DNA of 64,000 nt from NCBI GenBank assembly GCA_964199315.1, contig OZ116699.1, positions 22,878,001-22,942,000 of the forward strand, written 5' to 3'. The first letter of the stretch is position 1, and every line of letters begins with the position of its first letter. The stretch is from Orbicella franksi (lineage: Eukaryota). The notes below the pieces were generated by a model. That model was not told the origin of the DNA. It worked only from the letters and a program-made list of their open reading frames with translations, and searched no databases. This document shows positions 1-64,000 of this stretch, one piece after another. The translations under genes and the position numbers were made by a program.

Positions 1-169
1 ATTTACAGATGTCATGAACAGACTTCTGATTAATCCTTGCAGATTAATGGACATGCTAGCTTGCTTAGATAGACATGATCAAACCCAAGGACGGGAGGGT
101 AGGACCGGTAAGAAAGGAGGGGTGGGGAACATGTCACCTCGACAGAACTGTAAGATATGGTACTGGTGT

Positions 170-850
170 GTTTCATTGTAAAGCGACAGTTTGAGTGGCT
201 GTAGTGGACTTAATGCAGATTAGTGACTTCCGGAAATCAGCTGCAGAGACTAAAATCTCAGTTTAGCCTCTTTTTCGAAAGCACGATAATTAGGATAGAA
301 GGTACAAGCCAGGATAAAGCCTAAAAGTACTAGAGACCCTCACGAGACATGACCCAAAGCCTTGTAGTGGTCAAATGCATTGGAACTGGATTAATACGGA
401 CTACGGATTAAAAGGCAGAACTTTTTCTTTGCCATCAGGCTTGACTTAACGTTTGAGTGACAACTTAGTCTTCCTGACGTCCCTATTCTTAGTTCGCTGC
501 ATAGCAGAGATTTCAATACTAAATGAGAACTTAAACTCAATTTGCTATTCTTAATTAAGTCCACATCTAAGATAGCACCATAAGTAACTGACACGGCTTA
601 CTTAACCCCCTAGCTATACGTTTGGAGGGTCTCAGCAAGAAACAAAATACCCAAGCTTATTTTAGCCATCTGACGCCCCTCCCAGAGTGCTTTAGCGCTC
701 TGTAAAATTCAGACAGTCACCACCGTGCTCTTCTAGTGGTTTTCCAGCGATTTCTGAAACGGTACCCCCAGACCTCTGAACCAGCATCACTTTGTGTTTC
801 TGACAAGATTGCTGTACAGAACGGAAGCTAGCATTTAATACTTAATCGCT
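170..850 (-). mobile_element. Degraded 3' fragment of a CR1/L2-type non-LTR retrotransposon
   Basis: Minus-strand translation with frameshifts gives LYSNLVR (~800-820), GSEVWG (~765-785), CLNFTER and YGAILDVD. This order matches the C-terminal RT region of CR1/L2 elements (LYxxLVRxxLEYxxxVW...YxERLxxL...GxxDxD). Many stops; boundaries are approximate. Confidence 0.45.
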
Positions 851-3800
851 TTAGCAATTCAAATCTGTTGACCTTTTAAGTTAACAAAGGAAATAAATCA
901 TCCTTATTGCTTTCACTTGATAACCTTTGTCGGATATAGATTGGAAAAGGTAAAATATATGTGATGGTCGCGCCGAAGTCAAACGAGGTTGACCAATTAG
1001 ACAGTATCTTTAATACCAAATCCGGTTCGGTCCTGCGCTAATTTCGCCGGGATTTCGGCTTTAATGAAACTTTTAATAATTTGAAAAACGCGACATGAAC
1101 TTGGGCTTGAAAAAATGTCACTGCTTTGATTAAACAGAAATCTTGTTTTTACAGCTTTGCATTCCATTAGGGTTACATTTCTAAAAATGGAATATGTACG
1201 TGTCCATGTGAAAGCCTTGGGTACATTCCACACCCAAACTGCTGTTTATTCAGGAAGACTATCTACATAGACGGAGTAATTTTTAAAGAATTTGCATGTC
1301 GTGATACACGAAATGCGACAGCCCTGCCAAAGGAAGCCGCGTGGCGCTTGGAAGGTCATAACGATGCAAACCGATAGTCCCAAGGCTAAAGTTCAAGATG
1401 GTGGGTTTTAAAGCTCACGCATCTTAGAGATTGGATTGTTTAATTGTTTAATTGCATTATCACGTAGAAAATTCTTTCTTCATCTTCGAACATATACAGG
1501 TCAATAATCATCCCTCGAATATGTCCCCTAGCACACAGAACATTGTTAGTAGCTGATATTGATTGCCGGCACGAATTTCCAAACATTAAGGGTGAAAATT
1601 GGTTCCCCGTTTGAATTAGCCTGTATTATCGGTAGGAAAACTTCAAGTTCCTTTGCTTTGCAATCGCATAACAGTTCGAGAAAGATTAAAGATCACCTAA
1701 TTCAGAACTTCGTTGTGAAAAATTTCCAGCATCCGAGACGAGACCGCAATCTGTGCCGAACACACGAGTCAGGGTACGTGACTAATTTAGGTCAGATCAC
1801 CTCATCCAACACCGCCACGTTGGGAACGAAAAATTCAAATGTGGGCTTAACATCAGGGTGCGAATCAATCAGCGAAGGTCAAGCTACATCGTTCATCACG
1901 AAAACTTGGAACACATGTGAAGTATGAAACCGTTTCATGTATGTTTCATATTGGCTTCAACGAGGAAACCAGGCCAGGAAGAGCAGGCAATGTTAAACAC
2001 CTAATCAAGAGATCTTCACTTATACGATCAGAAAAGGGGATCAAAAGTAATTCATTCCTCTGTTGTTGTTGTTGTTTTTTTAATTCCAGTCGTGGTGTCA
2101 AACTACAGAATTAACCTTTTTCTTCTGAGCCAGTCAATGAACATTACTTGTAATCATTGAAATGGTTTGAATTTGCGGAAAATGAAGCGAACGTAATCTC
2201 AGCCTCGCAGGTTTCTCCGCATGTCATGTAGCCAGCCTAATAATCTTGTTAATATACCGTTTGACAACATCCTTTACTAGCGGTCTTGTCTTTCATTGAT
2301 TTTACCCACCTTTAAGGAGCCAAGTGAGCGAAACGTGCACTTTAAAATTGACAAAGGCACTCTGACAGATTTGTCACTAAGTTCTTTTTTTTTATCCACA
2401 AGCGGGAATCTTCTTAGCTGCTTAATGAATTACAAAACATCCGTATCTAATCCAAAAGATTACGAAATTACTCCGATAACGTACGGATACACGTCCGATG
2501 TTTTCGTCACGTACTTACTTAATGTCTGCACGTGTGATACGATTTACCAAAGATGGTCGACAGAGATCTAGATAAATCCTTGGAACATTTACAGTCAGTT
2601 GTTGTAACCGGAAAAGGAGGTTGGATGTCAACCAGTGTTTTTCTTTTACAAATTCAGTTGAGCCCGACATACTCGACCATTAAAATATCTCATGACCAGG
2701 CGAACAAGTAGATGAGATACATGCACAAAAACAAACGATAGAGGTTTACAGTCGTCGACATTTCCTGTGATATAACAAATATCTTTATGGTCAAAAAATA
2801 TTCCTTTTATTCCTTTTCAGTGGATTCCCATAACCTTAGCTTTTGCAGTCAATATTGTTCGGTGTTTTCATAGAGATATATCGACACTGAAGTACGTCAT
2901 ACGGAAGCCAACAAATATAAGTCATGTCTTAGTCAGCAAAATAAATACCAGTTGTCAAGGGGAAGCCGAACACTTTACTTCCTGGCAAATCCACAAGTGT
3001 TTGTTTCAGAACACTAAAGTGCACTTCTTTACTGATTTCGAACCGATTAGATGTTCATGTTAGGTTAACAATTCTTCAAGCTGGTATGTACTTGATGGTC
3101 TTCCGGACTTTCAATTACATATGCTCGGAATTCGTTATCGTGACCTCGATATATGTTGACTGATTGAAATGATATGGCCCATAAACCAGCACGCAACCAA
3201 GTGCACTTTATGGTCACTAGGAAGGTAATATTATACACTTCTCTCAGCACGCCTAAGACGCTATTCTGTGGTGAAATCGATAAAGCCAGATTGGCAGATC
3301 ATGTTGTGAAAAGAGCTTAGTCCTCGCTGGAATACACTTTAATCCCTACAGAGAAGACTTGTAATACGGAGTAGTGGTGAGACTGTAATAACAATCGCGA
3401 AACGAACGCACTTCACTGTTGAAGAGGCTTTACCTTGGCTTTGTTATCCTGTTTAGATTTCCCAGGGAACGGAGTAACTTGCGTCACAGAGCGACGACAC
3501 ACAGGGTGTTCTTGCCATCATCGCCGCCTTTTACGTCTCTCACGAACACAGGCCGAAGGTTAGGTTATATTTTAATCATTCTCTTAACGTTACCACAGCA
3601 GTGAAAAAAGTTGTCATTTTAGGCTACAACACAGCTCCAAAATGAGCTTTCCAAAAGAGAGCTGCTGCGTTAGCCGATCACGGAGCAAGGAAGGAAATAA
3701 GGCGTACACAACCACTTGAAGGACGAAAGCTATGTTGAGCTCGTTATAGATCTTATCAATGTCGTCTCAGTAAAAGTCGTATCTTTTGGTTTAATTGCCC

Positions 3801-4197
3801 ATCAATTGTCTTTACAAGTCTGTAATATTGCTACGTGCTTCAACTGACAAATTTGGTCGCATGCCTGTTTTTATTCGTTAACTACGGATGCCTCGTTGAA
3901 AAGCGGAATTTCAAGTTCGGTTTCGTAAAAGTATGCCACTCGATGTTTTGGATCAACGTCAAATTTTTCATTGAAATCGATGTCTCTCAAGCGTTGTCAA
4001 CAGACTGCAAAACATTATTCCGTATTCACCTTATTCCAACAAATATCACTCTTTCTTTTATGTTTGTCTTGTCAATTGGAACCGAAACCTTTACGTAATT
4101 GTCCTCATAGCCGTCTGCGTAATTTGGCGGTGAAACACAAAGGGAAATAGAATCGTGCCCTCGACTGAACTCAGGTGAATTTTTCACCGTAAAATCG

Positions 4198-5380
4198 TAG
4201 GATCATGTTTCGTGGCAAATAATCAATTAGTGGGCCGCTAAGACAAAATTGTTACAAGTAAGGCATGTATATTGCTTTGGTCAAAGGAGTGTCATTTTTA
4301 ACTCTGATTCTTGGCTTGTTCGCTTGTACTTGTCATAGAAAACAAGTCTACATGTGAGGTGAATCAGGTCAGATTTCTTGCAATGACTCCTGTTCATGAG
4401 AGCATTTTGTCATGTCTCATACGAAGACGAAAAATGAAAGCGGCATCATTAGTGCTGCATCGATTACAGAGTGTGTAGCTATACCTCCACAAAGTTCATA
4501 TTTATACCGCAATGAAGTTTCCTACTCAGGATGCTCTATTGTTGACCCAGGGATGTCTTGATGTGACATAGTGTGGAGTAGACATAGTTCATTGCAATCC
4601 ACCGCCTTAGGAGAAGGGTAGTGCGCCAAAAATTACACTGTAAAACTGAATTTGTCAACGTATGAGACTGACTCTGAAAATATATGCTGCTTTGTTTGAG
4701 ACAAAGCTTGGATAATATCCCATAACAAGATTAGTTGTGTCTGCCAATTATGCCATGACTCTATGAATCACCCACTGTTGTAAATAATGAGGGAACTTTG
4801 AATCCAGAAACACATGTATCCACAGCCTTTGCAACGATTTATCACACCAAGACAGGTTCCTAAAAACTGAATGCTGCGTTAAACACGCAGTAACATTTAT
4901 TTTGTGCCCTCCAGAAGCAGTGTTATGTAAACCTAGAAAACAAAACTTAGCCTTTTGAGCATTCAGTGAGTTAATTAACGACAAACATTTTACACAAGAG
5001 GCACTAGTTTGCAAGTGAGTATTTTGACGTTGATCGATCGATCCATGTCTGTCATTCTTATTTTATTATTAAGACTCCATATGGTTAATATACAGGCCTA
5101 ATCCCTTGATACTCTATTCTGTAGACAAAATTATCTGTGAATTATTCAGTGAATGAAAAGTGTGCATTTCGTTTTTCGCTATAAGCTCTTCCTATTAAAT
5201 TCTGTAAGTACCCAACACAGAACCTCTATGAATCATCTCGTAGTAATAGTCTCTTGAAATTGTCCAGTATCACAGATGTTTTTAGCAATGATGTAAACAA
5301 CCCTAATTGACTTTAACCCTTTTGAGCCCGAAGCACAAAAAACTCCTTTAGTTGAAAAATATCGACACAGCAAAGAGATA
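4198..5380. repeat. Copy 1 of a ~1.2 kb diverged tandem direct duplication
   Basis: Collinear with 5553-6735. Shared anchors include GGATCATG, ACTCTGATTC, TGAAGTTTCCT, ATTGTTGACCCA, TTAGGAGAAG, TAACAAGATTAG, GAGTTAATTAACGA, TTTTGACGTTGATCGA and TTTTTAGCAATGATGTAAACAA. Confidence 0.9.
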
Positions 5381-5383
5381 ATG

Positions 5384-5448
<65 letters not shown>

Positions 5449-5512
5449 TATAATCAATATTTAAACAGGGTGACCCCTTCAGTCGCAGGACTGGTATCAA
5501 CGGGGGCCCTGT
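5378..5512 (-). repeat. (AAT)n microsatellite (~5378-5450) attached to a ~60 bp stub, probably the 3' tail of a retroelement
   Basis: About 22 near-perfect AAT units followed by ATATTTAAACAGGGTGACCCCTTCAG...GGGGGCCCTG. A related ATATTTAAACAGGG junction follows AATAATAAG at ~9205-9225. The retroelement origin is inference. Confidence 0.8.
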
Positions 5513-5552
5513 ATAACGTAAAATAAAAAGAGCATGATCCAGTGAACAAATC

Positions 5553-6735
5553 GCGGGATCATGCCATATGGTAAATAAATAACTAGTTGGTCTTTTCAAA
5601 GAATAGGATCACTACAAATGGGGCATAAATAATTTTTTACTCAAAGAAATGCAATTTTTGACTCTGATTCAGTATTGCCTTGCACGGCAGCACTTTTCAT
5701 AGAAGACAAGTCCATAAACCGGGCGAGTCAGGTTCAACTTCTTGCAATTTTCTTGCAGTATGAATACTTTTCATCTGAGCATTTTTTCACGTCTGATATG
5801 AAGACGACATTATTTAATTATCAAGCTATTTAACCGTCACTTTATTAAGTTCCTATTTACACTGTGAAGTTTCCTGTTCCAGATCCTTTATTGTTGACCC
5901 AAACGATGTTTTGACATGGCATAATATGGAGTAATCTATAACTTAATTTCAATCGGCCGCTTTAGGAGAAGAGTGGAATGCCAAATAGTGTACTGTAAAA
6001 GTTAAATTGGAAATATATGCTGCATTGTTTAAAAGCTCTTATGACACAAAGCCGGGATAACATCCCGTAACAAGATTAGCTGCGTCTGTCAATTAAGCGG
6101 TGATTTTATGAATCACTATGTGTTGTCAGCAATGAGGGAATTTTGAATCCCAAACAATGTTTACCAACAAGTTTTATTATTTGCCTCACCATGCAAGACA
6201 ATTTCGTAATTAGATGCTGCATTAAACGCACAGTAACACTTATTCTTTGCTTTCAAGAGGTAATGACATGTTAGCCCGAAAAGACAAAACCTAGTCTTTC
6301 CACCATTTAGCGAGTTAATTAACGATAAACATTTTACACAAGAAATGCTAGTTTGCAAGTGAGCACTTTTGACGTTGATCGACCGATCAATTTCTGACAT
6401 TCACATTTTATCATTAAGACTCCGTGTAGTAAATATACAAGTTTAATCCCTTGATCCTCCATTCTCTCGACAATTATCTGTGAATTACTCAATGGAACAT
6501 GTGCATTTCGGTTTTTGGCCAAACGCTCTTTATATCAAAGTCTGTTAGTACCTGACTCAGGACCTTTATGAGTCATCTAAAAATGAAATAGCAATAGTAT
6601 CCCGAAATTGTCTAGTAATACCACAGAGGTTTTTAGCAATGATGTAAACAAGCCTAATTGCTTTCTAATTCTTTTGTAAAATAGCGTCCACAACACAAAA
6701 AAAATCCTTTAGCTGAAAAGAACAACACCACAATA
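5553..6735. repeat. Copy 2 of the ~1.2 kb diverged tandem direct duplication
   Basis: Collinear with 4198-5380; substitutions and indels throughout. Confidence 0.9.
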
Positions 6736-6973
6736 AAGTAATAACGTTGATGGCACTCGGAAACAAATAAATTAGTACATTCCGAATCCTTTTTTGGAGG
6801 TCACAAAACCATTGAAGCGCTGGTCATTTTTTAAGTTACGGCCGTAAAATTAGAACATAAGTGACCACTTAACATTTATGAATGTGCTCTGGGTTATGAA
6901 AATACGTGACGCACTACACTGCTTATTCTTGCAGAGTAAAAGCTGAATTACAACATCCGCACGTACCACAAAG

Positions 6974-9900
6974 ATGGCAAATTCATCACTATTGCTAAAC
7001 GAAGGTAGGTTATGATCACGATATTAAGAAACAAATTGGAAATCTCTATTACTCAACACGATCAAACTAGCTTAAGCCTGATAGTTGGCTCGCCGTTTTC
7101 ATCATCAGTGCCAGTTTGAACGTTTCAAGCAGGCTATATGTGTGCAAATTACTACACTTCAGATGTAATAAAGGCTATTTCCATTGAGGCAAAGCATTAA
7201 TTAACCCTTATTAACAGTGGAAACAACTAAACTCGCTTATCTGATGACTGCGGTGTTAGCTTTGTTAAAGTGGATCTAAGCACGAACGGAAATGGACGCA
7301 TAAATAACTCATACTTTATGCATCTTGAACCTTAGTAAGGAAACTGAACTAAACCTCGCTTTCGTGGTTCTATTGAATGTTACCCTACATTAGATGCACT
7401 TTAAAAAATAAGAACGCTACAATTATACAACTACAATTCAGATAGAGGAATTTTAGGCATTACGAAAACAATGTTTCATAATTCAACTTAATTTCGAGTA
7501 TTTGTGGCCAGTAGGACGTCTACGTAATAGACGGGATTTGTACTAGCGCTACAGTTTGTTTTCTGACGTTAACGTTCTCCGAATTATAGTGCAGTGCCGT
7601 TCTCTTCTTCCTCAAAATGGACTGTGAGACAATCTTGTCGATATGACAATGAGAGAATTTTTCAAAATTAAATAAATCGGTCTATCCCAGCTCACATCGG
7701 CGTTGACTCCAAATGTGGTCTGATTCCTATTATTCTTCGTTCAGAGTATAGAGACTTCAAATAAAAGCTATTCGGAAGAATAACAAAAAATTACGAACAC
7801 TGCGAATTATTCCGACAACTATGCGGGGCTGTTCATTATCGATTCATTATCGATACGTGACAATTAGTTCTTTGCCTGCTAGCATGATGTTGGCAAAATC
7901 CATTGAAATCAAAATGTAATGGATATCTTTATAGCCATTAGCCAGTGAATTTAATATCAGTTGCCTTTTATTGACAAATTACACTTTTTTAGAGATTAAT
8001 TTCTGATAAATGATAAGGGTTGAGCCTGTGGGGTATCCAAAATAGCTTTTATGAAGCGTGTCAGGGGTCGTTTCGGTGTTGGTTGAAATTGTCACCTGCG
8101 TGGTAACGAAAAAATACCTTCGCGTATTATTTGTATATGCACTAGTGGACATCAACATTGAGGATTTGAAAAGTTTCCAGAATGCTGTACAGAAAGATTA
8201 ACTATGCAATCATGTAAAGCTATGACTACATTTATTACAACGTGGTTTTTTTTGTTTTTTTTCTTTTTTCATCCTTTCTTTGTGGAAACGATTATCAATG
8301 ATGAGTGCATTTTTATAATCCTTCTGAAGTGGGCCCGTAAGCTTTTCCATTGATATTAAGTATCATTAAGAACTGAAGGGTCCTATATTTCTGTAGTGAA
8401 TAACTTGATTGTCAGGTAGTTCAAAGATTTTTGTGTGTTTGCCAAGTGAATGTTTTCTGAATCTGTCTTCCGCGTCGAGAAATCTGTTAGCTGATCTCGC
8501 CCAGGTGGAAACTTCTAATGTTTGTCAAGTTTGATTAAAACCTTAACAAATATACAGAGATTTCATTAGATTACCGGTTTAAAGCTCAACAAATTGCGTG
8601 CATCATTGCCAACCTTGCTTCCTTACTAAAGATGCAAATTACGAAAAAGATTGATTAATCTATTGTTGTATATTGGTCAGTTCAGCCAGTTAATCTAACT
8701 TGAGAAATGTATAATTAATTAGTTCTTGGACTCAATGAAAATTATCTTTGCAAACTAAATGACGCTGAATTTGTGACTATAAGTTTAAGATAAGAGGGTG
8801 AATTATTTTTGTCAAACTGTAAGCGTTCTTCAAATGGTCGACACAACAATTTAAATGATCATAGCCAGTAAACATGTAACTACCATACGGTTTGTCATCT
8901 TAAGTGGCCAATACTTAATATCATAATCACGTATGCGTTACGTGCTGCTTAGGTTAGCCTCGATGTTCAGAATTTGAGACACACGATATTATGATTTTTT
9001 AGTTACCACAATGACACTTGTGCATAAGCGATATTTAGCCCTTAGTATATCCTTAAATAAAAAGTATTCCTCAGACCGTTTTCACTTTTAAATCAGTGTA
9101 AACTGATAGTTATCTCAACATTTCATAGCCTCTTCCTGCGTTAATGAATTTGCAAGAAGTTATGCTAAAAGATACTGAGAGACTAAGGATGCTTAGGTTA
9201 AAAATAATAAGAATATTTAAACAGGGAGCCCACAGGAAGCCCCCTTTTTAACACACGTGTCTTCAGAATATCACCAGACCTGTATCACGAGACAGTGCGA
9301 GAAGGTAACACCCCTTCATCATTCATACAACGCTATGACAATTTTTGAATAGAAGACGAAACCTAAAAATATATAAATAATGGGTATTTTTCAAGAAAAC
9401 CGTATTGAGCCGAACAGTTTTTTTAACAAGCCTTTACGTGCACGTATCATGCTCATTAATTACACTAAGACACTCCCAGTCATCACCAATGTAAAGTCGT
9501 TCAATAGATGGTCGCGTGCTAGCTAGCAATCGGTCAATTTTCTTGCTTCCAAGTCACGCAACCAAGCTACAGAACTTTCCCTTAAGAATAATCAGTTCAG
9601 TCCTTTGGGCACAACATAAATTTCTAACATTGGCCTGTCAGTGCTTAAGTCAAGCAGGTTAGTCCACCATTGCTTTAAGAGTGTTTACCTAAGCTCACGT
9701 CTTACTATTATTACTTCATGATTATTATATATACCATCAGGGGTAATACTCTGGGCCTTATTTCGGAACACATAACTCGGTAATACAGGATTAAGACTCT
9801 CCGTGTAAGAGAAGGAAGAAATACCAGATTTTAACAATGACTATTTGATTAGTTGGTATGACTGAAAACTTGAATAAAGTTGTAGTAATCTCAAAGGATT

Positions 9901-12900
9901 AACGGCGAATTTAGTTTAACCTTTTAGCACGCACTTTGAACAACTTAGCCGGATAATGTCCGGGATTAATCGGTGGTTGCACGTGATGTAATCTCCCTCT
10001 CCAATCATCCCCTTTCCCTCATTTTGAACCCTCTATAAGAGAGATAGTTATGGAAAGGAATCTGCTGCATTTTGAACTAGTCCTAGTCAAGAGGTTAATT
10101 TCAAATCTGCGATACCACACATGTCACAGTTGAGGCCTTTCCCAGCCGATCGCAATTAGAAATTGTAACCTTACTGCTGTTAAACAATTTTTCTTGAGCC
10201 TTGTTAATACTTCGACACAAATAGTCTATGAAATGTTTTACTACCTACAAGAAAAGCATTTCACCAAAATGTGTTAATGAACAATTATTTCACGAGCGCG
10301 AGTTGGATATGAGATGGTAGATAGCGCGAGTGGAATAATTGTTTTGTAAAAACGCTCCAAAACTGTAGAAATCTAATCTAAAATATAAGTAAGAACGCCC
10401 ATACGTGAACGCTTACCATATCTGTAGAGCATGGTACAATGGCTCTTAACTCATGATGGCTAAGCCAATGAAAACCCCCGAATTGCGTTATCCAATGATC
10501 CGGTTTTTAATAATACGTAACATGGTATTTGAGGATGTATTTTACCGAGTTTTGATACCAGGGCGACAACTAGAAACATTTCCTGGGGAATCCTATTTTC
10601 ATGAAATGTAAGATGAATCCGGATATTAATAAAATAGATCTTTTGAAAATATTCTGGTAAGTTTTCACCATTAACGAATTCCTCGTAATGTCGCTCAGTT
10701 TCCCCTCACGTACTTGATACGCATACCCTAATAATTCAACCATTCCAGTAAAGAATGAAAACGACATTTGTACAACGAGAAACCGGTTTTCAGATCTGAC
10801 GTCTAAAGTTCTCTAGGTACCTCCTTCTGACTGCGGGCAATGCAAAACATACTTAAAGGATTGGTTTTCAGGAAAAATGTTTATTAAACGGTTCACAATA
10901 TTAACGACTCTAATTTGTATAAGAATAGATTATACTAACACCGTCGTTCAGAATTTATTGCACAAACTGTTTATGAAACCTTATGAAACCTGTTTATTCT
11001 CAACTTGCGGGATAGCCTAGGAATGCATAACATCTGAATATTCCCTTACCCTAAGTGGAAACAACAGTACCCTTGTACGTAAGGGCTGCAGGGCGTAAAT
11101 GCATGAACTACCAAAAAATACATCCCATTAACCTTCTCAGTTAATTTCCTACCGTAACACTTGTTGATGTAGTTATATTGAAATGAAAGCCAACCGTCAA
11201 AGTTCATTCAACGTGACGTAGACTTCATTAAAAATCATGTTAGAGCGCGCATCTCTACTTTACCTAAGTCTACAACTCGCAAATAACATGTTCTGTGCCT
11301 AAATTCTTTTCACCGATAAGATCTCCTTTTAAGTGTTTTGTTATTATGTTTATTGGTTTCAACTTAAGATAAGGATACCTCGTTGACCTATAAAGGAGGC
11401 TCTTAAATGGCGTCAAAACTAAAGAACGTTTATTTAAACTGACCATACGGAGAGAGATTCTATGGTTCCGTTAAAATATTAATACAAGGTTCCCTTATCT
11501 TTAATGTGAATGTAATTTTGATCGCTTATGAAAAAGGTAGATTTTTACATGTTTTCACGTTCATCTCATGAATTAAACTTAACTTAACTTAAACGTCATT
11601 GCTACCTGACAAGTTATTCAGTCATTTGTCAGCAGAGCTGACAAATGGGAGCGTCTTTTGTACATTTGATCGTCCCTGCCCAATTCTTTGCTATCAAAAT
11701 CCGCAACAGACAGTTTGCCTTAGCCGACAAATATGTTTTCAACAGTCCTTATGAGTCATAAAATTCAAACAATTATGAACAGGTCGTATAAGCAATGTAT
11801 AGGTCAAGAGCAAGACCAAAAAATTCTGATTATTTTTCCATGGCAATATGAGATTTGAAAGAAAATTACAATGTGCATTGGCCACATAATCACAAATATC
11901 TTTCTATTTTATTTTTTCTTTTCTGTTTGTGAAATTTTTCAGAGCAAGAGTCCTTAGTTTCATCGAGCATTTTAACCAAAAGGAGTTGTATTATCTTAAA
12001 CGATGATGAGCGTAAAGTTACTTCTTGACGTCATAACAAAGACGAATAAAACCACGCACTATGCGGTACAGTTGTGTGTTTTAGTAATGGTACGCATTTC
12101 AGAAGAGGGCTCTCCAAAATTGTGAAAGACTGCAGATGGACTTTTTTATGGCATCAACGGTACATCAGTTATAGCAGTCTTGTGTAAGTTTGAATCGTAA
12201 AGTAATACACTTCGATTTAAGTATACAGTACTTCAAATTACCCATACCCAACCTTGTGTCGCTATTGAAATTATTTCCGTCTATAGAGAGTGTTAAAGTT
12301 GCATATAAATTTTTTTATACCCAGAAGTGCTTAAATTTTCTCAACTTGGCTGGAAGAAACAACAAGAAGATTGCGAAAACGTTTTCAACTCAACTGACTG
12401 AGTCACGCCTTTCTTTACGGACTACTCGTAAGGACACTATCACTGAACGTGGTTCTGAAGTAACCAATCACAAGATTATTCATTGCACTGTTCGGAAACG
12501 TATCACGAAGTATCGAACTGAAAAAGCTGCATTCATGTGAACTACAGACAACATGATCGACTGATCTAATAGGTGAAAAATCATGAGCTATCGTTAAATT
12601 TTGAATTTTTTTTTCTTTTTTTCATTTCAGAAAACGGCACAACTGGGGCCATGTGTAAGCAAGTAACGACAGTATCATTACAAGTTGTTTTAACTGTGTT
12701 GTACGCCATCATTTTTCCCATCGCTCTCCTGGGCAACTCTCTTGTTCTGTATGTAGTCTTCAAGAGACAGAGCATGAGGAGCGTATTGAACCTTTTGATA
12801 GTCAATATGGCAATTGCAGACCTGTTAGTAACAGTGTTCATCATGCCATACTCTGTCGCTTATCTCTTCGTGGGGCTTGAATGGTTCAGTGGAATTGTCG

Positions 12901-13862
12901 GCTTGATCCTCTGTAAGACGATCCATTTCTCTCTGACGGCATCCATCGCAGCATCAGTCATCACGCTCATCGTCATTACGGTGGACAGATTTGTGTCGAT
13001 CGTCTTTGTATGGAAAACCTGCCTTAACCTCAGGACCTCAAAGGTCTCGTTAGTTGTTATCTGGATAATCGCCATCGGCACCATGGGACTCCATCTTGAA
13101 GTGTACACCGTCAACCAAGCAATCCCAGGAGATGAACGGTACTTCTGCCATCCCGACTGGCAGCGTATGCCAGTCGGCTTCAACAAATTCTTCGCCATTG
13201 GAATGTTCGTTATGCTCTATGCTTTTCCCTTAGTTCTCATGGCGATTCTCTACTCCATGATAGTCCACAAGCTGTGGAAAGACAGTTTTGCCGGAAGCTC
13301 TGCAAGCGGCGGCGATGCGAACATCAACAGCTCCAAGAAACGAGTCGTAAAGATGCTCGTTACAGTAACATTGGCCTTTGCGGTGTGTTGGTTTCCTCTT
13401 CACACCATACACTACTACATATACTTTGAAGCGGAGAGTTTCAAGTGCATGTCACTCTTTCTTATTCTGTTATCTTTCTGGCTTGGCCATGCCAACAGCG
13501 CACTCAATCCAGTCCTCTACGTAATTTTCAACAAGACATTTCGTCGAGCCTTTCTGCAAGCCTTGCACATTGAATCTTACACAAGCCTCAATTCGTCTGT
13601 GAGAAAACGATCAGACAGGCAATTCACAACAACTCAAACTCACGTCAGAAGCAGTTTCCGCAATGGAAATAACAATGATGAAAACATTCCATTTTCACCG
13701 CCTCCCTCAAATGCTCGATCTCAGAAAGAAATGTATGCATATGGGAGGCTGGTGCAGCCAAAAGAGAACTCTAGATCAAAGTCATCAAACTCCAGCTCCG
13801 ATGGTGGCAAGACTAAACGTAACTCCATAATGATCGTTATGGACAAAATGACAACAGTTTGA
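6974..13862 (+). CDS. Class A (rhodopsin-like) GPCR, neuropeptide-receptor type (RFamide/QRFP/tachykinin-like clan), ~420 aa; model join(6974..7004,12631..13862)
   Basis: ORF 12573-13862 has 7 TM segments with GNSLV (TM1), NMAIADLL (TM2), C-K in TM3, DRF, CWFP (TM6) and NSALNPVLY (TM7). Its first residues come from a polypyrimidine acceptor (TTTTTTCATTTCAG ending 12630). A phase-1 upstream exon aagATGGCAAATTCATCACTATTGCTAAACGAAG|gtaggt (6974-7004) joins in frame to give MANSSLLLNEENGTTGAMC, with two N-glycosylation sequons. The main exon is near certain; the first exon is ~0.6. Confidence 0.9.
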
Positions 13863-15471
13863 TTATAAGGAGGACGTCCAATAACACTATGTATCAGACG
13901 TTTAAAAGGGCGTAACGTTCAGGTGGACACCGCATTCTTATGAGTGCCACAGCGGAGTCTCCGAAAAGGTGCACATGGATGGCTTTTCACGTCGGTCCTC
14001 CGAGTCATAATAAGCAAATCGAATGCATGGGATGACGTGTAGGATTCAAACACGATTTGTATCCAGGGTAAAACATATGGTATCGTAGATATGTCCGATG
14101 AGCGAGAAAGCAACCAGATTTGTTCATCAGTCGCTCTAAATAAACTCCACTACAATACCCAGTATTGAACAGTGCCTTGCCCGGTTCGGAAGAAGTCGGC
14201 ATTTTCGAGTTTGATTTAAACACATTAATATAAAGAGGTCATGAATCAGTTTAATAATATATGTCAGATGACTAGCTTGAATTAATTTATAGAAAAACGT
14301 AGAGTTTTCCGAAGAAGTTGAGACCATTCAAAGGATGGCATAGATCGGTTTTAAAAAATCGCATGATGAAATCTAGAGAGAAATCAAATTTATCTTATCC
14401 TATGTAAAATTCTTGGTTTTCATTTGCAGTCACCGTGTGGCATGATTTAACACGTTTTGACGGTTTTAGAGTAGTATGAGATTTATCGGCTTAAAGGGGA
14501 TTGATCACGGTGTTTCAGACAGTTCATGACGTTTAGACTTTATTTCGTGATAAAACAGAATGAGTTATCTAGCCAGTGAACAATACATTGGTAGTTCACA
14601 GAATACATTCCATGTACACTGAATTTAACATTGACATGACTTTATTGCACGATTCATAATTTGAACGGCCGTACATCTAGTTCTCCTCTTTGTTTTCAGA
14701 CATTTCGCTTGTGTTTTGAAGCCATCATTTTGAATTATCGTTAAGTCGCATGCGAAAGAATCACCCAAAACAGAGAGCGTAGCACCTTTAACCGACCAAA
14801 GCCGCTTAGATGTCCTTCATATTCGTAGTGAAGCTAGAGCATGGTTAATAGAGGGAAATTGTTATGTAGCCCGGCAAAGAAAACACATCAATGCACAACG
14901 TTTTATTTTGCGCTCATACATGTACACTACGCATCAATTAGGTAACCTAAACATTTCTAACTGGTTCTTATCTCAGTCATGCTGTGCATGGTACACAGCG
15001 TTTGTGTTTGGTGCAAAAAATAGCGGAAAAACACATACAACAAAGAACTATGGGGGGTTAATAACCATTGCCCTCTTTTAACTATGGCTAAACGTACTAG
15101 AAGTGGCAACTGGCAATACAATAATAGTCACAGAATAGTTCGTTGACGTAGAAATTCACTAAAAGTTTTAACGCCAGCCGAGTATACGGCTTAGCTTTAA
15201 GAAAGTAATGGAGCTTCCTTGGTTATTTCCTATTGTACATGAGAGTTGTAAATACTATAATAAATTGAAGACTTTCGTTGTTCTTGTTTTTTCGGATGTG
15301 CATGAGGTTGCATGGGTTGTAAATCTAATAAGCAATTTATGCAGCGTGCGTGATATATTTATTTCGTGCTTTCCTTAACATGGCGCTTGCTGTCATTAAC
15401 GTAATTTTTGACAGTTGCTACGAAAGTGCCAGGAGAGGTCTCGATTCTTGTGGATCAATTAGGCAGGGTAG

Positions 15472-15890
15472 ACCCCCCCCCCGGGGGGGGGAACTTCCAG
15501 CATAATTGGGTGAGGGTGTGCGGCTCACTCCCCAAAACCCTTACCCTATTTATGACCAAAATCTGCGATTTTCCGTACCCTATTTATGAACTTTCCAAAA
15601 ATTTGATACCCTATTTAGGACCGTTGCGGCTGGCACAGTTACCCTAAACATAATTAATTTCATGAAGGGCTTTGGTTGATGGTCTTATAGATAATGATGA
15701 AAAAGTAGCTTCTTCTAAAAAAAAAAACATACCCAATTCAAGACTAGAGAGCAAAACCATACCCTATTTATGACCCAAATGGACAAAATTGATACCCTAT
15801 TTCTGACCAAAACGGCCGAAAAATCATACCCTTTGGGGCCGCACATACCTATATAGCCCATATAAGGGAGTACCCTTCCGAGGGGGGGCG
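15472..15890. mobile_element. Non-autonomous interspersed repeat with internal TACCCTATTT subrepeats
   Basis: C/G-run termini (CCCCCCCCCCGGGGGGGG ... CCGAGGGGGGG). Five TACCCTATTT copies (~15542, 15576, 15608, 15760, 15792) plus one degenerate copy. Resembles from memory a common anthozoan repeat (not searched). Confidence 0.7.
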
Positions 15891-16565
15891 GCGTAGAACT
15901 ACATGTGAAATGGGCGGGGATGCCTCTCGTCTCTTTTTCAGGAGCAACACTTAGTTATTTAAAAACATGAAGTTGAAAAAGGCACATAAATCATCGTATT
16001 AGCCCTTCATCAGACCAAAGAGTTTACTTTCCTCTGACCAAGGGCTAACAATCGAAACGTTAGCTTTGCAAACTAAATATGCGGCGACTAAATCCTCCTT
16101 ATCATATATAGCTAAAATAGCTAAGTCTTTTACTTGTCCACCGCTGCAGCTCAACACAAACAACAGTCAAACAAATATGAGACTGGAGGACTATATTAAA
16201 GAGGGTAGTTTGTTGACACTTACGTAGTTAAAGATGTACCATATATACACGTCACGCCACTTACGCCAACGTTTTTAAACTTCGTCAGTGTTGGCGGGAG
16301 CGGGAAGACAATTTACTCACACGACATCAAAAATAATCTTGAAATTCAAGATGGCGCATTCAGGCATTGATCACAGACGTCGCACACCAACAAGAAGGGC
16401 CAGAGTAACCAGAAAAATTATTGCTTTAGACCACTTACAAGACATAAATTTGTAGGTAAAGCAGGGGAAGGGCACTTTCTGTCCATTCCACCCCTCCCCA
16501 CTTCCACGAACTCAAGAACACCAGTCGAAGCAGGGTTAAAGCAGTAATAGCAATAACCGTGACTG

Positions 16566-16667
16566 AATAGCATAATGTTACAGATTGAGTTTGACAAACT
16601 ATCTTTGACTATCTTCTAATAGCATAATGTTACAGATCGATTTTGATAAACTATCTTTGACCATCTT
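16566..16667. repeat. Two-copy 52 bp tandem repeat
   Basis: AATAGCATAATGTTACAGAT...AAACTATCTTTGAC(T/C)ATCTT starts at 16566 and at 16618. Confidence 0.9.
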
Positions 16668-17606
16668 TGGTTGTTGTATTACGTGTTTTGATGCATGAGT
16701 CCTAAGACGGCGTGCAGATGTGCATTCTCCACTTCTTCTAATCTAAAGTCACCCTCGAGAATCAAATAACATAAAACCGCCAAAAAAGAATACATCCGCA
16801 TAATACCATAATCAACATCAATATGAGGAACGTACACTGCAATGCAATGGATCGGCACGTGACCCGTTTGTCCTTAAGGCTACAAGTTCGAATTATTAGC
16901 CAACATCAGAAAAGGAAAGAGCTTTATATAAAAATTCAGGAAATATACCTTCAACGTTATATCCATTGTGGTTCTATTTGACTTCCGCCGTTTCGAGATT
17001 TTACGCAGCTTCTTCCCTTCCTTGTTTCTCGCTTTAAGAAAAATCGGTTTAAGTTGACCGACAAAGGCTTCTATGAGATGACGAAAGAAAATACGGTTAC
17101 TATTATACCTGTTTTAACAAGTACACGCTTTTAAGAAGCATGCTATTACCAACTAAAAAAAGCGTTCATAATTTTACTAAAATTGAAGATTTGTGATTGG
17201 AAATTCCGCTTAGAAAATAAATCAACCGACTAAACCTATTTGTTAGAAAAGTCAAAATCTGTAGCAAGTCAGTGAAGAGGTCTAAAGTGAGTCTACGAGC
17301 AGAGCAATTAATTCAACATCTCCCACTGGAAGGAAATGAGAGGGCAAGATACAATATCTCGAGCTTAGCCCCTTGGGTATTTTTTTCAAAGAATAAAGTT
17401 ATTTTTGTTATATAGTTTTACACCATTATGTTTGACATCTTATTTGAACCGGTCAGAAGTGGACACTTAAAATGTCATGCCTTGAGATTCAGACTATGTA
17501 AGGTAGGCAGTTGTGACGCGACGTCGTATGGGTGTGTTACAATAACAATAATAACATTACGTGCCACTGAAGAGTTACTACAGCATTGGCCGCTTGTGCA
17601 ATTTAC

Positions 17607-17957
17607 TAATGGCCGTTTTTATACTAGAAGACGCATTATCCGTCCAGAAGGATAATGCGTCCTTGTCGTTTTTATACTAAAGACGCATTATTCGTCTGGA
17701 CGAACTTGGGCAAACATTTGTAGTTCGTCTGGTCATGCGTCTCTAGTGTAAAGACGGGCACAAGACGTGTTATGCGTCTAGACGAACTATACTTCGAAAT
17801 TCGTCTTGAACGACAAACTAGTTGAGATAGTTCGTCTAGACACATAATACGTCTTGTGCCCGTCTTTATACTAGAGACGCATAACCAGACGAACTACAAA
17901 TGTTTGCCCAAGTTCGTCCAGACGTATAATGCGTCTTTAGTATAAAAACGGCTATTA
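17607..17957. mobile_element. Foldback/MITE-like element with ~125 bp inverted arms
   Basis: The arm ~17667-17789 (CGTTTTTATACTAAAGACGCATTA...GACGAACTAT) is the near-perfect reverse complement of ~17827-17950, with a ~37 nt spacer. An extra terminal copy TAATGGCCGTTTTTATACTAGAAGACGCATTAT at 17607 pairs with ...AAAAACGGCTATTA at 17957. Both ends are TA. Confidence 0.85.
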
Positions 17958-20454
17958 TAAAAATCTGATTAAAAATTACAACTTTAGTTCCAGAATAGGG
18001 GATACAAACTATTGAAAAGTTCTGTGAGTATCAGCTTTTCCACGCGCCTATTGGACGGTGAAACTTCGTTTGGCGCGCGATTTTCAGATACGATTACATT
18101 GCACTTATAACCTCTTTCGGTTAATTGTCACCAATAAACGCTGTGCTATTATTGCTGTTCATTTTTCTGAGGGCGGAGTGCCACAAAGAGCGTTGTTTTA
18201 ACAATGACTTAGGAGGGGCTACATTCCCAATAAGCACGTCCATAACTTTTGAAACATTTGTCTAAGCTAGCTCTGAGACCAAACATTAGTTTACATTTCT
18301 TTTAGGTTTATAGGGAGCAAATTTAAATTGATCGATAAAACCTTTTAATTTTTGAATCATTTTAAAATAAAACTATATTATATTATATTTTGTGGCGACT
18401 CACAATACGGATGGCGGCTAGTGTTATATCCTATTTTGGTCTCTTCCAAGATCCAAACTTTGAGCTTTGCAGGTGATCTAGAGATAGGGATAAGACGTTT
18501 ACGCAAAATAAACAGTAATACCGGTGTTGCAATTGCAGCTAGTAGTAGAATTATACCAGTGGGAAATTTTAACTCGTTTACTACGTAATTTGTAATCTGC
18601 TGAGTGCAATTGGACAATAAAACGACATACTGGTAAATAAAGAAGTATGTTATGCAAATACATGTAATATTCTAAAATGTTACACGTATAAAGCGTATCC
18701 AGTGTTTTGAAAAAATTCCCAGAAGCCCTAATGGGTACAGATTTTTCATATTATCCTTAACTTTGCTAATGAATGAAAATATCTGAAAGTTTTCTGAAAA
18801 GTTAAAATAAAAAAGTAAACAAATGGCTTACCTTTTAGTTTTTAAATTTTCCGTGCAGAAGAGATTGAAAAGAACCAACTAGCCGTCTTTTTTTTATTTT
18901 TACCTCCTTGAAGTTTAAGCGGTGACCGTGCGACGTGACGGTTAAGCTGAATTCATATTGCTGTTCTTATCTCAGTTTACTGTCATTTCGTGTGAATCGA
19001 GAGTCTTGGAGACTGACGTTTTCTTTTCTTTTCTTCATTTTTTTCATGTTATCACATAGATCAGACGCGGCACGACTTGCATCCAATCAGTCTGAATACC
19101 TTTAAAATTAATCACTTTCAGCTGGTGATATTAGTCCTTATGCATATTTGTGTCAGACGAGATAATTTCGCGCCCAAGCCGACTTATGCATACGAAATTC
19201 ACGTAAAAGAGGTTTATAGATTCAGTTGAGATAAAAACATATCGCGAATGTTTCAAATATTAAAATTGGTTTTAATATATCTATATTTGTCCATTCAGGG
19301 AAATTATCTTTAACATACATGTATTCAAAACCAAAAGGGATAACTACGAACAAAAACAGCCCACAGTGTTTAGTATTGTGCTTGTTATTATTTCATCCAG
19401 GAGTTTGATTGTTGCGGTGAAACAATTGTAAAACGAAGAACAATACTTACCAATACATGACAGTTTTTTTCTTTCTGTAATTTAAAACGAATTTACTGAG
19501 TTCATCAAGGATACTTAAACCGGCGATGACTTTGGTGTATTAATACCGTGTACAGTAAGAGTTGAAGACAAATTTAATAAAAAAGCCACGTAAACAAATC
19601 CTTGCGACGAGAACGTAAAAGGAAATTAGAGGCTTCGCTACGACCCTTGCTTTGTTATATTAAAAAAATGTGAAGAGCTCGTGGCAAGGCAAAGAATACA
19701 GGGTGTTTATTACCCTTGATTTTATTTTATATCTTCTCCACTAAACCACCTCTTGTCTACCCTCGAGCAATTTTCATTTCTGTGTCAAATACAACTAGCT
19801 GAAGGAAGAAACATACTACTAACAGGGAACTCCAATGGCTTTACACATATACTGCACTTTAATGTTACAATTTCACTATAGTCTCACTATTTCATCAAAT
19901 GCTTTGAACAAATCAATGCTAAATATGCAACAGTTATCGAGAGCCGGCAAAATTCTGTCTCATGAAATCATAAATTTTGTCCGTAGTTCGATGAATCACA
20001 ATTAATAAGTCGATTTAGTGCCCCTCCCCTCCCCACCCAGTCTAATACGAAGCCTTACCCTCTTTTAGTAAGTGCCACTTAGCACTGTCAGACGTCTGTC
20101 AGAATAGTTTATCATAATTGATTTTGCCATAATTAGGTCACACCCTGACCACAAGAAACGTCAACAAGATGGCTGTTCCCGATTTTTTTCTAAACCATCA
20201 TAAATGTGTACACCAGTAATAAAACCTACGATTAATGCGGTTATGCACAACGACCTGAATGAGTCTGGCTTTAAACTTCAAGTTGTTATTGAGGTATTAG
20301 AGTTACATTAGCCCCTGGGGTGTTGTTTAATCCAGTCATTATGGAGGATTTTGTGTAATCATTAGCATGGCTATTAGTACTACTCCCGAGACAGTACAGG
20401 GTAATACCGTTTTAAATTTCATTGTTTATCTGGTGTTCGTTGAAACAAAGCCGA

Positions 20455-21585
20455 TTACAGAAGTACCTGCTCGGCTGTTATGGCCTGGTCGTTCTCTTCT
20501 TGAATTTCTAGTCGTTTTTTCGATGTCCGTTTTGCAGTCAATGGCATGTGTCCATACCGGCCATCTTTAGGGGATTCAGCGATCCATCGGGTGATGGACT
20601 GAATAGTTGTCGCTTTGAGTAAACTTCGAAAATGCCGACTAAACAGAAACCAAATCCAGGGGTTGATGGCGCAGTTGGCATGGGCCAGCCAAAAAAACGA
20701 CAGAGGAAGGTAGGCCGGAAGTTTACAGTAGGTCTCTTCATCAAATGATCGTAACAAGTGATTAACATGGACTGGAAACCAGCAGACTGCAAATATGACG
20801 ACTATAGCAATAATCATGCCTACTACACGTTGATTCTGCTGCACGATTTTGGATCGGGTGTTAGTCCCCACGGGAAGTTTACTTCGTCGGCGAATTCTAC
20901 ACGCAATAATGGCATAACAAAACACCATGAATATTAGAGGACATGCATAAAGAGCCACGAACTTTATCATTTCCTCTACTGCCAAAGACTTAAGGTTTTC
21001 TTCTGCGTCTTCGCTCCATTTCCTGATACAATAATGCCTGCCATCTGAGCCTTGCTCCAATCTAAAAATGTAAAAATATGGGATGCACAATAATCCTGCC
21101 AATACCCATATCAATGCCATAGCACGTTTGACACCTCTCTTCGTGAGCGGCCTGATAGTTGCGTGTGCTGCCATGAAGCGGTCCAATCCCATGACGACAA
21201 CGGTTAGAATGGATGCGGCGACGGAGAAGCCCACCGAGAAGTAAGATACCTTACAAGTTATTTCTCCGAATATTCCCGACACCCAGAGTCTACCAATGGT
21301 CAGGAACAAGATAAACACGAGTGAAGCCGACGAGGCATTCATGATATCCGCAATCGCCATGTTGATTATCAAAAAGTTGAAGGGAAATTTCTTTCTTGCT
21401 TCTTTATCACTGAGTACAACTCGGATCAAGAGAGAATTTCCGACTAGAGAGGAGAACAAGATCAAGATAAAACCTATGATTACCAGATTTGTAGTGATGC
21501 TACTTGCGTTTTCAAATGCACATTTGGGTTCCCCATGAGTAGAGACATTTGCTGCTGACGAGTTATTTGTTCCACCCAAAATCAT
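20455..21585 (-). CDS. Class A GPCR, neuropeptide-receptor type, ~376 aa, single coding exon
   Basis: 7 TM segments with GNSLL, NMAIADIM, CK, DRF, CWFP and HANCAINPWIW. The splice acceptor (CCTTTACAG) ends at 21592, and the ATG at 21585 is followed by the sequons NNS/NSS/NVS. Confidence 0.92.
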   Translation of the reverse strand: MILGGTNNSSAANVSTHGEPKCAFENASSITTNLVIIGFILILFSSLVGNSLLIRVVLSDKEARKKFPFNFLIINMAIADIMNASSASLVFILFLTIGRLWVSGIFGEITCKVSYFSVGFSVAASILTVVVMGLDRFMAAHATIRPLTKRGVKRAMALIWVLAGLLCIPYFYIFRLEQGSDGRHYCIRKWSEDAEENLKSLAVEEMIKFVALYACPLIFMVFCYAIIACRIRRRSKLPVGTNTRSKIVQQNQRVVGMIIAIVVIFAVCWFPVHVNHLLRSFDEETYCKLPAYLPLSFFWLAHANCAINPWIWFLFSRHFRSLLKATTIQSITRWIAESPKDGRYGHMPLTAKRTSKKRLEIQEENDQAITAEQVLL

Positions 21586-24500
21586 GATGATCTGTAAAGG
21601 TGAAAATAGCAATTCAACAACAGTCGTAGACTAAGTAGAATAACATCTCCCGAGTGACATTTTCAATCAAATTTTAAGATAAACATCGATGTAAATAGAC
21701 TCAACTTGATAACGAACAAAGTTGTTTGTTTCAAAATATCAAAGGATGTATTTACGTCTAAATCGCGTGCGTAAGTGTTTGACGGAGACGATCTGTCATT
21801 ATAATTGCATGACTTCACATTCAAATACTTCAGCACAGATAACCCAGTCGTCATCACTTCGTTATCGGATGAAAACCGCTAGGACTCTCCGGCTCGTCCG
21901 GATCTTAAACATACGTCTGCTTAGTTAAGCGGCAATATTTTTAGTAGACTAGCCAGTAACTCGTTTCTCTCTTCATTTATGAAAACACAACCAGTTATCA
22001 ACCTTCCCTATTCCCTTCGCAAAGATTATTTTGAGATGATTGACATAGTTGTTCGGTTGTACAATTTTGCTTAGTATTCGCACACCTCGAACGTTACAAA
22101 GAACGGTGTGAAAAAAAGCAAACCGTTTATTTGCTAATGTAAATAGTCATAAAAATATCGAAGATTGATTCCGCAAACGTATATTATGGATAAGAGGTTG
22201 ATTTACATGAAAAAGCGGTTGAGCCTATATTGATCGATATTTCACATTCGATTGTTCATAAAAGGCCTCCGGCTAAAAGCAATTGTTCAGCAAAACCACA
22301 TTCAATTTGTTAGCAGTGTTAGCGTGGAATTCTTGGTGTAGACGCTGATTATCATAGAAACTTGAAGGCCCTCAGCGATTCCGATGTCTTCAAAACTAAA
22401 CTAAAAGTAAAATAAATTATGTTTTTACAGGTAGTATAAGAAAGCACAATGTTTTCAACTGACTCAGTAGTCTGCTGGACTGAAAAATCGCATTTCATGG
22501 GTAACTAAATTCTGCCAAATTACAAGAACTGACAGGTTTCATTTACAGTTTCACACTTTCATAGCTATTATGATATTTCTAAGTGTTTCCTCTTCATTTT
22601 ATGAATGTAAAACCACCCAAATATATGCCACCTAACAAAAACAAGGCAGAGAAAAATGCATACTACATGCAGTTTCACGCTCACCTGCCACACAGTCTGA
22701 TCCGCTTCGGTAGATAAGCCCAATTGAGGACTAAAAGGCACTTTTCCCGAACTTTATTTTTGTGTCAGCATATGATTACGAGATCGATATGCATTAATCA
22801 AATAGCAATTAATTTAAGGGAGTTTTTAGAAAATGTCAAACCCGTCTTCATGCGGTGTGTGATGGTCTAGTGGGCGATTCACTGATGCTGGCGTCTTCTT
22901 GCTCCAATAAATCGACTGTACAAATTGGACTATTTGACAGAGATGAATTTCTGTTCCACAAGAACGCCCACATCATATTTGCCTGCTCATAGTTTTAGTT
23001 TTAGCACCGTGAAAGTAAAATATCGTTGTTTGTGACATTCAATTAAGCTTACCACTGGCTCAAACAATCACATTTTGATCAGTCCGCCAGAGATCAAAAG
23101 ACTCACCCACATCAGGGTTCGTCACAGGTGCAAATAGAAGTAGCAGCAATTTGGCTTTGTTCGATGCAATGCAGATCGTTGAAAGTTATTTATTTGACTG
23201 TTCTGTTTTGCTCACATTACAAAAGTATTATCGTAAAAAGTTCGATCTCTAGTCTGTTTTGTCTGTGAGTGGCCAAAGTCGGTAACAATGAAGAATCGAA
23301 GGGATAAACGAACGAGTAATGGAGTATTAGTTTAATGTTATTTAAATATCGAACGTGAATTCCGAAGATCCGTTCTTTTATAGATACAAGCGTAAAGTTA
23401 TTAGTATAAATACAATCGAATAGTTTAGAAGTTTGATCCATAACGTTTGAAGAATACTGTATTTCGCTTAGTTGGTCCACGAGATGCACGCAACGCAGCG
23501 CTGACCAAATATTACATTTACGTTTACTTTCATCACGTTCATTTCACGGTCCATGTGAATCTCGACAGAAGATTATCCAAACAAATAAAATGTTTGTTGT
23601 TGAAGAAAAGCACGAACAACTTATCGTCGACGAGTTAGCGTCACAAGTTAGTGTCACCTCAAACCTTTCTGTTTAGATGACACGGAAAATAGATTTTGGA
23701 GAATGCGTTTTCACATCAACCTTACTCATTCGAGTTGAAACTTATGTACTGACCTTGCGTTTTGTAATCAACTGTGTCTTTGTCAGAGAATCTTACAAAC
23801 TGTTCAAATATCAGATACAAGAGTACAAGGTATTGTGGAAGCAACTGCACCCAAGTGAAAATACGTCTCCTCTAAATTCAATTATCAGTCAACAGCGATG
23901 AAAATAATTACGGAAACAAAAGGCACTCAATTTAGTGTAAATGGTCTGCCCACGGATACTGGACGTCATACCTAATGTAAACAAAATGTAAAATCTTTTC
24001 TGACTCTCACTCGCCGGTTGTCAGTGATTTATATCCATCTTTAGCAGGCACAGCGCGTTCTACTGGAAATCTACCAAACTGATTGGTTCACCCATTGTTG
24101 TTTATTCCCTGAGAAAATACGATCACGCGCGTTAGTGTTATAAACTTAAGGAAAACTATTTTAAATTTTGGCTTACAGAAATAGATAACATTGTAGGATT
24201 TCAGTGGACTTAGATCCTTTAGAGTGTCAACTAAGACAATTAGACTACTCGCCCTCGTTTTCTATAAGCGATATGGTGATGAACCTGGTAGAAAAATCGC
24301 GCTCGTATACTCGAACTGTCAGTTTGATCGATCTGAAACTTTCACATCATCCCTTCCTGTTTTAATTAAATCAAAGTGGCTTTGAGGACTTTGAGTCACT
24401 GAACTTTGAAAATATATCATCTGTAACCACCGCGCTACGTTTTTAATCCATAGGTCACAAAATAATTTTTATATCGAGTTCAGCAGGGAGAAGAAAAGCG

Positions 24501-27500
24501 AATTTAAAGCTCACTACCATTTTTTGAGAACTAGCGCAGAACACAACCGTTATAAAATATATCAGGATACATTATACCGTGAAAGCACCTTGTCTAAGAC
24601 GTTACATAAGGTAACAAACGTGTCTCGTCCGATCACCAGAGTTAAGACCTGTTCGGTATCCCTGGAGTTTGCTCTGTTCGTTCAATAGCTCAGCTGTTCA
24701 ATTCATACATAGGCGGACTTGTTCCGCCCGCAACAGACTACTTTTCCACTTTATTAAACTGCGAGATGAGTTGGTGAAATGGATTGGGTTAATGCTTCGC
24801 AATTCATAGATCCGTTCCGGAGTTAGTGTAAAGTCTTTTCTTCTTTTCATCGACGCATTTGTTATATCATTTCGCCATGTTCATGTCTATTTACAGTACC
24901 GTAGCAAAATTAGGGTATGTGTACATGTGAAAAGGTCGTACTGGTGCGAATTTTAAACCAATATGACCGCGTGATTTCATGCCGAGTATACACGAAGGGA
25001 CCGTTTTTGATCATTCCAAGTCCTACTGGCTCACATGACGCTCTTTCGTATGACGAAAATGTGCAACCTTTTTCAGTCTACGAGGAAACCAATTTCCTAC
25101 CGAAATGAGTGGTCGCTCATACTTTACATTGCTCGCATGATAGCGGAACTAAAATCTCGGTACGAAAGTCATCCGGAAATCGAGTGGCGACACCTTAACG
25201 TAATAAGGTCACCATACTGATTCGCGGGTCAAAATCAGCTGGTTTTATAGCGTTCGGTGGCAAATGAAGAAAAATATGAAAGTTGTATTTTTTCCGACTT
25301 AACGTTTCCAACAAAATGGAACTCATATATATCTATGAGAAATGTTTGACGCTGAAAACCAAGACCAACATCTGCTGACGTGCCAGTCAGTCATCGTTTA
25401 CTGTTTGGCCGCTCTCGTCATTCGCTGTTATAAACGTCGCTCAATTCCGTCTAAATTGAACGCATCTTCTTGAATTTTGGTTTCCAGCAAACGAGAATGT
25501 CCCCTACGTAATTCTTGCCACTATAAACTATAAACAAATGTAAGGATTAGGCACTTCAGTTTCCTACAAATAAGCGCCCATAAAAGAAGTTCTGTTTGCG
25601 CAACGCTGTAAGAAACCTAGGCTGGGCCTCGTACTGAACACCTTTCGTCTATGGTTATGAATTGCGCATTGAGTAAACTGAGTCGCAACTGGGAAATGCA
25701 TCAAAAACAACAACAAACGAACAAACAAACAAAAACAAAGAACAAACAAACAACAGGGTGTGTTCGTAATTCTCGATTTAAATACGATCCATGCCTTGCA
25801 CTTTTAAAAACACATATCTCTATAACATTCTATGTGCGATTTCTGATGGGTAAGTGCGTTGAGATTTTTAACACCCAAAATAACTCAGTTTTACAGTTAC
25901 AAATTTACGTATTTTTTATGTCCCAAATTGTACATTTAAATAATACATGCCACATCACTCCTTATATAAGTCTACTTTGCTAACGCTGAAATATAAAGAA
26001 ATGAAACCAACATACATTTATACACCCTCTATCAGTTTGGTCATAGCCATTATCAAATCGAAATTCGTGCTTTCTATCCACGGTTATCACGAGCTACCTC
26101 AGTCTGTTTCTAGATACAATAATTGAGGAATCAACTGCTATATTTTCTATAATCAAAACGTAAGCAGGAAACGCAGATATCTGCAGCCAAAATCAACAAT
26201 CTTCTTATTTACAGAAAATGATTAGTTCACAGTATCGCTGACCTAAAAGATTATCCTGAGTGAAAAAAAAACAAAAAGCAAATGCAAGAATAGAAGTGTT
26301 TGCAAATTCACCGGACGCCGGCGGTTTTTGCGCCGTGTTCATTGGCAGAAGTAGGAATCATTCACCGAGTAACTCAAAATCGATCTTAGACCTCGAAACT
26401 CGAAATTCAAACTTAATTAGCAGAAAATTTCAAAATGTGACATTTTAGAAGTGTTCCGGCCCAATTAAACCCTTTGGGATTAGTTTAAAAAAGCCGTTTC
26501 CTTTCTATTGGAAATGTAAACAGCAAAGTGCCGATATTGAACACATCTTACTTTTCGACCAATCCTTTTGCCGAGCAATCGAGAATATATTTCCTTTTAA
26601 AGCTTGTCATCAAGAGATGAGCTATCAGTCATTTATTTAAAGCTTTGTTTATACACTTGGCGGTGCCATCAAATTGGGGAAATTCGTTTTTGCCCGATTG
26701 TTTTCCGTCCACCTACGATCATCCGGTCACTTTCTATACATAGCTCAGAAAATGAGGAGAGAATATCAGCCCTGATCTAGTGTTTGGCTGCTGTCACTTT
26801 CTTATCAGCTCAAAATTTGGAAAATACGATACGGTCTATTTTGTTCAGGTTTATTTCGTATCTTGTTCGTTTGCTTTGTTAATGAACCATTCACCGTGGG
26901 AGGGAATAAATTTGCAACGTGTTAGATAATAGGCCGACGCTCAGTGATGACGGCTGCGTTTCACTTTGTGGACTCACTGCTGTTAAGAAGAGTGAAAATG
27001 CCACTGTATTGTTTATACTGCAAGCCGGAGGCGGTCTTAAATAGACAGTGTGATGATCAGAAAGTGGCGACAACATCAATTACAAATAAAACGATGCTTG
27101 AGAATACGTATGATCGTTTAAGTAAAATCGCTGAAAAAAATTACCTTGCTGTTAAATTCGCGCTAATAATCTTGTATTCTTCGTCAATTTTCAAACGTTT
27201 TGACAATTTCAAGAAAATTTTTTTCCAATCAATGGGAAATTTTATCTCTTGTATACTTCCTTATTGCAGGTGTCCAGCTTATGCAAAAAGGGTGATTTGT
27301 CTATCAGCCCAAAAACGCAATGATCGTAGTTTTGAAAAGAAATAAACCTTACAAATAATGCACTTATCACTTTTCATCGAACAGAAATTGACTTCTTACT
27401 TGAGCGCAATTCTCAACGCGCTGTTTGTTCGCAATGTTGTTAAAAAAAAGTCGTTCTACGGTGCCTATATAATAATACACTTGGATACTGTTGCCTTCCA

Positions 27501-28389
27501 TTCGAAATGTTACTAATGCGGCTATTTGTCTACTTCAATGTAAATCGACGGTTAATGTTATGTTTAGCTCCATAAACAATTCTGGCCAAAGAACCTCTTA
27601 ACCTACCTTGAGCTATTGAACTGCCAAGTCTTTTCTCAGTGCTTTCTCAGGACCACACTGTTGTGTTAATTTAATTTTAACAGGTTACTTGTTAAAGATT
27701 GCTCTCTACGCATGGTCTTTTCATTTGCATAACAATCAGTTGAACATGGAAGCGAGGCAACTTTGAGACAAGCTGTAAAGCTGTCGAAGTTTGTTAGAGT
27801 TCCTTGTTCGGTTAACATGTAGCATGTATAAACATTATAAACTAATTACAGGTTATTAAGAAACCACAAAAAAATAATAATTAACCAAGTCTCAGACTAG
27901 AGGGATTGCGACAAAGTTAAACTATTTGCTTGCTAAATCCGTTTTGACATCAAGCTAAATACAATAAAGGCTGCAAACTTTTCGTCATTTAAAACAAATT
28001 ACATTTTGAGCCAGACAAACGCAAATTATTTCCTCAAGTTGTTTACTTCTACTCACATGGCCTCAACGGTGCTCTTACGGAACCAGGGAAGTCCTTTTTC
28101 GTATGCCATGTTTTATGAGATTTCCTCGAGTTGTATATCTTTCAGACTTTACTGAATTTTTTAGTGACTGCGGAATGTTCCAGAGAGTGTGCGTGTGCCC
28201 ATCACTTCATGTAATTTTTTAAAATTAATTTTCATCTCTTTTGTAAGGTATCTTTTTACTTCAGTTTTGTTATTGTTTCACTCATTTGTCGACAATACAA
28301 TGGCTTCAAGATTACGGAATATTTCCAAAAAAATAGTCTAGTCGAGGATTGGTAATTTAAGTTGTATCATTTCTTCCGTGCAGTCGTAA

Positions 28390-28470
28390 TTTCGTTCGTT
28401 CGTCTCCGTTCATTCGTTCTATCGTCCGTTCTACCGTTCGTTCCTTAGTTCCTTCGTCCCTGCGTTCCTG
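28390..28470. repeat. Degenerate tetranucleotide (TTCG/TCCG-type) repeat running into the gap
   Basis: TTCGTTCGTTCGTCTCCGTTCATTCGTTCTATCGTCCGTTCTACCGTTCGTTCC... directly adjoins the N run. Confidence 0.8.
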
Positions 28471-28713
28471 NNNNNNNNNNNNNNNNNNNNNNNNNNNNNN
28501 NNNNNNNNNNNNNNNNNNNNNNNNNNNNNNNNNNNNNNNNNNNNNNNNNNNNNNNNNNNNNNNNNNNNNNNNNNNNNNNNNNNNNNNNNNNNNNNNNNNN
28601 NNNNNNNNNNNNNNNNNNNNNNNNNNNNNNNNNNNNNNNNNNNNNNNNNNNNNNNNNNNNNNNNNNNNNNNNNNNNNNNNNNNNNNNNNNNNNNNNNNNN
28701 NNNNNNNNNNNNN
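28471..28713. other. Assembly gap (243 N)
   Basis: Continuous run of N. Confidence 1.
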
Positions 28714-29974
28714 TGAACCCCTGGCTTCACTAACTTTGAACTTGTTCATAGTTAAAACGAAAGAGAAAAACGCAACCAAACATGGATTATATACTTCATT
28801 TAAAATATGCTCTTGCTTTCTCCCTTTGATTCATCGAAATTCCCCGAATAATTTAGCGCCATCATTGTCAAAGGAAATGAATTTGCAAGCAATTTATTTA
28901 TCGGTCAGTGAATAACACCAAAAAGATACATGGAAACAACGACAAAAGGCTGCAAAATGTAGACTGGACAGTATTATAAAGAAAACTTTCTCAAACTACA
29001 ATGTTCCACAAACGCCAATAATGTTTGGACCTCGGAAACTGCCACTCTGATAAACTAAAATACTGAATTCGGCTTTATTTCGTATCAGTGATGTCAAACG
29101 TTATACAGAACCGTCACTACGATACTTGATATCACTATATTTTTTCTCGTGTGCTGAATTAGATCAGGGTTGATTTATTATAAATAATGAAACCAACAAT
29201 GAAAATAAACTGCGTTAAAAGTCGAAGGAAAAAAAAACACTGAAAAAACAAAATACTTCCGTCACAAAAGATAGAACTTTAACACCAGTCAGTGGTTACG
29301 AATGCGCCTGCATTAAGAACAATACTATCTGCATTATACCATCACATTATATAAGCTGTTTGTTTTAAAGGCAAGGCACGTGTATTTCATGCATACAATG
29401 GGCCAAAAAAACATGTGGCTAGTAGACAGTAGAAATAAGATGTCATTTACCAATTAAAGCCTAAGGCATGCCATTTTTTTTTTCTTTTTCTTTAATGTTC
29501 CTATAAAACGTTCCATTTCAATCCATGCCTATCGCATTTCTAATTTTGGTAGAGATTGCCATTTCGATTGCATCGAAGAAAAAATAATGTTTCAACTGCA
29601 GCTCTTTTTTAGGACAGCCTTTCGCACTAACTCAAATTAAAAACGTTCAATTCAAATGGATGCCAAATCAAACAAAAACGAGAATGTGTCAGCTGTGGAA
29701 ACTATGATTCGTCGATGTCCACTTTACATCGAAGAGCACGTCTTCTTTTGTACACAAAGCAAATCTAATATTATTGTTTTTTAAACAGAACGACGGGGAC
29801 TGGCTGGACTGTTCGCACTTGGCACTTGGAAAGGATAAATATTTAAACAGTTGATTTCTTCAACGCTTCCTTTCACCTTCACGTACACAATCCTACCAAT
29901 CAAACGAAAGGTAAGCTGAGAGTGATAATAATTAATTTCAATTTGGGGTCGGTGTTGAAAGGAAAGCCGGGGAA

Positions 29975-32556
29975 ATGGACACCCAGAAAATTTTGAAGCA
30001 ATCATTCTTAGCGGTTCTTTACATCTTAACTTTGGTAGGTAATCCTTCAATCCATGGTGACATGTTTTAAAATAGCAGAGAAAGGGACAAATTTCTCCTT
30101 ACTTAAGAAGTGAATTTTTTTGTATAGGTTACCGTTGGCTTTGGTGAGGTGAAATTTCATACAGGTAGGTTTATTAAGGGGTATTTTACAAAAATCTAAC
30201 GGATTCAATTAGGTCCTAGCTAGCTTCATTTATAGCTCTGAAATTAGACGTTTATGGCAGCCTAGAATATTGTAATCTTAACAGGCTTTGGTTCAATGCT
30301 GAGATTAACCTTGTGGCATAGGACATAACGTTTATGCAGCAAAAATTGAAATCTGTAAATCACTGCAAGGCCCTTTCCGTATCTTATAAATAACCTTTTT
30401 TCTTTGAATGTGTTGCATATAAAATAGCTTTTGATCATCATTTCCTTCGTCGGAGGGCTTTTGTAATCTCAATTAATTTTACTGTTTTCATAATTTGACA
30501 GAGGCCATCTTGGTAACCTAATTATTTCAAGGTACTGAATAACAGAAATATAATGAAAATTAATTACGCTGAACACGCCTTACTTCACTTTTAATTAAAG
30601 CGTTCGTACACATTGAACTTGGGTGTATGTTACCCCTTTTCGATGCATGTGTCTTTGCCAAAACTGTGCATGATTTAAGGAGATAACGATCGATACAACC
30701 AGGAAGTAAACCGGGGTCTGTTTGGGAAGGGACGATGCAATAATCCTATCTTGCACTGATACGACATCGCTGACCAGATTCAGCATATCTTAGCAACAGG
30801 TTCTTCGATAGACAAAAAGCAGTCTTTTTTTTTTCGCTTGTCGCAATTCTGCAGTCTCTCAGAGATCGCATTTTTACCTCCAAAAAAGCATCATGCCTAT
30901 TCTTTCCTGGAACACTAACCATAGCTTGACATACTATCGATCGAGTCGCAACTGAGAGGCGAACTGATCAGGTGTAAGAATTTCGCATTTATCAGGGTGC
31001 TTTTATTATCAGGTACCCATTTGTTTTATTACATTTCATATTGCCTTGCAATGGAAAACCAAAAGCCATGTATGCACTGTGAGATTCAGTGTTCACGACA
31101 GTTAGGTGCGAGAGGAGCATTTCCAAAAGTATAGATTGGATCATGTAGTACTTCCTGCTACATCGAATGGATTTCCTAGACCAGATAAGTTATTTTTCAC
31201 AACTGCTTTTTCAAAAAAGCTGGAAACGTTGGGCTTCTATTGAAAAATAGAACATACACATAAAGATACGCGCGTTTGAACCACACACAAAATGAAAATG
31301 TACCTATTTGATTTTCGTAAAACTTTTTGTTGGTTTGACACTCAGTAGCAGCGTCGGGTTTCCCTATTGACTACTTTAGAAGTGTCAGTCTCGGGAACCA
31401 GTGAAGTTGTCGACAAATAAGAAGAATCACAACAGCTTTTCCAACAGCTTATTTTTTTTTCTTAGGAAAAAGCTAGAAGGGGACAAAAGCGGACGAGAAA
31501 CTGCGCGGGGCGATAGTGCAACTTGCACCCTCACTTTTTAAATCCCCAATGCTTTTTATTTTGTTCGCGCCCTAGTTTGAAGATAGCAGAGCAAATAGAA
31601 AGTGTGTGAACAGACCAGAATTACAATTCTTGTTTCCAATCAAAAACCCGCCGGAAGGATGTCACTTCACATTGTCGCCATCTGAAAACGTACCCTATAT
31701 AATTAAAATCACTGGTTCATACAGTTGAAACTCAGAGAACGATTTCCCTTGAAAAGACTCGTTTTCTTTTTTTTCTAGAAATGAGAGTCCTAATCTTGGG
31801 TGGGAATGTTTTTTGAAGACCGACGCAGATTGTCGATGTTTAAATCCATTGACAACCGCTCTTTGCAAGGTTGACGACAAAACAACCGGTATACATTTTT
31901 TGTTGGTCGATGATGTTATTTCCATCCATTATTGGACGCTCTGTTGACTTGCAATGAACAGAACTGCACCACAGGATAGCAAATCATAAAAGGCTCTGTC
32001 CGGTAGTAAAAGTGGTTATAGCTGTGATGCATATTTTAATGCAAAGAAGAGAAAGCCCTTAGCATTAAACCCATCGGTTGGCTTTTGTTCTTCGCCCCAC
32101 ATTTTTAGGTTCAGTGTACAATGTGCCATTTTCGTAAATCGTTTTTCCCAAACATAGCTGTCCAAGATGATGTGCTGTACAACTTCTACAACAAAAACAT
32201 CACTACTTGGACTGACAGTGAAAAACAATGCAGAAAAGATGGAGGACGACTCGTTACCTTGGCAACCGAAAGAAAATGGAAGTTCATTACGGACGAAATT
32301 CAAAACCTTTCCAATTCAGCAGATAACGAGTGGTTCATCGGCTTGAAAACAGGATACAGTCAAAGAGAAAATTGGCAGTGGATCACTGGACAACAGTTGA
32401 CCAACCCACACTGGCAATATCACGAACCGTCAGGGGATGGGCAATGTGCGGTTATTGCTAAGGAGTACCCCAAAGGAACATACGGGAAATATAATGACTT
32501 GAGCTGCTTGGCTTCCAAAGCATTCATTTGCGAATTCGAAGTTAACACAACCACAG
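29975..32556 (+). CDS. Signal peptide + C-type lectin domain unit; model join(29975..30034,30128..30164,32158..32556); 3' continuation ambiguous
   Basis: Exons with GT-AG boundaries and matching phases (0, 1, ending in phase 1) give MDTQKILKQSFLAVLYILTLVTVGFGEVKFHTAVQDDVLYNFYNKNITTWTDSEKQC...WFIGL...WQYHEPSGDGQCAVI...GKYNDLSCLASKAFICEFEVNTTT. It has the four canonical CTLD cysteines, a WIGL-like motif, EPS and YND. An upstream acceptor ends at 29788. A candidate terminal exon 32704..32741 (GKLKTSLEKNFT*) would give a 177 aa secreted lectin. Confidence 0.85.
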
Positions 32557-33928
32557 GTAACAGCATTATATTAAAATGGCACGGTTAAATTTGTGACTGG
32601 GGGAATTTTTATCCCTGGGAAAGGTGTAACAAGTTAAGTATAACACATTTCCCCAGCATCTCCAAATTTCACGATCGAATTCAACTAATACTATTAGTTT
32701 CAGGAAAGTTGAAAACATCTCTGGAGAAAAATTTCACATAAGCGTTCAAGGATGCAAGATTGAATGAGTGAATTGGCATCGCTAATCGTATGGTTACACT
32801 TGAAAATTCTCTTAAAATTGCACTAGGCTTTAGGAAAGTGCAATTTGAAAGAATTTTCAAATATCACAAGTAGTGTAAATCCTTAATTGCTTGAGCTTTC
32901 ATACGATTCTTCATTTATTATATGACTGAGAAAATTACGAACGCGTACGCGATAATTCGCGCTGCAGTGCAAATTTAAAATTAAAGATTAATTGACCTGC
33001 TCTCAGCCAATCACAATGGACTAGATTTCGCAATCATATAAAATTAGACAAGACAATCGAATTTCGTCCGTTAAATGTGTGCCTGAGTTTGTAAAAGAAG
33101 ATTGTTGTGATTCGAATTCAATTTTGGCACTATTAAAAATGCTAGTGTGAATTTAACCTTTCGCACTCCAAAACAAACATTGTGTGAACTAATATGGAAA
33201 TTACAACTTTTTGTATGAAACCATAGGGTGAAACCTTTAAAATGAAAAACAATTTACTGTTTATTGTTCGTCGTTCGCAGTCTTTCTTATTCTTTCCTGA
33301 TATTGCATCGATAAAATGAAATAACTCCTGTAAAGAGTAATCGTGTTTATTGTTCTAGAACGTCTTCTCGAATTATTTCCATCCTCGTACCCAGAGTCTT
33401 CGCTCCCCTTGACCAGCGATCGTGAAACAACTGAAACAAGAAAGGCCCGATTTGAAGTCCGAAAATATCGGACTTCCAGTTGAATTGCACATGTTTAGCT
33501 GACAGACGCGTGGCTCAATCGATACGCTGGTGTTTTACTTCCGCTCATTTCCGTTGTTTTCAAAACCAATCAAAATCGAGCCTGTAGCAGAACTTTCGAG
33601 AGTCGCTCGTTTCGTAAAGCTTGCGCTGTAAGGAACGAAGACGCGAGGAACGAGATTGGAATTATTTCTATACCAGCATGCTCGTTATCGTGCGAGAGTA
33701 CATGATCTTGCCTTAATCATCGTAACGCTTTGCTACTCATTGCTTAACTCAGAGAAACTTCAAGAAAAATGCCAAACGTCCTGTGATTTTTACTTAGAGG
33801 ACTACTCGGATACCGAGAAATGAAATAATGTGTTAATGTCTTACACACTGGAACGCGCTCTCCAGTCACGCAAATCTGTTTAATTGAACCAAGAGGCAGA
33901 GTTCTTTTCGAGCATTTTGGTCGTTATT

Positions 33929-33960
<32 letters not shown>

Positions 33961-35499
33961 CTGGTCTTAGCATGAACTGCGTAATTATTTGGCCGTTGAA
34001 GAGAAGAAAAGGAACGTGATCCGTTTTGAAATGGTCACCACATAGATAACAACCGTATTACATTGTGAGATAATGGTTTGACTTTCGTGCACTTAAATTG
34101 CTTTACCATTACATGAAAAAAAAATTACGTTCAATTGTGTTACGGAGCTATGAATAATCATATGAATAATCGACTGCCCACTACAAATCGTGACTTGCTA
34201 TCGCAATTCACGTGTTAAAAACGAAATGAACAAACGGAACAAGAATAATTCTCATCGGATAACTTTTGTGCCATAGCCACAATACATACATGGGCTGTTA
34301 TAAAAACAATACCAAGAAATGCATTACTCTAATACTTAGAATGAAAGTTGTAACAGCTTTTGCTTCAAAGGACATTGGCAATAACTTGCATTAACCACTT
34401 AAGGAAATCGATTTTAATTTGGTTGTAGATTTTAGATAACTTTGAAAAGAAAAAGAAGAAAGGCAAGAACATGACCAACCCATGAGTATTGATCTTTCAA
34501 AGTATTTGTTGTATCCATCAAGCGAGGTGATAAACGGTGTCTTAGTGTAACTCTGGCTCGTGCACGACTAATGAAGTAAACAGTCGCGGCTACAAAAGAG
34601 TTTTTTTTTTTTTTTCCTGCGTATTTCTTAATACCGTATCAAATATCTGATATATCTGACAATAGACGTTCACGGATGTCGAAATCTTTCATCAAACCTC
34701 AAGAACCAGTGATTAGAGGATGGATATTTATCGCCGTTGTCAGCGAGTAAACACAATAATTTAACAAGGTGACGTTCTGCGCTCTTAATTTCCGAGTTAC
34801 ATTTTAGTACTTAATTTTGTTTCCATTCTCTTTATCCAAGGTTGTTGACCTCAGTAATTGCATTCCATGCCTGAAATTTACCTTTAATTTTCTTTACACC
34901 ACTAGATAATTTTAAGCGACCACTATGACGCAATACTTAAAGGGCAAAATAAGAGATCTTTTGTCCAACATCTCCGTCATTCAATATCAACAGATACGAG
35001 TCAAATCAGCTTTATCTATTTTTTCTATAGCTTCACTAGTGATATCGCGCCCAAATACGATAAGGATGACGTTCTGCACACCAAAGATCGTATATAATCC
35101 ATTATTGGTTCCACAGGAGAGTTCACTAAAGATTTACGTTCAACTCTTTAATAGTCGGAGAAGTTAAAGACTTTTATAGCATCGTAGTTTAGAAGAAACA
35201 AATCAACACACAACAAGAGAGCCGTAACAGACAGTTCATTAGCACAATACTGGCTCCGTTGATGAAAAACTAACACCTTGTCACATCTTTTAAAGCCGAT
35301 TGGCTGATTGGTAGATTGACACACACTTAGTACAAATATCTAGCAGATTGACGAGCAGATGGTAGCGAGAAGCAAGGAAGAACGAAGACTGCCTATCGAA
35401 AAAAAAAAAACCCTTCATACACGTACGCATCGTGTAGCAGTAACGAACAAAAAGATTGTGTTTAACCTCAGATGAAACCTAGCAGCTCCAAGCGGGAAC

Positions 35500-38400
35500 A
35501 TGAGAAGTCCCCGTCTCGCAGTGTTCATTTTAGTGTTACAGGTCGGTAGATTATACATAAAGGGACGATAAAAGTTGAACCAAGAAAATATTTGATCTCA
35601 TGAAACCCAGTTGATTTTTTTTTGTATTTTTTTTGTAATTTCTAATAGGAGATTTTGTCCTTCTCCTTCTCCTTACCAAAAGGTAAGTGCTGTTTCTACG
35701 CAACTCAGCTACGCTGTGTCCTGGCTTCATTTGTTATTTTCCCTACATTACCTTTCCATTGTAAATGTCCTACATTGATCAATCTCTCTTTTTTTGCGTA
35801 CTGTTCGACAATATTGGCATCTTTTTCTATCATGAATTGAGTTCAAAGGCCCCTGACGGAGATAACACAGTGAAAAAATGAGAAGAAAGCGATAAATGCA
35901 AAACTATGGAAATTTACAAAATGCTGTAATTTGAGAGCTAAAAAAATAATTTGAAAATGCTGTAATTTGAGAGCTAAGAAAATTAACGACAGGTCTGCTC
36001 GATGACAACGATCATGGTAGCAAACGAAAATTTCAGCGAATTGAATATTGCGAGAAGATGAAGGCATTTTCCTGTCGTTCGGTTTTTTAATGTTTTAATG
36101 TTGAAAAATCAACAGTTTGTAATTACTTCGTCAAGACAGCGACAAGTAAAAATGTATTCCCCTTTTGAGAGGTCGTCAGGAATCGTCCGTTTTGCTAGTT
36201 TGTAGACAGACTGGAGAGTTTTTAATTACTTCACTGGAAAAGAAAATTAGAATCGGAAACGAACTACGATAGTGATTTCAATTTCTCCTAAATTGGTAAT
36301 GGCATAAATCTTGTGGATCATTTAAGCTACTCAAAAATCCAAAGCAAATCGCTACATTTACTGAATTCGGTTTAACCAAATTCTGAAACGACCCTCTTTA
36401 TATTAGCTCAGTACCTTGTAATTTTCTTTAAGGGTCAGTTTACCAAAAGAAAAAAATAGAAATAATAGTAAGAAATAATTAAAGAAACGTAACTGATGGT
36501 TCTTCCAATCTTGAAGTTTCAAACGTCATTTAACCGGAATCTTTCAGCATCGCCTGTCGCATAAACGCAAACATGTCAAGTTTAGCGGCGCAGTAATTGG
36601 GATTACACTATTAAAAACTACCTTGGAAATTCAAATTTTGAGATTACCTTGCCCATCCTTACCATATTACTGCGTTTTCAATATTCACGTTAACTTGAGT
36701 CGTAATTTTGCAGCTTTTTTAAAAGAAAAAATTGGTGAGGCCATTTTCTAATCCGAGTAAACAGTTTATTCAGTGTGCATTTTCGCAAAACAGTGGTGGC
36801 AAACTTTAAACTGTTCATAGTTGGCCGCGACTTAAAAATATTTTAAATTATTAAAACAAGCAGCAACGTCTAAATTAATTAATTTTTTTGAGATCATTTC
36901 TTATATTTTTTTCCCTATATTTATAATAATAAAAGGTATTTACTTTTTTACATTCGAAAGCTCGATTTTTAATTAAGAAGATTTCCTCTTTATCCAATCA
37001 TCGCGTTCTATTTTTTGTGAAAAGAGTTAAAATTTATCCTATACCAATACAGTTTACTGGTTAAGATAAGACTTGAAAAGCCAGACATGAAGGATAGCAA
37101 TGATGACCGCTAAAAAATGAAAACAGAATACTTTACATTGCATAGAGGAAAATGATATGTATAAAATGATTGACCATGTTCTAGTTTCTTTTCCTCTTTC
37201 ACGCAACATACATAATACAAATAATATTTCATGTTATAATAGTGGTATTGACTTTTAAAATTCAATTGTTCCAGATTCCTCGATCCCATTATCACATGCT
37301 ACACCAAAGAAAAAGATAAAGATTTTCTCGTGTAACTGGCAACAACTCGACAATATCACGAATTGACGTAAAAAATTACTTGCAGACGCTGTTCCTGTCC
37401 TTCATTGTGCTTGCTCATTTGTTTAAACATTTGTGCGCGGAGATCCTCCCTCAAGTTTTAGCATTGCATCGCCAGTTCTCGGATAACAAACGTTTGGAGG
37501 GGTTTACGGAACTGAGTTCTCCCCCTTTTAATTTTTTCCTTATGCGCAGGTCACTTGATTGTTCAGTGTAAAGCCTCGTTCAACATTACTCAGTTTATTA
37601 AAAACTGTTGCCGCTATATATACAATATGATACGACTCCAAATTAAAGTGAGTCATCCAGTGGATCTTGAAAAATGGGCGAATAGTGGAGATCATTTTTT
37701 TAACATTTCAATGACACATGACTTTTTTTTTTTTTGATGATGATTATAAAAAATGAAAATACAAATGCTTAAGGCCAAGAACAAACGAGTTAAAAGTAAA
37801 AGTATAGCAAGCCGTTGTGGTTCGTTTGCGAAAAACGAAAATGGGAAAAACTTTACGAACGCCGAGACCCGATACAGGGATGATGTTAAAGGAAACTCGA
37901 AAATGACGGTTTGATGTTGTACAAGCAAACAGAAAGCGAGAACTGCTGGTAAAGATTAGTAAGGATTGCAATGTAATCGGGCTATTAAGTATGACGCTCG
38001 CGTATGCAAATCCAGCTCAGTTTGCTTTGAAATTTTTGCAAACTCTTGCTGGAATGTTTTCTAAAACTGGTTGGAGACCCCATCAAGTGTTAAAGCCGTC
38101 TACCAATGGAAAAAAACATTACGATCTTGCTATATCTATCTTGATTACAGCAGAGTCTAATCCATTGTATAGCTTACCCACCCAAGTAACATTACACAAC
38201 CGAACCTCCTTCGGGGGACCAGTGACAGTGTCAAGCCAGGACTGGTCCCGTCCGAGAGGTCTAACCACAGCGGTAGTCGCACTGGGAGGGTTGCGCTGTA
38301 CTTTGAGTATGATACATATCACTGATAAAGCATGTTAACTATGCTCTTTTTTTAAGGAACTGGGAGTGTGTTCAGTGAACAATGGTCAGGTATTAATGGT

Positions 38401-41400
38401 ACAGCAATCAAACGCCTCACTTCGGATCCTCGCTTCCCAAACAATGCAACTAAACGTCAATATATTCCAATATTTAGAGAAAGGACTTTTGCTTCCAACT
38501 ATGGAAGTCGATACCGTTCTTATTTCCTCGCCAAGGAAACAGGCAACTACACGTTTTACACGTTCTGCGATGATTACTGTCAGGTGTTTCTGAGCAGTGA
38601 CGTCAATCCCAGAAATAAGCGGCTGATTATTGATCAGAGAAGGGCGGAAAAGGTCCCAAACGTAAGCAACTGTTGCAGGTAAAGTAGCCCATGTTCTTTC
38701 TTTAGTTTTCTCCTCAAGGTAGAGAGGTGTACTGAAAATTTCCGTGTTGCCTTGCTCTTCAAATATAAATATTTTTTACTTGACAACCATATAGCTTATA
38801 AAAGACCATGTAATGCTGGGCACGCATACCTTTCACCGGTTTTTAAAAGTCACACAGTAACTATGCTACAGAGATTTCAATTTCTATTAGTATAAATGAT
38901 CTACTGCAAGCCGTACACAATCGTCGTCTGTCTAACCATAATATCAAAGGGGATCTTCTTTTTTGGTTCGTTGGCCGAGTAAATATTGGCTTAACTGGTG
39001 TGTGCTAAATAGGAGCACTCAGCAAAATAAAAAGGATCAGGAAAGTGCCAATCACTAATCTTAATTCAATATTCTTCCCCGTCTTCCTTGAAACGATTCT
39101 CATTGATCTGACATGAAGAGGCCTTATAAATAGCATTTGACTGAACTCTGTTTTTCTTCCACTTTATTTACAGCGATTCCAAACTAAAAGATTACCAGAT
39201 TTCTCTTCCCCAAGAATTAGAGGAGACGCGACTTTATTACATGGATGTCTTGCACAAACAAGGTATAGGTTTTGCCCGGATGTACGTTGCAATGAGAACA
39301 CCAAGCGGTGAGATGAAAATGCCAATTAGCAGCGAATACTTGGTGAAACATTTAACCAAGCAAGGTGAGTAGCATCACCGAGGAAAAAAATTCGTCTCCC
39401 TAAATTGAATCTACAAAGACAACTGAAGAAAAGTTGGTGTTTTGTTCCATAGTCCAGTTTCGAGATAACTAAGACCGCTCAATAACTGAGTAGACTCGTC
39501 TGCACAGTGTTATCCTCAATCTGAAGTAAATTATTCAAAAATACCGGAACGAAAATGATAAAGGTCAGTACTTCAGGCTCTCACTTGTATTGCGAATACT
39601 TTTTCAGGCAGAGATCTGTACAGATGCGTCTCTAGTCTTTATAGTCTCTTATTCTTCATCTATATTAAATGACGTAGGTCGTGATTTCCATGTCTACGAC
39701 TACAAAAATATGGAAATTGCCAATAAATCTTATTTTGAAATGCTTTCCGTCAGATGTTCCAGGTGAGGATTGCAAAATTGAAGGAGATCCCAATTATCCT
39801 GATTACGTCAACTGCAAAGAACTTTCAGAGTCGCAAAAGGTAAGAAATTACTTAATGTATGTATCGAATTCATGGGGATCATCTCCAGGTAATGACCGTC
39901 ACTCGAGTAACAGTGACTACTTTAGTTCATAGACTGACCGTGTCTTATCGATACTGAAAGATTTGCAGTTTCGAGTTGACAATGCTGTAAGCCCTACAGT
40001 TGAATTCCTTCTTCCTTCTTGTATCGAATTTATGAGGATTATTTCAAGGTAATTACAGTCACTAGTGTAACAGCGATTGCTTTACTTCACAGACTGATCG
40101 TGTCTTATCGATACTGAAAGATTTGCGATCTCGAGTTGACAATGCTGTAAGCCCTACAGCTGAATTCCTTCTTGACACAATTACGGTAAGATATATCTCA
40201 TGATAACAGTAGATCTTTCTCAGCTATTTTATGTTAAGAGACCTGTAAATTTAAGGCTTATCTCTTTCATGCGATACATATTTTGCACACAAAAAATCTA
40301 GAAAAACTTAGTAAGAGGGAAATTTCATAAATTCCGTCGCTTAAACGGAAACAAAATTCTAATACGGCTTTTAACATGATCATCTCTTTTAAATAAAACA
40401 ACAGATGGTTGTTTTTAGAAATATCATCTCAAGACGTCCGTTTCTGCCCTTTCAGTATCAATGATAAGAACGACTACAAAGAGTACAGACCCCTATAGCT
40501 TATACTATGGTTTCTCTAACGTGCCATGTGTCAGCACTTACTAAACTTACGCATCTCATATTCAAACTTGCAATTTACTTCAGTCTTCAATAATAACGCT
40601 TTTATAGACCGCTGGGAAGAAGACAAGTGATCTTCTGGAAAGCCTTGATGATTCTGATGAAGATCGAAACGTGAGCGAATCAAACGGTGCCTTTGAAATC
40701 GCCAGAGAAGTTGAAACGCTTGGTGAAAGCATTGCATCGCGTCTCAACAACACTACTCCGGTGATAGCTGTCAGTTACCCAAGTTTAGGTAAATACTACT
40801 TTATGACTTTGTAACCTCTGTTGACTTTGGAAACATTCCAGTTTACGACAAAATATTTACGGGTGAAGATTTCAGGGTGAAGATGAAGATGGCATTATTT
40901 CGAAAACGTTTGTTTCTGTTTTTTGTTTTTACTTTTTAGCCATTTTTTAAACATTCTTAGCCTTGTGCATGTTTTGTCACAATATCAAGCGAATTTTATG
41001 GACATTGCCGTTTATACTGGAACTGAGAACGGTTATAGACCACAACAACTGTTGTTCTGGTTCGTAAATATCACATTCCTCAATTTCATTGGGCAATATG
41101 ATAGATAACAAAATTGTTCTATCAGAAGGTGTCACTTTTACACTCATTCAACTATCAACAAAAGGAGAGATCGAACTCTTGATAACTTGCTACAAAGGTA
41201 GTTGTTTAGCTCTAGGTTTGCTATCGTTGTTTTCCAATGCAATTCCGTTCTCCGTAATCCAGTCATGTAGGTCGTGTCGGCACGTTACGTTTCAACCACA
41301 TTTAAAAACGATCTTCCCATCTTACGCCTTCCGGTCTCATGCATTGTAAGGATTACCGATATAATAACAGGGGGAGGGCTGGGAATCCCATGTGAAAAGA

Positions 41401-44400
41401 TCAGAAACGCTTGTCGGAAAATTTGAATCAAACCCGTAAAGGAGACCAATCTAGGCGTGGCTCGACCTCTCTAAAAGGTTCCACTTTAAAATGAACTTGA
41501 CAGCATTTCTCACTATTTCTTCGAGAGCAGTTCTAAAAGATACCTTGGCAGCTAACAAATAGCGGCGTTTAGTTTTAGATTCTAAATGAAACTCAAATCT
41601 GAGATTTACAGACCTAATCGTATATATAACAAAATTCTCGATCGTGATTGGTTTTCCGCGCGCCTATTTAGTACGTAATCGGCGCGCGATCACGTGGGTG
41701 TCCAATTACAGGTATCCAATTTGAACTTATTGCAATTGGATACCGACGTGATTCGCACGTCAATTACGCGCTTTAATGGGTTCCTTCGCAACAATTCCTG
41801 CAGTTTTCAAAACTTATGAAAAGCGCTAAAGACGTTTTCGCTCCAAAGAAGTTTTTAAAAGACATTTCTAATTCCGAAATTTGTTATAGATACGATTAAT
41901 TCGTAATAGGACCTCGTGTCGTACAATTTAGGTAGTAATCACGCGATTACTCCCTGAATTGCATTTCACTCAGTCCAGTTACTATTACTAAGCGAAAAGA
42001 CGACCATCCCCGACGTTTCTACACGGAAGTCCTAATTTACCTCCCTGTCCCCGTTCAAAGTATTACAAAAATAATGGTATTATTCATGCGTTGTTAATAT
42101 TGGCAATACGACATCTACAGAAACACAAAGTCGCTACGTTTCTATTTTGAAAAAGACAGACGTTCATTGTGATTCAGTTTAAAACAATACTTGTTATTCT
42201 CTCTTTCGTTTCAGATATGAAAGCATGCTATGGAGAGCTAAACGCTTCTTTTGATGGCGCTACTTCTCCCACAGAAAACAGCATTACAATTTTGCCAGGA
42301 AATTCAACGCAAAATCTGGAGTTATACAACGGTACGTTTTACTCTTCAAATTCCAGGTAACGCCCAGAAAGCACAAAAATGTGTCAAGTGAATTCTAACT
42401 TGATTAATACCTGAAAGCGCATTGCATTGGAACGATGACCTCTATTCTTCACATTTCTTTACCCTAGGAAACAATAGTTTTTATGCGACAAAAACATTCT
42501 TGGAAGATCGCTCTGTAAGTCTAAAGTTGTAGTGAGCTACATCTGATTACACAGTATTCTGATCTCGTGTCATCGGCGCCACAGGAAAGGCGCGGTTTTT
42601 TGCAGCCTTTTACAGGACATTGGGCGACGAGGTGCAAAACAACATCAGCCAAGTATACAGGTGGGTAAATAGTATTAATCATATGTGAAGTTTTTTTCCC
42701 GAAATTGCTGGAGCTTACTACATTCACATTAATATGTTTGAGGCAATATATCAAACACGAGAGACAGCGTTTCATCGGGAAATCCAAACACCGAGAAGAG
42801 AGCTGAGCTGAGCAGCGGAGTATTTTTGCCGAAATTCGAGGTTAAAAGGACGTATTTGTATTTTCCAAGAACTATCGCCGACTGGAACTGCCTCACAAGG
42901 AGATAGTTACCTCTACTTCCTTAGATTCTTTCAAATCCAATCTGTCAACTGTTTTATAGTAATTCTTTTAGATTCACTTAGTGTTTTCATTATCTATTCA
43001 GGGTGTCTAGCAGCATGGTTGTTCACAAATTTAAAAAAAAAAAAAATGGAAACTCATGATGGAAAAAATAAGAAAAATAGGAACTTTCTCTCAAAAAATA
43101 GGAAAATCAATGCTACTTTGATGGAAAAAGATATAGTTAGTTCTCATTGTGATAACAACATCAGTTTGTTTAACAATAGATTTTAAATAACAAATAATTG
43201 AAGGGCAATCGGCAATCATTTGTCAAATTGACATTTGAATATTTTCTTAGAAACAACACCAGTGATTCTACAATGAATTCCTCAATTCGAATTCCCTGGT
43301 TTTAACAGTTCTTTAAAACAACTGAACTAGCTTTTGAGAACTTTAACATGAAACCAGCAGATAATAGCAAACACAGCAAATCCTTAGTGAAGGTTAAAAA
43401 CAACAGTTCACTCTTTGCTTCGCATAAAACGACAGTTCACCCTTAATTTGACTTTAAAACGTCAGTTCTACAATAATTATTTGACTTTAAGACAATAGTT
43501 AACCTTAAATATATGGCGTAACAACGACGGTTGACCCTTAATTTGACCTCTTTTTCTTTGAAGGAGAAGCAGAAATTTGGTAGAGCTTTTTCCATTAGAT
43601 AATCAGATATCTGTACGTGAGGAACAGTTCAGCGTAAGGACATATATGGATACCTAATGTATTTTCAATGGGTTAATGCAGAATATCATCTGTTGACTTC
43701 AACTTGGTCAACTGAACTACATTTATAAGACTAGTAGATACAATAGGAGCAGTAGAAAATCATTGACAATATGGTTCAAACAGTAAATCTAAGTTATGAC
43801 CACAAATCCAATAAGCAAAAGTGAGCAAAGAATTAATTACTGTCGTTAACATTTTTGTTGATTTAGAACATCAAAGACATGACAGCAATTGCTTTATGCT
43901 AAATCTAAATCTGAAACACCCGAGGCCCCAAATCCATTTTAATTTTGTAACACACTCTGCTTAATCAGAAAAAAAAAAAAGAAAAAATAGGTTTCATTTA
44001 AAAAAAAGGAGAAGATAGGAATCTACTCAAAAACGATGATAGCAAAAAATAGGAACTGGACACCCTGTTAATATTTTTTAACCGTTTTTACAGCCGGTAT
44101 GTTGTCTTGGGATTTTACCAGCTCAACCTATACAGATATAGATGTTAATAAAAAAGCTTAGGTTATGCATACAGCAGTGAAATCATTGGTGTATTTTATC
44201 CCAGTGGCAATACATCTAGTCAGCGGATCCCGTATTACCTGAACAGCAGGATTATATCAGGGTCGGTAATTCATGCTGCAAACGAGTCCTTCCATGGTGA
44301 TGTTTACATTCGACTAGAACACACCAAGGTATGTAAATAAACAGAATGCTTTCTTTCTTAACAACATTTTAACCTGATGTCAACGCACGATTTCTCTTTA

Positions 44401-47400
44401 CCATTTCAATGCATTCACAAACCCCTAGTTGGGAGACAGGCTATGTATCATTTATTCGTCGCGATTTTTCTCAGTTCCATCTACATTCACGCGCGGCGTT
44501 GTATGAAAAAAAAAAAAAAAATTGACTGCGTTTTGAGCACACTCAACATGAAAAAGGAAAACACGCAAATTAAAAATTGTTTAATTTTGGAACGCTGGTG
44601 TCACCCTCCTTCAAACATGCTGGTCAGAACGGCGAGATGCGAAACACAGCAGACAGTAGTAATAGCTGTGTTTTTTAATTTGATATTACGATGAAGCTGA
44701 CCTGCCTAGCAATGACAAGATCGTCAGTCCCGTCAGAAAATTGTGAACGAATGCTTTGTTCAGCCGGAACATTTAGCGACTATGTTGGGTTAATAGGGTT
44801 TACTTAAAAAAAAAAAAACGAAGAAAAAACCACAAACAGCTTACCATTTCTAAATCTTTGCTAAAACGATGAAATCCTTGTTCTTATTAGTTCAGCAGCT
44901 CCGACAAGATGGCAATGGAGTGTGCTTTTTGGCGATACACGAACAGGTGAGATATATGACAAAAATAGTGACAGACAACTGATTTATTACTACATACCTT
45001 GTAATTTAAATCGACTCCCTAAATTACTGTGTGACAATAAAGACAGCCACAATAGTTATTGATTACTTCCACAAAGCAAAAATTGCTTTTTTTGCGCAAG
45101 AAACCAAGATTATAGTAAAGGTAGTATACACTCCACGGGAGAATGTTTGCTTCGTGTACCACCATGCACATCAGACGGTTTGGAGATGGTTTGCTGCGTT
45201 ATGTTTCGCCGTGTTCGATGCAGAAACAGGAAAGAAATGTGGCAAAGATTGTGAAAGAAAACTGACTTATTGCTTTATAACTTGTAATTTATATCAGCTC
45301 CCTAAATTACTGTTTGACAACAAAGACACAGCGCCAGTATTTTTTAATTACTCTTACGTAAAAAAATTACTTTCTTGCGCAAGAAACATAAATTATAGTG
45401 CAACATATGTTCCACGACAGATGATTTACAACATGTGCCGCCATTTTACCTCAGTGTCACTCGATTCATCGTATGACGTTAACCTGAGGAGCATTATCGT
45501 GAAGACTTTGTTTCATTTCTAGTTAAGAGTGCTAAAATTGTAAGTTTCTGCCTTCGCTCCTAAACTGATGATATGCACCACGTACACTAACAGAAATATA
45601 TTTGAAGAATTTTTCAAGGGAGGGCAAAATGTATTTCTTCTAAGAATCAAATTAGCTTGTATTATGTTTTTTTCCAACCGGGATAATCAGACCTTTATAA
45701 ATCACTCCCTGTGAATATCACACCACGTGACGCCTACCACTTAACTCGAGGCCATTTTTTATTATTATAATTATGGTTGTGTAAAATAGCGTCTAACATT
45801 TTTACATTTATTCTCTGGCTTGTCACTGTTTGACTAATACATTTTTTGCTGCTTCTCTCTCTCGCGATCCATATTCAGCGCATCTCTTAGTTTCTCGAAT
45901 AAGGCTCCCTCCCCTATTTGTGGTATTATTTGAGCCCTTCACTTATAACTGAATTTTTTTTTTCTGTACAGCTGAGCGAAGCGAAAGAGAATAGAATTGG
46001 ATTTATTTTCAGTGATTTTTGAACGACATGACGACAGAATTTGAAAGCGACCGCCAGACGTTTTGAATTTGAGATTAAAGCTTAGCAATTGCGTAACTCT
46101 TGATAAAATCCCTTTTAGACTGTTTCCGTGTACTAATATAAACGAAACAATTTCCGTCAACGCAACCTCCGTCTTTTGGATTTTGACTTTTCAAAGTCAT
46201 ACTCATCAATGACAACAATCACCGTCAAAAAATGAAAACTTTTTTTTTTTTTTCACTTTTTTAGCCCCCATGTAGGCAATCCTCATTTCTTACCGCACTA
46301 GTTGGAAGATAATAATTTTCACTCTCTTCGCACTTCAGAAAGAAAAGAAAACAGAATAGAAAACATAGATATTTTAGAAACGTTTATTATCACTAACAAC
46401 AAGGATTGATAGTACTTTTACTGTCTTGGTGGACGATCTATTTCAGGTGATTGTACACTAACAAGAGAAAATCAGGGGACAGAGAGGGAAACGCCCTACC
46501 CTTGGGATATGTTAATTTTAGTTAAGTTATTTTTAAATGTCACAGAAACGGAAATCAGTTTCCCGAGACATCCGCAAAGTTAGCAGGCGCGCTTAATCCA
46601 ATGAAATTCAAAATGGTGTTGCGCGTGGAATTACGCTTTGTTTCCTCTTTTTCTCTTGACGCCAATGTTAACTCTAGTGATCAATATTTCTCGTTAGCTC
46701 GACTAGTAATTCGACAGGCCACTGGTCTACTGATGGATGCTACAAAGACGAGAAGCTGTCGAATGATCAAGCTACTGTGTGTCGCTGTAATCACCTGACA
46801 CACTTTGCTGTTCTTATGAGAGTTACTGATGATGACAAGGTGAACACAACGAATTTCAAACATGATACGTGCATAAAACGTAGTGCTGGTAGTACATCTA
46901 ATTTGTACTCAAGAGCGCAGAACTTCTGGTAACTTCCGTGTAACTCGTCAGAATGAATCCAACTACTAACGAACACTTTGCAATGTTATGCTCTACGCAA
47001 CAATATCATCTATTAGTATGATTCTACTAGTTTACTAATGCAAATGCTGCAATCTGATTGGCTGAGCTACTCGTACACTATCAGCCATTAGTGTGCAATG
47101 GCTGGAGGTCGTCAGCAAAATAACGAAGTTTTCTCGTTTTTGCGAAGTAGTACGATGAACATTTAGATACAAATGGATAATTAAATTCCTGAGAAGACTA
47201 AAAGATGGATTTCGTGACTTTAAAAAACTACAAGATATTAAGAAGACTGATGAGCGCGCGTACACAACAGGAAATGCAAAACGACAATTCAGTCTGCGCG
47301 ATGTTTCTAAAGCGTAAAATTAAATACAGTGTACAAAAGCAATTTGAAATGGTAACCTGAAGAAAATTTAAGTAAGAATTCTACTAAAACAATTAGATTA

Positions 47401-50400
47401 TTCGCTCTCGATTTCTATGGGGTGATAATTGATGAGGCCGAAGGCCGAGTATAAATCTCGAGCTCATAATCTAATTGTTAATGAGAGAACAAAGTTATTT
47501 TTTTCTGAAGAAACAGATGGGCAGCGTCGACGGGCAAGTGAAATGTTTAGCTGTTTATCAACTTGAAGCTGATAAAGGTATGTTAATCGACGTAAAGAGT
47601 TTAGGAAGCTAACTTTGTATCGTTAGACCTTTGTCAGAGCGAAATCACTTTGCGCATGCCATGGCATGGGCTAACGCTACGATCACGCAACAGCAAAACA
47701 CTTACCTTTATCAGCTTCAAGTTGATACATAACTAAGAAGCAACGTCTAGTTTCGTTATTTCTTTGCTTTTTTTAAGTTGGTATGTATATTTGTTTTCTT
47801 CAAGTTTTTTGTTTCCTTTAACAAATAAAGGATATGAAACATTTCGCTTTCCTCGAGAGAAAAGATTTCAGTGATTTTTTTTTTTTTTTAAATCAAAACC
47901 ACAATTATTTTAAGCGGTTTATGGTACACGAGGTATTTACTTGCATAGGTCACCAAGCCAGGTGAGGAACACATTCAAGCCTTGGAAATGATCACATACG
48001 TCGGTTGCGGTTTATCCCTACTGGGCGAGGCTCTTACTATTATCACGATCACTTTCCTTAAGTAAGTAAACTAAACACCTTGGAAGTTATCTGAGACTAT
48101 GTAGAATAGGAGATGTCTTTCTCCAAGTTAGTTGTTGTGAATGAGAATTAAACCTAAAGGAACACCTGCCAACGACTTAGAAGAGGCAGAAAAGAAGCAA
48201 ATATTCCGGGAGTGTATTCATTTGGCATTTTGAACCAACAGTTTACATAGTACAAGTTATTTCCATAATTTCACTTATTGTGAGAGAGCATTGCGGCGGA
48301 AGGTCTATTGTCATCCGCTGCGCGCGCAGAAGTTGTTGCACAACCTCGCGAAGTACAACATTTCTATTTGTATCAATTTGTATTTTCCTCTACAGGTTGA
48401 CTAGAACAGAGACAAGTATCATTCATCTAAACCTTGTTTTAGCATTAGCAGTCGCTCAGATTGTGTTTCTTACTGGAATTGAGGCCACGCAAAATAAGGT
48501 GATTTCAACGTTTTACCATTTTGAAACATTTTTGCTCAACTATTCACACGCTAAGACCCTGAAAACTTAATACCACGTGATCATTCATTTTGGTTTGCTC
48601 GCCTACTAAATAAATTTTTTAACAATTAAATCAAGAATGCCGAAACCACAAAGAGAGTCTCCATCTTTTTTTCTTCTAGTTTTAGTAAGAAATGTAACCA
48701 ACGCTTTACCTTTAACTCGTGGAAGTCGAAATTCACATTTTTCTATCTGTTTAATTCCATCAGGCAGCTTGCAAGATCGTGGCCGTCCTTCTACATTACT
48801 TTAACTTAGTCTCGTTCAGCTGGATGTTAATCGAGGGGGTCTGGCTCTACGTTATGATCGTTCGAGTCTTTGAGACCGGACACAGCAGAATAAAGAAATA
48901 CTGCGCATGTGCTTGGGGTAAGGTACCCTGCATGCTAAAGAAAATAATCTGTTCCGTCGTCTTACGCTTTTCATAATCAAGCCTACATTTGAATTCTCTG
49001 TCATTTTCTGTCACACTCTGCTTACTTGTTAACTGTGATAATGTAATGACGTAAGGTTAGTGCCTTGCCTGACTAATCGGTAAGGCTAGTTCTGTGAAGA
49101 ACTCATCTTCAAATCCATGAATTACCGTTCTTTAAATCAATCAATCTCATTATAAATTGACTTGACGTAAGTTTCCTGCGGTGGAAAATAACCTAACCGT
49201 TTTGTAGGGATTCCAGGTTCAGCTTTTAACCTGCGACTTCAAAAAGAAATGCGTGGATGACAGTGAAACATTATTGATTTTTACTTTAAATTGGAATCAA
49301 CAGGAATTCCATTTGTATTTGTTGTCATCACATTATCAGCAAGTTTTGACGGCTATGGAACAGACACAAGGTCTGTATATATCCGATGTGTCATTAGTTA
49401 AACGTTAGTAGACTTATGTCTTAGTGGTTCGCTGGCTGGTTGGTTATAGCTTACCGCCTAGCTGAAACAAATGTGGATGATCGATTACATGGCGGATCTA
49501 TACGTGCTCGCCGAGAGGTGAGAGAGAGTGAAGGCGTGACGTTTCGGATCCTTGGTACCTTCTCCTGGTTCCGCCACCCCCCTGTATTCAACGCCTAGGT
49601 GGTTAAAAGTTTGCAACAAACCGCGTTCTGGTTATTGTAACTCCGGTTGCGTTTTATATCTTAGCGCCTTTTCTTGTTATTTCACAGTTGCTGGTTATCT
49701 GTACAGAAAGGAACCATTTGGAGTTTTGTAGTGCCAGTTCTTCTTATTGCACTGGTAAGAGAAAACCGATTTCAATCCGGTTGTATTTTTGTCGAGAATT
49801 TCCAACTGACAGTAGACCTAACGGTAACGTTACGTTCATTATTTTTTGCAGGTAAATTCAATCATACTTGGTATGGTTGTGAAAGAGATACTAAGATTGA
49901 ATCATCCAACGATGGGAGACGACACTAAATATCAGTCTGCAAGGTAGGCGAAGAATGTAGCGACCGCGTTTTCTACGGAAGAACAATGTCATACTGGTTG
50001 GTTTCAAAAAAGTAAAAGAAAAATATCAAAATTACAGAAAAGCTGTTGAAAAGCATCAGTTAAATGAACCAATGTTGCTATATTAAACAAAACTTCAATT
50101 CTCGTCGTTTGACTAGACTCTAATGGGAAATGTTGATTCGCATTTTTGAGTCTTAAAGGCGAAAGATCAAAATATATGCAACTACACTAAAAAAAATGAT
50201 GAAACAAAGAAAATAAATACAGTAAAAAGCTAACAAAACCCTTAATTGCATTCATCTTAGTTTCATTCAGGATTTGATTCTAAAGACTCACGTCTGCTGA
50301 GTCTGACGTTTCTTCAATAAGAAATAAAGACCTCATTCATAGTTAATTCGTAAAGAATACAGTTCCCTGACTTCCTGTAAGTAACAAGCCTGTGTTTTTA

Positions 50401-51483
50401 ACCTGACAGGTCAGGTGTTCAATCAGCCGTTGTGCTGTTACCTTTACTGGGGATCACGTGGCTGTTTGGAATATTGACGTTCAACAGTGACACGCTTGCT
50501 TTCCAGTATCTCTTCGCTATTTTTAACTCGTTGCAGGTTTGTAGATAAGTTAACATTGTGGGACTGGCTACAATTGTGGGCTGATGTGTTATATTTAAAG
50601 GTGTAATTTGTTGCATCTAACGAGATCACATATTACGAAAAGAAATACTCATAAAAAGTCCAGTGTCATTTCTTAGGTGGTTAAATTAAAATTTATATTT
50701 CCTGCTTTTAGGGATTCTTTATTTTCCTGTTTCATTGCCTTCTCAACTCAGAGGTGAGTAATGAAATTTTACACAGTACTTCTTAAGCATGCAAAATGAA
50801 AAACGCCCTCTATTGTCTGAACTTCCCATGCCATTGCTATTTGTAGGTGAGACGGGCGTTCAACAGGAAAAAGAAGATTTGGACCGAAACACACGACTTG
50901 TTTCAGACCAATTCACTGTCACCTCAGAACTACAATGATCTCTCCAAAGAAACTCTCTCCACTGGAAACGGAAGCGGGGTAACTATACTTTAATTATTAA
51001 GGCCTATGTGCCATGAGGCTCGAGGATAGGTGACTAGTCGAAGCTACAGCGACATGACCTATATTTAGCGTTCACGTAAATAAGCAGCAACCACGAAGAA
51101 ATGTCAACTGGCCTTATCCGCATTTGTATTAATGAGGTACCAGAGTACTGTTGAAGATACTTGACATAATAACGGAGACTTTGATGAACTAGTTTTCTTA
51201 CTGCCAGAGATGGTAGGCCAGGAAAAGGGTAGCAGTACCCCTAAATGGCAATAAAACCGTAATGATAACTTCAGTCGTAACATGAAACATGAAGAGATCT
51301 CTCAGCGTCATTCATATTTAAGGACAAGGAGACAGAAAATAAAGAAGCTTGACCAAAGAGATTGCCACTTAAGTCAATTGGTCGGTTCTTTCAGTCATTG
51401 TTAATGTACATTGGTATTTTGTTTTATTTTAGCGGCCGGGTTCAGCAGTTTCTGCTTTTTCCAATGCACCACAGAGACCATGA
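35500..51483 (+). CDS. Adhesion GPCR (ADGRL/ADGRD-like 7TM) with signal peptide, PA14, GAIN/GPS and 7TM; 22 exons, 803 aa
   Basis: Model join(35500..35541,35649..35682,38357..38678,39174..39364,39754..39839,40093..40185,40608..40788,42215..42331,42585..42660,44205..44328,44891..44946,46698..46839,47949..48061,48396..48498,48764..48917,49304..49370,49688..49754,49852..49943,50410..50536,50712..50753,50847..50978,51433..51483) = 2412 nt. All introns are GT-AG and the phases are consistent. Motifs: signal [22 protein letters not shown]; [14 protein letters not shown] and [10 protein letters not shown]; GPS CAFW...WSTDGC...[13 protein letters not shown]; 7[37 protein letters not shown]...[32 protein letters not shown]. 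The 42585 and 44205 acceptors and the last exon are the least certain. Confidence 0.9.
35918..35985. repeat. Two-copy 36 bp tandem repeat
   Basis: AAAATGCTGTAATTTGAGAGCTAA starts at 35918 and at 35954. Confidence 0.9.
38357..39364 (+). other. PA14 domain-encoding exon pair of the adhesion GPCR (38357..38678, 39174..39364)
   Basis: ...[35 protein letters not shown]...[37 protein letters not shown] fits the PA14 pattern (NYGxRxxGYxxxxxxGxYxFxxxxDDxxxxxL ... YYxExxxKQxxG). Confidence 0.8.
39888..40185 (+). repeat. Tandem duplication (~160 bp period) of an acceptor plus most of aGPCR exon 6
   Basis: 39933: ACTGACCGTGTCTTATCGATACTGAAAGATTTGCAGTTTCGAGTTGACAATGCTGTAAGCCCTACAGTTGAATTCCTTCTT. 40093: ACTGATCGTGTCTTATCGATACTGAAAGATTTGCGATCTCGAGTTGACAATGCTGTAAGCCCTACAGCTGAATTCCTTCTT. 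The ~45 nt of intron in front of each copy is also similar. Confidence 0.92.
41370..42045. mobile_element. Composite of interspersed repeats, probably one MITE-like repeat nested in another
   Basis: The left part (GGGAATCCCATGTGAAAAG...GAGATTTACAGACCTAA) and the right part (CTAAGCGAAAAGACGACCATCCCC) resemble the two halves of one repeat, which is partly related to ATGTGAAATGGGCGGGGATGCCTCTCGTC at ~15900. They are separated by a different repeat (~41625-41990, TTCTCGATCGTGATTGG...TTACTATTACT). Family recognition is from memory. Confidence 0.45.
42853..42944 (+). mobile_element. 5'-truncated L2/CR1 LINE 3' end
   Basis: Translates, with one 1-nt frameshift, as [30 protein letters not shown], the typical FFPRTIxDWNxLP...SLxSFKxxL terminus of CR1/L2 ORF2. 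Confidence 0.75.
42999..44067. mobile_element. Non-autonomous DNA transposon (~1.07 kb) with 12 bp terminal inverted repeats, possibly hAT-like
   Basis: The left end CAGGGTGTCTAG matches 11/12 the reverse complement of the right end CTGGACACCCTG. AAAAATAGGA motifs cluster near both ends. No clean target-site duplication. Confidence 0.7.
45000..45420. repeat. Diverged ~135 bp direct repeat pair, period ~283 bp, intronic
   Basis: TGTAATTTA.ATC..CTCCCTAAATTACTGT.TGACAA.AAAGACA...TTGCGCAAGAAAC..A.ATTATAGT at ~45000 and ~45283. Confidence 0.85.
46698..46839 (+). other. GPS autoproteolysis motif and tethered-agonist (Stachel) exon
   Basis: [26 protein letters not shown]|THFAVLMRV has an intact H-L-T consensus and the conserved Cys/Trp residues. 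Confidence 0.93.
47020..47485. mobile_element. MITE-like interspersed repeat
   Basis: Perfect 14 bp internal inverted repeat AACAATTAGATTAT (47388-47401) / ATAATCTAATTGTT (47466-47479), plus a CAATCTGATTGGCT motif. Similar layouts occur at ~10275-10515 and ~59600-59895. Confidence 0.6.
47556..47727. repeat. Perfect 25 bp inverted repeat enclosing ~120 bp
   Basis: TATCAACTTGAAGCTGATAAAGGTA (47556-47580) / TACCTTTATCAGCTTCAAGTTGATA (47703-47727). Confidence 0.9.
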
Positions 51484-54128
51484 GAGGCTGATTATGACAG
51501 TTAGAGACTGGCGTATTGACGATTCCTTTTGTAAATAGTTACCAGAAAACAGACAGGATGAGAACTGGATGTATCACTAGATCCTTACTATTCCTAGCGA
51601 AGATGACGGCCAGAACGTATGACGACGTCGTTTACGATTTTTGCGACAACTACAGAAATTCTCGCGCGCTCATTGGCTAATTTTCATTGTCAATAGGCAA
51701 ACAGACATATGAATTTATAATTTATGCGACGTTCATGCTGCTGTTATTATGTTTAAAAAAACTGACGTAAGTTTTTCACGCGTCTGTCCTGGTATTGATC
51801 ATAAATTTCGTCACAACAATGTCAAAGTACTCTGCGGATTTTATGAAGAAATTTATGGTCAATAACTGGACAGACGCATGAGCAACTTACGTCAATTTGT
51901 TAAGGTGAGACTCTATTTTATTGTACTGAGTAGGTTAATCGAAAAAACCCATTTATGTTGTGGGAAGAGAATATTAAGCAAGTTTTAGCTTCGCACTGTT
52001 CCGAATGAGCCACTTTCGAGTTGTTTTTTTCCCTCAGTCTCAATACGAGTCCTGGTGCGCAAACTTTCATATAGAAATGGGATTGATTTGCAAGACAATG
52101 ATCTCATTTCCATATGAAACATTGAACACCAAGACTCGTTTTGAAACTGAGATAAAAGCAACTCGGAAATGGCCTACTGTCATGTACCTTTTTTTTAAAA
52201 AAAATATTCATTAGACTGTCTCCACATACATACGTATTTATTACAACGCATTTTATTTAATCTAAGTTTGATTATTTGAGTTTATCAGAAGTGTACCATA
52301 TAAATTCGTTAAAAACAGTATATATTATATCCATTAATCTAAAGATACTGCAAATAATATATTCCGCGAGGGTTCGTATACATAAGCATATCTAATAAAT
52401 ACAATATCGTGATTTAATATTAAGTATTTTACATAAAGCTGAGGAGATAGTGGGTATTGGTGTATAAATAAATAAATACTTCACAGCACAGCACAGCACA
52501 GCAAGCGACGTGCAACTGAATATCATAGATATAAAGGCCCTTTTCGGTTTCAATTTTCATACCGTGTTCACATTGTGGTAATGGAACAGTTAACGCCTAT
52601 TGTGCGATCTTTGTTTTCGCTAAGAGAAAACAAAAAAGAATCACTGGACATTTCAGTCCCTGGCCTGAAGGCAGTTAACATATTTTGATCATAATCAGAT
52701 TGATCGAAAGAAAATTACCCAATTAACGCTTTCAGTTCCATTTACATTGTCAAAAACTACAGCACCCTTTCCCTGACTTCAGTTGGTGGAAACTTTCTTT
52801 CCCTGACCTTTTCCTGACCTGTGGGAACCCTGGTTTGGTTCTCAAAGTTCAAGCAACGTTTGTTTGTTTCCAGCTTTTTATCGACCAGCCAAAAGTGAAA
52901 CAACAGTCACATTCTGGCTTAGGCGCATTTTCTCGCCCTTGACGTCTGTTGCATGTTTTGCTTTAATTCCGAATAATAATTGACGTTATTTAAGTTTACT
53001 GATTTCCTGGTTTTGTTTTTATAAATTACAACCAATAGGTAAGTATTACTACCTTGTACAGTTGTTACATAACGGTCAAGATAAATCAGTCCCAGCATTT
53101 GACTTTATCGCGGTCGTATTCCATAAATAGGATATATAGATATTTCGCTGTGCATGTATAACAAATTTGTTACACGCAGTCCTGCATATCATAACATAAA
53201 CATAAACATAGCATCGAAGTCAATTTGCAATCTCAAGAATTAAGTAATATATTAATTAGTAATATTCATAAATAACTACCGGATGGGGTTTGTTTTTAAT
53301 ATACCTTAGTATTCAGTCCGTTTCAAAGTCGTTTTCTTGTGCAAATGTGCTGGCGAGAAAACAGGGAAAATAAAACCACCACTGCAATAGTAGCAGAAAC
53401 GTTCAAATTCTTGTGACGTTTTACACCCAGTCGTTACAAGAAAACAATTTTTTTCTTCTACACCTAACCCTACCCGTAACATCACCCTGTGACGTTATTA
53501 TCATTCTGCTTTCTGACTGGTCAATATCATCGTGACATACCATTACCCAATCAGAAGCAGTCTCAAGTACCATTGTACCGCATTCAGTGTTCCAGTTCAA
53601 TCGAGCGTGGAAATTTGATTGGCACTGGACACTCGGACAAGGAATAAACACAAGGTAAAAAACCGGCTGTAGTTGTCAGTAAGCGCAGACTGCACCAGCG
53701 ATGGATCTGATTGAAAGCCCCTGTTAAAACTATCTACAACCCAACAGCAACAGACCATTCAATTCAACATAGAGTACAGTAGTTTTGACGGATCTGAATT
53801 ACTGCGTATTTAACCACATAACACATAAACCAACATGATTGGAGTCATTGACCCCCTTTGGGTGACTTTCACCCTTTTGGGTGAATTGTACTAGGACAGT
53901 GTAAAATGATGAAATAAACCATTTTACACGATTTCATGTGTATGAAGTTTAGAACCGTGCATTCTCCTTTTTCATTAGTTATAAACGAAGCAATAAATTA
54001 AGAGGTTGATAAATGTTTCAGTGAGACCGAAGGAGTAAGGCATCCCTGTTTTCAAGTTTGCAAACCTAGGTTACCGCACGTGAACATTTGTACTATTTAC
54101 AAAACACGCGTGGAGAGCGCGCGTGTGT

Positions 54129-57100
54129 TTAGTTATACGTGAACTTATTAATGCTGTCCACGTGATTTTCAGGGTTGTAGATTGGGTTCCTGCGAGCTAC
54201 CCCGTCAGCCTGTGGGGAATGGGAATCCAGAACGCCATTGGGTTGTTGGCCATTTGTGGTTCGTTCCTTCTTCATCATCATGATATTAGCGCGCCACTTA
54301 TCTGTGGTCTTTTTAGCCAGCTCTTTTTGTTCTTCTTTCCAGCCGCGGTGCTTGTGGTACAAGATTTCAAGGATAATGATCACAATCCCAGCTCCAATTC
54401 CAGCGGCGACCATGATGAACACTCCTGAAAATGAGAAATTAAGATCAAGTTTATAGAGCAGTTTTCACTTGAGTGTCATAAAACCAAAACCAATGTTATC
54501 ACTCTAGCCAATCACAAAGGACACAGACATCACAATGAACCAATCAAAACTTGAAGTAAATACATGTAGCTGACAGCTATTATTGTTTTAGGGCTAGGGG
54601 CAACGTTTCTTTTGTTTGTTCTATTATTCTCTTAAAGGGTATCGAGCCATTCATGTGAGACCTTACGAGAGCTGTTTACAAGACCCTTCATCTGAGCGTC
54701 AAAACTATGTTCGTGTTTTGGTTTTGCTTTTGTTAAGCTCAGTAACTGGTTTCAATTTGTAAAGCTGGTTGAATAACTGGGAAGTCAAAACGTTCTGTAC
54801 ACACCCAGCATGTGATTAAGCCCTAGTGTGGCGGGTGAATTACTCTGTTCATCGCATTTCTTGGTGTCGATCCATGTGGTCTCCAATTCTTCCATTACGC
54901 CGCTCTCGTGGAAATTTAGAATAGCAAGAGATATTTCACTGCTCCACGGAGAGCCCTGTTAAAACGAAAGTGTGATTATTAAACAGAATGAATCAAACAA
55001 TGCTGCTAAGAAAAATTTACTCTTAAATTTGCTCTTTTTTACAGTCCACCTCCATTTCCTCAAATTTAAACTACTCTAGCTTTGGTTTATATTTAGTCGA
55101 GTTTCCATAGTATGGAGTTTAGCTACCTTAGTGAACTATTTCGAGGTTCATTAAACAATATACATGTATACAAGTGAACATATGAAAGATCATATATTTG
55201 AACTGCGGAGAAAGATATGAAGACTTAACTGATCATCGCAGTTATACAATGTTCATACAATTTAAGCAATTGTGAAATGAAGGCCTGAAAACAAAACTTC
55301 AGGCTTGAAACTCACAACTGCTTAAGTTGTGTGTATAACTGGAATGATCAATCATGTCTTAATATCCACGTATGTATAAAGCTGAAGTTTTGTACTTACT
55401 TTAGGCATCCCAATGCCGTAACCTGACCGACCAAACAGTTCACCAGCAGTGGTGAGGTCACAGTTTTCAGAGGACTCATAATACAGGACAGGAGAATCCC
55501 AAATGAACGCCTTTAATTCTCTAAAACAGTACAAATAGATTAACTACTTATATTTCTATTCTCAGACTGAAAAGGGTTTAAGACTATGAACAAGGGAGAA
55601 ATTAATTGCAGTCTTCCCAAAATTAACCGCTACTTTATTGGTGTTTACTGTTCTTAGTCTGCACAACAAACTACCGTTTTGTGGTCTCCTGAGAATTAAA
55701 AATATTTCGCAAAAATAATTCAAACTGCCCGACACAGTCTCCTTAAAAGTTTACGTCTTATGGCCCAGCCTGGTTTACCGTCCAAAACGTGGAGAGCTGA
55801 CAAAAAACCTACAGGGACATTACTGATAAACGTGGTTCTATTTTTCTGAAAATGATAAATATACAAGGCTAAAAACTAGAAAAATTATTATACAACCGAA
55901 CGTTTTCGACCTACAGTATTGTCATCACAATAACTTTCTGAAAACGTTCTTTAACAATATGGGAACCTTATACCTTATTTTTCTACGGCTGATAGGACAT
56001 TTTTTTTCTCAGGAGCTGAGATTTCGATGCATGTTTAGTTTGTAGGACATGTAAACTTACAATGTGCCATGGATAAAGGATTACAAGAACATACAACGCG
56101 CGCAAAAGGTCTGAAATATAACAAAGTGATCCCTTTTACTTTTATTTTAATGAACACCATAGGTTGACTTACCCATTGTTCACTTTCTGTATGGCCTCTT
56201 TAGCAGTCTTGACATTGTACTTCTCCATGAAGGTATACATGGACGACAGCTCAACTTGCCTTCTGAAATACGCGTCAACACTGCTGTTGGCCACAGTAGC
56301 GTATGGAAAGTTCTCCGACGGGTTACGAAGCTGAAAATAAAAGAACAGAAAGAACACACGTGAACAACGTTACAAATTTTCCAACTTCGTGGTTCATAAT
56401 TCGTCTTAGGCTTCTCTAACCTTAATCATCCTTATGCCTTCCTCATTTCTCATACCTGTTTCGTGTTTTTCCTCCTTAGTTAACTATTAAGTAAGTAAAT
56501 AAGAACTTTATTTAAGTGTCAATGTATTTAGCCCATGTGGGCTAATTGGGGACACTGTATTAACTCTACCTAAAAATTTTCATTAATAGATTCTCTTAAA
56601 AAAATTAAATTGAAATATTGGCTGACAATGAAAGGAAATAAAAGAGTATATGTTGTCCTAAGAAACGCGTTAATTATACTGTTATATTAAATAAAGTTTA
56701 ACATTCTAAAATTCTATATTATTATTATTTTGAGGTTGGTAGCTTTGAGAACCAAAACAATAATTCTATATCGGCATCACAAGGAATCTTATATAATTAA
56801 TACCCGAAATTACTTCCACTGCTCAAATAGTAAATCATCATGATTTAATTAGCTTTTTATGACCATTCACGAAGGGAAGTTAAGAGAACGGCGAACGAAT
56901 GGCGTAGTCATTTCAGAGGCGTGTGCACTCAGCAACATTGAAAAATATTTGATACAAAGTTTACAATAAGAAGAATTGAGCACAATTTTCTAACGCGATA
57001 ATTCAGTACGATCAGGAACTTATTTCCTTAAATTCTTTCATCCCAGCGGTAGTCTCGTGGTCACTATGTTGGTCTTGAAATCGTAAGGCGTGGGGGGAGT

Positions 57101-60100
57101 AGAGTTTAAGCAAACCAGGGTCATTGTGTAGTGTTGAGTAAGATACTATACGCTCTCTTCGCCCAGGCGTATAAACGGGTAACGACAAACTTTTAGGCCT
57201 AGGGTGATCTGACAGAATAAAAGGAAGGCAACTTTTTTTCTCATCCACTGGGAGAAGCTCCATGCTACAGAAACCAAACGCCAGTTGTAATAAGCCGTGA
57301 CACTGACGTGCAGTGGTCTAGAAAATCGACCCTAGCACTGGATTTCGCCGCACCTTTCTACTGCTAAACTACTCACGTTTGGATCGTCGATACCGCTGAC
57401 CACAGCTTTTGGCCGATCAAGAACAAGAAAGGCAGCCAGGTTAGCAGTGTAGCTGGCGACGATGATCATGGCAAACCCGGCCCAGACCATGCCGAGAACC
57501 CGAGCACTAAAACTGCGAGGAGTACCTGCAAACGACACGACAAAAGAAACGGATTGTGAGACTAGTTCTGCTGAAACAGACTGATCAGAAAAGGTTTTGT
57601 GGTTGTGACAATATTATGTTTCAAAATATTGAAAGACAATAATACTTCAGTCTTCCTGCAAAAGACATGTGGTGGACTGAAGGTGTCCCATAATCCCTCG
57701 CCGAATATCAACTATGAAAAAAGTTTTTCGTTTTTGCCCTTGGCGAGTCCACGTTTCCAGTGGTTATTGAAATTGGTCTACACTCATTCTATACAAAAAG
57801 GGATGATAGTTGACTTGAAATTCACCATTTCATTCTTCTAATATGCGTGCTAATTACCTGCGAAACTATGAGCAGTAAAGATAAGCAGTGTAATGCAAGG
57901 AAAGCACCTTCAGATAAACTTTTGGAGGGGTTGTTGACGACAGAAACAGTTGCAGAAACGAGTTACCGAATATTTACATTATACAACTATAACTTAAAAC
58001 ACATGCACAAAGTCATTCGTAGGCGGATCGGTAATTGTTTCAAACCAACCTTCTCCAATGCCACTGTTCAGCAGCACTCCCCATGAAAACCACATGGCAC
58101 TGGACAGATTCAGAGCCGTCTCTTCCTTCTCTTTCCGAGCCAGTTTAAACCGGCCAAACGGGCTAAACCGGTCTAACAGGTACAGTATCACTGCCACTAT
58201 GTGAACTGAGAGCAAAACTAGCAGCCACAAATTGATTTGGAAGGGTCGGAGAAACGAGTCCAGGCTGTTTCTACTTGATTCCTTTAAACAACGAGATGTA
58301 ATGCAAGAATTAATCGTTTGCAATTCTTAGTCTTAGTGACTCATTAATTCAATAAACAGAAATACGGAAATACCAACCTGATTTACCAATTCAGACTGGT
58401 AGATGGACAGTGACTGACTGATTATCTGACTAACAAATTGAAGAAGCGAAGGATGGATTGTTTAATGGTCCAGTGGAGTCAGGACTTACTGAAGAACTGA
58501 TGGACTAACGGACTGAATGATTGACAGACTGACGGACAGACGGACTGACAGACAGAAAGGCAGATGGGCTGACGGATTGACAAATTGATAGACTGACGGG
58601 CAAACGCATTGACAGACTGATGGTTTGACGGACAGACGGATTGACGGACTGATGGGCAGACGGATTGACGGACTACAGTCTGGCGGGCAGATGCATTGAC
58701 GGACTGATGGACTGACGGGCAAATGGATTGACGGATTGACAGTCTGACGGTCCGATGGGCAGATGGATTGACGGACTGATGGACTGACAGGAAGGTGGAC
58801 TGACAGACTGACAGTCTCACAGATTGATGCACTGATGGATTGACGGACTGATGGACTGATGGGCAGACAGACTCATAGCCTGACAGGCAGACAAATTGAT
58901 GAATTGACAAATTGACAGTCTGACAGGCAGACGGATTGACGGACTGATGGACTGACGGGAAGATGGACTGACAGACTGGCGGGAGGTGGTTTGAAGGACA
59001 CACGGACTGACGAACTGATGCAAAAGACGCCAAGGAAACACGGCCGGATGCAAGCATGTTAAGATGGACATGAGGATGCACGGGAAAACTGACTGACTAT
59101 AACTGACTAGCTGACTAGTCATTTTAAATATAACAATACGGCAATACAACATGAACAGATCTTTACCTTCTTGACAAGTATTGTAAGTCCTTGGTACTTA
59201 AATGGTTTGGAAAACTCGATCCACTCAGCTCTTTCATTATTAATTGTCAGAGCCGCGACGATAAGATCTGATTTACCATCAATAACTTCTCCTACCATAC
59301 CATTCCAGCGCTTCATATCTGAGCCATTTACCTTTGAAATCATAAATTAACTACCATTAGCCATGCAATTAGAAGAGACATGCTGCCCGACAGTTTATAC
59401 AGCAATCCATATCGGTATTCTCAGAACTGGACTGGAACTAGATTGAAAAGGAGGATCGTGTGGGGGAATATCGTTGAAAAATTGATTTGTCATTTGCATT
59501 AGAAAAGATTCCCTGCATTAGCCTCATTTGCAAGGTAGTACCACTCTAATACCAAGAATACGAAAATAGTCTATTCTGTTTTTTATATAGCTCCATGAAA
59601 ATAATAATTAACAATAGCCCATTCAGCTTTGCCTCATGGGCTATTGACCCGTTGCCCTTGAGGGCGAAGGGTCTAACTGTTTTAGTATCACCCAACTAGA
59701 CGGCCAGAAAAGGCAATAATAAAGTTAGCAAATGCAAGTTGAAGAAATATTTGTTTGGGAATAAAACAAAAGAAAGCGTCGCGCTCGATTGCGCCAATTT
59801 CGCTACTCAAGGACTATTACTAATAGTCCTCTAGTAGCATAGCCAATTAAAATGCAGGATTTGCAATAGTCCACTAGTTGGGTGATACTAATAATTATTA
59901 CAAAGACACTGATAATAATATAAGTACATAATTAAATAACTTTATTAATGTGTCAGTCGATTTAGCTGAGGAGTAACTCTCTACTAATAGAGGACACCTA
60001 ACTAGAAAGAGGTAAAAAAAAAACTAAAAATAGTTTTAAAATTAGTCTGAAAAACTTGAAAAACAATTCTGATGACCCCTGGGTGGCTGGAGCAATAATA

Positions 60101-61970
60101 TTGCAATAAAAACCTAATTACAATTAAATTATAGAAGTAGACAAAACTAAGCCCTCTGTCCAACCCGCAAACAGTTAAATTGAAATCTGCTTGACTGTAA
60201 TTCAAGTTCAACCAAACATACTCATATACTAGCTCGAATGACTATCTTTTAAGTTTGTCTACAACTTCAAACTGCCATTTTTAAGACCTTTTTCCTACAC
60301 TGTACATAACAATTCTCAAACTGAGCATTACTCACCCTTCTAAGAGAGCCATAGCTTCCATCCTCAGACAAATGAACTTCAAAAGTGAAATTTACTTTGT
60401 CTGCCAATCGATTTAACAGATCCATACAAAAACCTGCAGGAAAATTTGATGCAATAAGTGTTTCTTGATATCATTTCTATGAAAGGAGAGAAGATAGATT
60501 TCTGGATGAAAATCTCACTTACCATAACAGCAGTGATCATTCTGGCTTGAATCCACCATCTTGGCATGTTCACCATACACTTTTCCAGAGCATTTGATGT
60601 GCTTCTGTTTCTTCTCAGGATCATCAAGATCTTCACAATTGCCACTGGCAGGTAAAGACTTGATGAAAACAAACGGCTCACCCACCAAGGTCACCACCTG
60701 CAAGAAGAAATCAAAAGAAATTTGAGAAAAGTTGCCAGAATTTGGTGGTACGTCAAGAAAATATCACCAGTTGATGTTTTTCAATTAAATTCATAATTGA
60801 AACCTACCCTCAAATTAGTAGAAACAAAGATTCCTTTTGGCTTTTCATCTTGACCCCCTGGCCAAAAAACTGTTTTGGAAATTGCCACATTCCCATCACG
60901 ATACTCTCCAACAACTGTAAGCTGTGTATCAGCCTTCTTCCTCAGGTTGACGATCTGATAAACAGCATTGATACGATCACCTTTTCTGTTCAGCATGATG
61001 TTACCGGTCTTGCCATCAACAAGGGTGGTATTCACAAGTTCCCTAAAAACACAATTAAAAGTTGTTAGTAAAAGTGAAGAACAGCCCCCAGAAAAATAAG
61101 ATTGTAGCCAACTGTCTCCCAACAAAAAGCTAACGGTTGGTAAACAATTGGCCAACAAATGGCTGACAGTCATTTGAAAAATGGCCAACTGTTGGTCAAA
61201 AGTTGACCGATCAGGTTTTCAAACATTAACAACATTTATCGCAAACATGTTAGTCAGCAGTTGGTGATTTGTTGATGAATTTTTGGCCAGCCATCAGTAA
61301 TTGATCAGAGTTTGCAAATCTGACGATTCAAGGATCCACCCTATCATCAAAGCCAACTGCTCTGACAAATGGTGCACATATAAAATGTCAGCTTTTACAA
61401 AGCCACTGTGGCAGTTGATTTACCTTTATCAACCTCAAGTTTACAGTGAGGTGTTTCACTTACCTGCCAACTCAGCCTAACAGTTTCTCAAGAAACCAAC
61501 AACTTTGCTCACTCAATTTTTGACAATTCAAAAACAGATTTTTTTATTCACATCATTTACTAACAATGACACATGCGAGTGAACTCTCTCCACAACAGAC
61601 TCATTTGGGAGACTTGGCAGTTCTAGATGTCTACTTTGAAGAGCATTCAATAGCAGATCAGCTAGTGAAATTCAGCTGAGTCCAGCTAAACTGCACCATA
61701 ACATGGTGTCCATTTTGGGAGAGTTGACTCATGTTGGTTTCTAAAGGACAGAAAATGACAAAAGGAGACAGATGGCAACATTATTTTAAGACACCCACTT
61801 GAACAAAATTGGACCACTGTCCCACTGTGTGGTTTCTCGGCAGCTGGCAGTGGGTGGAGACAAGGACTCCCCTGCAGCCACCAGCCTGTCAAGGGCTGTT
61901 GCAACCAGCTTCACAGCATCCTGGACCTGAGATGATTCATTATCATGAAGTAATCGCATTCCAATGGCAC
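54129..61970 (-). CDS. GRIN1: NMDA-type glutamate receptor subunit GluN1 orthologue; 5'-partial (most of the amino-terminal domain lies beyond the window)
   Basis: Model complement(join(54129..54424,54805..54955,55400..55520,56173..56330,57377..57525,58050..58281,59167..59331,60336..60433,60523..60697,60808..61042,61799..61970)), all GT-AG and phase-consistent. GluN1-diagnostic motifs: [131 protein letters not shown]. Confidence 0.97.
55185..55365. mobile_element. Palindromic MITE-like repeat in a GRIN1 intron
   Basis: TGATCATCGCAGTTATAC...TTAAGCAATTGTGA pairs imperfectly with TCACAACTGCTTAAG...GTATAACTGGAATGATCA. Confidence 0.65.
58393..59118. repeat. ~720 bp compound tetranucleotide satellite (GACT/GACG/GATG/GACA/GGCA/GATT units) in a GRIN1 intron
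   Basis: Recurring higher-order blocks such as GATTGACGGACTGATGGACTGACGGGCA; it generates the spurious S/V/Q/P-rich ORFs in the track. Confidence 0.93.
59600..59895. mobile_element. MITE-like interspersed repeat in a GRIN1 intron
   Basis: Perfect 17 bp inverted repeat TTAGTATCACCCAACTA (59682-59698) / TAGTTGGGTGATACTAA (59875-59891). Confidence 0.65.
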
Positions 61971-62089
61971 CTGTGTGACAGTCAACTTTTATTATTATAA
62001 TGTAGTGTTTGTACTGGTCATAGCCATTTGCCATCAAGGTAAAAATATCTATATATGCATGGCAGAAGTGGACTAGATTTCTATTGATA

Positions 62090-62620
62090 AGCATAGTAAT
62101 ATATCAATATTCTAACATGGCTCCGAGGCTTTCAGGACAAACTTCTATATTTGGTGGTGTTTTCTCAGTATCCAGGGCTGTCAATAAGATTTGAAGTAGG
62201 CGGAGATATTTTCAAAGTAGACGGCTTTTGGGCCCGGAGACACCCCCCCCCCCCCCCCCCCACGGGCAGAGGGTTTAGGGGCCGCCAAGGCCCCCAGCAG
62301 GGTACAGGGGCAGATTCCTGTTGGGGGTCCAGGGGGCAAAGCCCCCAGAAGCAAAATGAATTTAACGTTTTGACATTGCCAAAAGTTGCCTTTTCTCAGA
62401 GGAATTCTAACAAGTCTCACTTCTTGAAAAGAACAGTATTGATCATTAGTCAGTTGTTTTATATATTTATTGTCAGTAAGTTTTGAAGTAGATGGCTGAT
62501 AAAAAAATAGTAAGCACCCCCCACACACACAACCCCGTCCCCCTGAGAAAATTTTGAAATCTAGAGTCTCGCAAATGCCATTTCCAGCATTTTCAAGAGG
62601 TATTTCCCACCAGAAAGACT
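62090..62620. repeat. Cluster of interspersed repeat fragments, including a GC-rich element, in a GRIN1 intron
   Basis: ATATATCAATATTCTAACATGGCT (~62100) recurs in the reverse orientation at ~63580-63603. A GC-rich block with C and G runs spans 62230-62350. Confidence 0.55.
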
Positions 62621-64000
62621 ATCACAATTGAGAGCAAAACTTTTATTACGTCAATATTTGCAGTAAGCTCTTCCTGCGCCTGCTAGGGTTTCAGAAGCCC
62701 ACATGCAAATACCATTTTAAGCCTTTTCCTGGAGACATTTTAAGGCAGGCCTTCTTATCCCCATAATCATATTTAGAGAAAATAAAAAATAATAGAAGTT
62801 TTTGTCTATAAATGTTACAAATAAACTCGAGTTTGTTGCCTGGTGAAACAGTTTGATCGAATTTTATCGAATTGGTGGAATGAAGTATTAAGGTGAGAGA
62901 TTTTTATTTAGTACTCTGACATTTGAGGACGAGTTACAGGGAGCTAGGGGATCTCAGTGAAAACTACCTCATAGAATTCCTGCAGTGCTATCGGAAAAAC
63001 ATTCATTCCGGTTCAATGAATCTCTTGAAATGCTAATTAATCATGTCAAGTTGTCTTGTGCCAAAAAAAACGATACTCTCAGCAAACCTTATTGTGGTTG
63101 AAGTTAAAAATGTCAAACACTCATCTTTTGGCATCTCAGAAACAATGGTCAAAAAATTATCCAGCAAACCTTGTCTTCTCTTTGCAGCCATATTACAAAT
63201 GCATGTGGCTTTTCAGTCACGTGCAATGTCACACTGTAACAGCAGAGATGAGTCTTGATAACTACTCGCTATGCAGCACGCTAGCACAGACTTTATGATA
63301 TATTGAGAAACCTACTTTGTCATTACTTTTCTTGCAAGAAAAGCCTGCAATTCGGAAATAAGGTGCTTTACTTTTCACTTTTCTACCAAGGAAATGAATA
63401 TGCTGGTCAGACTTGTTCAGTATCTAAACTTTCAGTGTCATTTTGTGAGTGAAGTAGCTGGCAATTTTTGTCAGAGTAGCCAGCTACTAATGACAGCCCT
63501 GAGTATCTAAGTTTCTTTTGGGAATTGAGAGACATAAGAAACTTGAAAAATCTACAATTTTGACCCAAAAGCCTCACAGCCATGTTAGAATATTGATATA
63601 TCGAACGTGGTCTATTCATGCATTATTGTAACAAGTACACAATCAACAAGGCATATACCCTCACCAATCTCAAGACAGTATTTCCTTCCTCTTTAAATAA
63701 AAAAAAAAACTTTTTCACCATCAGAAAGGAAAGAATAACCTTAAAGAACACATGTACTTGTCAACCAAAACAGATGACAAAGAAATTAAGTTTTACAGGT
63801 GATAAATTCAACTGACATTTAGAGGAAAAATGTACCAATAAACTTTCACATGAACCTTAAATTAACGAAGGTCATTATAATATTACAGGCCCCAGGTTAA
63901 AAATTATAACATTCTTTATATTATACAAAATGTTGCCCACTCACAAGTGGTCCAGATGACTCATGGGAGGTCTTTGATTTGACCGAGGATTGCAGCAAAC

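Follow-up and report, generated by a model that had tools for sequence, protein, structure and literature searches.

The window analysed here, a stretch of 64,000 nucleotides of Orbicella franksi DNA, contains on its forward strand (29975-51483) what is, with a probability of about 0.8, a single adhesion GPCR gene with two alternative 5' exon sets under two promoters, the receptor probably being made with or without a C-type lectin (CTL) domain N-terminal of a PA14-type domain according to the start-exon set used. We infer two promoters, as opposed to one promoter with splicing. The gene is akin to ADGRD and ADGRL receptors. All exons, splice sites and phases proposed in a first-pass annotation of this DNA were found to be present when the boundaries were checked and the spliced exons translated. 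Its three proposed products, a secreted lectin and receptors with and without the lectin domain, have one terminal stop each; the lengths given for the lectin (177 aa) and the long receptor (943 aa) are exact, and the short receptor measures 803 aa. The finding is correct. Annotations of the orthologs already include the isoform pair, and adhesion GPCRs routinely vary their N-terminal domains through alternative promoters; a literature search found no paper on this gene, its isoforms or cnidarian CTL/PA14 adhesion GPCRs.

The first coding exon of the long isoform, SP1a (29975-30034, +), begins with ATG, comprises 60 nt (20 codons) and ends in phase 0 at a GTAGGT donor. It matches residues 1-21 of Oculina patagonica isoform X1 at 66.7% identity, and the sequence 5' of it, from about 29500, is conserved in coral loci L001, L004, L006 and L007. 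A 93-nt intron separates it from SP1b (30128-30164, +), 37 nt with a phase-1 end, which supplies the second half of signal peptide 1. The CTL exon follows at 32158-32556 (+) and has 399 nt, AG/GT borders, symmetric phase 1-1 and no in-frame stop.

The translation of this exon matches Pfam Lectin_C (PF00059; E=3.9e-16, 60.1 bits against a cut-off of 22.6) and contains four cysteines and WFIGL, as in a C-type lectin-like domain; the nearest solved structures are the CTLDs of the mannose-receptor family and DCIR. A functional Ca2+-dependent CRD carries an EPN or QPD triplet and a WND motif at Ca2+ site 2. Placed by motif spacing, the window's domain has EPS where EPN/QPD is expected (QPS or EPT in orthologs) and YND for WND. 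Sugar binding is plausible. The exon is single copy in its own genome and is 74% identical to the CTL of Oculina X1. In 7/7 coral loci it was found to keep AG/GT, an open frame, phase 1-1 and a length of 393-399 nt divisible by three, and in four further coral assemblies the PA14 exon follows it on the same strand at a distance of 5.2-8.8 kb. With dN/dS of 0.13-0.28 (0.26 when compared with L006, the closest relative, and 0.14 with Oculina), the CTL exon is evidently under purifying selection.

A second start lies within the intron downstream. SP2a (35500-35541, +), with ATG and 42 nt (14 codons, phase 0), is the first coding exon of the short isoform; after an intron of 107 nt, SP2b (35649-35682, +; 34 nt, phase-1 end) provides the second half of signal peptide 2. 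The short-isoform N-terminus is homologous to that of the Oculina 798-aa protein, and the SP2a equivalent lies at L007:7413. On inspection, both N-termini have a basic n-region and a hydrophobic core of ~17 residues, and they look like signal peptides. A tandem duplication relating the SP1 and SP2 exon pairs was considered and is rejected or undetectable, no DNA similarity above background being found.

An internal promoter for the short receptor is supported by RNA reads, by mRNA from other corals and by sequence conservation. The junction 35541^35649 was observed in 3 reads of run X24, and reads of the same run cover 35265-35464, upstream of the SP2 ATG. Spliced mRNA contigs from Pocillopora and Acropora (L012 and L013) represent the short form with 5' UTRs of just 101 and 51 nt. 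The internal promoter and the SP2 exons are surrounded by a noncoding block (34700-37000, no strand assigned), single copy in its own genome, that aligns with L007, L001 and L004 for 2-2.9 kb at 66-72% identity, the flanking intron being unalignable. Conservation peaks at 35000-35049 and 35200-35249, where 82-84% of positions are identical in all three loci, with secondary peaks of 70-78% at 35250-35349, 36200-36299 and 36500-36649. The block had no Rfam match in a scan of 29500-39000; sub-threshold miRNA-like matches from that scan at 32793-32868 (-), inside a repeat, were taken as chance.

Both start-exon sets are compatible with the first common exon (38357-38678, +), which starts in phase 1 and encodes the N-terminal two-thirds of the PA14-type domain. 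Pfam scans were run on window exons singly, with full-length orthologs as proxies for the spliced products. The scores for PA14 and GLEYA were below gathering in the window exon (17.7 and 21.5 bits) and in the full-length Oculina protein (18.7 and 18.1 bits), short of formal Pfam membership. Homology to PA14 is nevertheless well supported by sequence comparison: phmmer with this exon retrieved 3674 proteins at E<=0.001, 9/10 of those scanned exceeded the Pfam PA14 gathering score, and the exon shares 49% identity with a Nematostella protein in its second PA14/GLEYA domain, a domain that itself passes GLEYA (41.4 bits).

The remainder of the gene model was built by spliced alignment against the Oculina ortholog (isoform X1). 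The rest of PA14 and the GAIN region occupy 39174-46697 (+), in exons at 39174-39364, 39754-39839, 40093-40185, 40608-40788, 42215-42331, 42585-42660, 44205-44328 and 44891-44946, with AG/GT at every exon and the frame open throughout. GAIN subdomain A is weakly similar, the Pfam GAIN match in the Nematostella relative (2.5e-5) being below cut-off. The GPS exon (46698-46839, +; Pfam GPS E=8.1e-14) contains the intact motif CRCNHL^THFAVLM directly before TM1, as in adhesion GPCRs, with cleavage predicted from sequence between the codons at 46795 and 46798. The 7TM and C-terminal exons (47949-51483, +) lie at 47949-48061, 48396-48498, 48764-48917, 49304-49370, 49688-49754, 49852-49943, 50410-50536, 50712-50753, 50847-50978 and 51433-51483, the stop TGA being at 51481-51483. 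Pfam 7tm_2 was detected on 48280-48570 (E=1e-5, above cut-off) and 49674-49928, and the assembled model shows seven hydrophobic segments, consistent with a Secretin-family 7TM domain; the Oculina ortholog gives 7tm_2 at E=9.8e-62, and the 7TM exons are 88-100% identical to coral orthologs.

The two receptors would arise as follows. From an upstream promoter, before 29975, transcription would yield SP1a-SP1b-CTL, and the CTL donor at 32556 would be joined to the PA14 acceptor at 38357, a splice spanning 5.8 kb and skipping SP2a and SP2b. SP2a would be skipped because it is an internal first exon without an acceptor; inclusion of SP2b after the CTL exon shifts the frame and gives a stop at aa 184 on translation, so that long-isoform transcripts must skip it as well. 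The product would be a 943-aa receptor with signal peptide, C-type lectin, PA14-type domain, GAIN/GPS (HL^T intact) and 7TM; over its entire length, the assembled sequence shares 76.9% identity with Oculina patagonica isoform X1 (938 aa). From the internal promoter, with a TSS at about 35265-35400, SP2a-SP2b-PA14 would lead to a receptor of 803 aa that lacks the lectin domain and has 76.7% identity with the 798-aa form of Oculina. Promoter choice would set whether one or two carbohydrate-binding-type modules stand on the extracellular fragment.

The first-pass annotation had proposed comparison with other corals and a search for junction reads as checks. For the former, a homolog search with the 7TM region showed that both isoform classes also exist in Oculina, Pocillopora, Acropora and Montipora annotations. 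The pairs measure 938/798 aa in Oculina patagonica, 939/800 in Pocillopora verrucosa, 954/811 in Montipora foliosa and 953/810 in M. capricornis, with sets of 941/940/801 aa in Acropora millepora and 940/939/800 in A. muricata; their N-termini are collinear with the SP1-CTL-PA14 and SP2-PA14 translations of the window. The ~940-aa forms in these species are computational gene models (RefSeq annotation). In Acropora, the CTL is part of X1 as well as X2, and a single residue at the SP1b/CTL junction distinguishes the two; one-residue junction variants of this kind come, in the NCBI pipeline, from RNA-seq alignments and not from ab initio prediction. Acropora has in addition a 682-aa isoform that is N-terminally truncated.

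The closest counterpart is the Oculina patagonica adhesion GPCR L4-like, X1 XP_078359289.1 (938 aa) and XP_078359290.1 (798 aa), which is orthologous and ~77% identical over its full length. In its locus, L007, SP1a, SP1b, CTL, SP2a, SP2b and PA14 are nested in exactly the order seen in the window, which shows that the exon layout is no chance pattern, and the same convergent glutamate-receptor (iGluR) gene follows downstream. The residues at the CTL-to-PA14 junction are also the same (…TTG before it, TGSVF… after it), whereas the PA14 exon is just 51% identical to that of the window. The RefSeq sets of Acropora, Montipora and Pocillopora resemble the window in having an SP1-CTL-PA14 form of ~940-954 aa and an SP2-PA14 form of ~800-811 aa, their long forms being 58-64% identical to the window's. 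These gene models show a predicted two-isoform architecture that spans both major scleractinian clades. That the long CTL form is made in O. franksi itself we infer from the orthologous models together with the CTL exon's conserved phase 1-1, splice sites and dN/dS.

Junction reads were sought in three raw polyA runs aligned over 32465-38460, junctions being listed at >=3 reads. Coverage was very low, and only 35541^35649, joining SP2a to SP2b, reached the listing threshold; 35682^38357 was unlisted, a junction with <3 reads going unreported. Neither 32556^38357 nor 32556^32704 was seen in the three runs, where the 3' end of the CTL exon is essentially uncovered, and the missing CTL junctions are therefore no evidence against the long receptor or the soluble lectin. 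Contigs of X12 were collinear with introns, indicative of unspliced or genomic material in that library. Matches of X22 and X23 at 35616 and 37721, T-rich and with loose ends on the upstream side, were discarded.

These data could also be read as two neighbouring genes, a small secreted lectin composed of SP1a, SP1b, CTL and some terminal exon, and a PA14 GPCR starting from SP2, with the ~940-aa models of other corals as read-through or chimeric predictions. The full-length spliced transcript contigs recovered are all of the short form, SP2 has its own conserved promoter block, and the CTL-to-PA14 junction is absent from the O. franksi reads, which essentially do not cover the end of the CTL exon. 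Several observations nonetheless make this arrangement improbable. The CTL exon is free of stops, its 3' border is a phase-1 donor that is conserved, and no conserved terminal exon follows, 32570-34250 being unalignable in L001, L004 and L007. When proteins of 73-231 aa were searched with the CTL exon, no short spliced lectin emerged: 14/14 matches were unspliced ORF calls, which are uninformative on splicing since six-frame-style calls read through splice sites. Furthermore, CTL is joined to PA14 in coral and two anemone models that bear several naming styles, suggesting more than one annotation pipeline, and Acropora has the two CTL-containing isoforms differing by one junction codon.

The first-pass annotation had further proposed, next to the two receptors, a 177-aa soluble lectin that may act as decoy or opsonin, made by splicing the CTL exon to a hypothetical tail exon at 32704-32742 (+; 12 codons and TAA). 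The two receptors of this proposal match the annotated isoform pairs of other corals, but the soluble lectin found no support, and the three-product model, with an abundant soluble lectin, is highly improbable. An acceptor, a 12-codon frame and TAA are indeed present and are kept in the close relative L006, and in mouse more than half of the adhesion GPCR genes have transcripts encoding soluble N-terminal fragments (PMC6667449). However, chance alone is expected to yield an AG with a short reading frame behind it. The ~80% identity of the tail exon to L006 equals the flanking intron background, with 7 substitutions in 36 nt, 3 of them amino-acid-changing, and the region is unalignable in the more distant corals L001, L004 and L007, leaving no conserved terminal exon. 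AATAAA is absent between 32557 and 35499, where only ATTAAA variants occur; the RNA reads at 32843-33018 have loose ends on both sides and come from repeats elsewhere; and no soluble-lectin form is present in the coral annotations and transcript-derived proteins searched. A soluble lectin fragment, if any, would more likely be shed after GAIN autoproteolysis than produced as a 177-aa splice form.

It is scarcely credible that the CTL exon is an unused relic in O. franksi with only the short receptor made, as its almost nil RNA coverage in the three polyA runs might suggest, given its intact frame and splice sites, dN/dS of 0.26 and 0.14 against L006 and Oculina, the conserved upstream promoter region, and the occurrence of CTL-exon words, whether from spliced or unspliced RNA, in RNA libraries of several studies, including the X12 study with its unspliced contigs.

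The single gene with two start-exon sets is of interest for recognition. Corals distinguish symbionts, food and pathogens largely via surface glycans, and G-protein-coupled lectin-type receptors are hence attractive recognition candidates. The receptor may sense glycans, and its glycan specificity may be switched between isoforms, as the first-pass annotation suggested. A tentative and rather doubtful extension is that the long isoform acts as a stage-, tissue- or condition-specific glycan sensor controlled via the unusually well conserved 2.3-kb noncoding block at the internal promoter, switched on, for example, in larval settlement, symbiont uptake or microbial challenge. If this extension held, the promoter used would decide, in all hexacorals, whether a PA14 adhesion GPCR bears a CTL module. 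Stony corals share a receptor that has one or two modules of carbohydrate-binding type, probably according to promoter use, and two gene models from sea anemones have the CTL-PA14 form as well. The value here lies in a precise, checked gene model for the O. franksi genome, not in a new kind of system.

How does this receptor compare with known systems? Single-model CTL-PA14 receptors were found in Pocillopora damicornis and in the anemones Actinia and Actinostola. Actinia tenebrosa XP_031566278.1 (933 aa) is arranged as CTL-PA14-GPS-7TM, as in the coral long form, and its CTL has its specific match in the CTL exon of the window (44.5% identity, E=5e-28). Nematostella vectensis ADGRL4 isoform X2 (951 aa) is instead PA14-PA14-GAIN-7TM, with a second PA14 in place of the CTL of corals and Actinia. 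The sea-anemone relatives have the GAIN/7TM core in common with the window, with 42-46% full-length identity and 60-84% across most of the 7TM exons. Taken with the PA14-for-CTL swap of Nematostella, the promoter-controlled CTL module would, if true, be a conserved case in which modules retune the glycan recognition of a cnidarian GPCR. The window's 7TM region is 44-46% identical to ADGRD1, the N-terminus of which in vertebrates is of pentraxin/laminin-G type, neither CTL nor PA14; the lectin-like domain of latrophilin is likewise of the rhamnose-binding (SUEL) type and not a C-type lectin. The principle of alternative 5' exons and promoters on a constant GAIN-7TM core is the same in vertebrate ADGRD1/GPR133, ADGRL1-3, ADGRE5/CD97 and ADGRB1. 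In vertebrate adhesion GPCRs, multiple 5' starts and promoters alter the makeup of the extracellular domain (PMC6667449; PMC11711277), and in 72% of those in mouse the set of N-terminal domains varies and several promoters are in use (PMC6667449).

The adhesion GPCR gene at 29975-51483 (+) most likely uses two promoters, which would supply mutually exclusive sets of 5' exons to a common exon at 38357. All elements that the first-pass annotation listed here were found in place, including two signal peptides, each carried by two exons with a phase-0 intron and a phase-1 end. SP1a (29975-30034, +; ATG start, phase-0 end, donor GTAGGT) and SP1b (30128-30164, +; phase-1 end) are separated by 93 nt, and SP2a (35500-35541, +; ATG start, phase 0) and SP2b (35649-35682, +; phase-1 end) by 107 nt. 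The C-type lectin (CTL) exon (32158-32556, +) is 399 nt long and stop-free, with AG/GT bounds and phase 1 at both ends, and matches Pfam Lectin_C (E=3.9e-16). Its phase-1 end was confirmed to fit the phase-1 start of the PA14 exon (38357-38678, +). The remainder of the gene was modelled by spliced alignment to the Oculina patagonica ortholog, giving 20 common exons that begin at 38357 and end with the TGA at 51481-51483, AG/GT at every boundary and a small, easily overlooked intron at 50754-50846; the short-form model extends over 35500-51483 (+). Spliced translation of the three proposed products, namely (a) a soluble lectin, (b) an SP1-CTL-PA14 receptor and (c) an SP2-PA14 receptor, yielded exactly 177, 943 and 803 aa with one terminal stop each, the first two as had been calculated. 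Skipping of the symmetric CTL exon would leave an in-frame 810-aa SP1-PA14 receptor, a form absent from annotations. A run of 243 N (28471-28713; assembly gap or masked) lies 1.3 kb upstream of SP1a and limits reading of the far upstream promoter.

Judged by its sequence, the common part of the gene is an adhesion GPCR. Pfam 7tm_2 is matched by single exons, exon 46698-46839 matches GPS (E=8.1e-14) with an intact cleavage and tethered-agonist motif (CRCNHL^THFAVLM), and the gene model contains seven hydrophobic segments. Homology of the first common exon to PA14 is well supported, though short of formal profile membership: the coral sequences score below the gathering cut-off for Pfam PA14 and GLEYA. 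Compared with 1.84 billion representatives, this exon matched 3674 proteins at E<=0.001; nine of the ten matches scanned passed the Pfam PA14 gathering score. In a Nematostella receptor, the second PA14/GLEYA domain was 49% identical to the exon. Canonical sugar-binding C-type lectins carry EPN or QPD, and WND. Because EPS and YND, as read from the sequence, take their place in the CTL, Ca2+-dependent sugar binding is plausible rather than proven. Any role in glycan sensing is putative.

Orthologs from annotated coral genomes, collected by a search with the Nematostella-relative 7TM region followed by cluster look-up, fall into two length classes: Oculina patagonica (938 aa, X1, and 798 aa), Pocillopora verrucosa (939 and 800 aa), P. 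damicornis (939 aa and a partial model of 784 aa), Acropora millepora (941 and 940 aa, and 801 aa plus a 682-aa form), A. muricata (940 and 939 aa, and 800 aa), Montipora foliosa (954 and 811 aa) and M. capricornis (953 and 810 aa). The long forms begin with a signal peptide, a C-type lectin and then PA14, whereas the short forms begin with a different signal peptide directly followed by PA14. The Oculina sequences and the translations of the window are collinear residue by residue at both junctions. At the long-form junction, Oculina …FICEVNATTG continues into TGSVFREFW…, and the window …FICEFEVNTTTG into TGSVFSEQW…; at the short-form junction, Oculina MRSRCLVFGFVLQAILTFFPSVKG continues into TGSVF…, which the N-terminus in the window likewise joins. 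Full-length identity is 76.9% between product (b) and Oculina X1 and 76.7% between product (c) and the 798-aa form. The Oculina locus (L007; SP1a 3001, SP1b ~3155, CTL 4811-5206, SP2a 7413, SP2b 7542, PA14 9762) has the same nested exon order as the window, and in both a convergent ionotropic glutamate-receptor (iGluR) gene is next. Given this collinearity, identity, nested order and neighbour, the window and the Oculina locus carry one and the same gene, and isoforms annotated in its orthologs are the counterparts of products (b) and (c).

The CTL exon lacks a stop codon and so needs a downstream exon. Directly after it, at 32570-34250, the sequence does not align in Oculina or two further coral loci (L001 and L004); by comparison with these three, this region has no conserved last exon that could complete a separate lectin gene. 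These and other results point to the CTL exon being a working exon of the adhesion GPCR gene. Four further coral assemblies have it on the strand of the PA14 exon, 5.2-8.8 kb upstream. All seven loci compared keep the AG acceptor and the CAG/GTAA donor, and exon lengths of 393, 396 or 399 nt preserve phase 1-1. Pairwise dN/dS values of 0.13-0.28, one close pair excepted, indicate that purifying selection acts on the exon. Its own assembly (~497 Mb) holds a single copy, the next-best match being 46% identical. In Acropora millepora and A. muricata, the CTL is present in both members of each X1/X2 pair (P0323/P0315 and P0319/P0316), which are set apart by one glycine at the SP1b/CTL junction (…KFHSGAVHEN… versus …KFHSAVHEN…), the hallmark of a tandem NAGNAG-type acceptor; the acceptor in the window (catag/CTG) is not a tandem site. 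The NCBI pipeline is not known to call one-residue junction variants other than from RNA-seq alignments, and from this we infer, indirectly, that CTL-containing Acropora mRNAs have already been sequenced.

In the proposed two-promoter arrangement, transcription from the upstream promoter would join the CTL donor to the PA14 acceptor 5.8 kb away. The long transcript would have to skip both SP2 exons, because SP2a, a first exon without an acceptor, would be passed over and SP2b, included after the CTL exon, causes a frameshift with a stop at residue 184. On an unchanged GAIN-7TM core, the extracellular fragment would then carry either CTL and PA14 or only PA14. Noncoding conservation is present at both promoter regions. 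The single-copy block at 34700-37000 (~2.3 kb), which holds the internal promoter and reaches into the following intron, is 66-72% identical to three other corals along 2-2.9 kb. Its segments 35000-35049 and 35200-35249 have 82-84% of their positions unchanged in all three, peaks at 36200-36299 and 36500-36649 are slightly lower, and the sharpest peaks exceed the SP2 coding exons in conservation. At a dS of ~0.6-1.0, neutral sequence should have ceased to align. The block, which matched no Rfam family, is likely to comprise promoter and enhancer elements. Two ATTGG (CCAAT-box) motifs occur at ~35298-35312.

RNA reads were aligned to 32465-38460, which spans the CTL donor, the proposed tail exon of the soluble lectin, the SP2 exons and the PA14 acceptor. 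Expression in this interval was very low in the three raw polyA runs that carry the species label. The sole junction at the listing threshold, 35541^35649 (GT..AG, 3 reads in the raw polyA run X24), confirms the intron between SP2a and SP2b. Reads of X24 cover 35265-35464, upstream of the SP2 ATG, with none in 34265-35264, which fits a transcription start near 35.3-35.4 kb. At the end of the CTL exon coverage is ~1 read, too thin to show 32556^38357 or 32556^32704, and the absence of these junctions thus carries no weight. Contigs of the data set X12 continue straight through introns, so that this library holds unspliced or genomic material. Words of the CTL exon occur in RNA libraries of several studies, a presence that says nothing on splicing. 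Full-length spliced mRNA contigs of the short form exist in Pocillopora and Acropora, with only 101 and 51 nt, respectively, before the SP2-type ATG and with CTL sequence absent; no assembled long-form transcript was recovered among the coral transcript contigs searched. The reading of (b) and (c) as two receptor isoforms holds by orthology to annotated coral isoforms and not yet by reads in O. franksi, in which 35541^35649 alone reached the listing threshold.

The soluble lectin (a), proposed as a third product, is unsupported. The window has an acceptor at 32704 with a 12-codon frame and a TAA, all kept in the closest relative (L006). Chance alone would be expected to place an AG before a short open frame. 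The tail exon is ~80% identical to that relative (7 of 36 nt substituted, 3 with a change of amino acid), the same as the surrounding intron, and its region cannot be aligned in more distant corals. No AATAAA occurs between 32557 and 35499, which contains only three ATTAAA variants. A spliced 177-aa form was found neither among the coral models recovered nor among the 73-231-aa proteins of a 5.8-billion-sequence collection. Reads at 32843-33018 and 33384-33418 have loose ends on both sides and thus derive from repeats elsewhere. The soluble splice form is, in short, very improbable. The intron after the CTL exon contains short repeats (32843-33018 and 33384-33658), partly matched by RNA reads and contigs, and 33380-33658 aligns to L001 in the opposite orientation and away from the syntenic position; the repeats are probably mobile-element fragments. 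A sub-threshold miRNA-like hairpin lies at 32793-32868 (-) (Rfam mir-9457 and mir-130, E=0.03-0.09). A simpler route than product (a) to a soluble lectin-bearing species, should there be one, would be for the N-terminal fragment to be shed once GAIN has been cleaved. In mouse, more than half of the adhesion GPCR genes have transcripts for soluble N-terminal fragments (PMC6667449).

Downstream, the adhesion GPCR gene and the iGluR gene (minus strand, ~54-62 kb) lie tail to tail around 51484-54422, an arrangement conserved in Acropora, O. franksi and Oculina. RNA-seq assemblies of Pocillopora (L012:2508-4585) and Acropora (L013:2461-4023) each hold both mRNAs in one contig, which implies that the 3' UTRs overlap or abut. 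The iGluR region also contains a repetitive 200-aa ORF of tandem 12-residue-like units (58479-59152, -). Elsewhere in the window, two uninterrupted ORFs with visible DRF and NPxxY-type motifs (12573-13862, +, 429 aa; 20455-21612, -, 385 aa) look like intronless rhodopsin-class GPCRs.

Public annotations of at least six corals already list the CTL/PA14 isoform pair for the orthologous gene; no paper on it was found in the literature. A CTL-PA14 receptor also occurs in two sea anemones, Actinia tenebrosa (933 aa) and Actinostola (partial model), and the Actinia CTL aligns specifically to the CTL exon of the window (44.5% identity, E=5e-28), whereas Nematostella has a second PA14 domain where the CTL sits in corals. 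The finding is annotated elsewhere and ordinary in kind. Alternative promoters and N-terminal domain variants are the rule for adhesion GPCRs: 72% of those in mouse vary in N-terminal domain composition, their genes have on average ~18 different 5' start exons (PMC6667449), and ADGRB1 has an intronic promoter (PMC11711277).

Follow-up and report, generated by a model that had tools for sequence, protein, structure and literature searches.

An Orbicella franksi orthologue of a hexacoral adhesion GPCR with lectin-type ectodomain modules

The gene at positions 35500-51483 (+ strand) of the window, a 64,000-nt stretch of Orbicella franksi contig OZ116699.1, is the scleractinian orthologue of an adhesion (class B2) GPCR that is conserved across Hexacorallia and carries lectin-type ectodomain modules. 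Its 22 exons, from the start ATG at 35500 to the last base of the stop at 51483, encode an 803-aa receptor with the domain order signal peptide, PA14, two-Cys hairpin, GAIN/GPS and 7tm_2 (Table 1). The model was built by orthologue-guided tblastn with GT-AG enumeration and was then corrected from RNA-seq joints; with a 34-nt micro-exon included, the corrected length was exactly 803 aa. All the elements that a sequence-only reading had reported for this model, namely signal peptide, PA14 with TFCDDYC, linker, GAIN domain, GPS and Stachel, were recovered.

The locus is a real, transcribed coral gene, with the PA14 and GAIN/7TM exons in one transcription unit. In polyA raw reads (two informative runs, X23 and X24, at 1-3x depth; joints listed from three reads), the joints 35541>35649, 35682>38357, 39364>39754, 39839>40093 and 40185>40608 were seen, and a sixth junction was indicated by a loose end after 40788 whose sequence matches the opening of exon 42215. 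The observed joints cover the path from PA14 exon 2 through the linker to the GAIN domain, plus the micro-exon. In the same runs, the joint within PA14 (38678>39174) was below the three-read threshold, and the listing had no read that ran from PA14 exon 1 into the GAIN exons. Complete 800-807-aa orthologues can be read from intron-free transcript contigs (2.9-7.6 kb) of other corals. These contigs and the RNA-seq joints bear out the earlier proposal that the PA14 exons are joined to the GAIN/7TM exons.

Table 1. Features of the receptor locus (window positions; a slash marks a splice or cleavage site)
Feature	Position	Strand	Basis
Predicted alternative first exon, signal peptide MDTQKILKQSFLAVLYILTLV	29975..30038	+	tblastn of Pocillopora P0307; phase-1 donor TAG/GTAATC
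C-type lectin domain exon, predicted long isoform	32158..32556	+	Pfam Lectin_C E = 3.9e-16, positions 4-107 of 107
Exon 1, 803-aa isoform, signal peptide start	35500..35541	+	RNA-seq joint 35541>35649; matches Oculina P0169 N-terminus
34-nt micro-exon, remainder of signal peptide	35649..35682	+	RNA-seq joints 35541>35649, 35682>38357
PA14 N-terminal half, with D97-D98	38357..38678	+	phmmer; sub-threshold Pfam PA14 and GLEYA; RNA joint into 38357
PA14 C-terminal half, with H160, Q162, calcium-binding loop 2	39174..39364	+	Orthologue alignment, profile alignment to Cea1; RNA donor 39364>39754
Two-Cys hairpin linker	39754..39839	+	RNA joints at both ends; conserved in Nematostella, Actinia
Unused duplicate of 40093 exon, within 160-bp tandem duplication	39933..40049	+	Direct repeat; skipped in RNA reads
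GAIN subdomain A, helix 1	40093..40185	+	RNA joints 39839>40093, 40185>40608
GAIN subdomain A helices	40608..40788	+	RNA joint into 40608; loose end after 40788 = start of 42215
GAIN exon	42215..42331	+	Orthologue-guided splice model; first 30 nt = RNA loose-end consensus
GAIN exon	42585..42660	+	Orthologue-guided splice model
GAIN subdomain B exon	44205..44328	+	Orthologue-guided splice model
GAIN subdomain B exon	44891..44946	+	Orthologue-guided splice model
GPS exon, CRCNHL/THFAVLMRV, cleavage site L474/T475, tethered agonist	46698..46839	+	Pfam GPS E = 9.1e-14
TM1-TM7, eight exons	47949..50753	+	Pfam 7tm_2; GT-AG junctions chosen against Oculina P0169
Individual TM exons	47949-48061, 48396-48498, 48764-48917, 49304-49370, 49688-49754, 49852-49943, 50410-50536, 50712-50753	+	
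Cytoplasmic tail, two exons, stop included	50847-50978, 51433-51483	+	Orthologue-guided splice model

The receptor core retains the GPS triad H-L/T (H473, L474, T475) and the tethered agonist THFAVLM, within the sequence CRCNHL/THFAVLM that matched Pfam GPS from its exon alone. Seven hydrophobic segments are present in the 7TM region, where the single exon 48764-48917 matched 7tm_2 with E = 3.4e-15. This region is 92% identical to that of the Oculina orthologue P0169, which itself matches 7tm_2 positions 3-250 of 250. The Cys-pair linker, DVPGEDC...YVNCK, corresponds to aa 197-218. Folds for the PA14 and GAIN domains were predicted on the Oculina orthologue, 70-73% identical to the window protein. 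The GAIN model (pLDDT 78.8) matched the GAIN structures of BAI3, BAI2, CD97, ADGRL3, CIRL1, CELSR1 and GPR126 with E = 4e-13 to 2e-8. The closest vertebrate 7TM was that of ADGRD1/GPR133, with 43-46% identity and E ~1e-72 to 1e-77 over GPS+7TM. ADGRD1 likewise has a cleavable GAIN domain, with a TNFAILM-type tethered agonist; however, its ectodomain is pentraxin/LamG-like (PF13385) instead of PA14, and the tree places the cnidarian PA14 receptors outside the chordate ADGRD1 clade.

The PA14 assignment was then considered. Exon 38357-38678 scored 17.7 bits for Pfam PA14 (cut-off 24) and 21.4 for GLEYA (cut-off 26.2), both sub-threshold. Across this receptor and every scleractinian orthologue the PA14 score stayed sub-threshold (13.7-21.6 bits), which explains why these orthologues carry no PA14 annotation. 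The domain call of the sequence-only reading thus failed with Pfam but stood with three other approaches. A phmmer search with the same exon returned 3749 matches at E<1e-3, which a Pfam check showed to be mostly PA14 proteins. The family profile matched the solved structures 6qdi (1.4e-5) and Cea1 (1.8e-4), followed by Flo, Epa and anthrax PA. The AlphaFold (AF2) model of the Oculina domain (pLDDT 91.1) matched Cea1A, Lg-Flo1, Flo5, Epa9, RsgI and MpPA14 (E ~1e-7 to 4e-5, TM 0.55-0.69), and TM scores of 0.8-0.88 were reached against AFDB. Based on these matches and on the predicted fold, the domain is a genuine PA14 despite its sub-threshold Pfam score.

The motif TFCDDYC lies at aa 94-100, in exon 38357-38678. 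In HMMER alignments the C-D-D of the family was matched to V-D-D in Flo and I-D-D in Cea1, and the Gln of its Lys-Gln-Gly to the loop-2 Asn of Cea1. D97-D98 therefore align with DcisD in Flo5 and Cea1, in agreement with the earlier reading, and Q162 takes the Asn/Gln place in calcium-binding loop 2. Asp-Asp alone is weak evidence, since it is a general PA14 feature; the triad of DD plus Asn/Gln is a stronger signature (PMC6852018, PMC8092209). Gln takes the loop-2 role in Clostridium thermocellum RsgI3 (Q130) and in MpPA14 (Q156). DD was invariant in 11/11 rows of the alignment of the orthologous clade, and Gln or Asn was found at the loop-2 position in 9/11, across the coral-anemone split. 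In Flo5, Epa1 and RsgI a Tyr stabilises the cis Asp-Asp; the corresponding residue is His160 here and Y/F/H/L/I among orthologues, so that the putative sugar site keeps the DD, described as intact, and Q162 but not this Tyr. The paralogue clade shows DN or NY in place of DD, and in one Nematostella PA14 the Gln is replaced by Ala; the wider PA14 receptor family can therefore do without the putative site.

Glycan sensing by the PA14 receptor is plausible; glycan binding itself and a link to symbiosis are purely inferential. Seawater contains ~10 mM Ca2+. The PA14 site, together with the CTLD in a long isoform, would hold Ca2+ in seawater, and the bound ion would ligate vicinal sugar hydroxyls presented by an anchored surface, for instance mucus, chitin or the wall of a microbe or alga. 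This attachment would anchor the N-terminal fragment, and movement or shear could pull the fragment off the cleaved GAIN domain, or shift it, and so free the tethered agonist. Once free, the agonist would switch on the 7TM domain together with a G protein, perhaps Gs by analogy with ADGRD1, a preference extrapolated from the 43-46% identity. Taken as a whole, this explanation of a hexacoral lectin-ectodomain aGPCR, in which Ca2+-held sugar attachment frees the tethered agonist, is the one we lean towards.

The proposed mechanism has a likeness in the clostridial RsgI PA14 sensors (6qdi, 6qe7), which gave the best profile match and the lowest rmsd to the PA14 model (2.6-2.7 A). In RsgI, a PA14 polysaccharide sensor is combined with an autoproteolytic juxtamembrane domain and the signal crosses the membrane (PMC6852018, PMC10328401). 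The likeness is one of analogy and not of whole-system homology, as RsgI is bacterial and single-pass, has an unrelated autoproteolytic domain and releases a sigma factor instead of activating a G protein. Flo5, Flo1, Epa1/6/9, Cea1 and MpPA14 share with the predicted cnidarian PA14 the beta-sandwich fold, the Asp-Asp at DcisD and the loop-2 Asn/Gln. They are, however, cell-wall or RTX adhesins without a signalling module, show only 9-16% sequence identity and have the cis-stabilising Tyr where the window has His; the flanking C96 and C100 occur only in the cnidarian family. A lectin fold at the ectodomain tip has precedents in the latrophilins (ADGRL, rhamnose-binding lectin) and in invertebrate C-type-lectin aGPCRs, of which molluscan and hemichordate Lectin_C examples were among the database matches, although their lectin folds are unlike PA14.

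The locus probably also makes, from an upstream promoter, a 932-aa isoform with a CTLD followed by PA14; the 803-aa form is probably not its sole product. The N-terminus of Pocillopora P0307 (MDDQNILKKSF) located the signal exon, and the CTLD exon shares 53-56% identity with the N-terminal parts of 939-954-aa isoforms in Pocillopora, Acropora and Montipora, which are annotated with Lectin_C (E = 5e-18 to 3e-17). The phase-1 donor of the CTLD exon, CAG/GTAACA, fits the acceptor at 38357, and the two upstream exons give an open 932-aa reading frame. Lectin_C was also found in the 1098-aa Nematostella X1 isoform (1.6e-11) and in the Actinia orthologue (1.4e-9). Given these isoforms and the intact, phase-compatible exons retained in the window, it is possible, though short of probable, that the main product is the long form or a soluble lectin from the upstream exons, with the 803-aa form minor, in which case two different lectin folds in tandem, and not PA14 alone, would make up the functional ectodomain. 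Junction 32556>38357 was not seen in runs X23 and X24, and no RNA support for the first exon at 29975-30038 appeared in this species. Against a main long form, 5/5 reads entering 38357 came from the micro-exon at 35682 with no loose end reported there, a weak argument at 1-3x depth. The alternative 5' structures at the upstream lectin exon, like the absence from the RNA listing of 38678>39174 and of reads spanning PA14 exon 1 to GAIN, would also suit a modelling artefact in which the 38-39 kb exons are a separate secreted-lectin gene unlinked to the receptor. That is most improbable and close to refuted by the joints 35682>38357 and 39364>39754>40093>40608, the loose end from 40788 into 42215, the contribution of both exons to one domain, the complete transcript contigs of other corals and the collinear orthologues in at least 10 species.

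A real receptor whose PA14 is no lectin is rather unlikely. In that case the domain would be a protein-binding or structural adhesive module, the Asp-Asp/Gln site would hold structural Ca2+ or nothing, and the receptor's stimulus would be a protein ligand or mechanical load alone, as for most characterised aGPCRs. PA14 folds without shown sugar binding via this site are among the matches (anthrax protective antigen and glycosidase insertions, for example); the variable position of His160, the tolerance of DN and NY in the paralogues and the sub-threshold Pfam scores, a sign of strong divergence from characterised PA14 lectins, are consistent with such a role. The conservation of DD and Gln/Asn in the orthologous clade argues instead for the lectin-ectodomain reading, as do the top structural matches, which are sugar-bound lectins, and the repeated pairing of PA14 with carbohydrate-binding modules (Lectin_C in the long isoforms, CBM_14 in a paralogue).

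Orthologues were present in every hexacoral examined, both stony corals and sea anemones. The tree placed them in a clade with support 97/98, which includes Nematostella XP_048578568/A7SV49 ('adhesion G protein-coupled receptor L4 isoform X2'; 'predicted protein') and an Actinia tenebrosa 'ADGRL2-like' protein, and resolved a separate PA14 paralogue clade (99/98). Both anemone proteins share the order PA14, Cys hairpin, GAIN/GPS, 7TM and the C-D-D-x-C motif. Identity between the window and Nematostella proteins was 62% in the 7TM and 41% in PA14. Nematostella has two tandem PA14 domains above the Pfam threshold, whereas the short isoform of the window has one, missed by Pfam; the Actinia orthologue has Lectin_C and one PA14, compared to PA14 alone. 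That PA14 is not a canonical vertebrate aGPCR module was upheld by its absence from the 2026 aGPCR consensus review. No paper describing a PA14 aGPCR was found in the literature search, as had been supposed, but the architecture itself is already in public databases, where Nematostella A7SV49/XP_048578568 has Pfam PA14+GPS+7tm_2. The gene family appears unstudied and databased under misleading automatic names (ADGRL2/3/4-like, ADGRD1-like, CD97-like). The NCBI 'L2/L3/L4-like' names are unsupported, because no RBL, olfactomedin or HormR domain was detectable here.

Another PA14 receptor, which carries a chitin-binding module, is found 4.5 Mb from the locus. Within the gene, a direct repeat (39860-40013 and 40020-40173, 88% identical) underlies the duplicate exon at 39933..40049, which was bypassed by the joint 39839>40093 in 9 RNA reads.

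The forward strand between 35 and 52 kb of the window contained open pieces with Pfam matches to GPS (E = 9.1e-14) and to 7tm_2 (E = 3.4e-15, from a single exon). A splice model was built by searching orthologous proteins onto the window with tblastn and enumerating GT-AG introns, and was scored against the Oculina protein. The initial model had 21 exons, encoded 793 aa and joined 35545 straight to 38357; it was ruled out by a micro-exon seen in RNA-seq. Four polyA RNA-seq runs were compared with positions 35400-41399, of which X23 and X24 were informative, at a depth of 1-3x. Reads of these two runs contained the joints 35541>35649 and 35682>38357, which define a micro-exon of 34 nt. With this exon included, the orthologue-guided model gave a protein of exactly 803 aa, confirming the complete receptor of that length proposed by the sequence-only reading. 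Further joints were present in the same two runs at 39364>39754, 39839>40093 and 40185>40608, and a loose read end past 40788 spelled the first bases of the exon at 42215. Together these reads show that splicing connects the PA14 exons with those of the linker and GAIN, and the proposed connection of the exons at 38-39 kb to the GAIN side was thereby borne out. The joint within PA14, 38678>39174, was below the listing threshold in the polyA runs at their depth of 1-3x. Independent support for the model came from other corals, in which transcript contigs free of introns and 2.9-7.6 kb long code for full orthologues of 800-807 aa. The best match to the window's own protein in the protein collections was 68% identical.

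Other open frames in the locus were considered as coding exons. Two of them, at 40887-41346 and 46045-46209, were rejected as GAIN exons, having no orthologue support. A 160-bp tandem duplication (39860-40013 / 40020-40173, + strand, 88% identical) has doubled the first GAIN exon. In the upstream one of the two copies (39933-40049) the reading frame is open and both splice sites, AG and GT, are kept; this copy was discarded as an alternative or extra exon because all nine junction reads skipped it. In runs X21 and X22, 50-70 reads were found at 35616-35799 and 37600-37721 with just 95-99% identity. All of them ran into loose ends at 35616 and 37721, and they carried a fixed G>T at 35624. These reads look like a repeated element within intron 2, transcribed from other copies and lying outside the receptor mRNA.

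The sequence-only reading had assigned the N-terminal domain to PA14. Exon 2 scanned alone did not reach the Pfam cut-off for PA14 (17.7 bits against 24) or that for GLEYA (PF10528; 21.4 bits against 26.2), although the domain is split over two exons and a Pfam scan of separate exons cannot score such a domain fairly. The Pfam PA14 profile (PF07691) was also below threshold in every full-length scleractinian orthologue (13.7-21.6 bits against 24), which accounts for the scleractinian database entries without PA14 annotation; the Nematostella orthologue passed with 58.6 bits. The assignment therefore failed at the Pfam cut-off; however, it held in three other comparisons. Run with the PA14-like exon on 1.8 billion representative sequences, phmmer returned 3749 matches at E<1e-3, mostly multi-PA14 proteins, and the matches that were sampled were PA14 proteins. 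A profile of the family PA14 domains (alignment A1, 18 members) matched the solved structures of the RsgI protein 6qdi (1.4e-5) and Cea1 (1.8e-4), followed by RsgI3, Flo1/5, anthrax PA and Epa9. The AlphaFold model of the PA14 domain of the Oculina orthologue, 70% identical to that of the window, had a pLDDT of 91.1. In the PDB it matched Cea1A, Lg-Flo1, Flo5, Epa9, RsgI and MpPA14 (E = 1e-7 to 4e-5, TM 0.55-0.69), and against PA14 models in the AlphaFold DB it reached TM 0.8-0.88, the top match being the Nematostella receptor A7SV49. As judged by phmmer, the profile and the modelled fold of a 70%-identical orthologue, the N-terminal domain of the window receptor is a PA14 domain.

In published structures of PA14 lectins the sugar site is formed by an Asp-cis-Asp pair and an Asn/Gln from calcium-binding loop 2 (PMC6852018, PMC8092209), and a Tyr two residues ahead of the loop-2 Asn stabilises the cis peptide (PMC6852018). 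In HMMER alignments, D97-D98 of the window (C-D-D in the family) aligned with V-D-D of the Flo proteins and I-D-D of Cea1. At the level of alignment, Q162, in H-K-Q-G-I-G-F, corresponded to the loop-2 Asn of Cea1. The spacing from D98 to Q162 is 64 residues, compared with 63 from D161 to N224 in Flo5, and the loop-2 role is filled by Gln in RsgI3 (Q130) and MpPA14 (Q156). Within the orthologous clade the Asp-Asp is invariant (A1), and Gln/Asn occupies the loop-2 position in nine of 11 rows. The cis-stabilising Tyr is absent from the window, which has His160, and the orthologues carry Y, F, H, L or I at this position (A1). This Tyr is not universal, since Cea1 has Phe in its place. In the paralogue clade DN or NY takes the place of the Asp-Asp, and the loop-2 Gln is Ala in one Nematostella PA14 domain. 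An Asp-Asp/Gln triad is thus present in the PA14 of the window, aligned to a putative sugar/Ca2+ site. The Asp-Asp motif that the sequence-only reading called intact lies at the DcisD position, with Gln at the loop-2 position and His in place of the Tyr.

The region of the 7tm_2 match contained seven hydrophobic segments. It was 92% identical to that of the Oculina orthologue, P0169, which covers positions 3-250 of the 250 in the 7tm_2 profile (7e-62). Pfam GAIN matches were weak in the orthologues. An AF2 model of the Oculina linker and GAIN region (73% identical to that of the window; pLDDT 78.8) matched the GAIN structures of BAI3, BAI2, CD97, ADGRL3, CIRL1, CELSR1 and GPR126, with E = 4e-13 to 2e-8. 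The GPS and tethered agonist of the window read C-R-C-N-H473-L474/T475-H-F-A-V-L-M, the slash marking the predicted cleavage site, and the H, T, L and M of this region were invariant in alignment A2, which covers it. The window protein accordingly has the features of an adhesion GPCR (class B2): a 7tm_2 domain, a GAIN fold predicted by orthologue proxy, and a GPS of the form H-L/T followed by a predicted tethered agonist.

Within this class, the closest vertebrate receptor to the window 7TM was ADGRD1 (43-46% identity), while insect Cirl reached merely 37-39%. The window protein was not nested within the chordate ADGRD1 clade of the tree. Neither the window exons nor ten orthologues contained the pentraxin/LamG domain (Laminin_G_3/PTX) typical of ADGRD or the RBL, olfactomedin and HormR domains of the latrophilins (ADGRL). 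Because all of these are absent, the automatic names 'D1-like' and 'L-like' do not fit the architecture. The names given to the orthologues by NCBI derive from unrelated vertebrate subfamilies (L1-L4, D1 and E5/CD97). With the scleractinian PA14 missed by Pfam and the NCBI names misleading, standard domain-architecture censuses undercount the family.

The phmmer matches included P0019, a Nematostella protein of 885 aa with two PA14 domains, GAIN, GPS and 7tm_2. When the whole of P0019 was used as the query, bacterial PA14 words dominated the results, and the orthologue search was therefore restricted to the 7TM region, taken from P0151, the longer form of the Nematostella protein. Orthologues of ~800 aa were found in Desmophyllum, Oculina, Pocillopora, Stylophora, Montipora and Acropora, and orthologues of ~910-930 aa in the anemones Actinia and Actinostola. 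Among the matches of this non-exhaustive search, the octocoral, hydrozoan, hemichordate and mollusc relatives had no PA14. In the ML tree of the GPS and 7TM region, the window protein fell within a scleractinian clade (99/98), whose sister group was the anemone orthologues (97/98). Receptors of ~950 aa with CBM_14 and PA14 were placed in a different clade (99/98). A paralogue of this type was located on the same contig, 4.5 Mb from the window receptor (G000:C2:27477852-27489000, minus strand); it is the orthologue of Acropora P0175, with CBM_14 (chitin-binding), PA14, GAIN and 7tm_2.

At least 44 PA14-like matches were present in the genome, many of them clustered in intronless open frames of 350-450 aa. 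Clusters were observed at C10:14.45-14.81 Mb, C6:10.6-11.2 Mb and C1:9.85-9.97 Mb; those on contigs C10 and C6 held many single frames of 350-450 aa, and the frames on C1 were of ~100-160 aa. PA14 modules are common in this coral, and the matches suggest an expanded PA14 protein family, lacking introns at any rate on C10 and C6.

A longer isoform with a C-type lectin domain (CTLD) was predicted from two additional exons, which are listed in the table together with other features of the window.

Additional exons of the predicted long isoform and neighbouring features of the receptor locus
Feature	Position	Strand	Observation
Predicted signal-peptide exon	29975-30038	+	matches N-terminus of 939-aa Pocillopora protein
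C-type lectin exon	32158-32556	+	complete Lectin_C, E = 3.9e-16
Intronless rhodopsin-type GPCR gene	12573-13862	+	7tm_1 E = 1e-48
Intronless rhodopsin-type GPCR gene	20455-21612	-	7tm_1 E = 2e-42
200-aa open frame	58479-59152	-	degenerate repeats of type [12 protein letters not shown]
Open piece	60781-61188	-	weak ANF_receptor match, E = 0.004

The lectin exon has EPS and ND at the usual Ca2+/sugar positions. The phase of its donor fits that of the acceptor at 38357, and joining the signal exon, the lectin exon and the receptor exons gave an open frame of 932 aa. Isoforms of ~800 aa and ~940 aa are both annotated in the cluster listings for Acropora, Montipora and Pocillopora. The X1 isoform of Nematostella has 1098 aa, and Lectin_C was found in all long forms, from Nematostella and from corals; Lectin_C likewise accompanies PA14 in the Actinia orthologue. 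The Pocillopora N-terminus used as a protein-search query returned four proteins, and the long isoforms were found via the cluster listing. In the polyA runs, at 1-3x depth, the joint 32556>38357 was not seen, and the five reads that ran into 38357 all did so from the micro-exon of the short isoform. The 932-aa CTLD-PA14 isoform is therefore put forward as a prediction for the Orbicella franksi locus, resembling the annotated isoforms of corals and Nematostella. The receptor probably has two lectin-type modules.

Full-text searches that combined PA14 or GLEYA with adhesion GPCR, 7tm_2 or GPS terms found no paper on a receptor of this kind. The sole co-occurrences of PA14 and adhesion GPCR terms were in one domain table and one paper on bacterial RsgI, and 'PA14' does not appear in the accessible portion of the 2026 consortium review of adhesion GPCRs. 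The novelty suggested by the sequence-only reading stands for the literature searched, but the architecture is already in public databases under automatic names. The RsgI system, which pairs a PA14 polysaccharide sensor with transmembrane signalling dependent on autoproteolysis, is a close functional analogue. Rather than a system of a new kind, the gene represents an uncharacterised variant within an established class of receptors; it is conserved across hexacorals and adds a further module to a familiar scaffold. The earlier interpretation, that the receptor could turn glycan binding into G-protein signalling, was reasonable but only partly supported; the glycan-sensing role is wholly inferred.

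Mosaic ectodomains define the adhesion GPCRs, most of which lack an identified natural ligand. A tip of PA14, with or without the CTLD, leads to a clear and cheap hypothesis, namely Ca2+-dependent sugar binding that would be abolished by point mutations of D97, D98 and Q162. Work on the orthologue is feasible in Nematostella, a genetically tractable species. A search for expression data on the orthologues in symbiosis studies turned up nothing usable. Lectin-glycan recognition is a standing model for how corals choose partners and sense microbes; no signalling receptor is known to be tied to it, and the PA14 adhesion GPCR family is a candidate for that receptor. A broader scenario, which we regard as rather unlikely, is that two glycan-sensing adhesion GPCRs form an ancient pair in hexacorals and convert Ca2+-dependent sugar recognition directly into G-protein signalling. 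One of the pair, the window gene, would switch between PA14-only and CTLD+PA14 forms via alternative promoters, and the other would be the CBM14+PA14 paralogue. If this were true, such receptors could be a missing transducer from the lectin-glycan recognition long proposed for contact between coral and microbe or coral and alga to a second-messenger response in the host cell.

Of the neighbouring features, both rhodopsin-type GPCR genes lie upstream of the receptor locus. The 200-aa open frame lies in a stretch of raised GC and skew and consists of low-complexity tandem repeats. The open piece with the ANF_receptor match could be one exon of an adjacent receptor gene, also on the minus strand.
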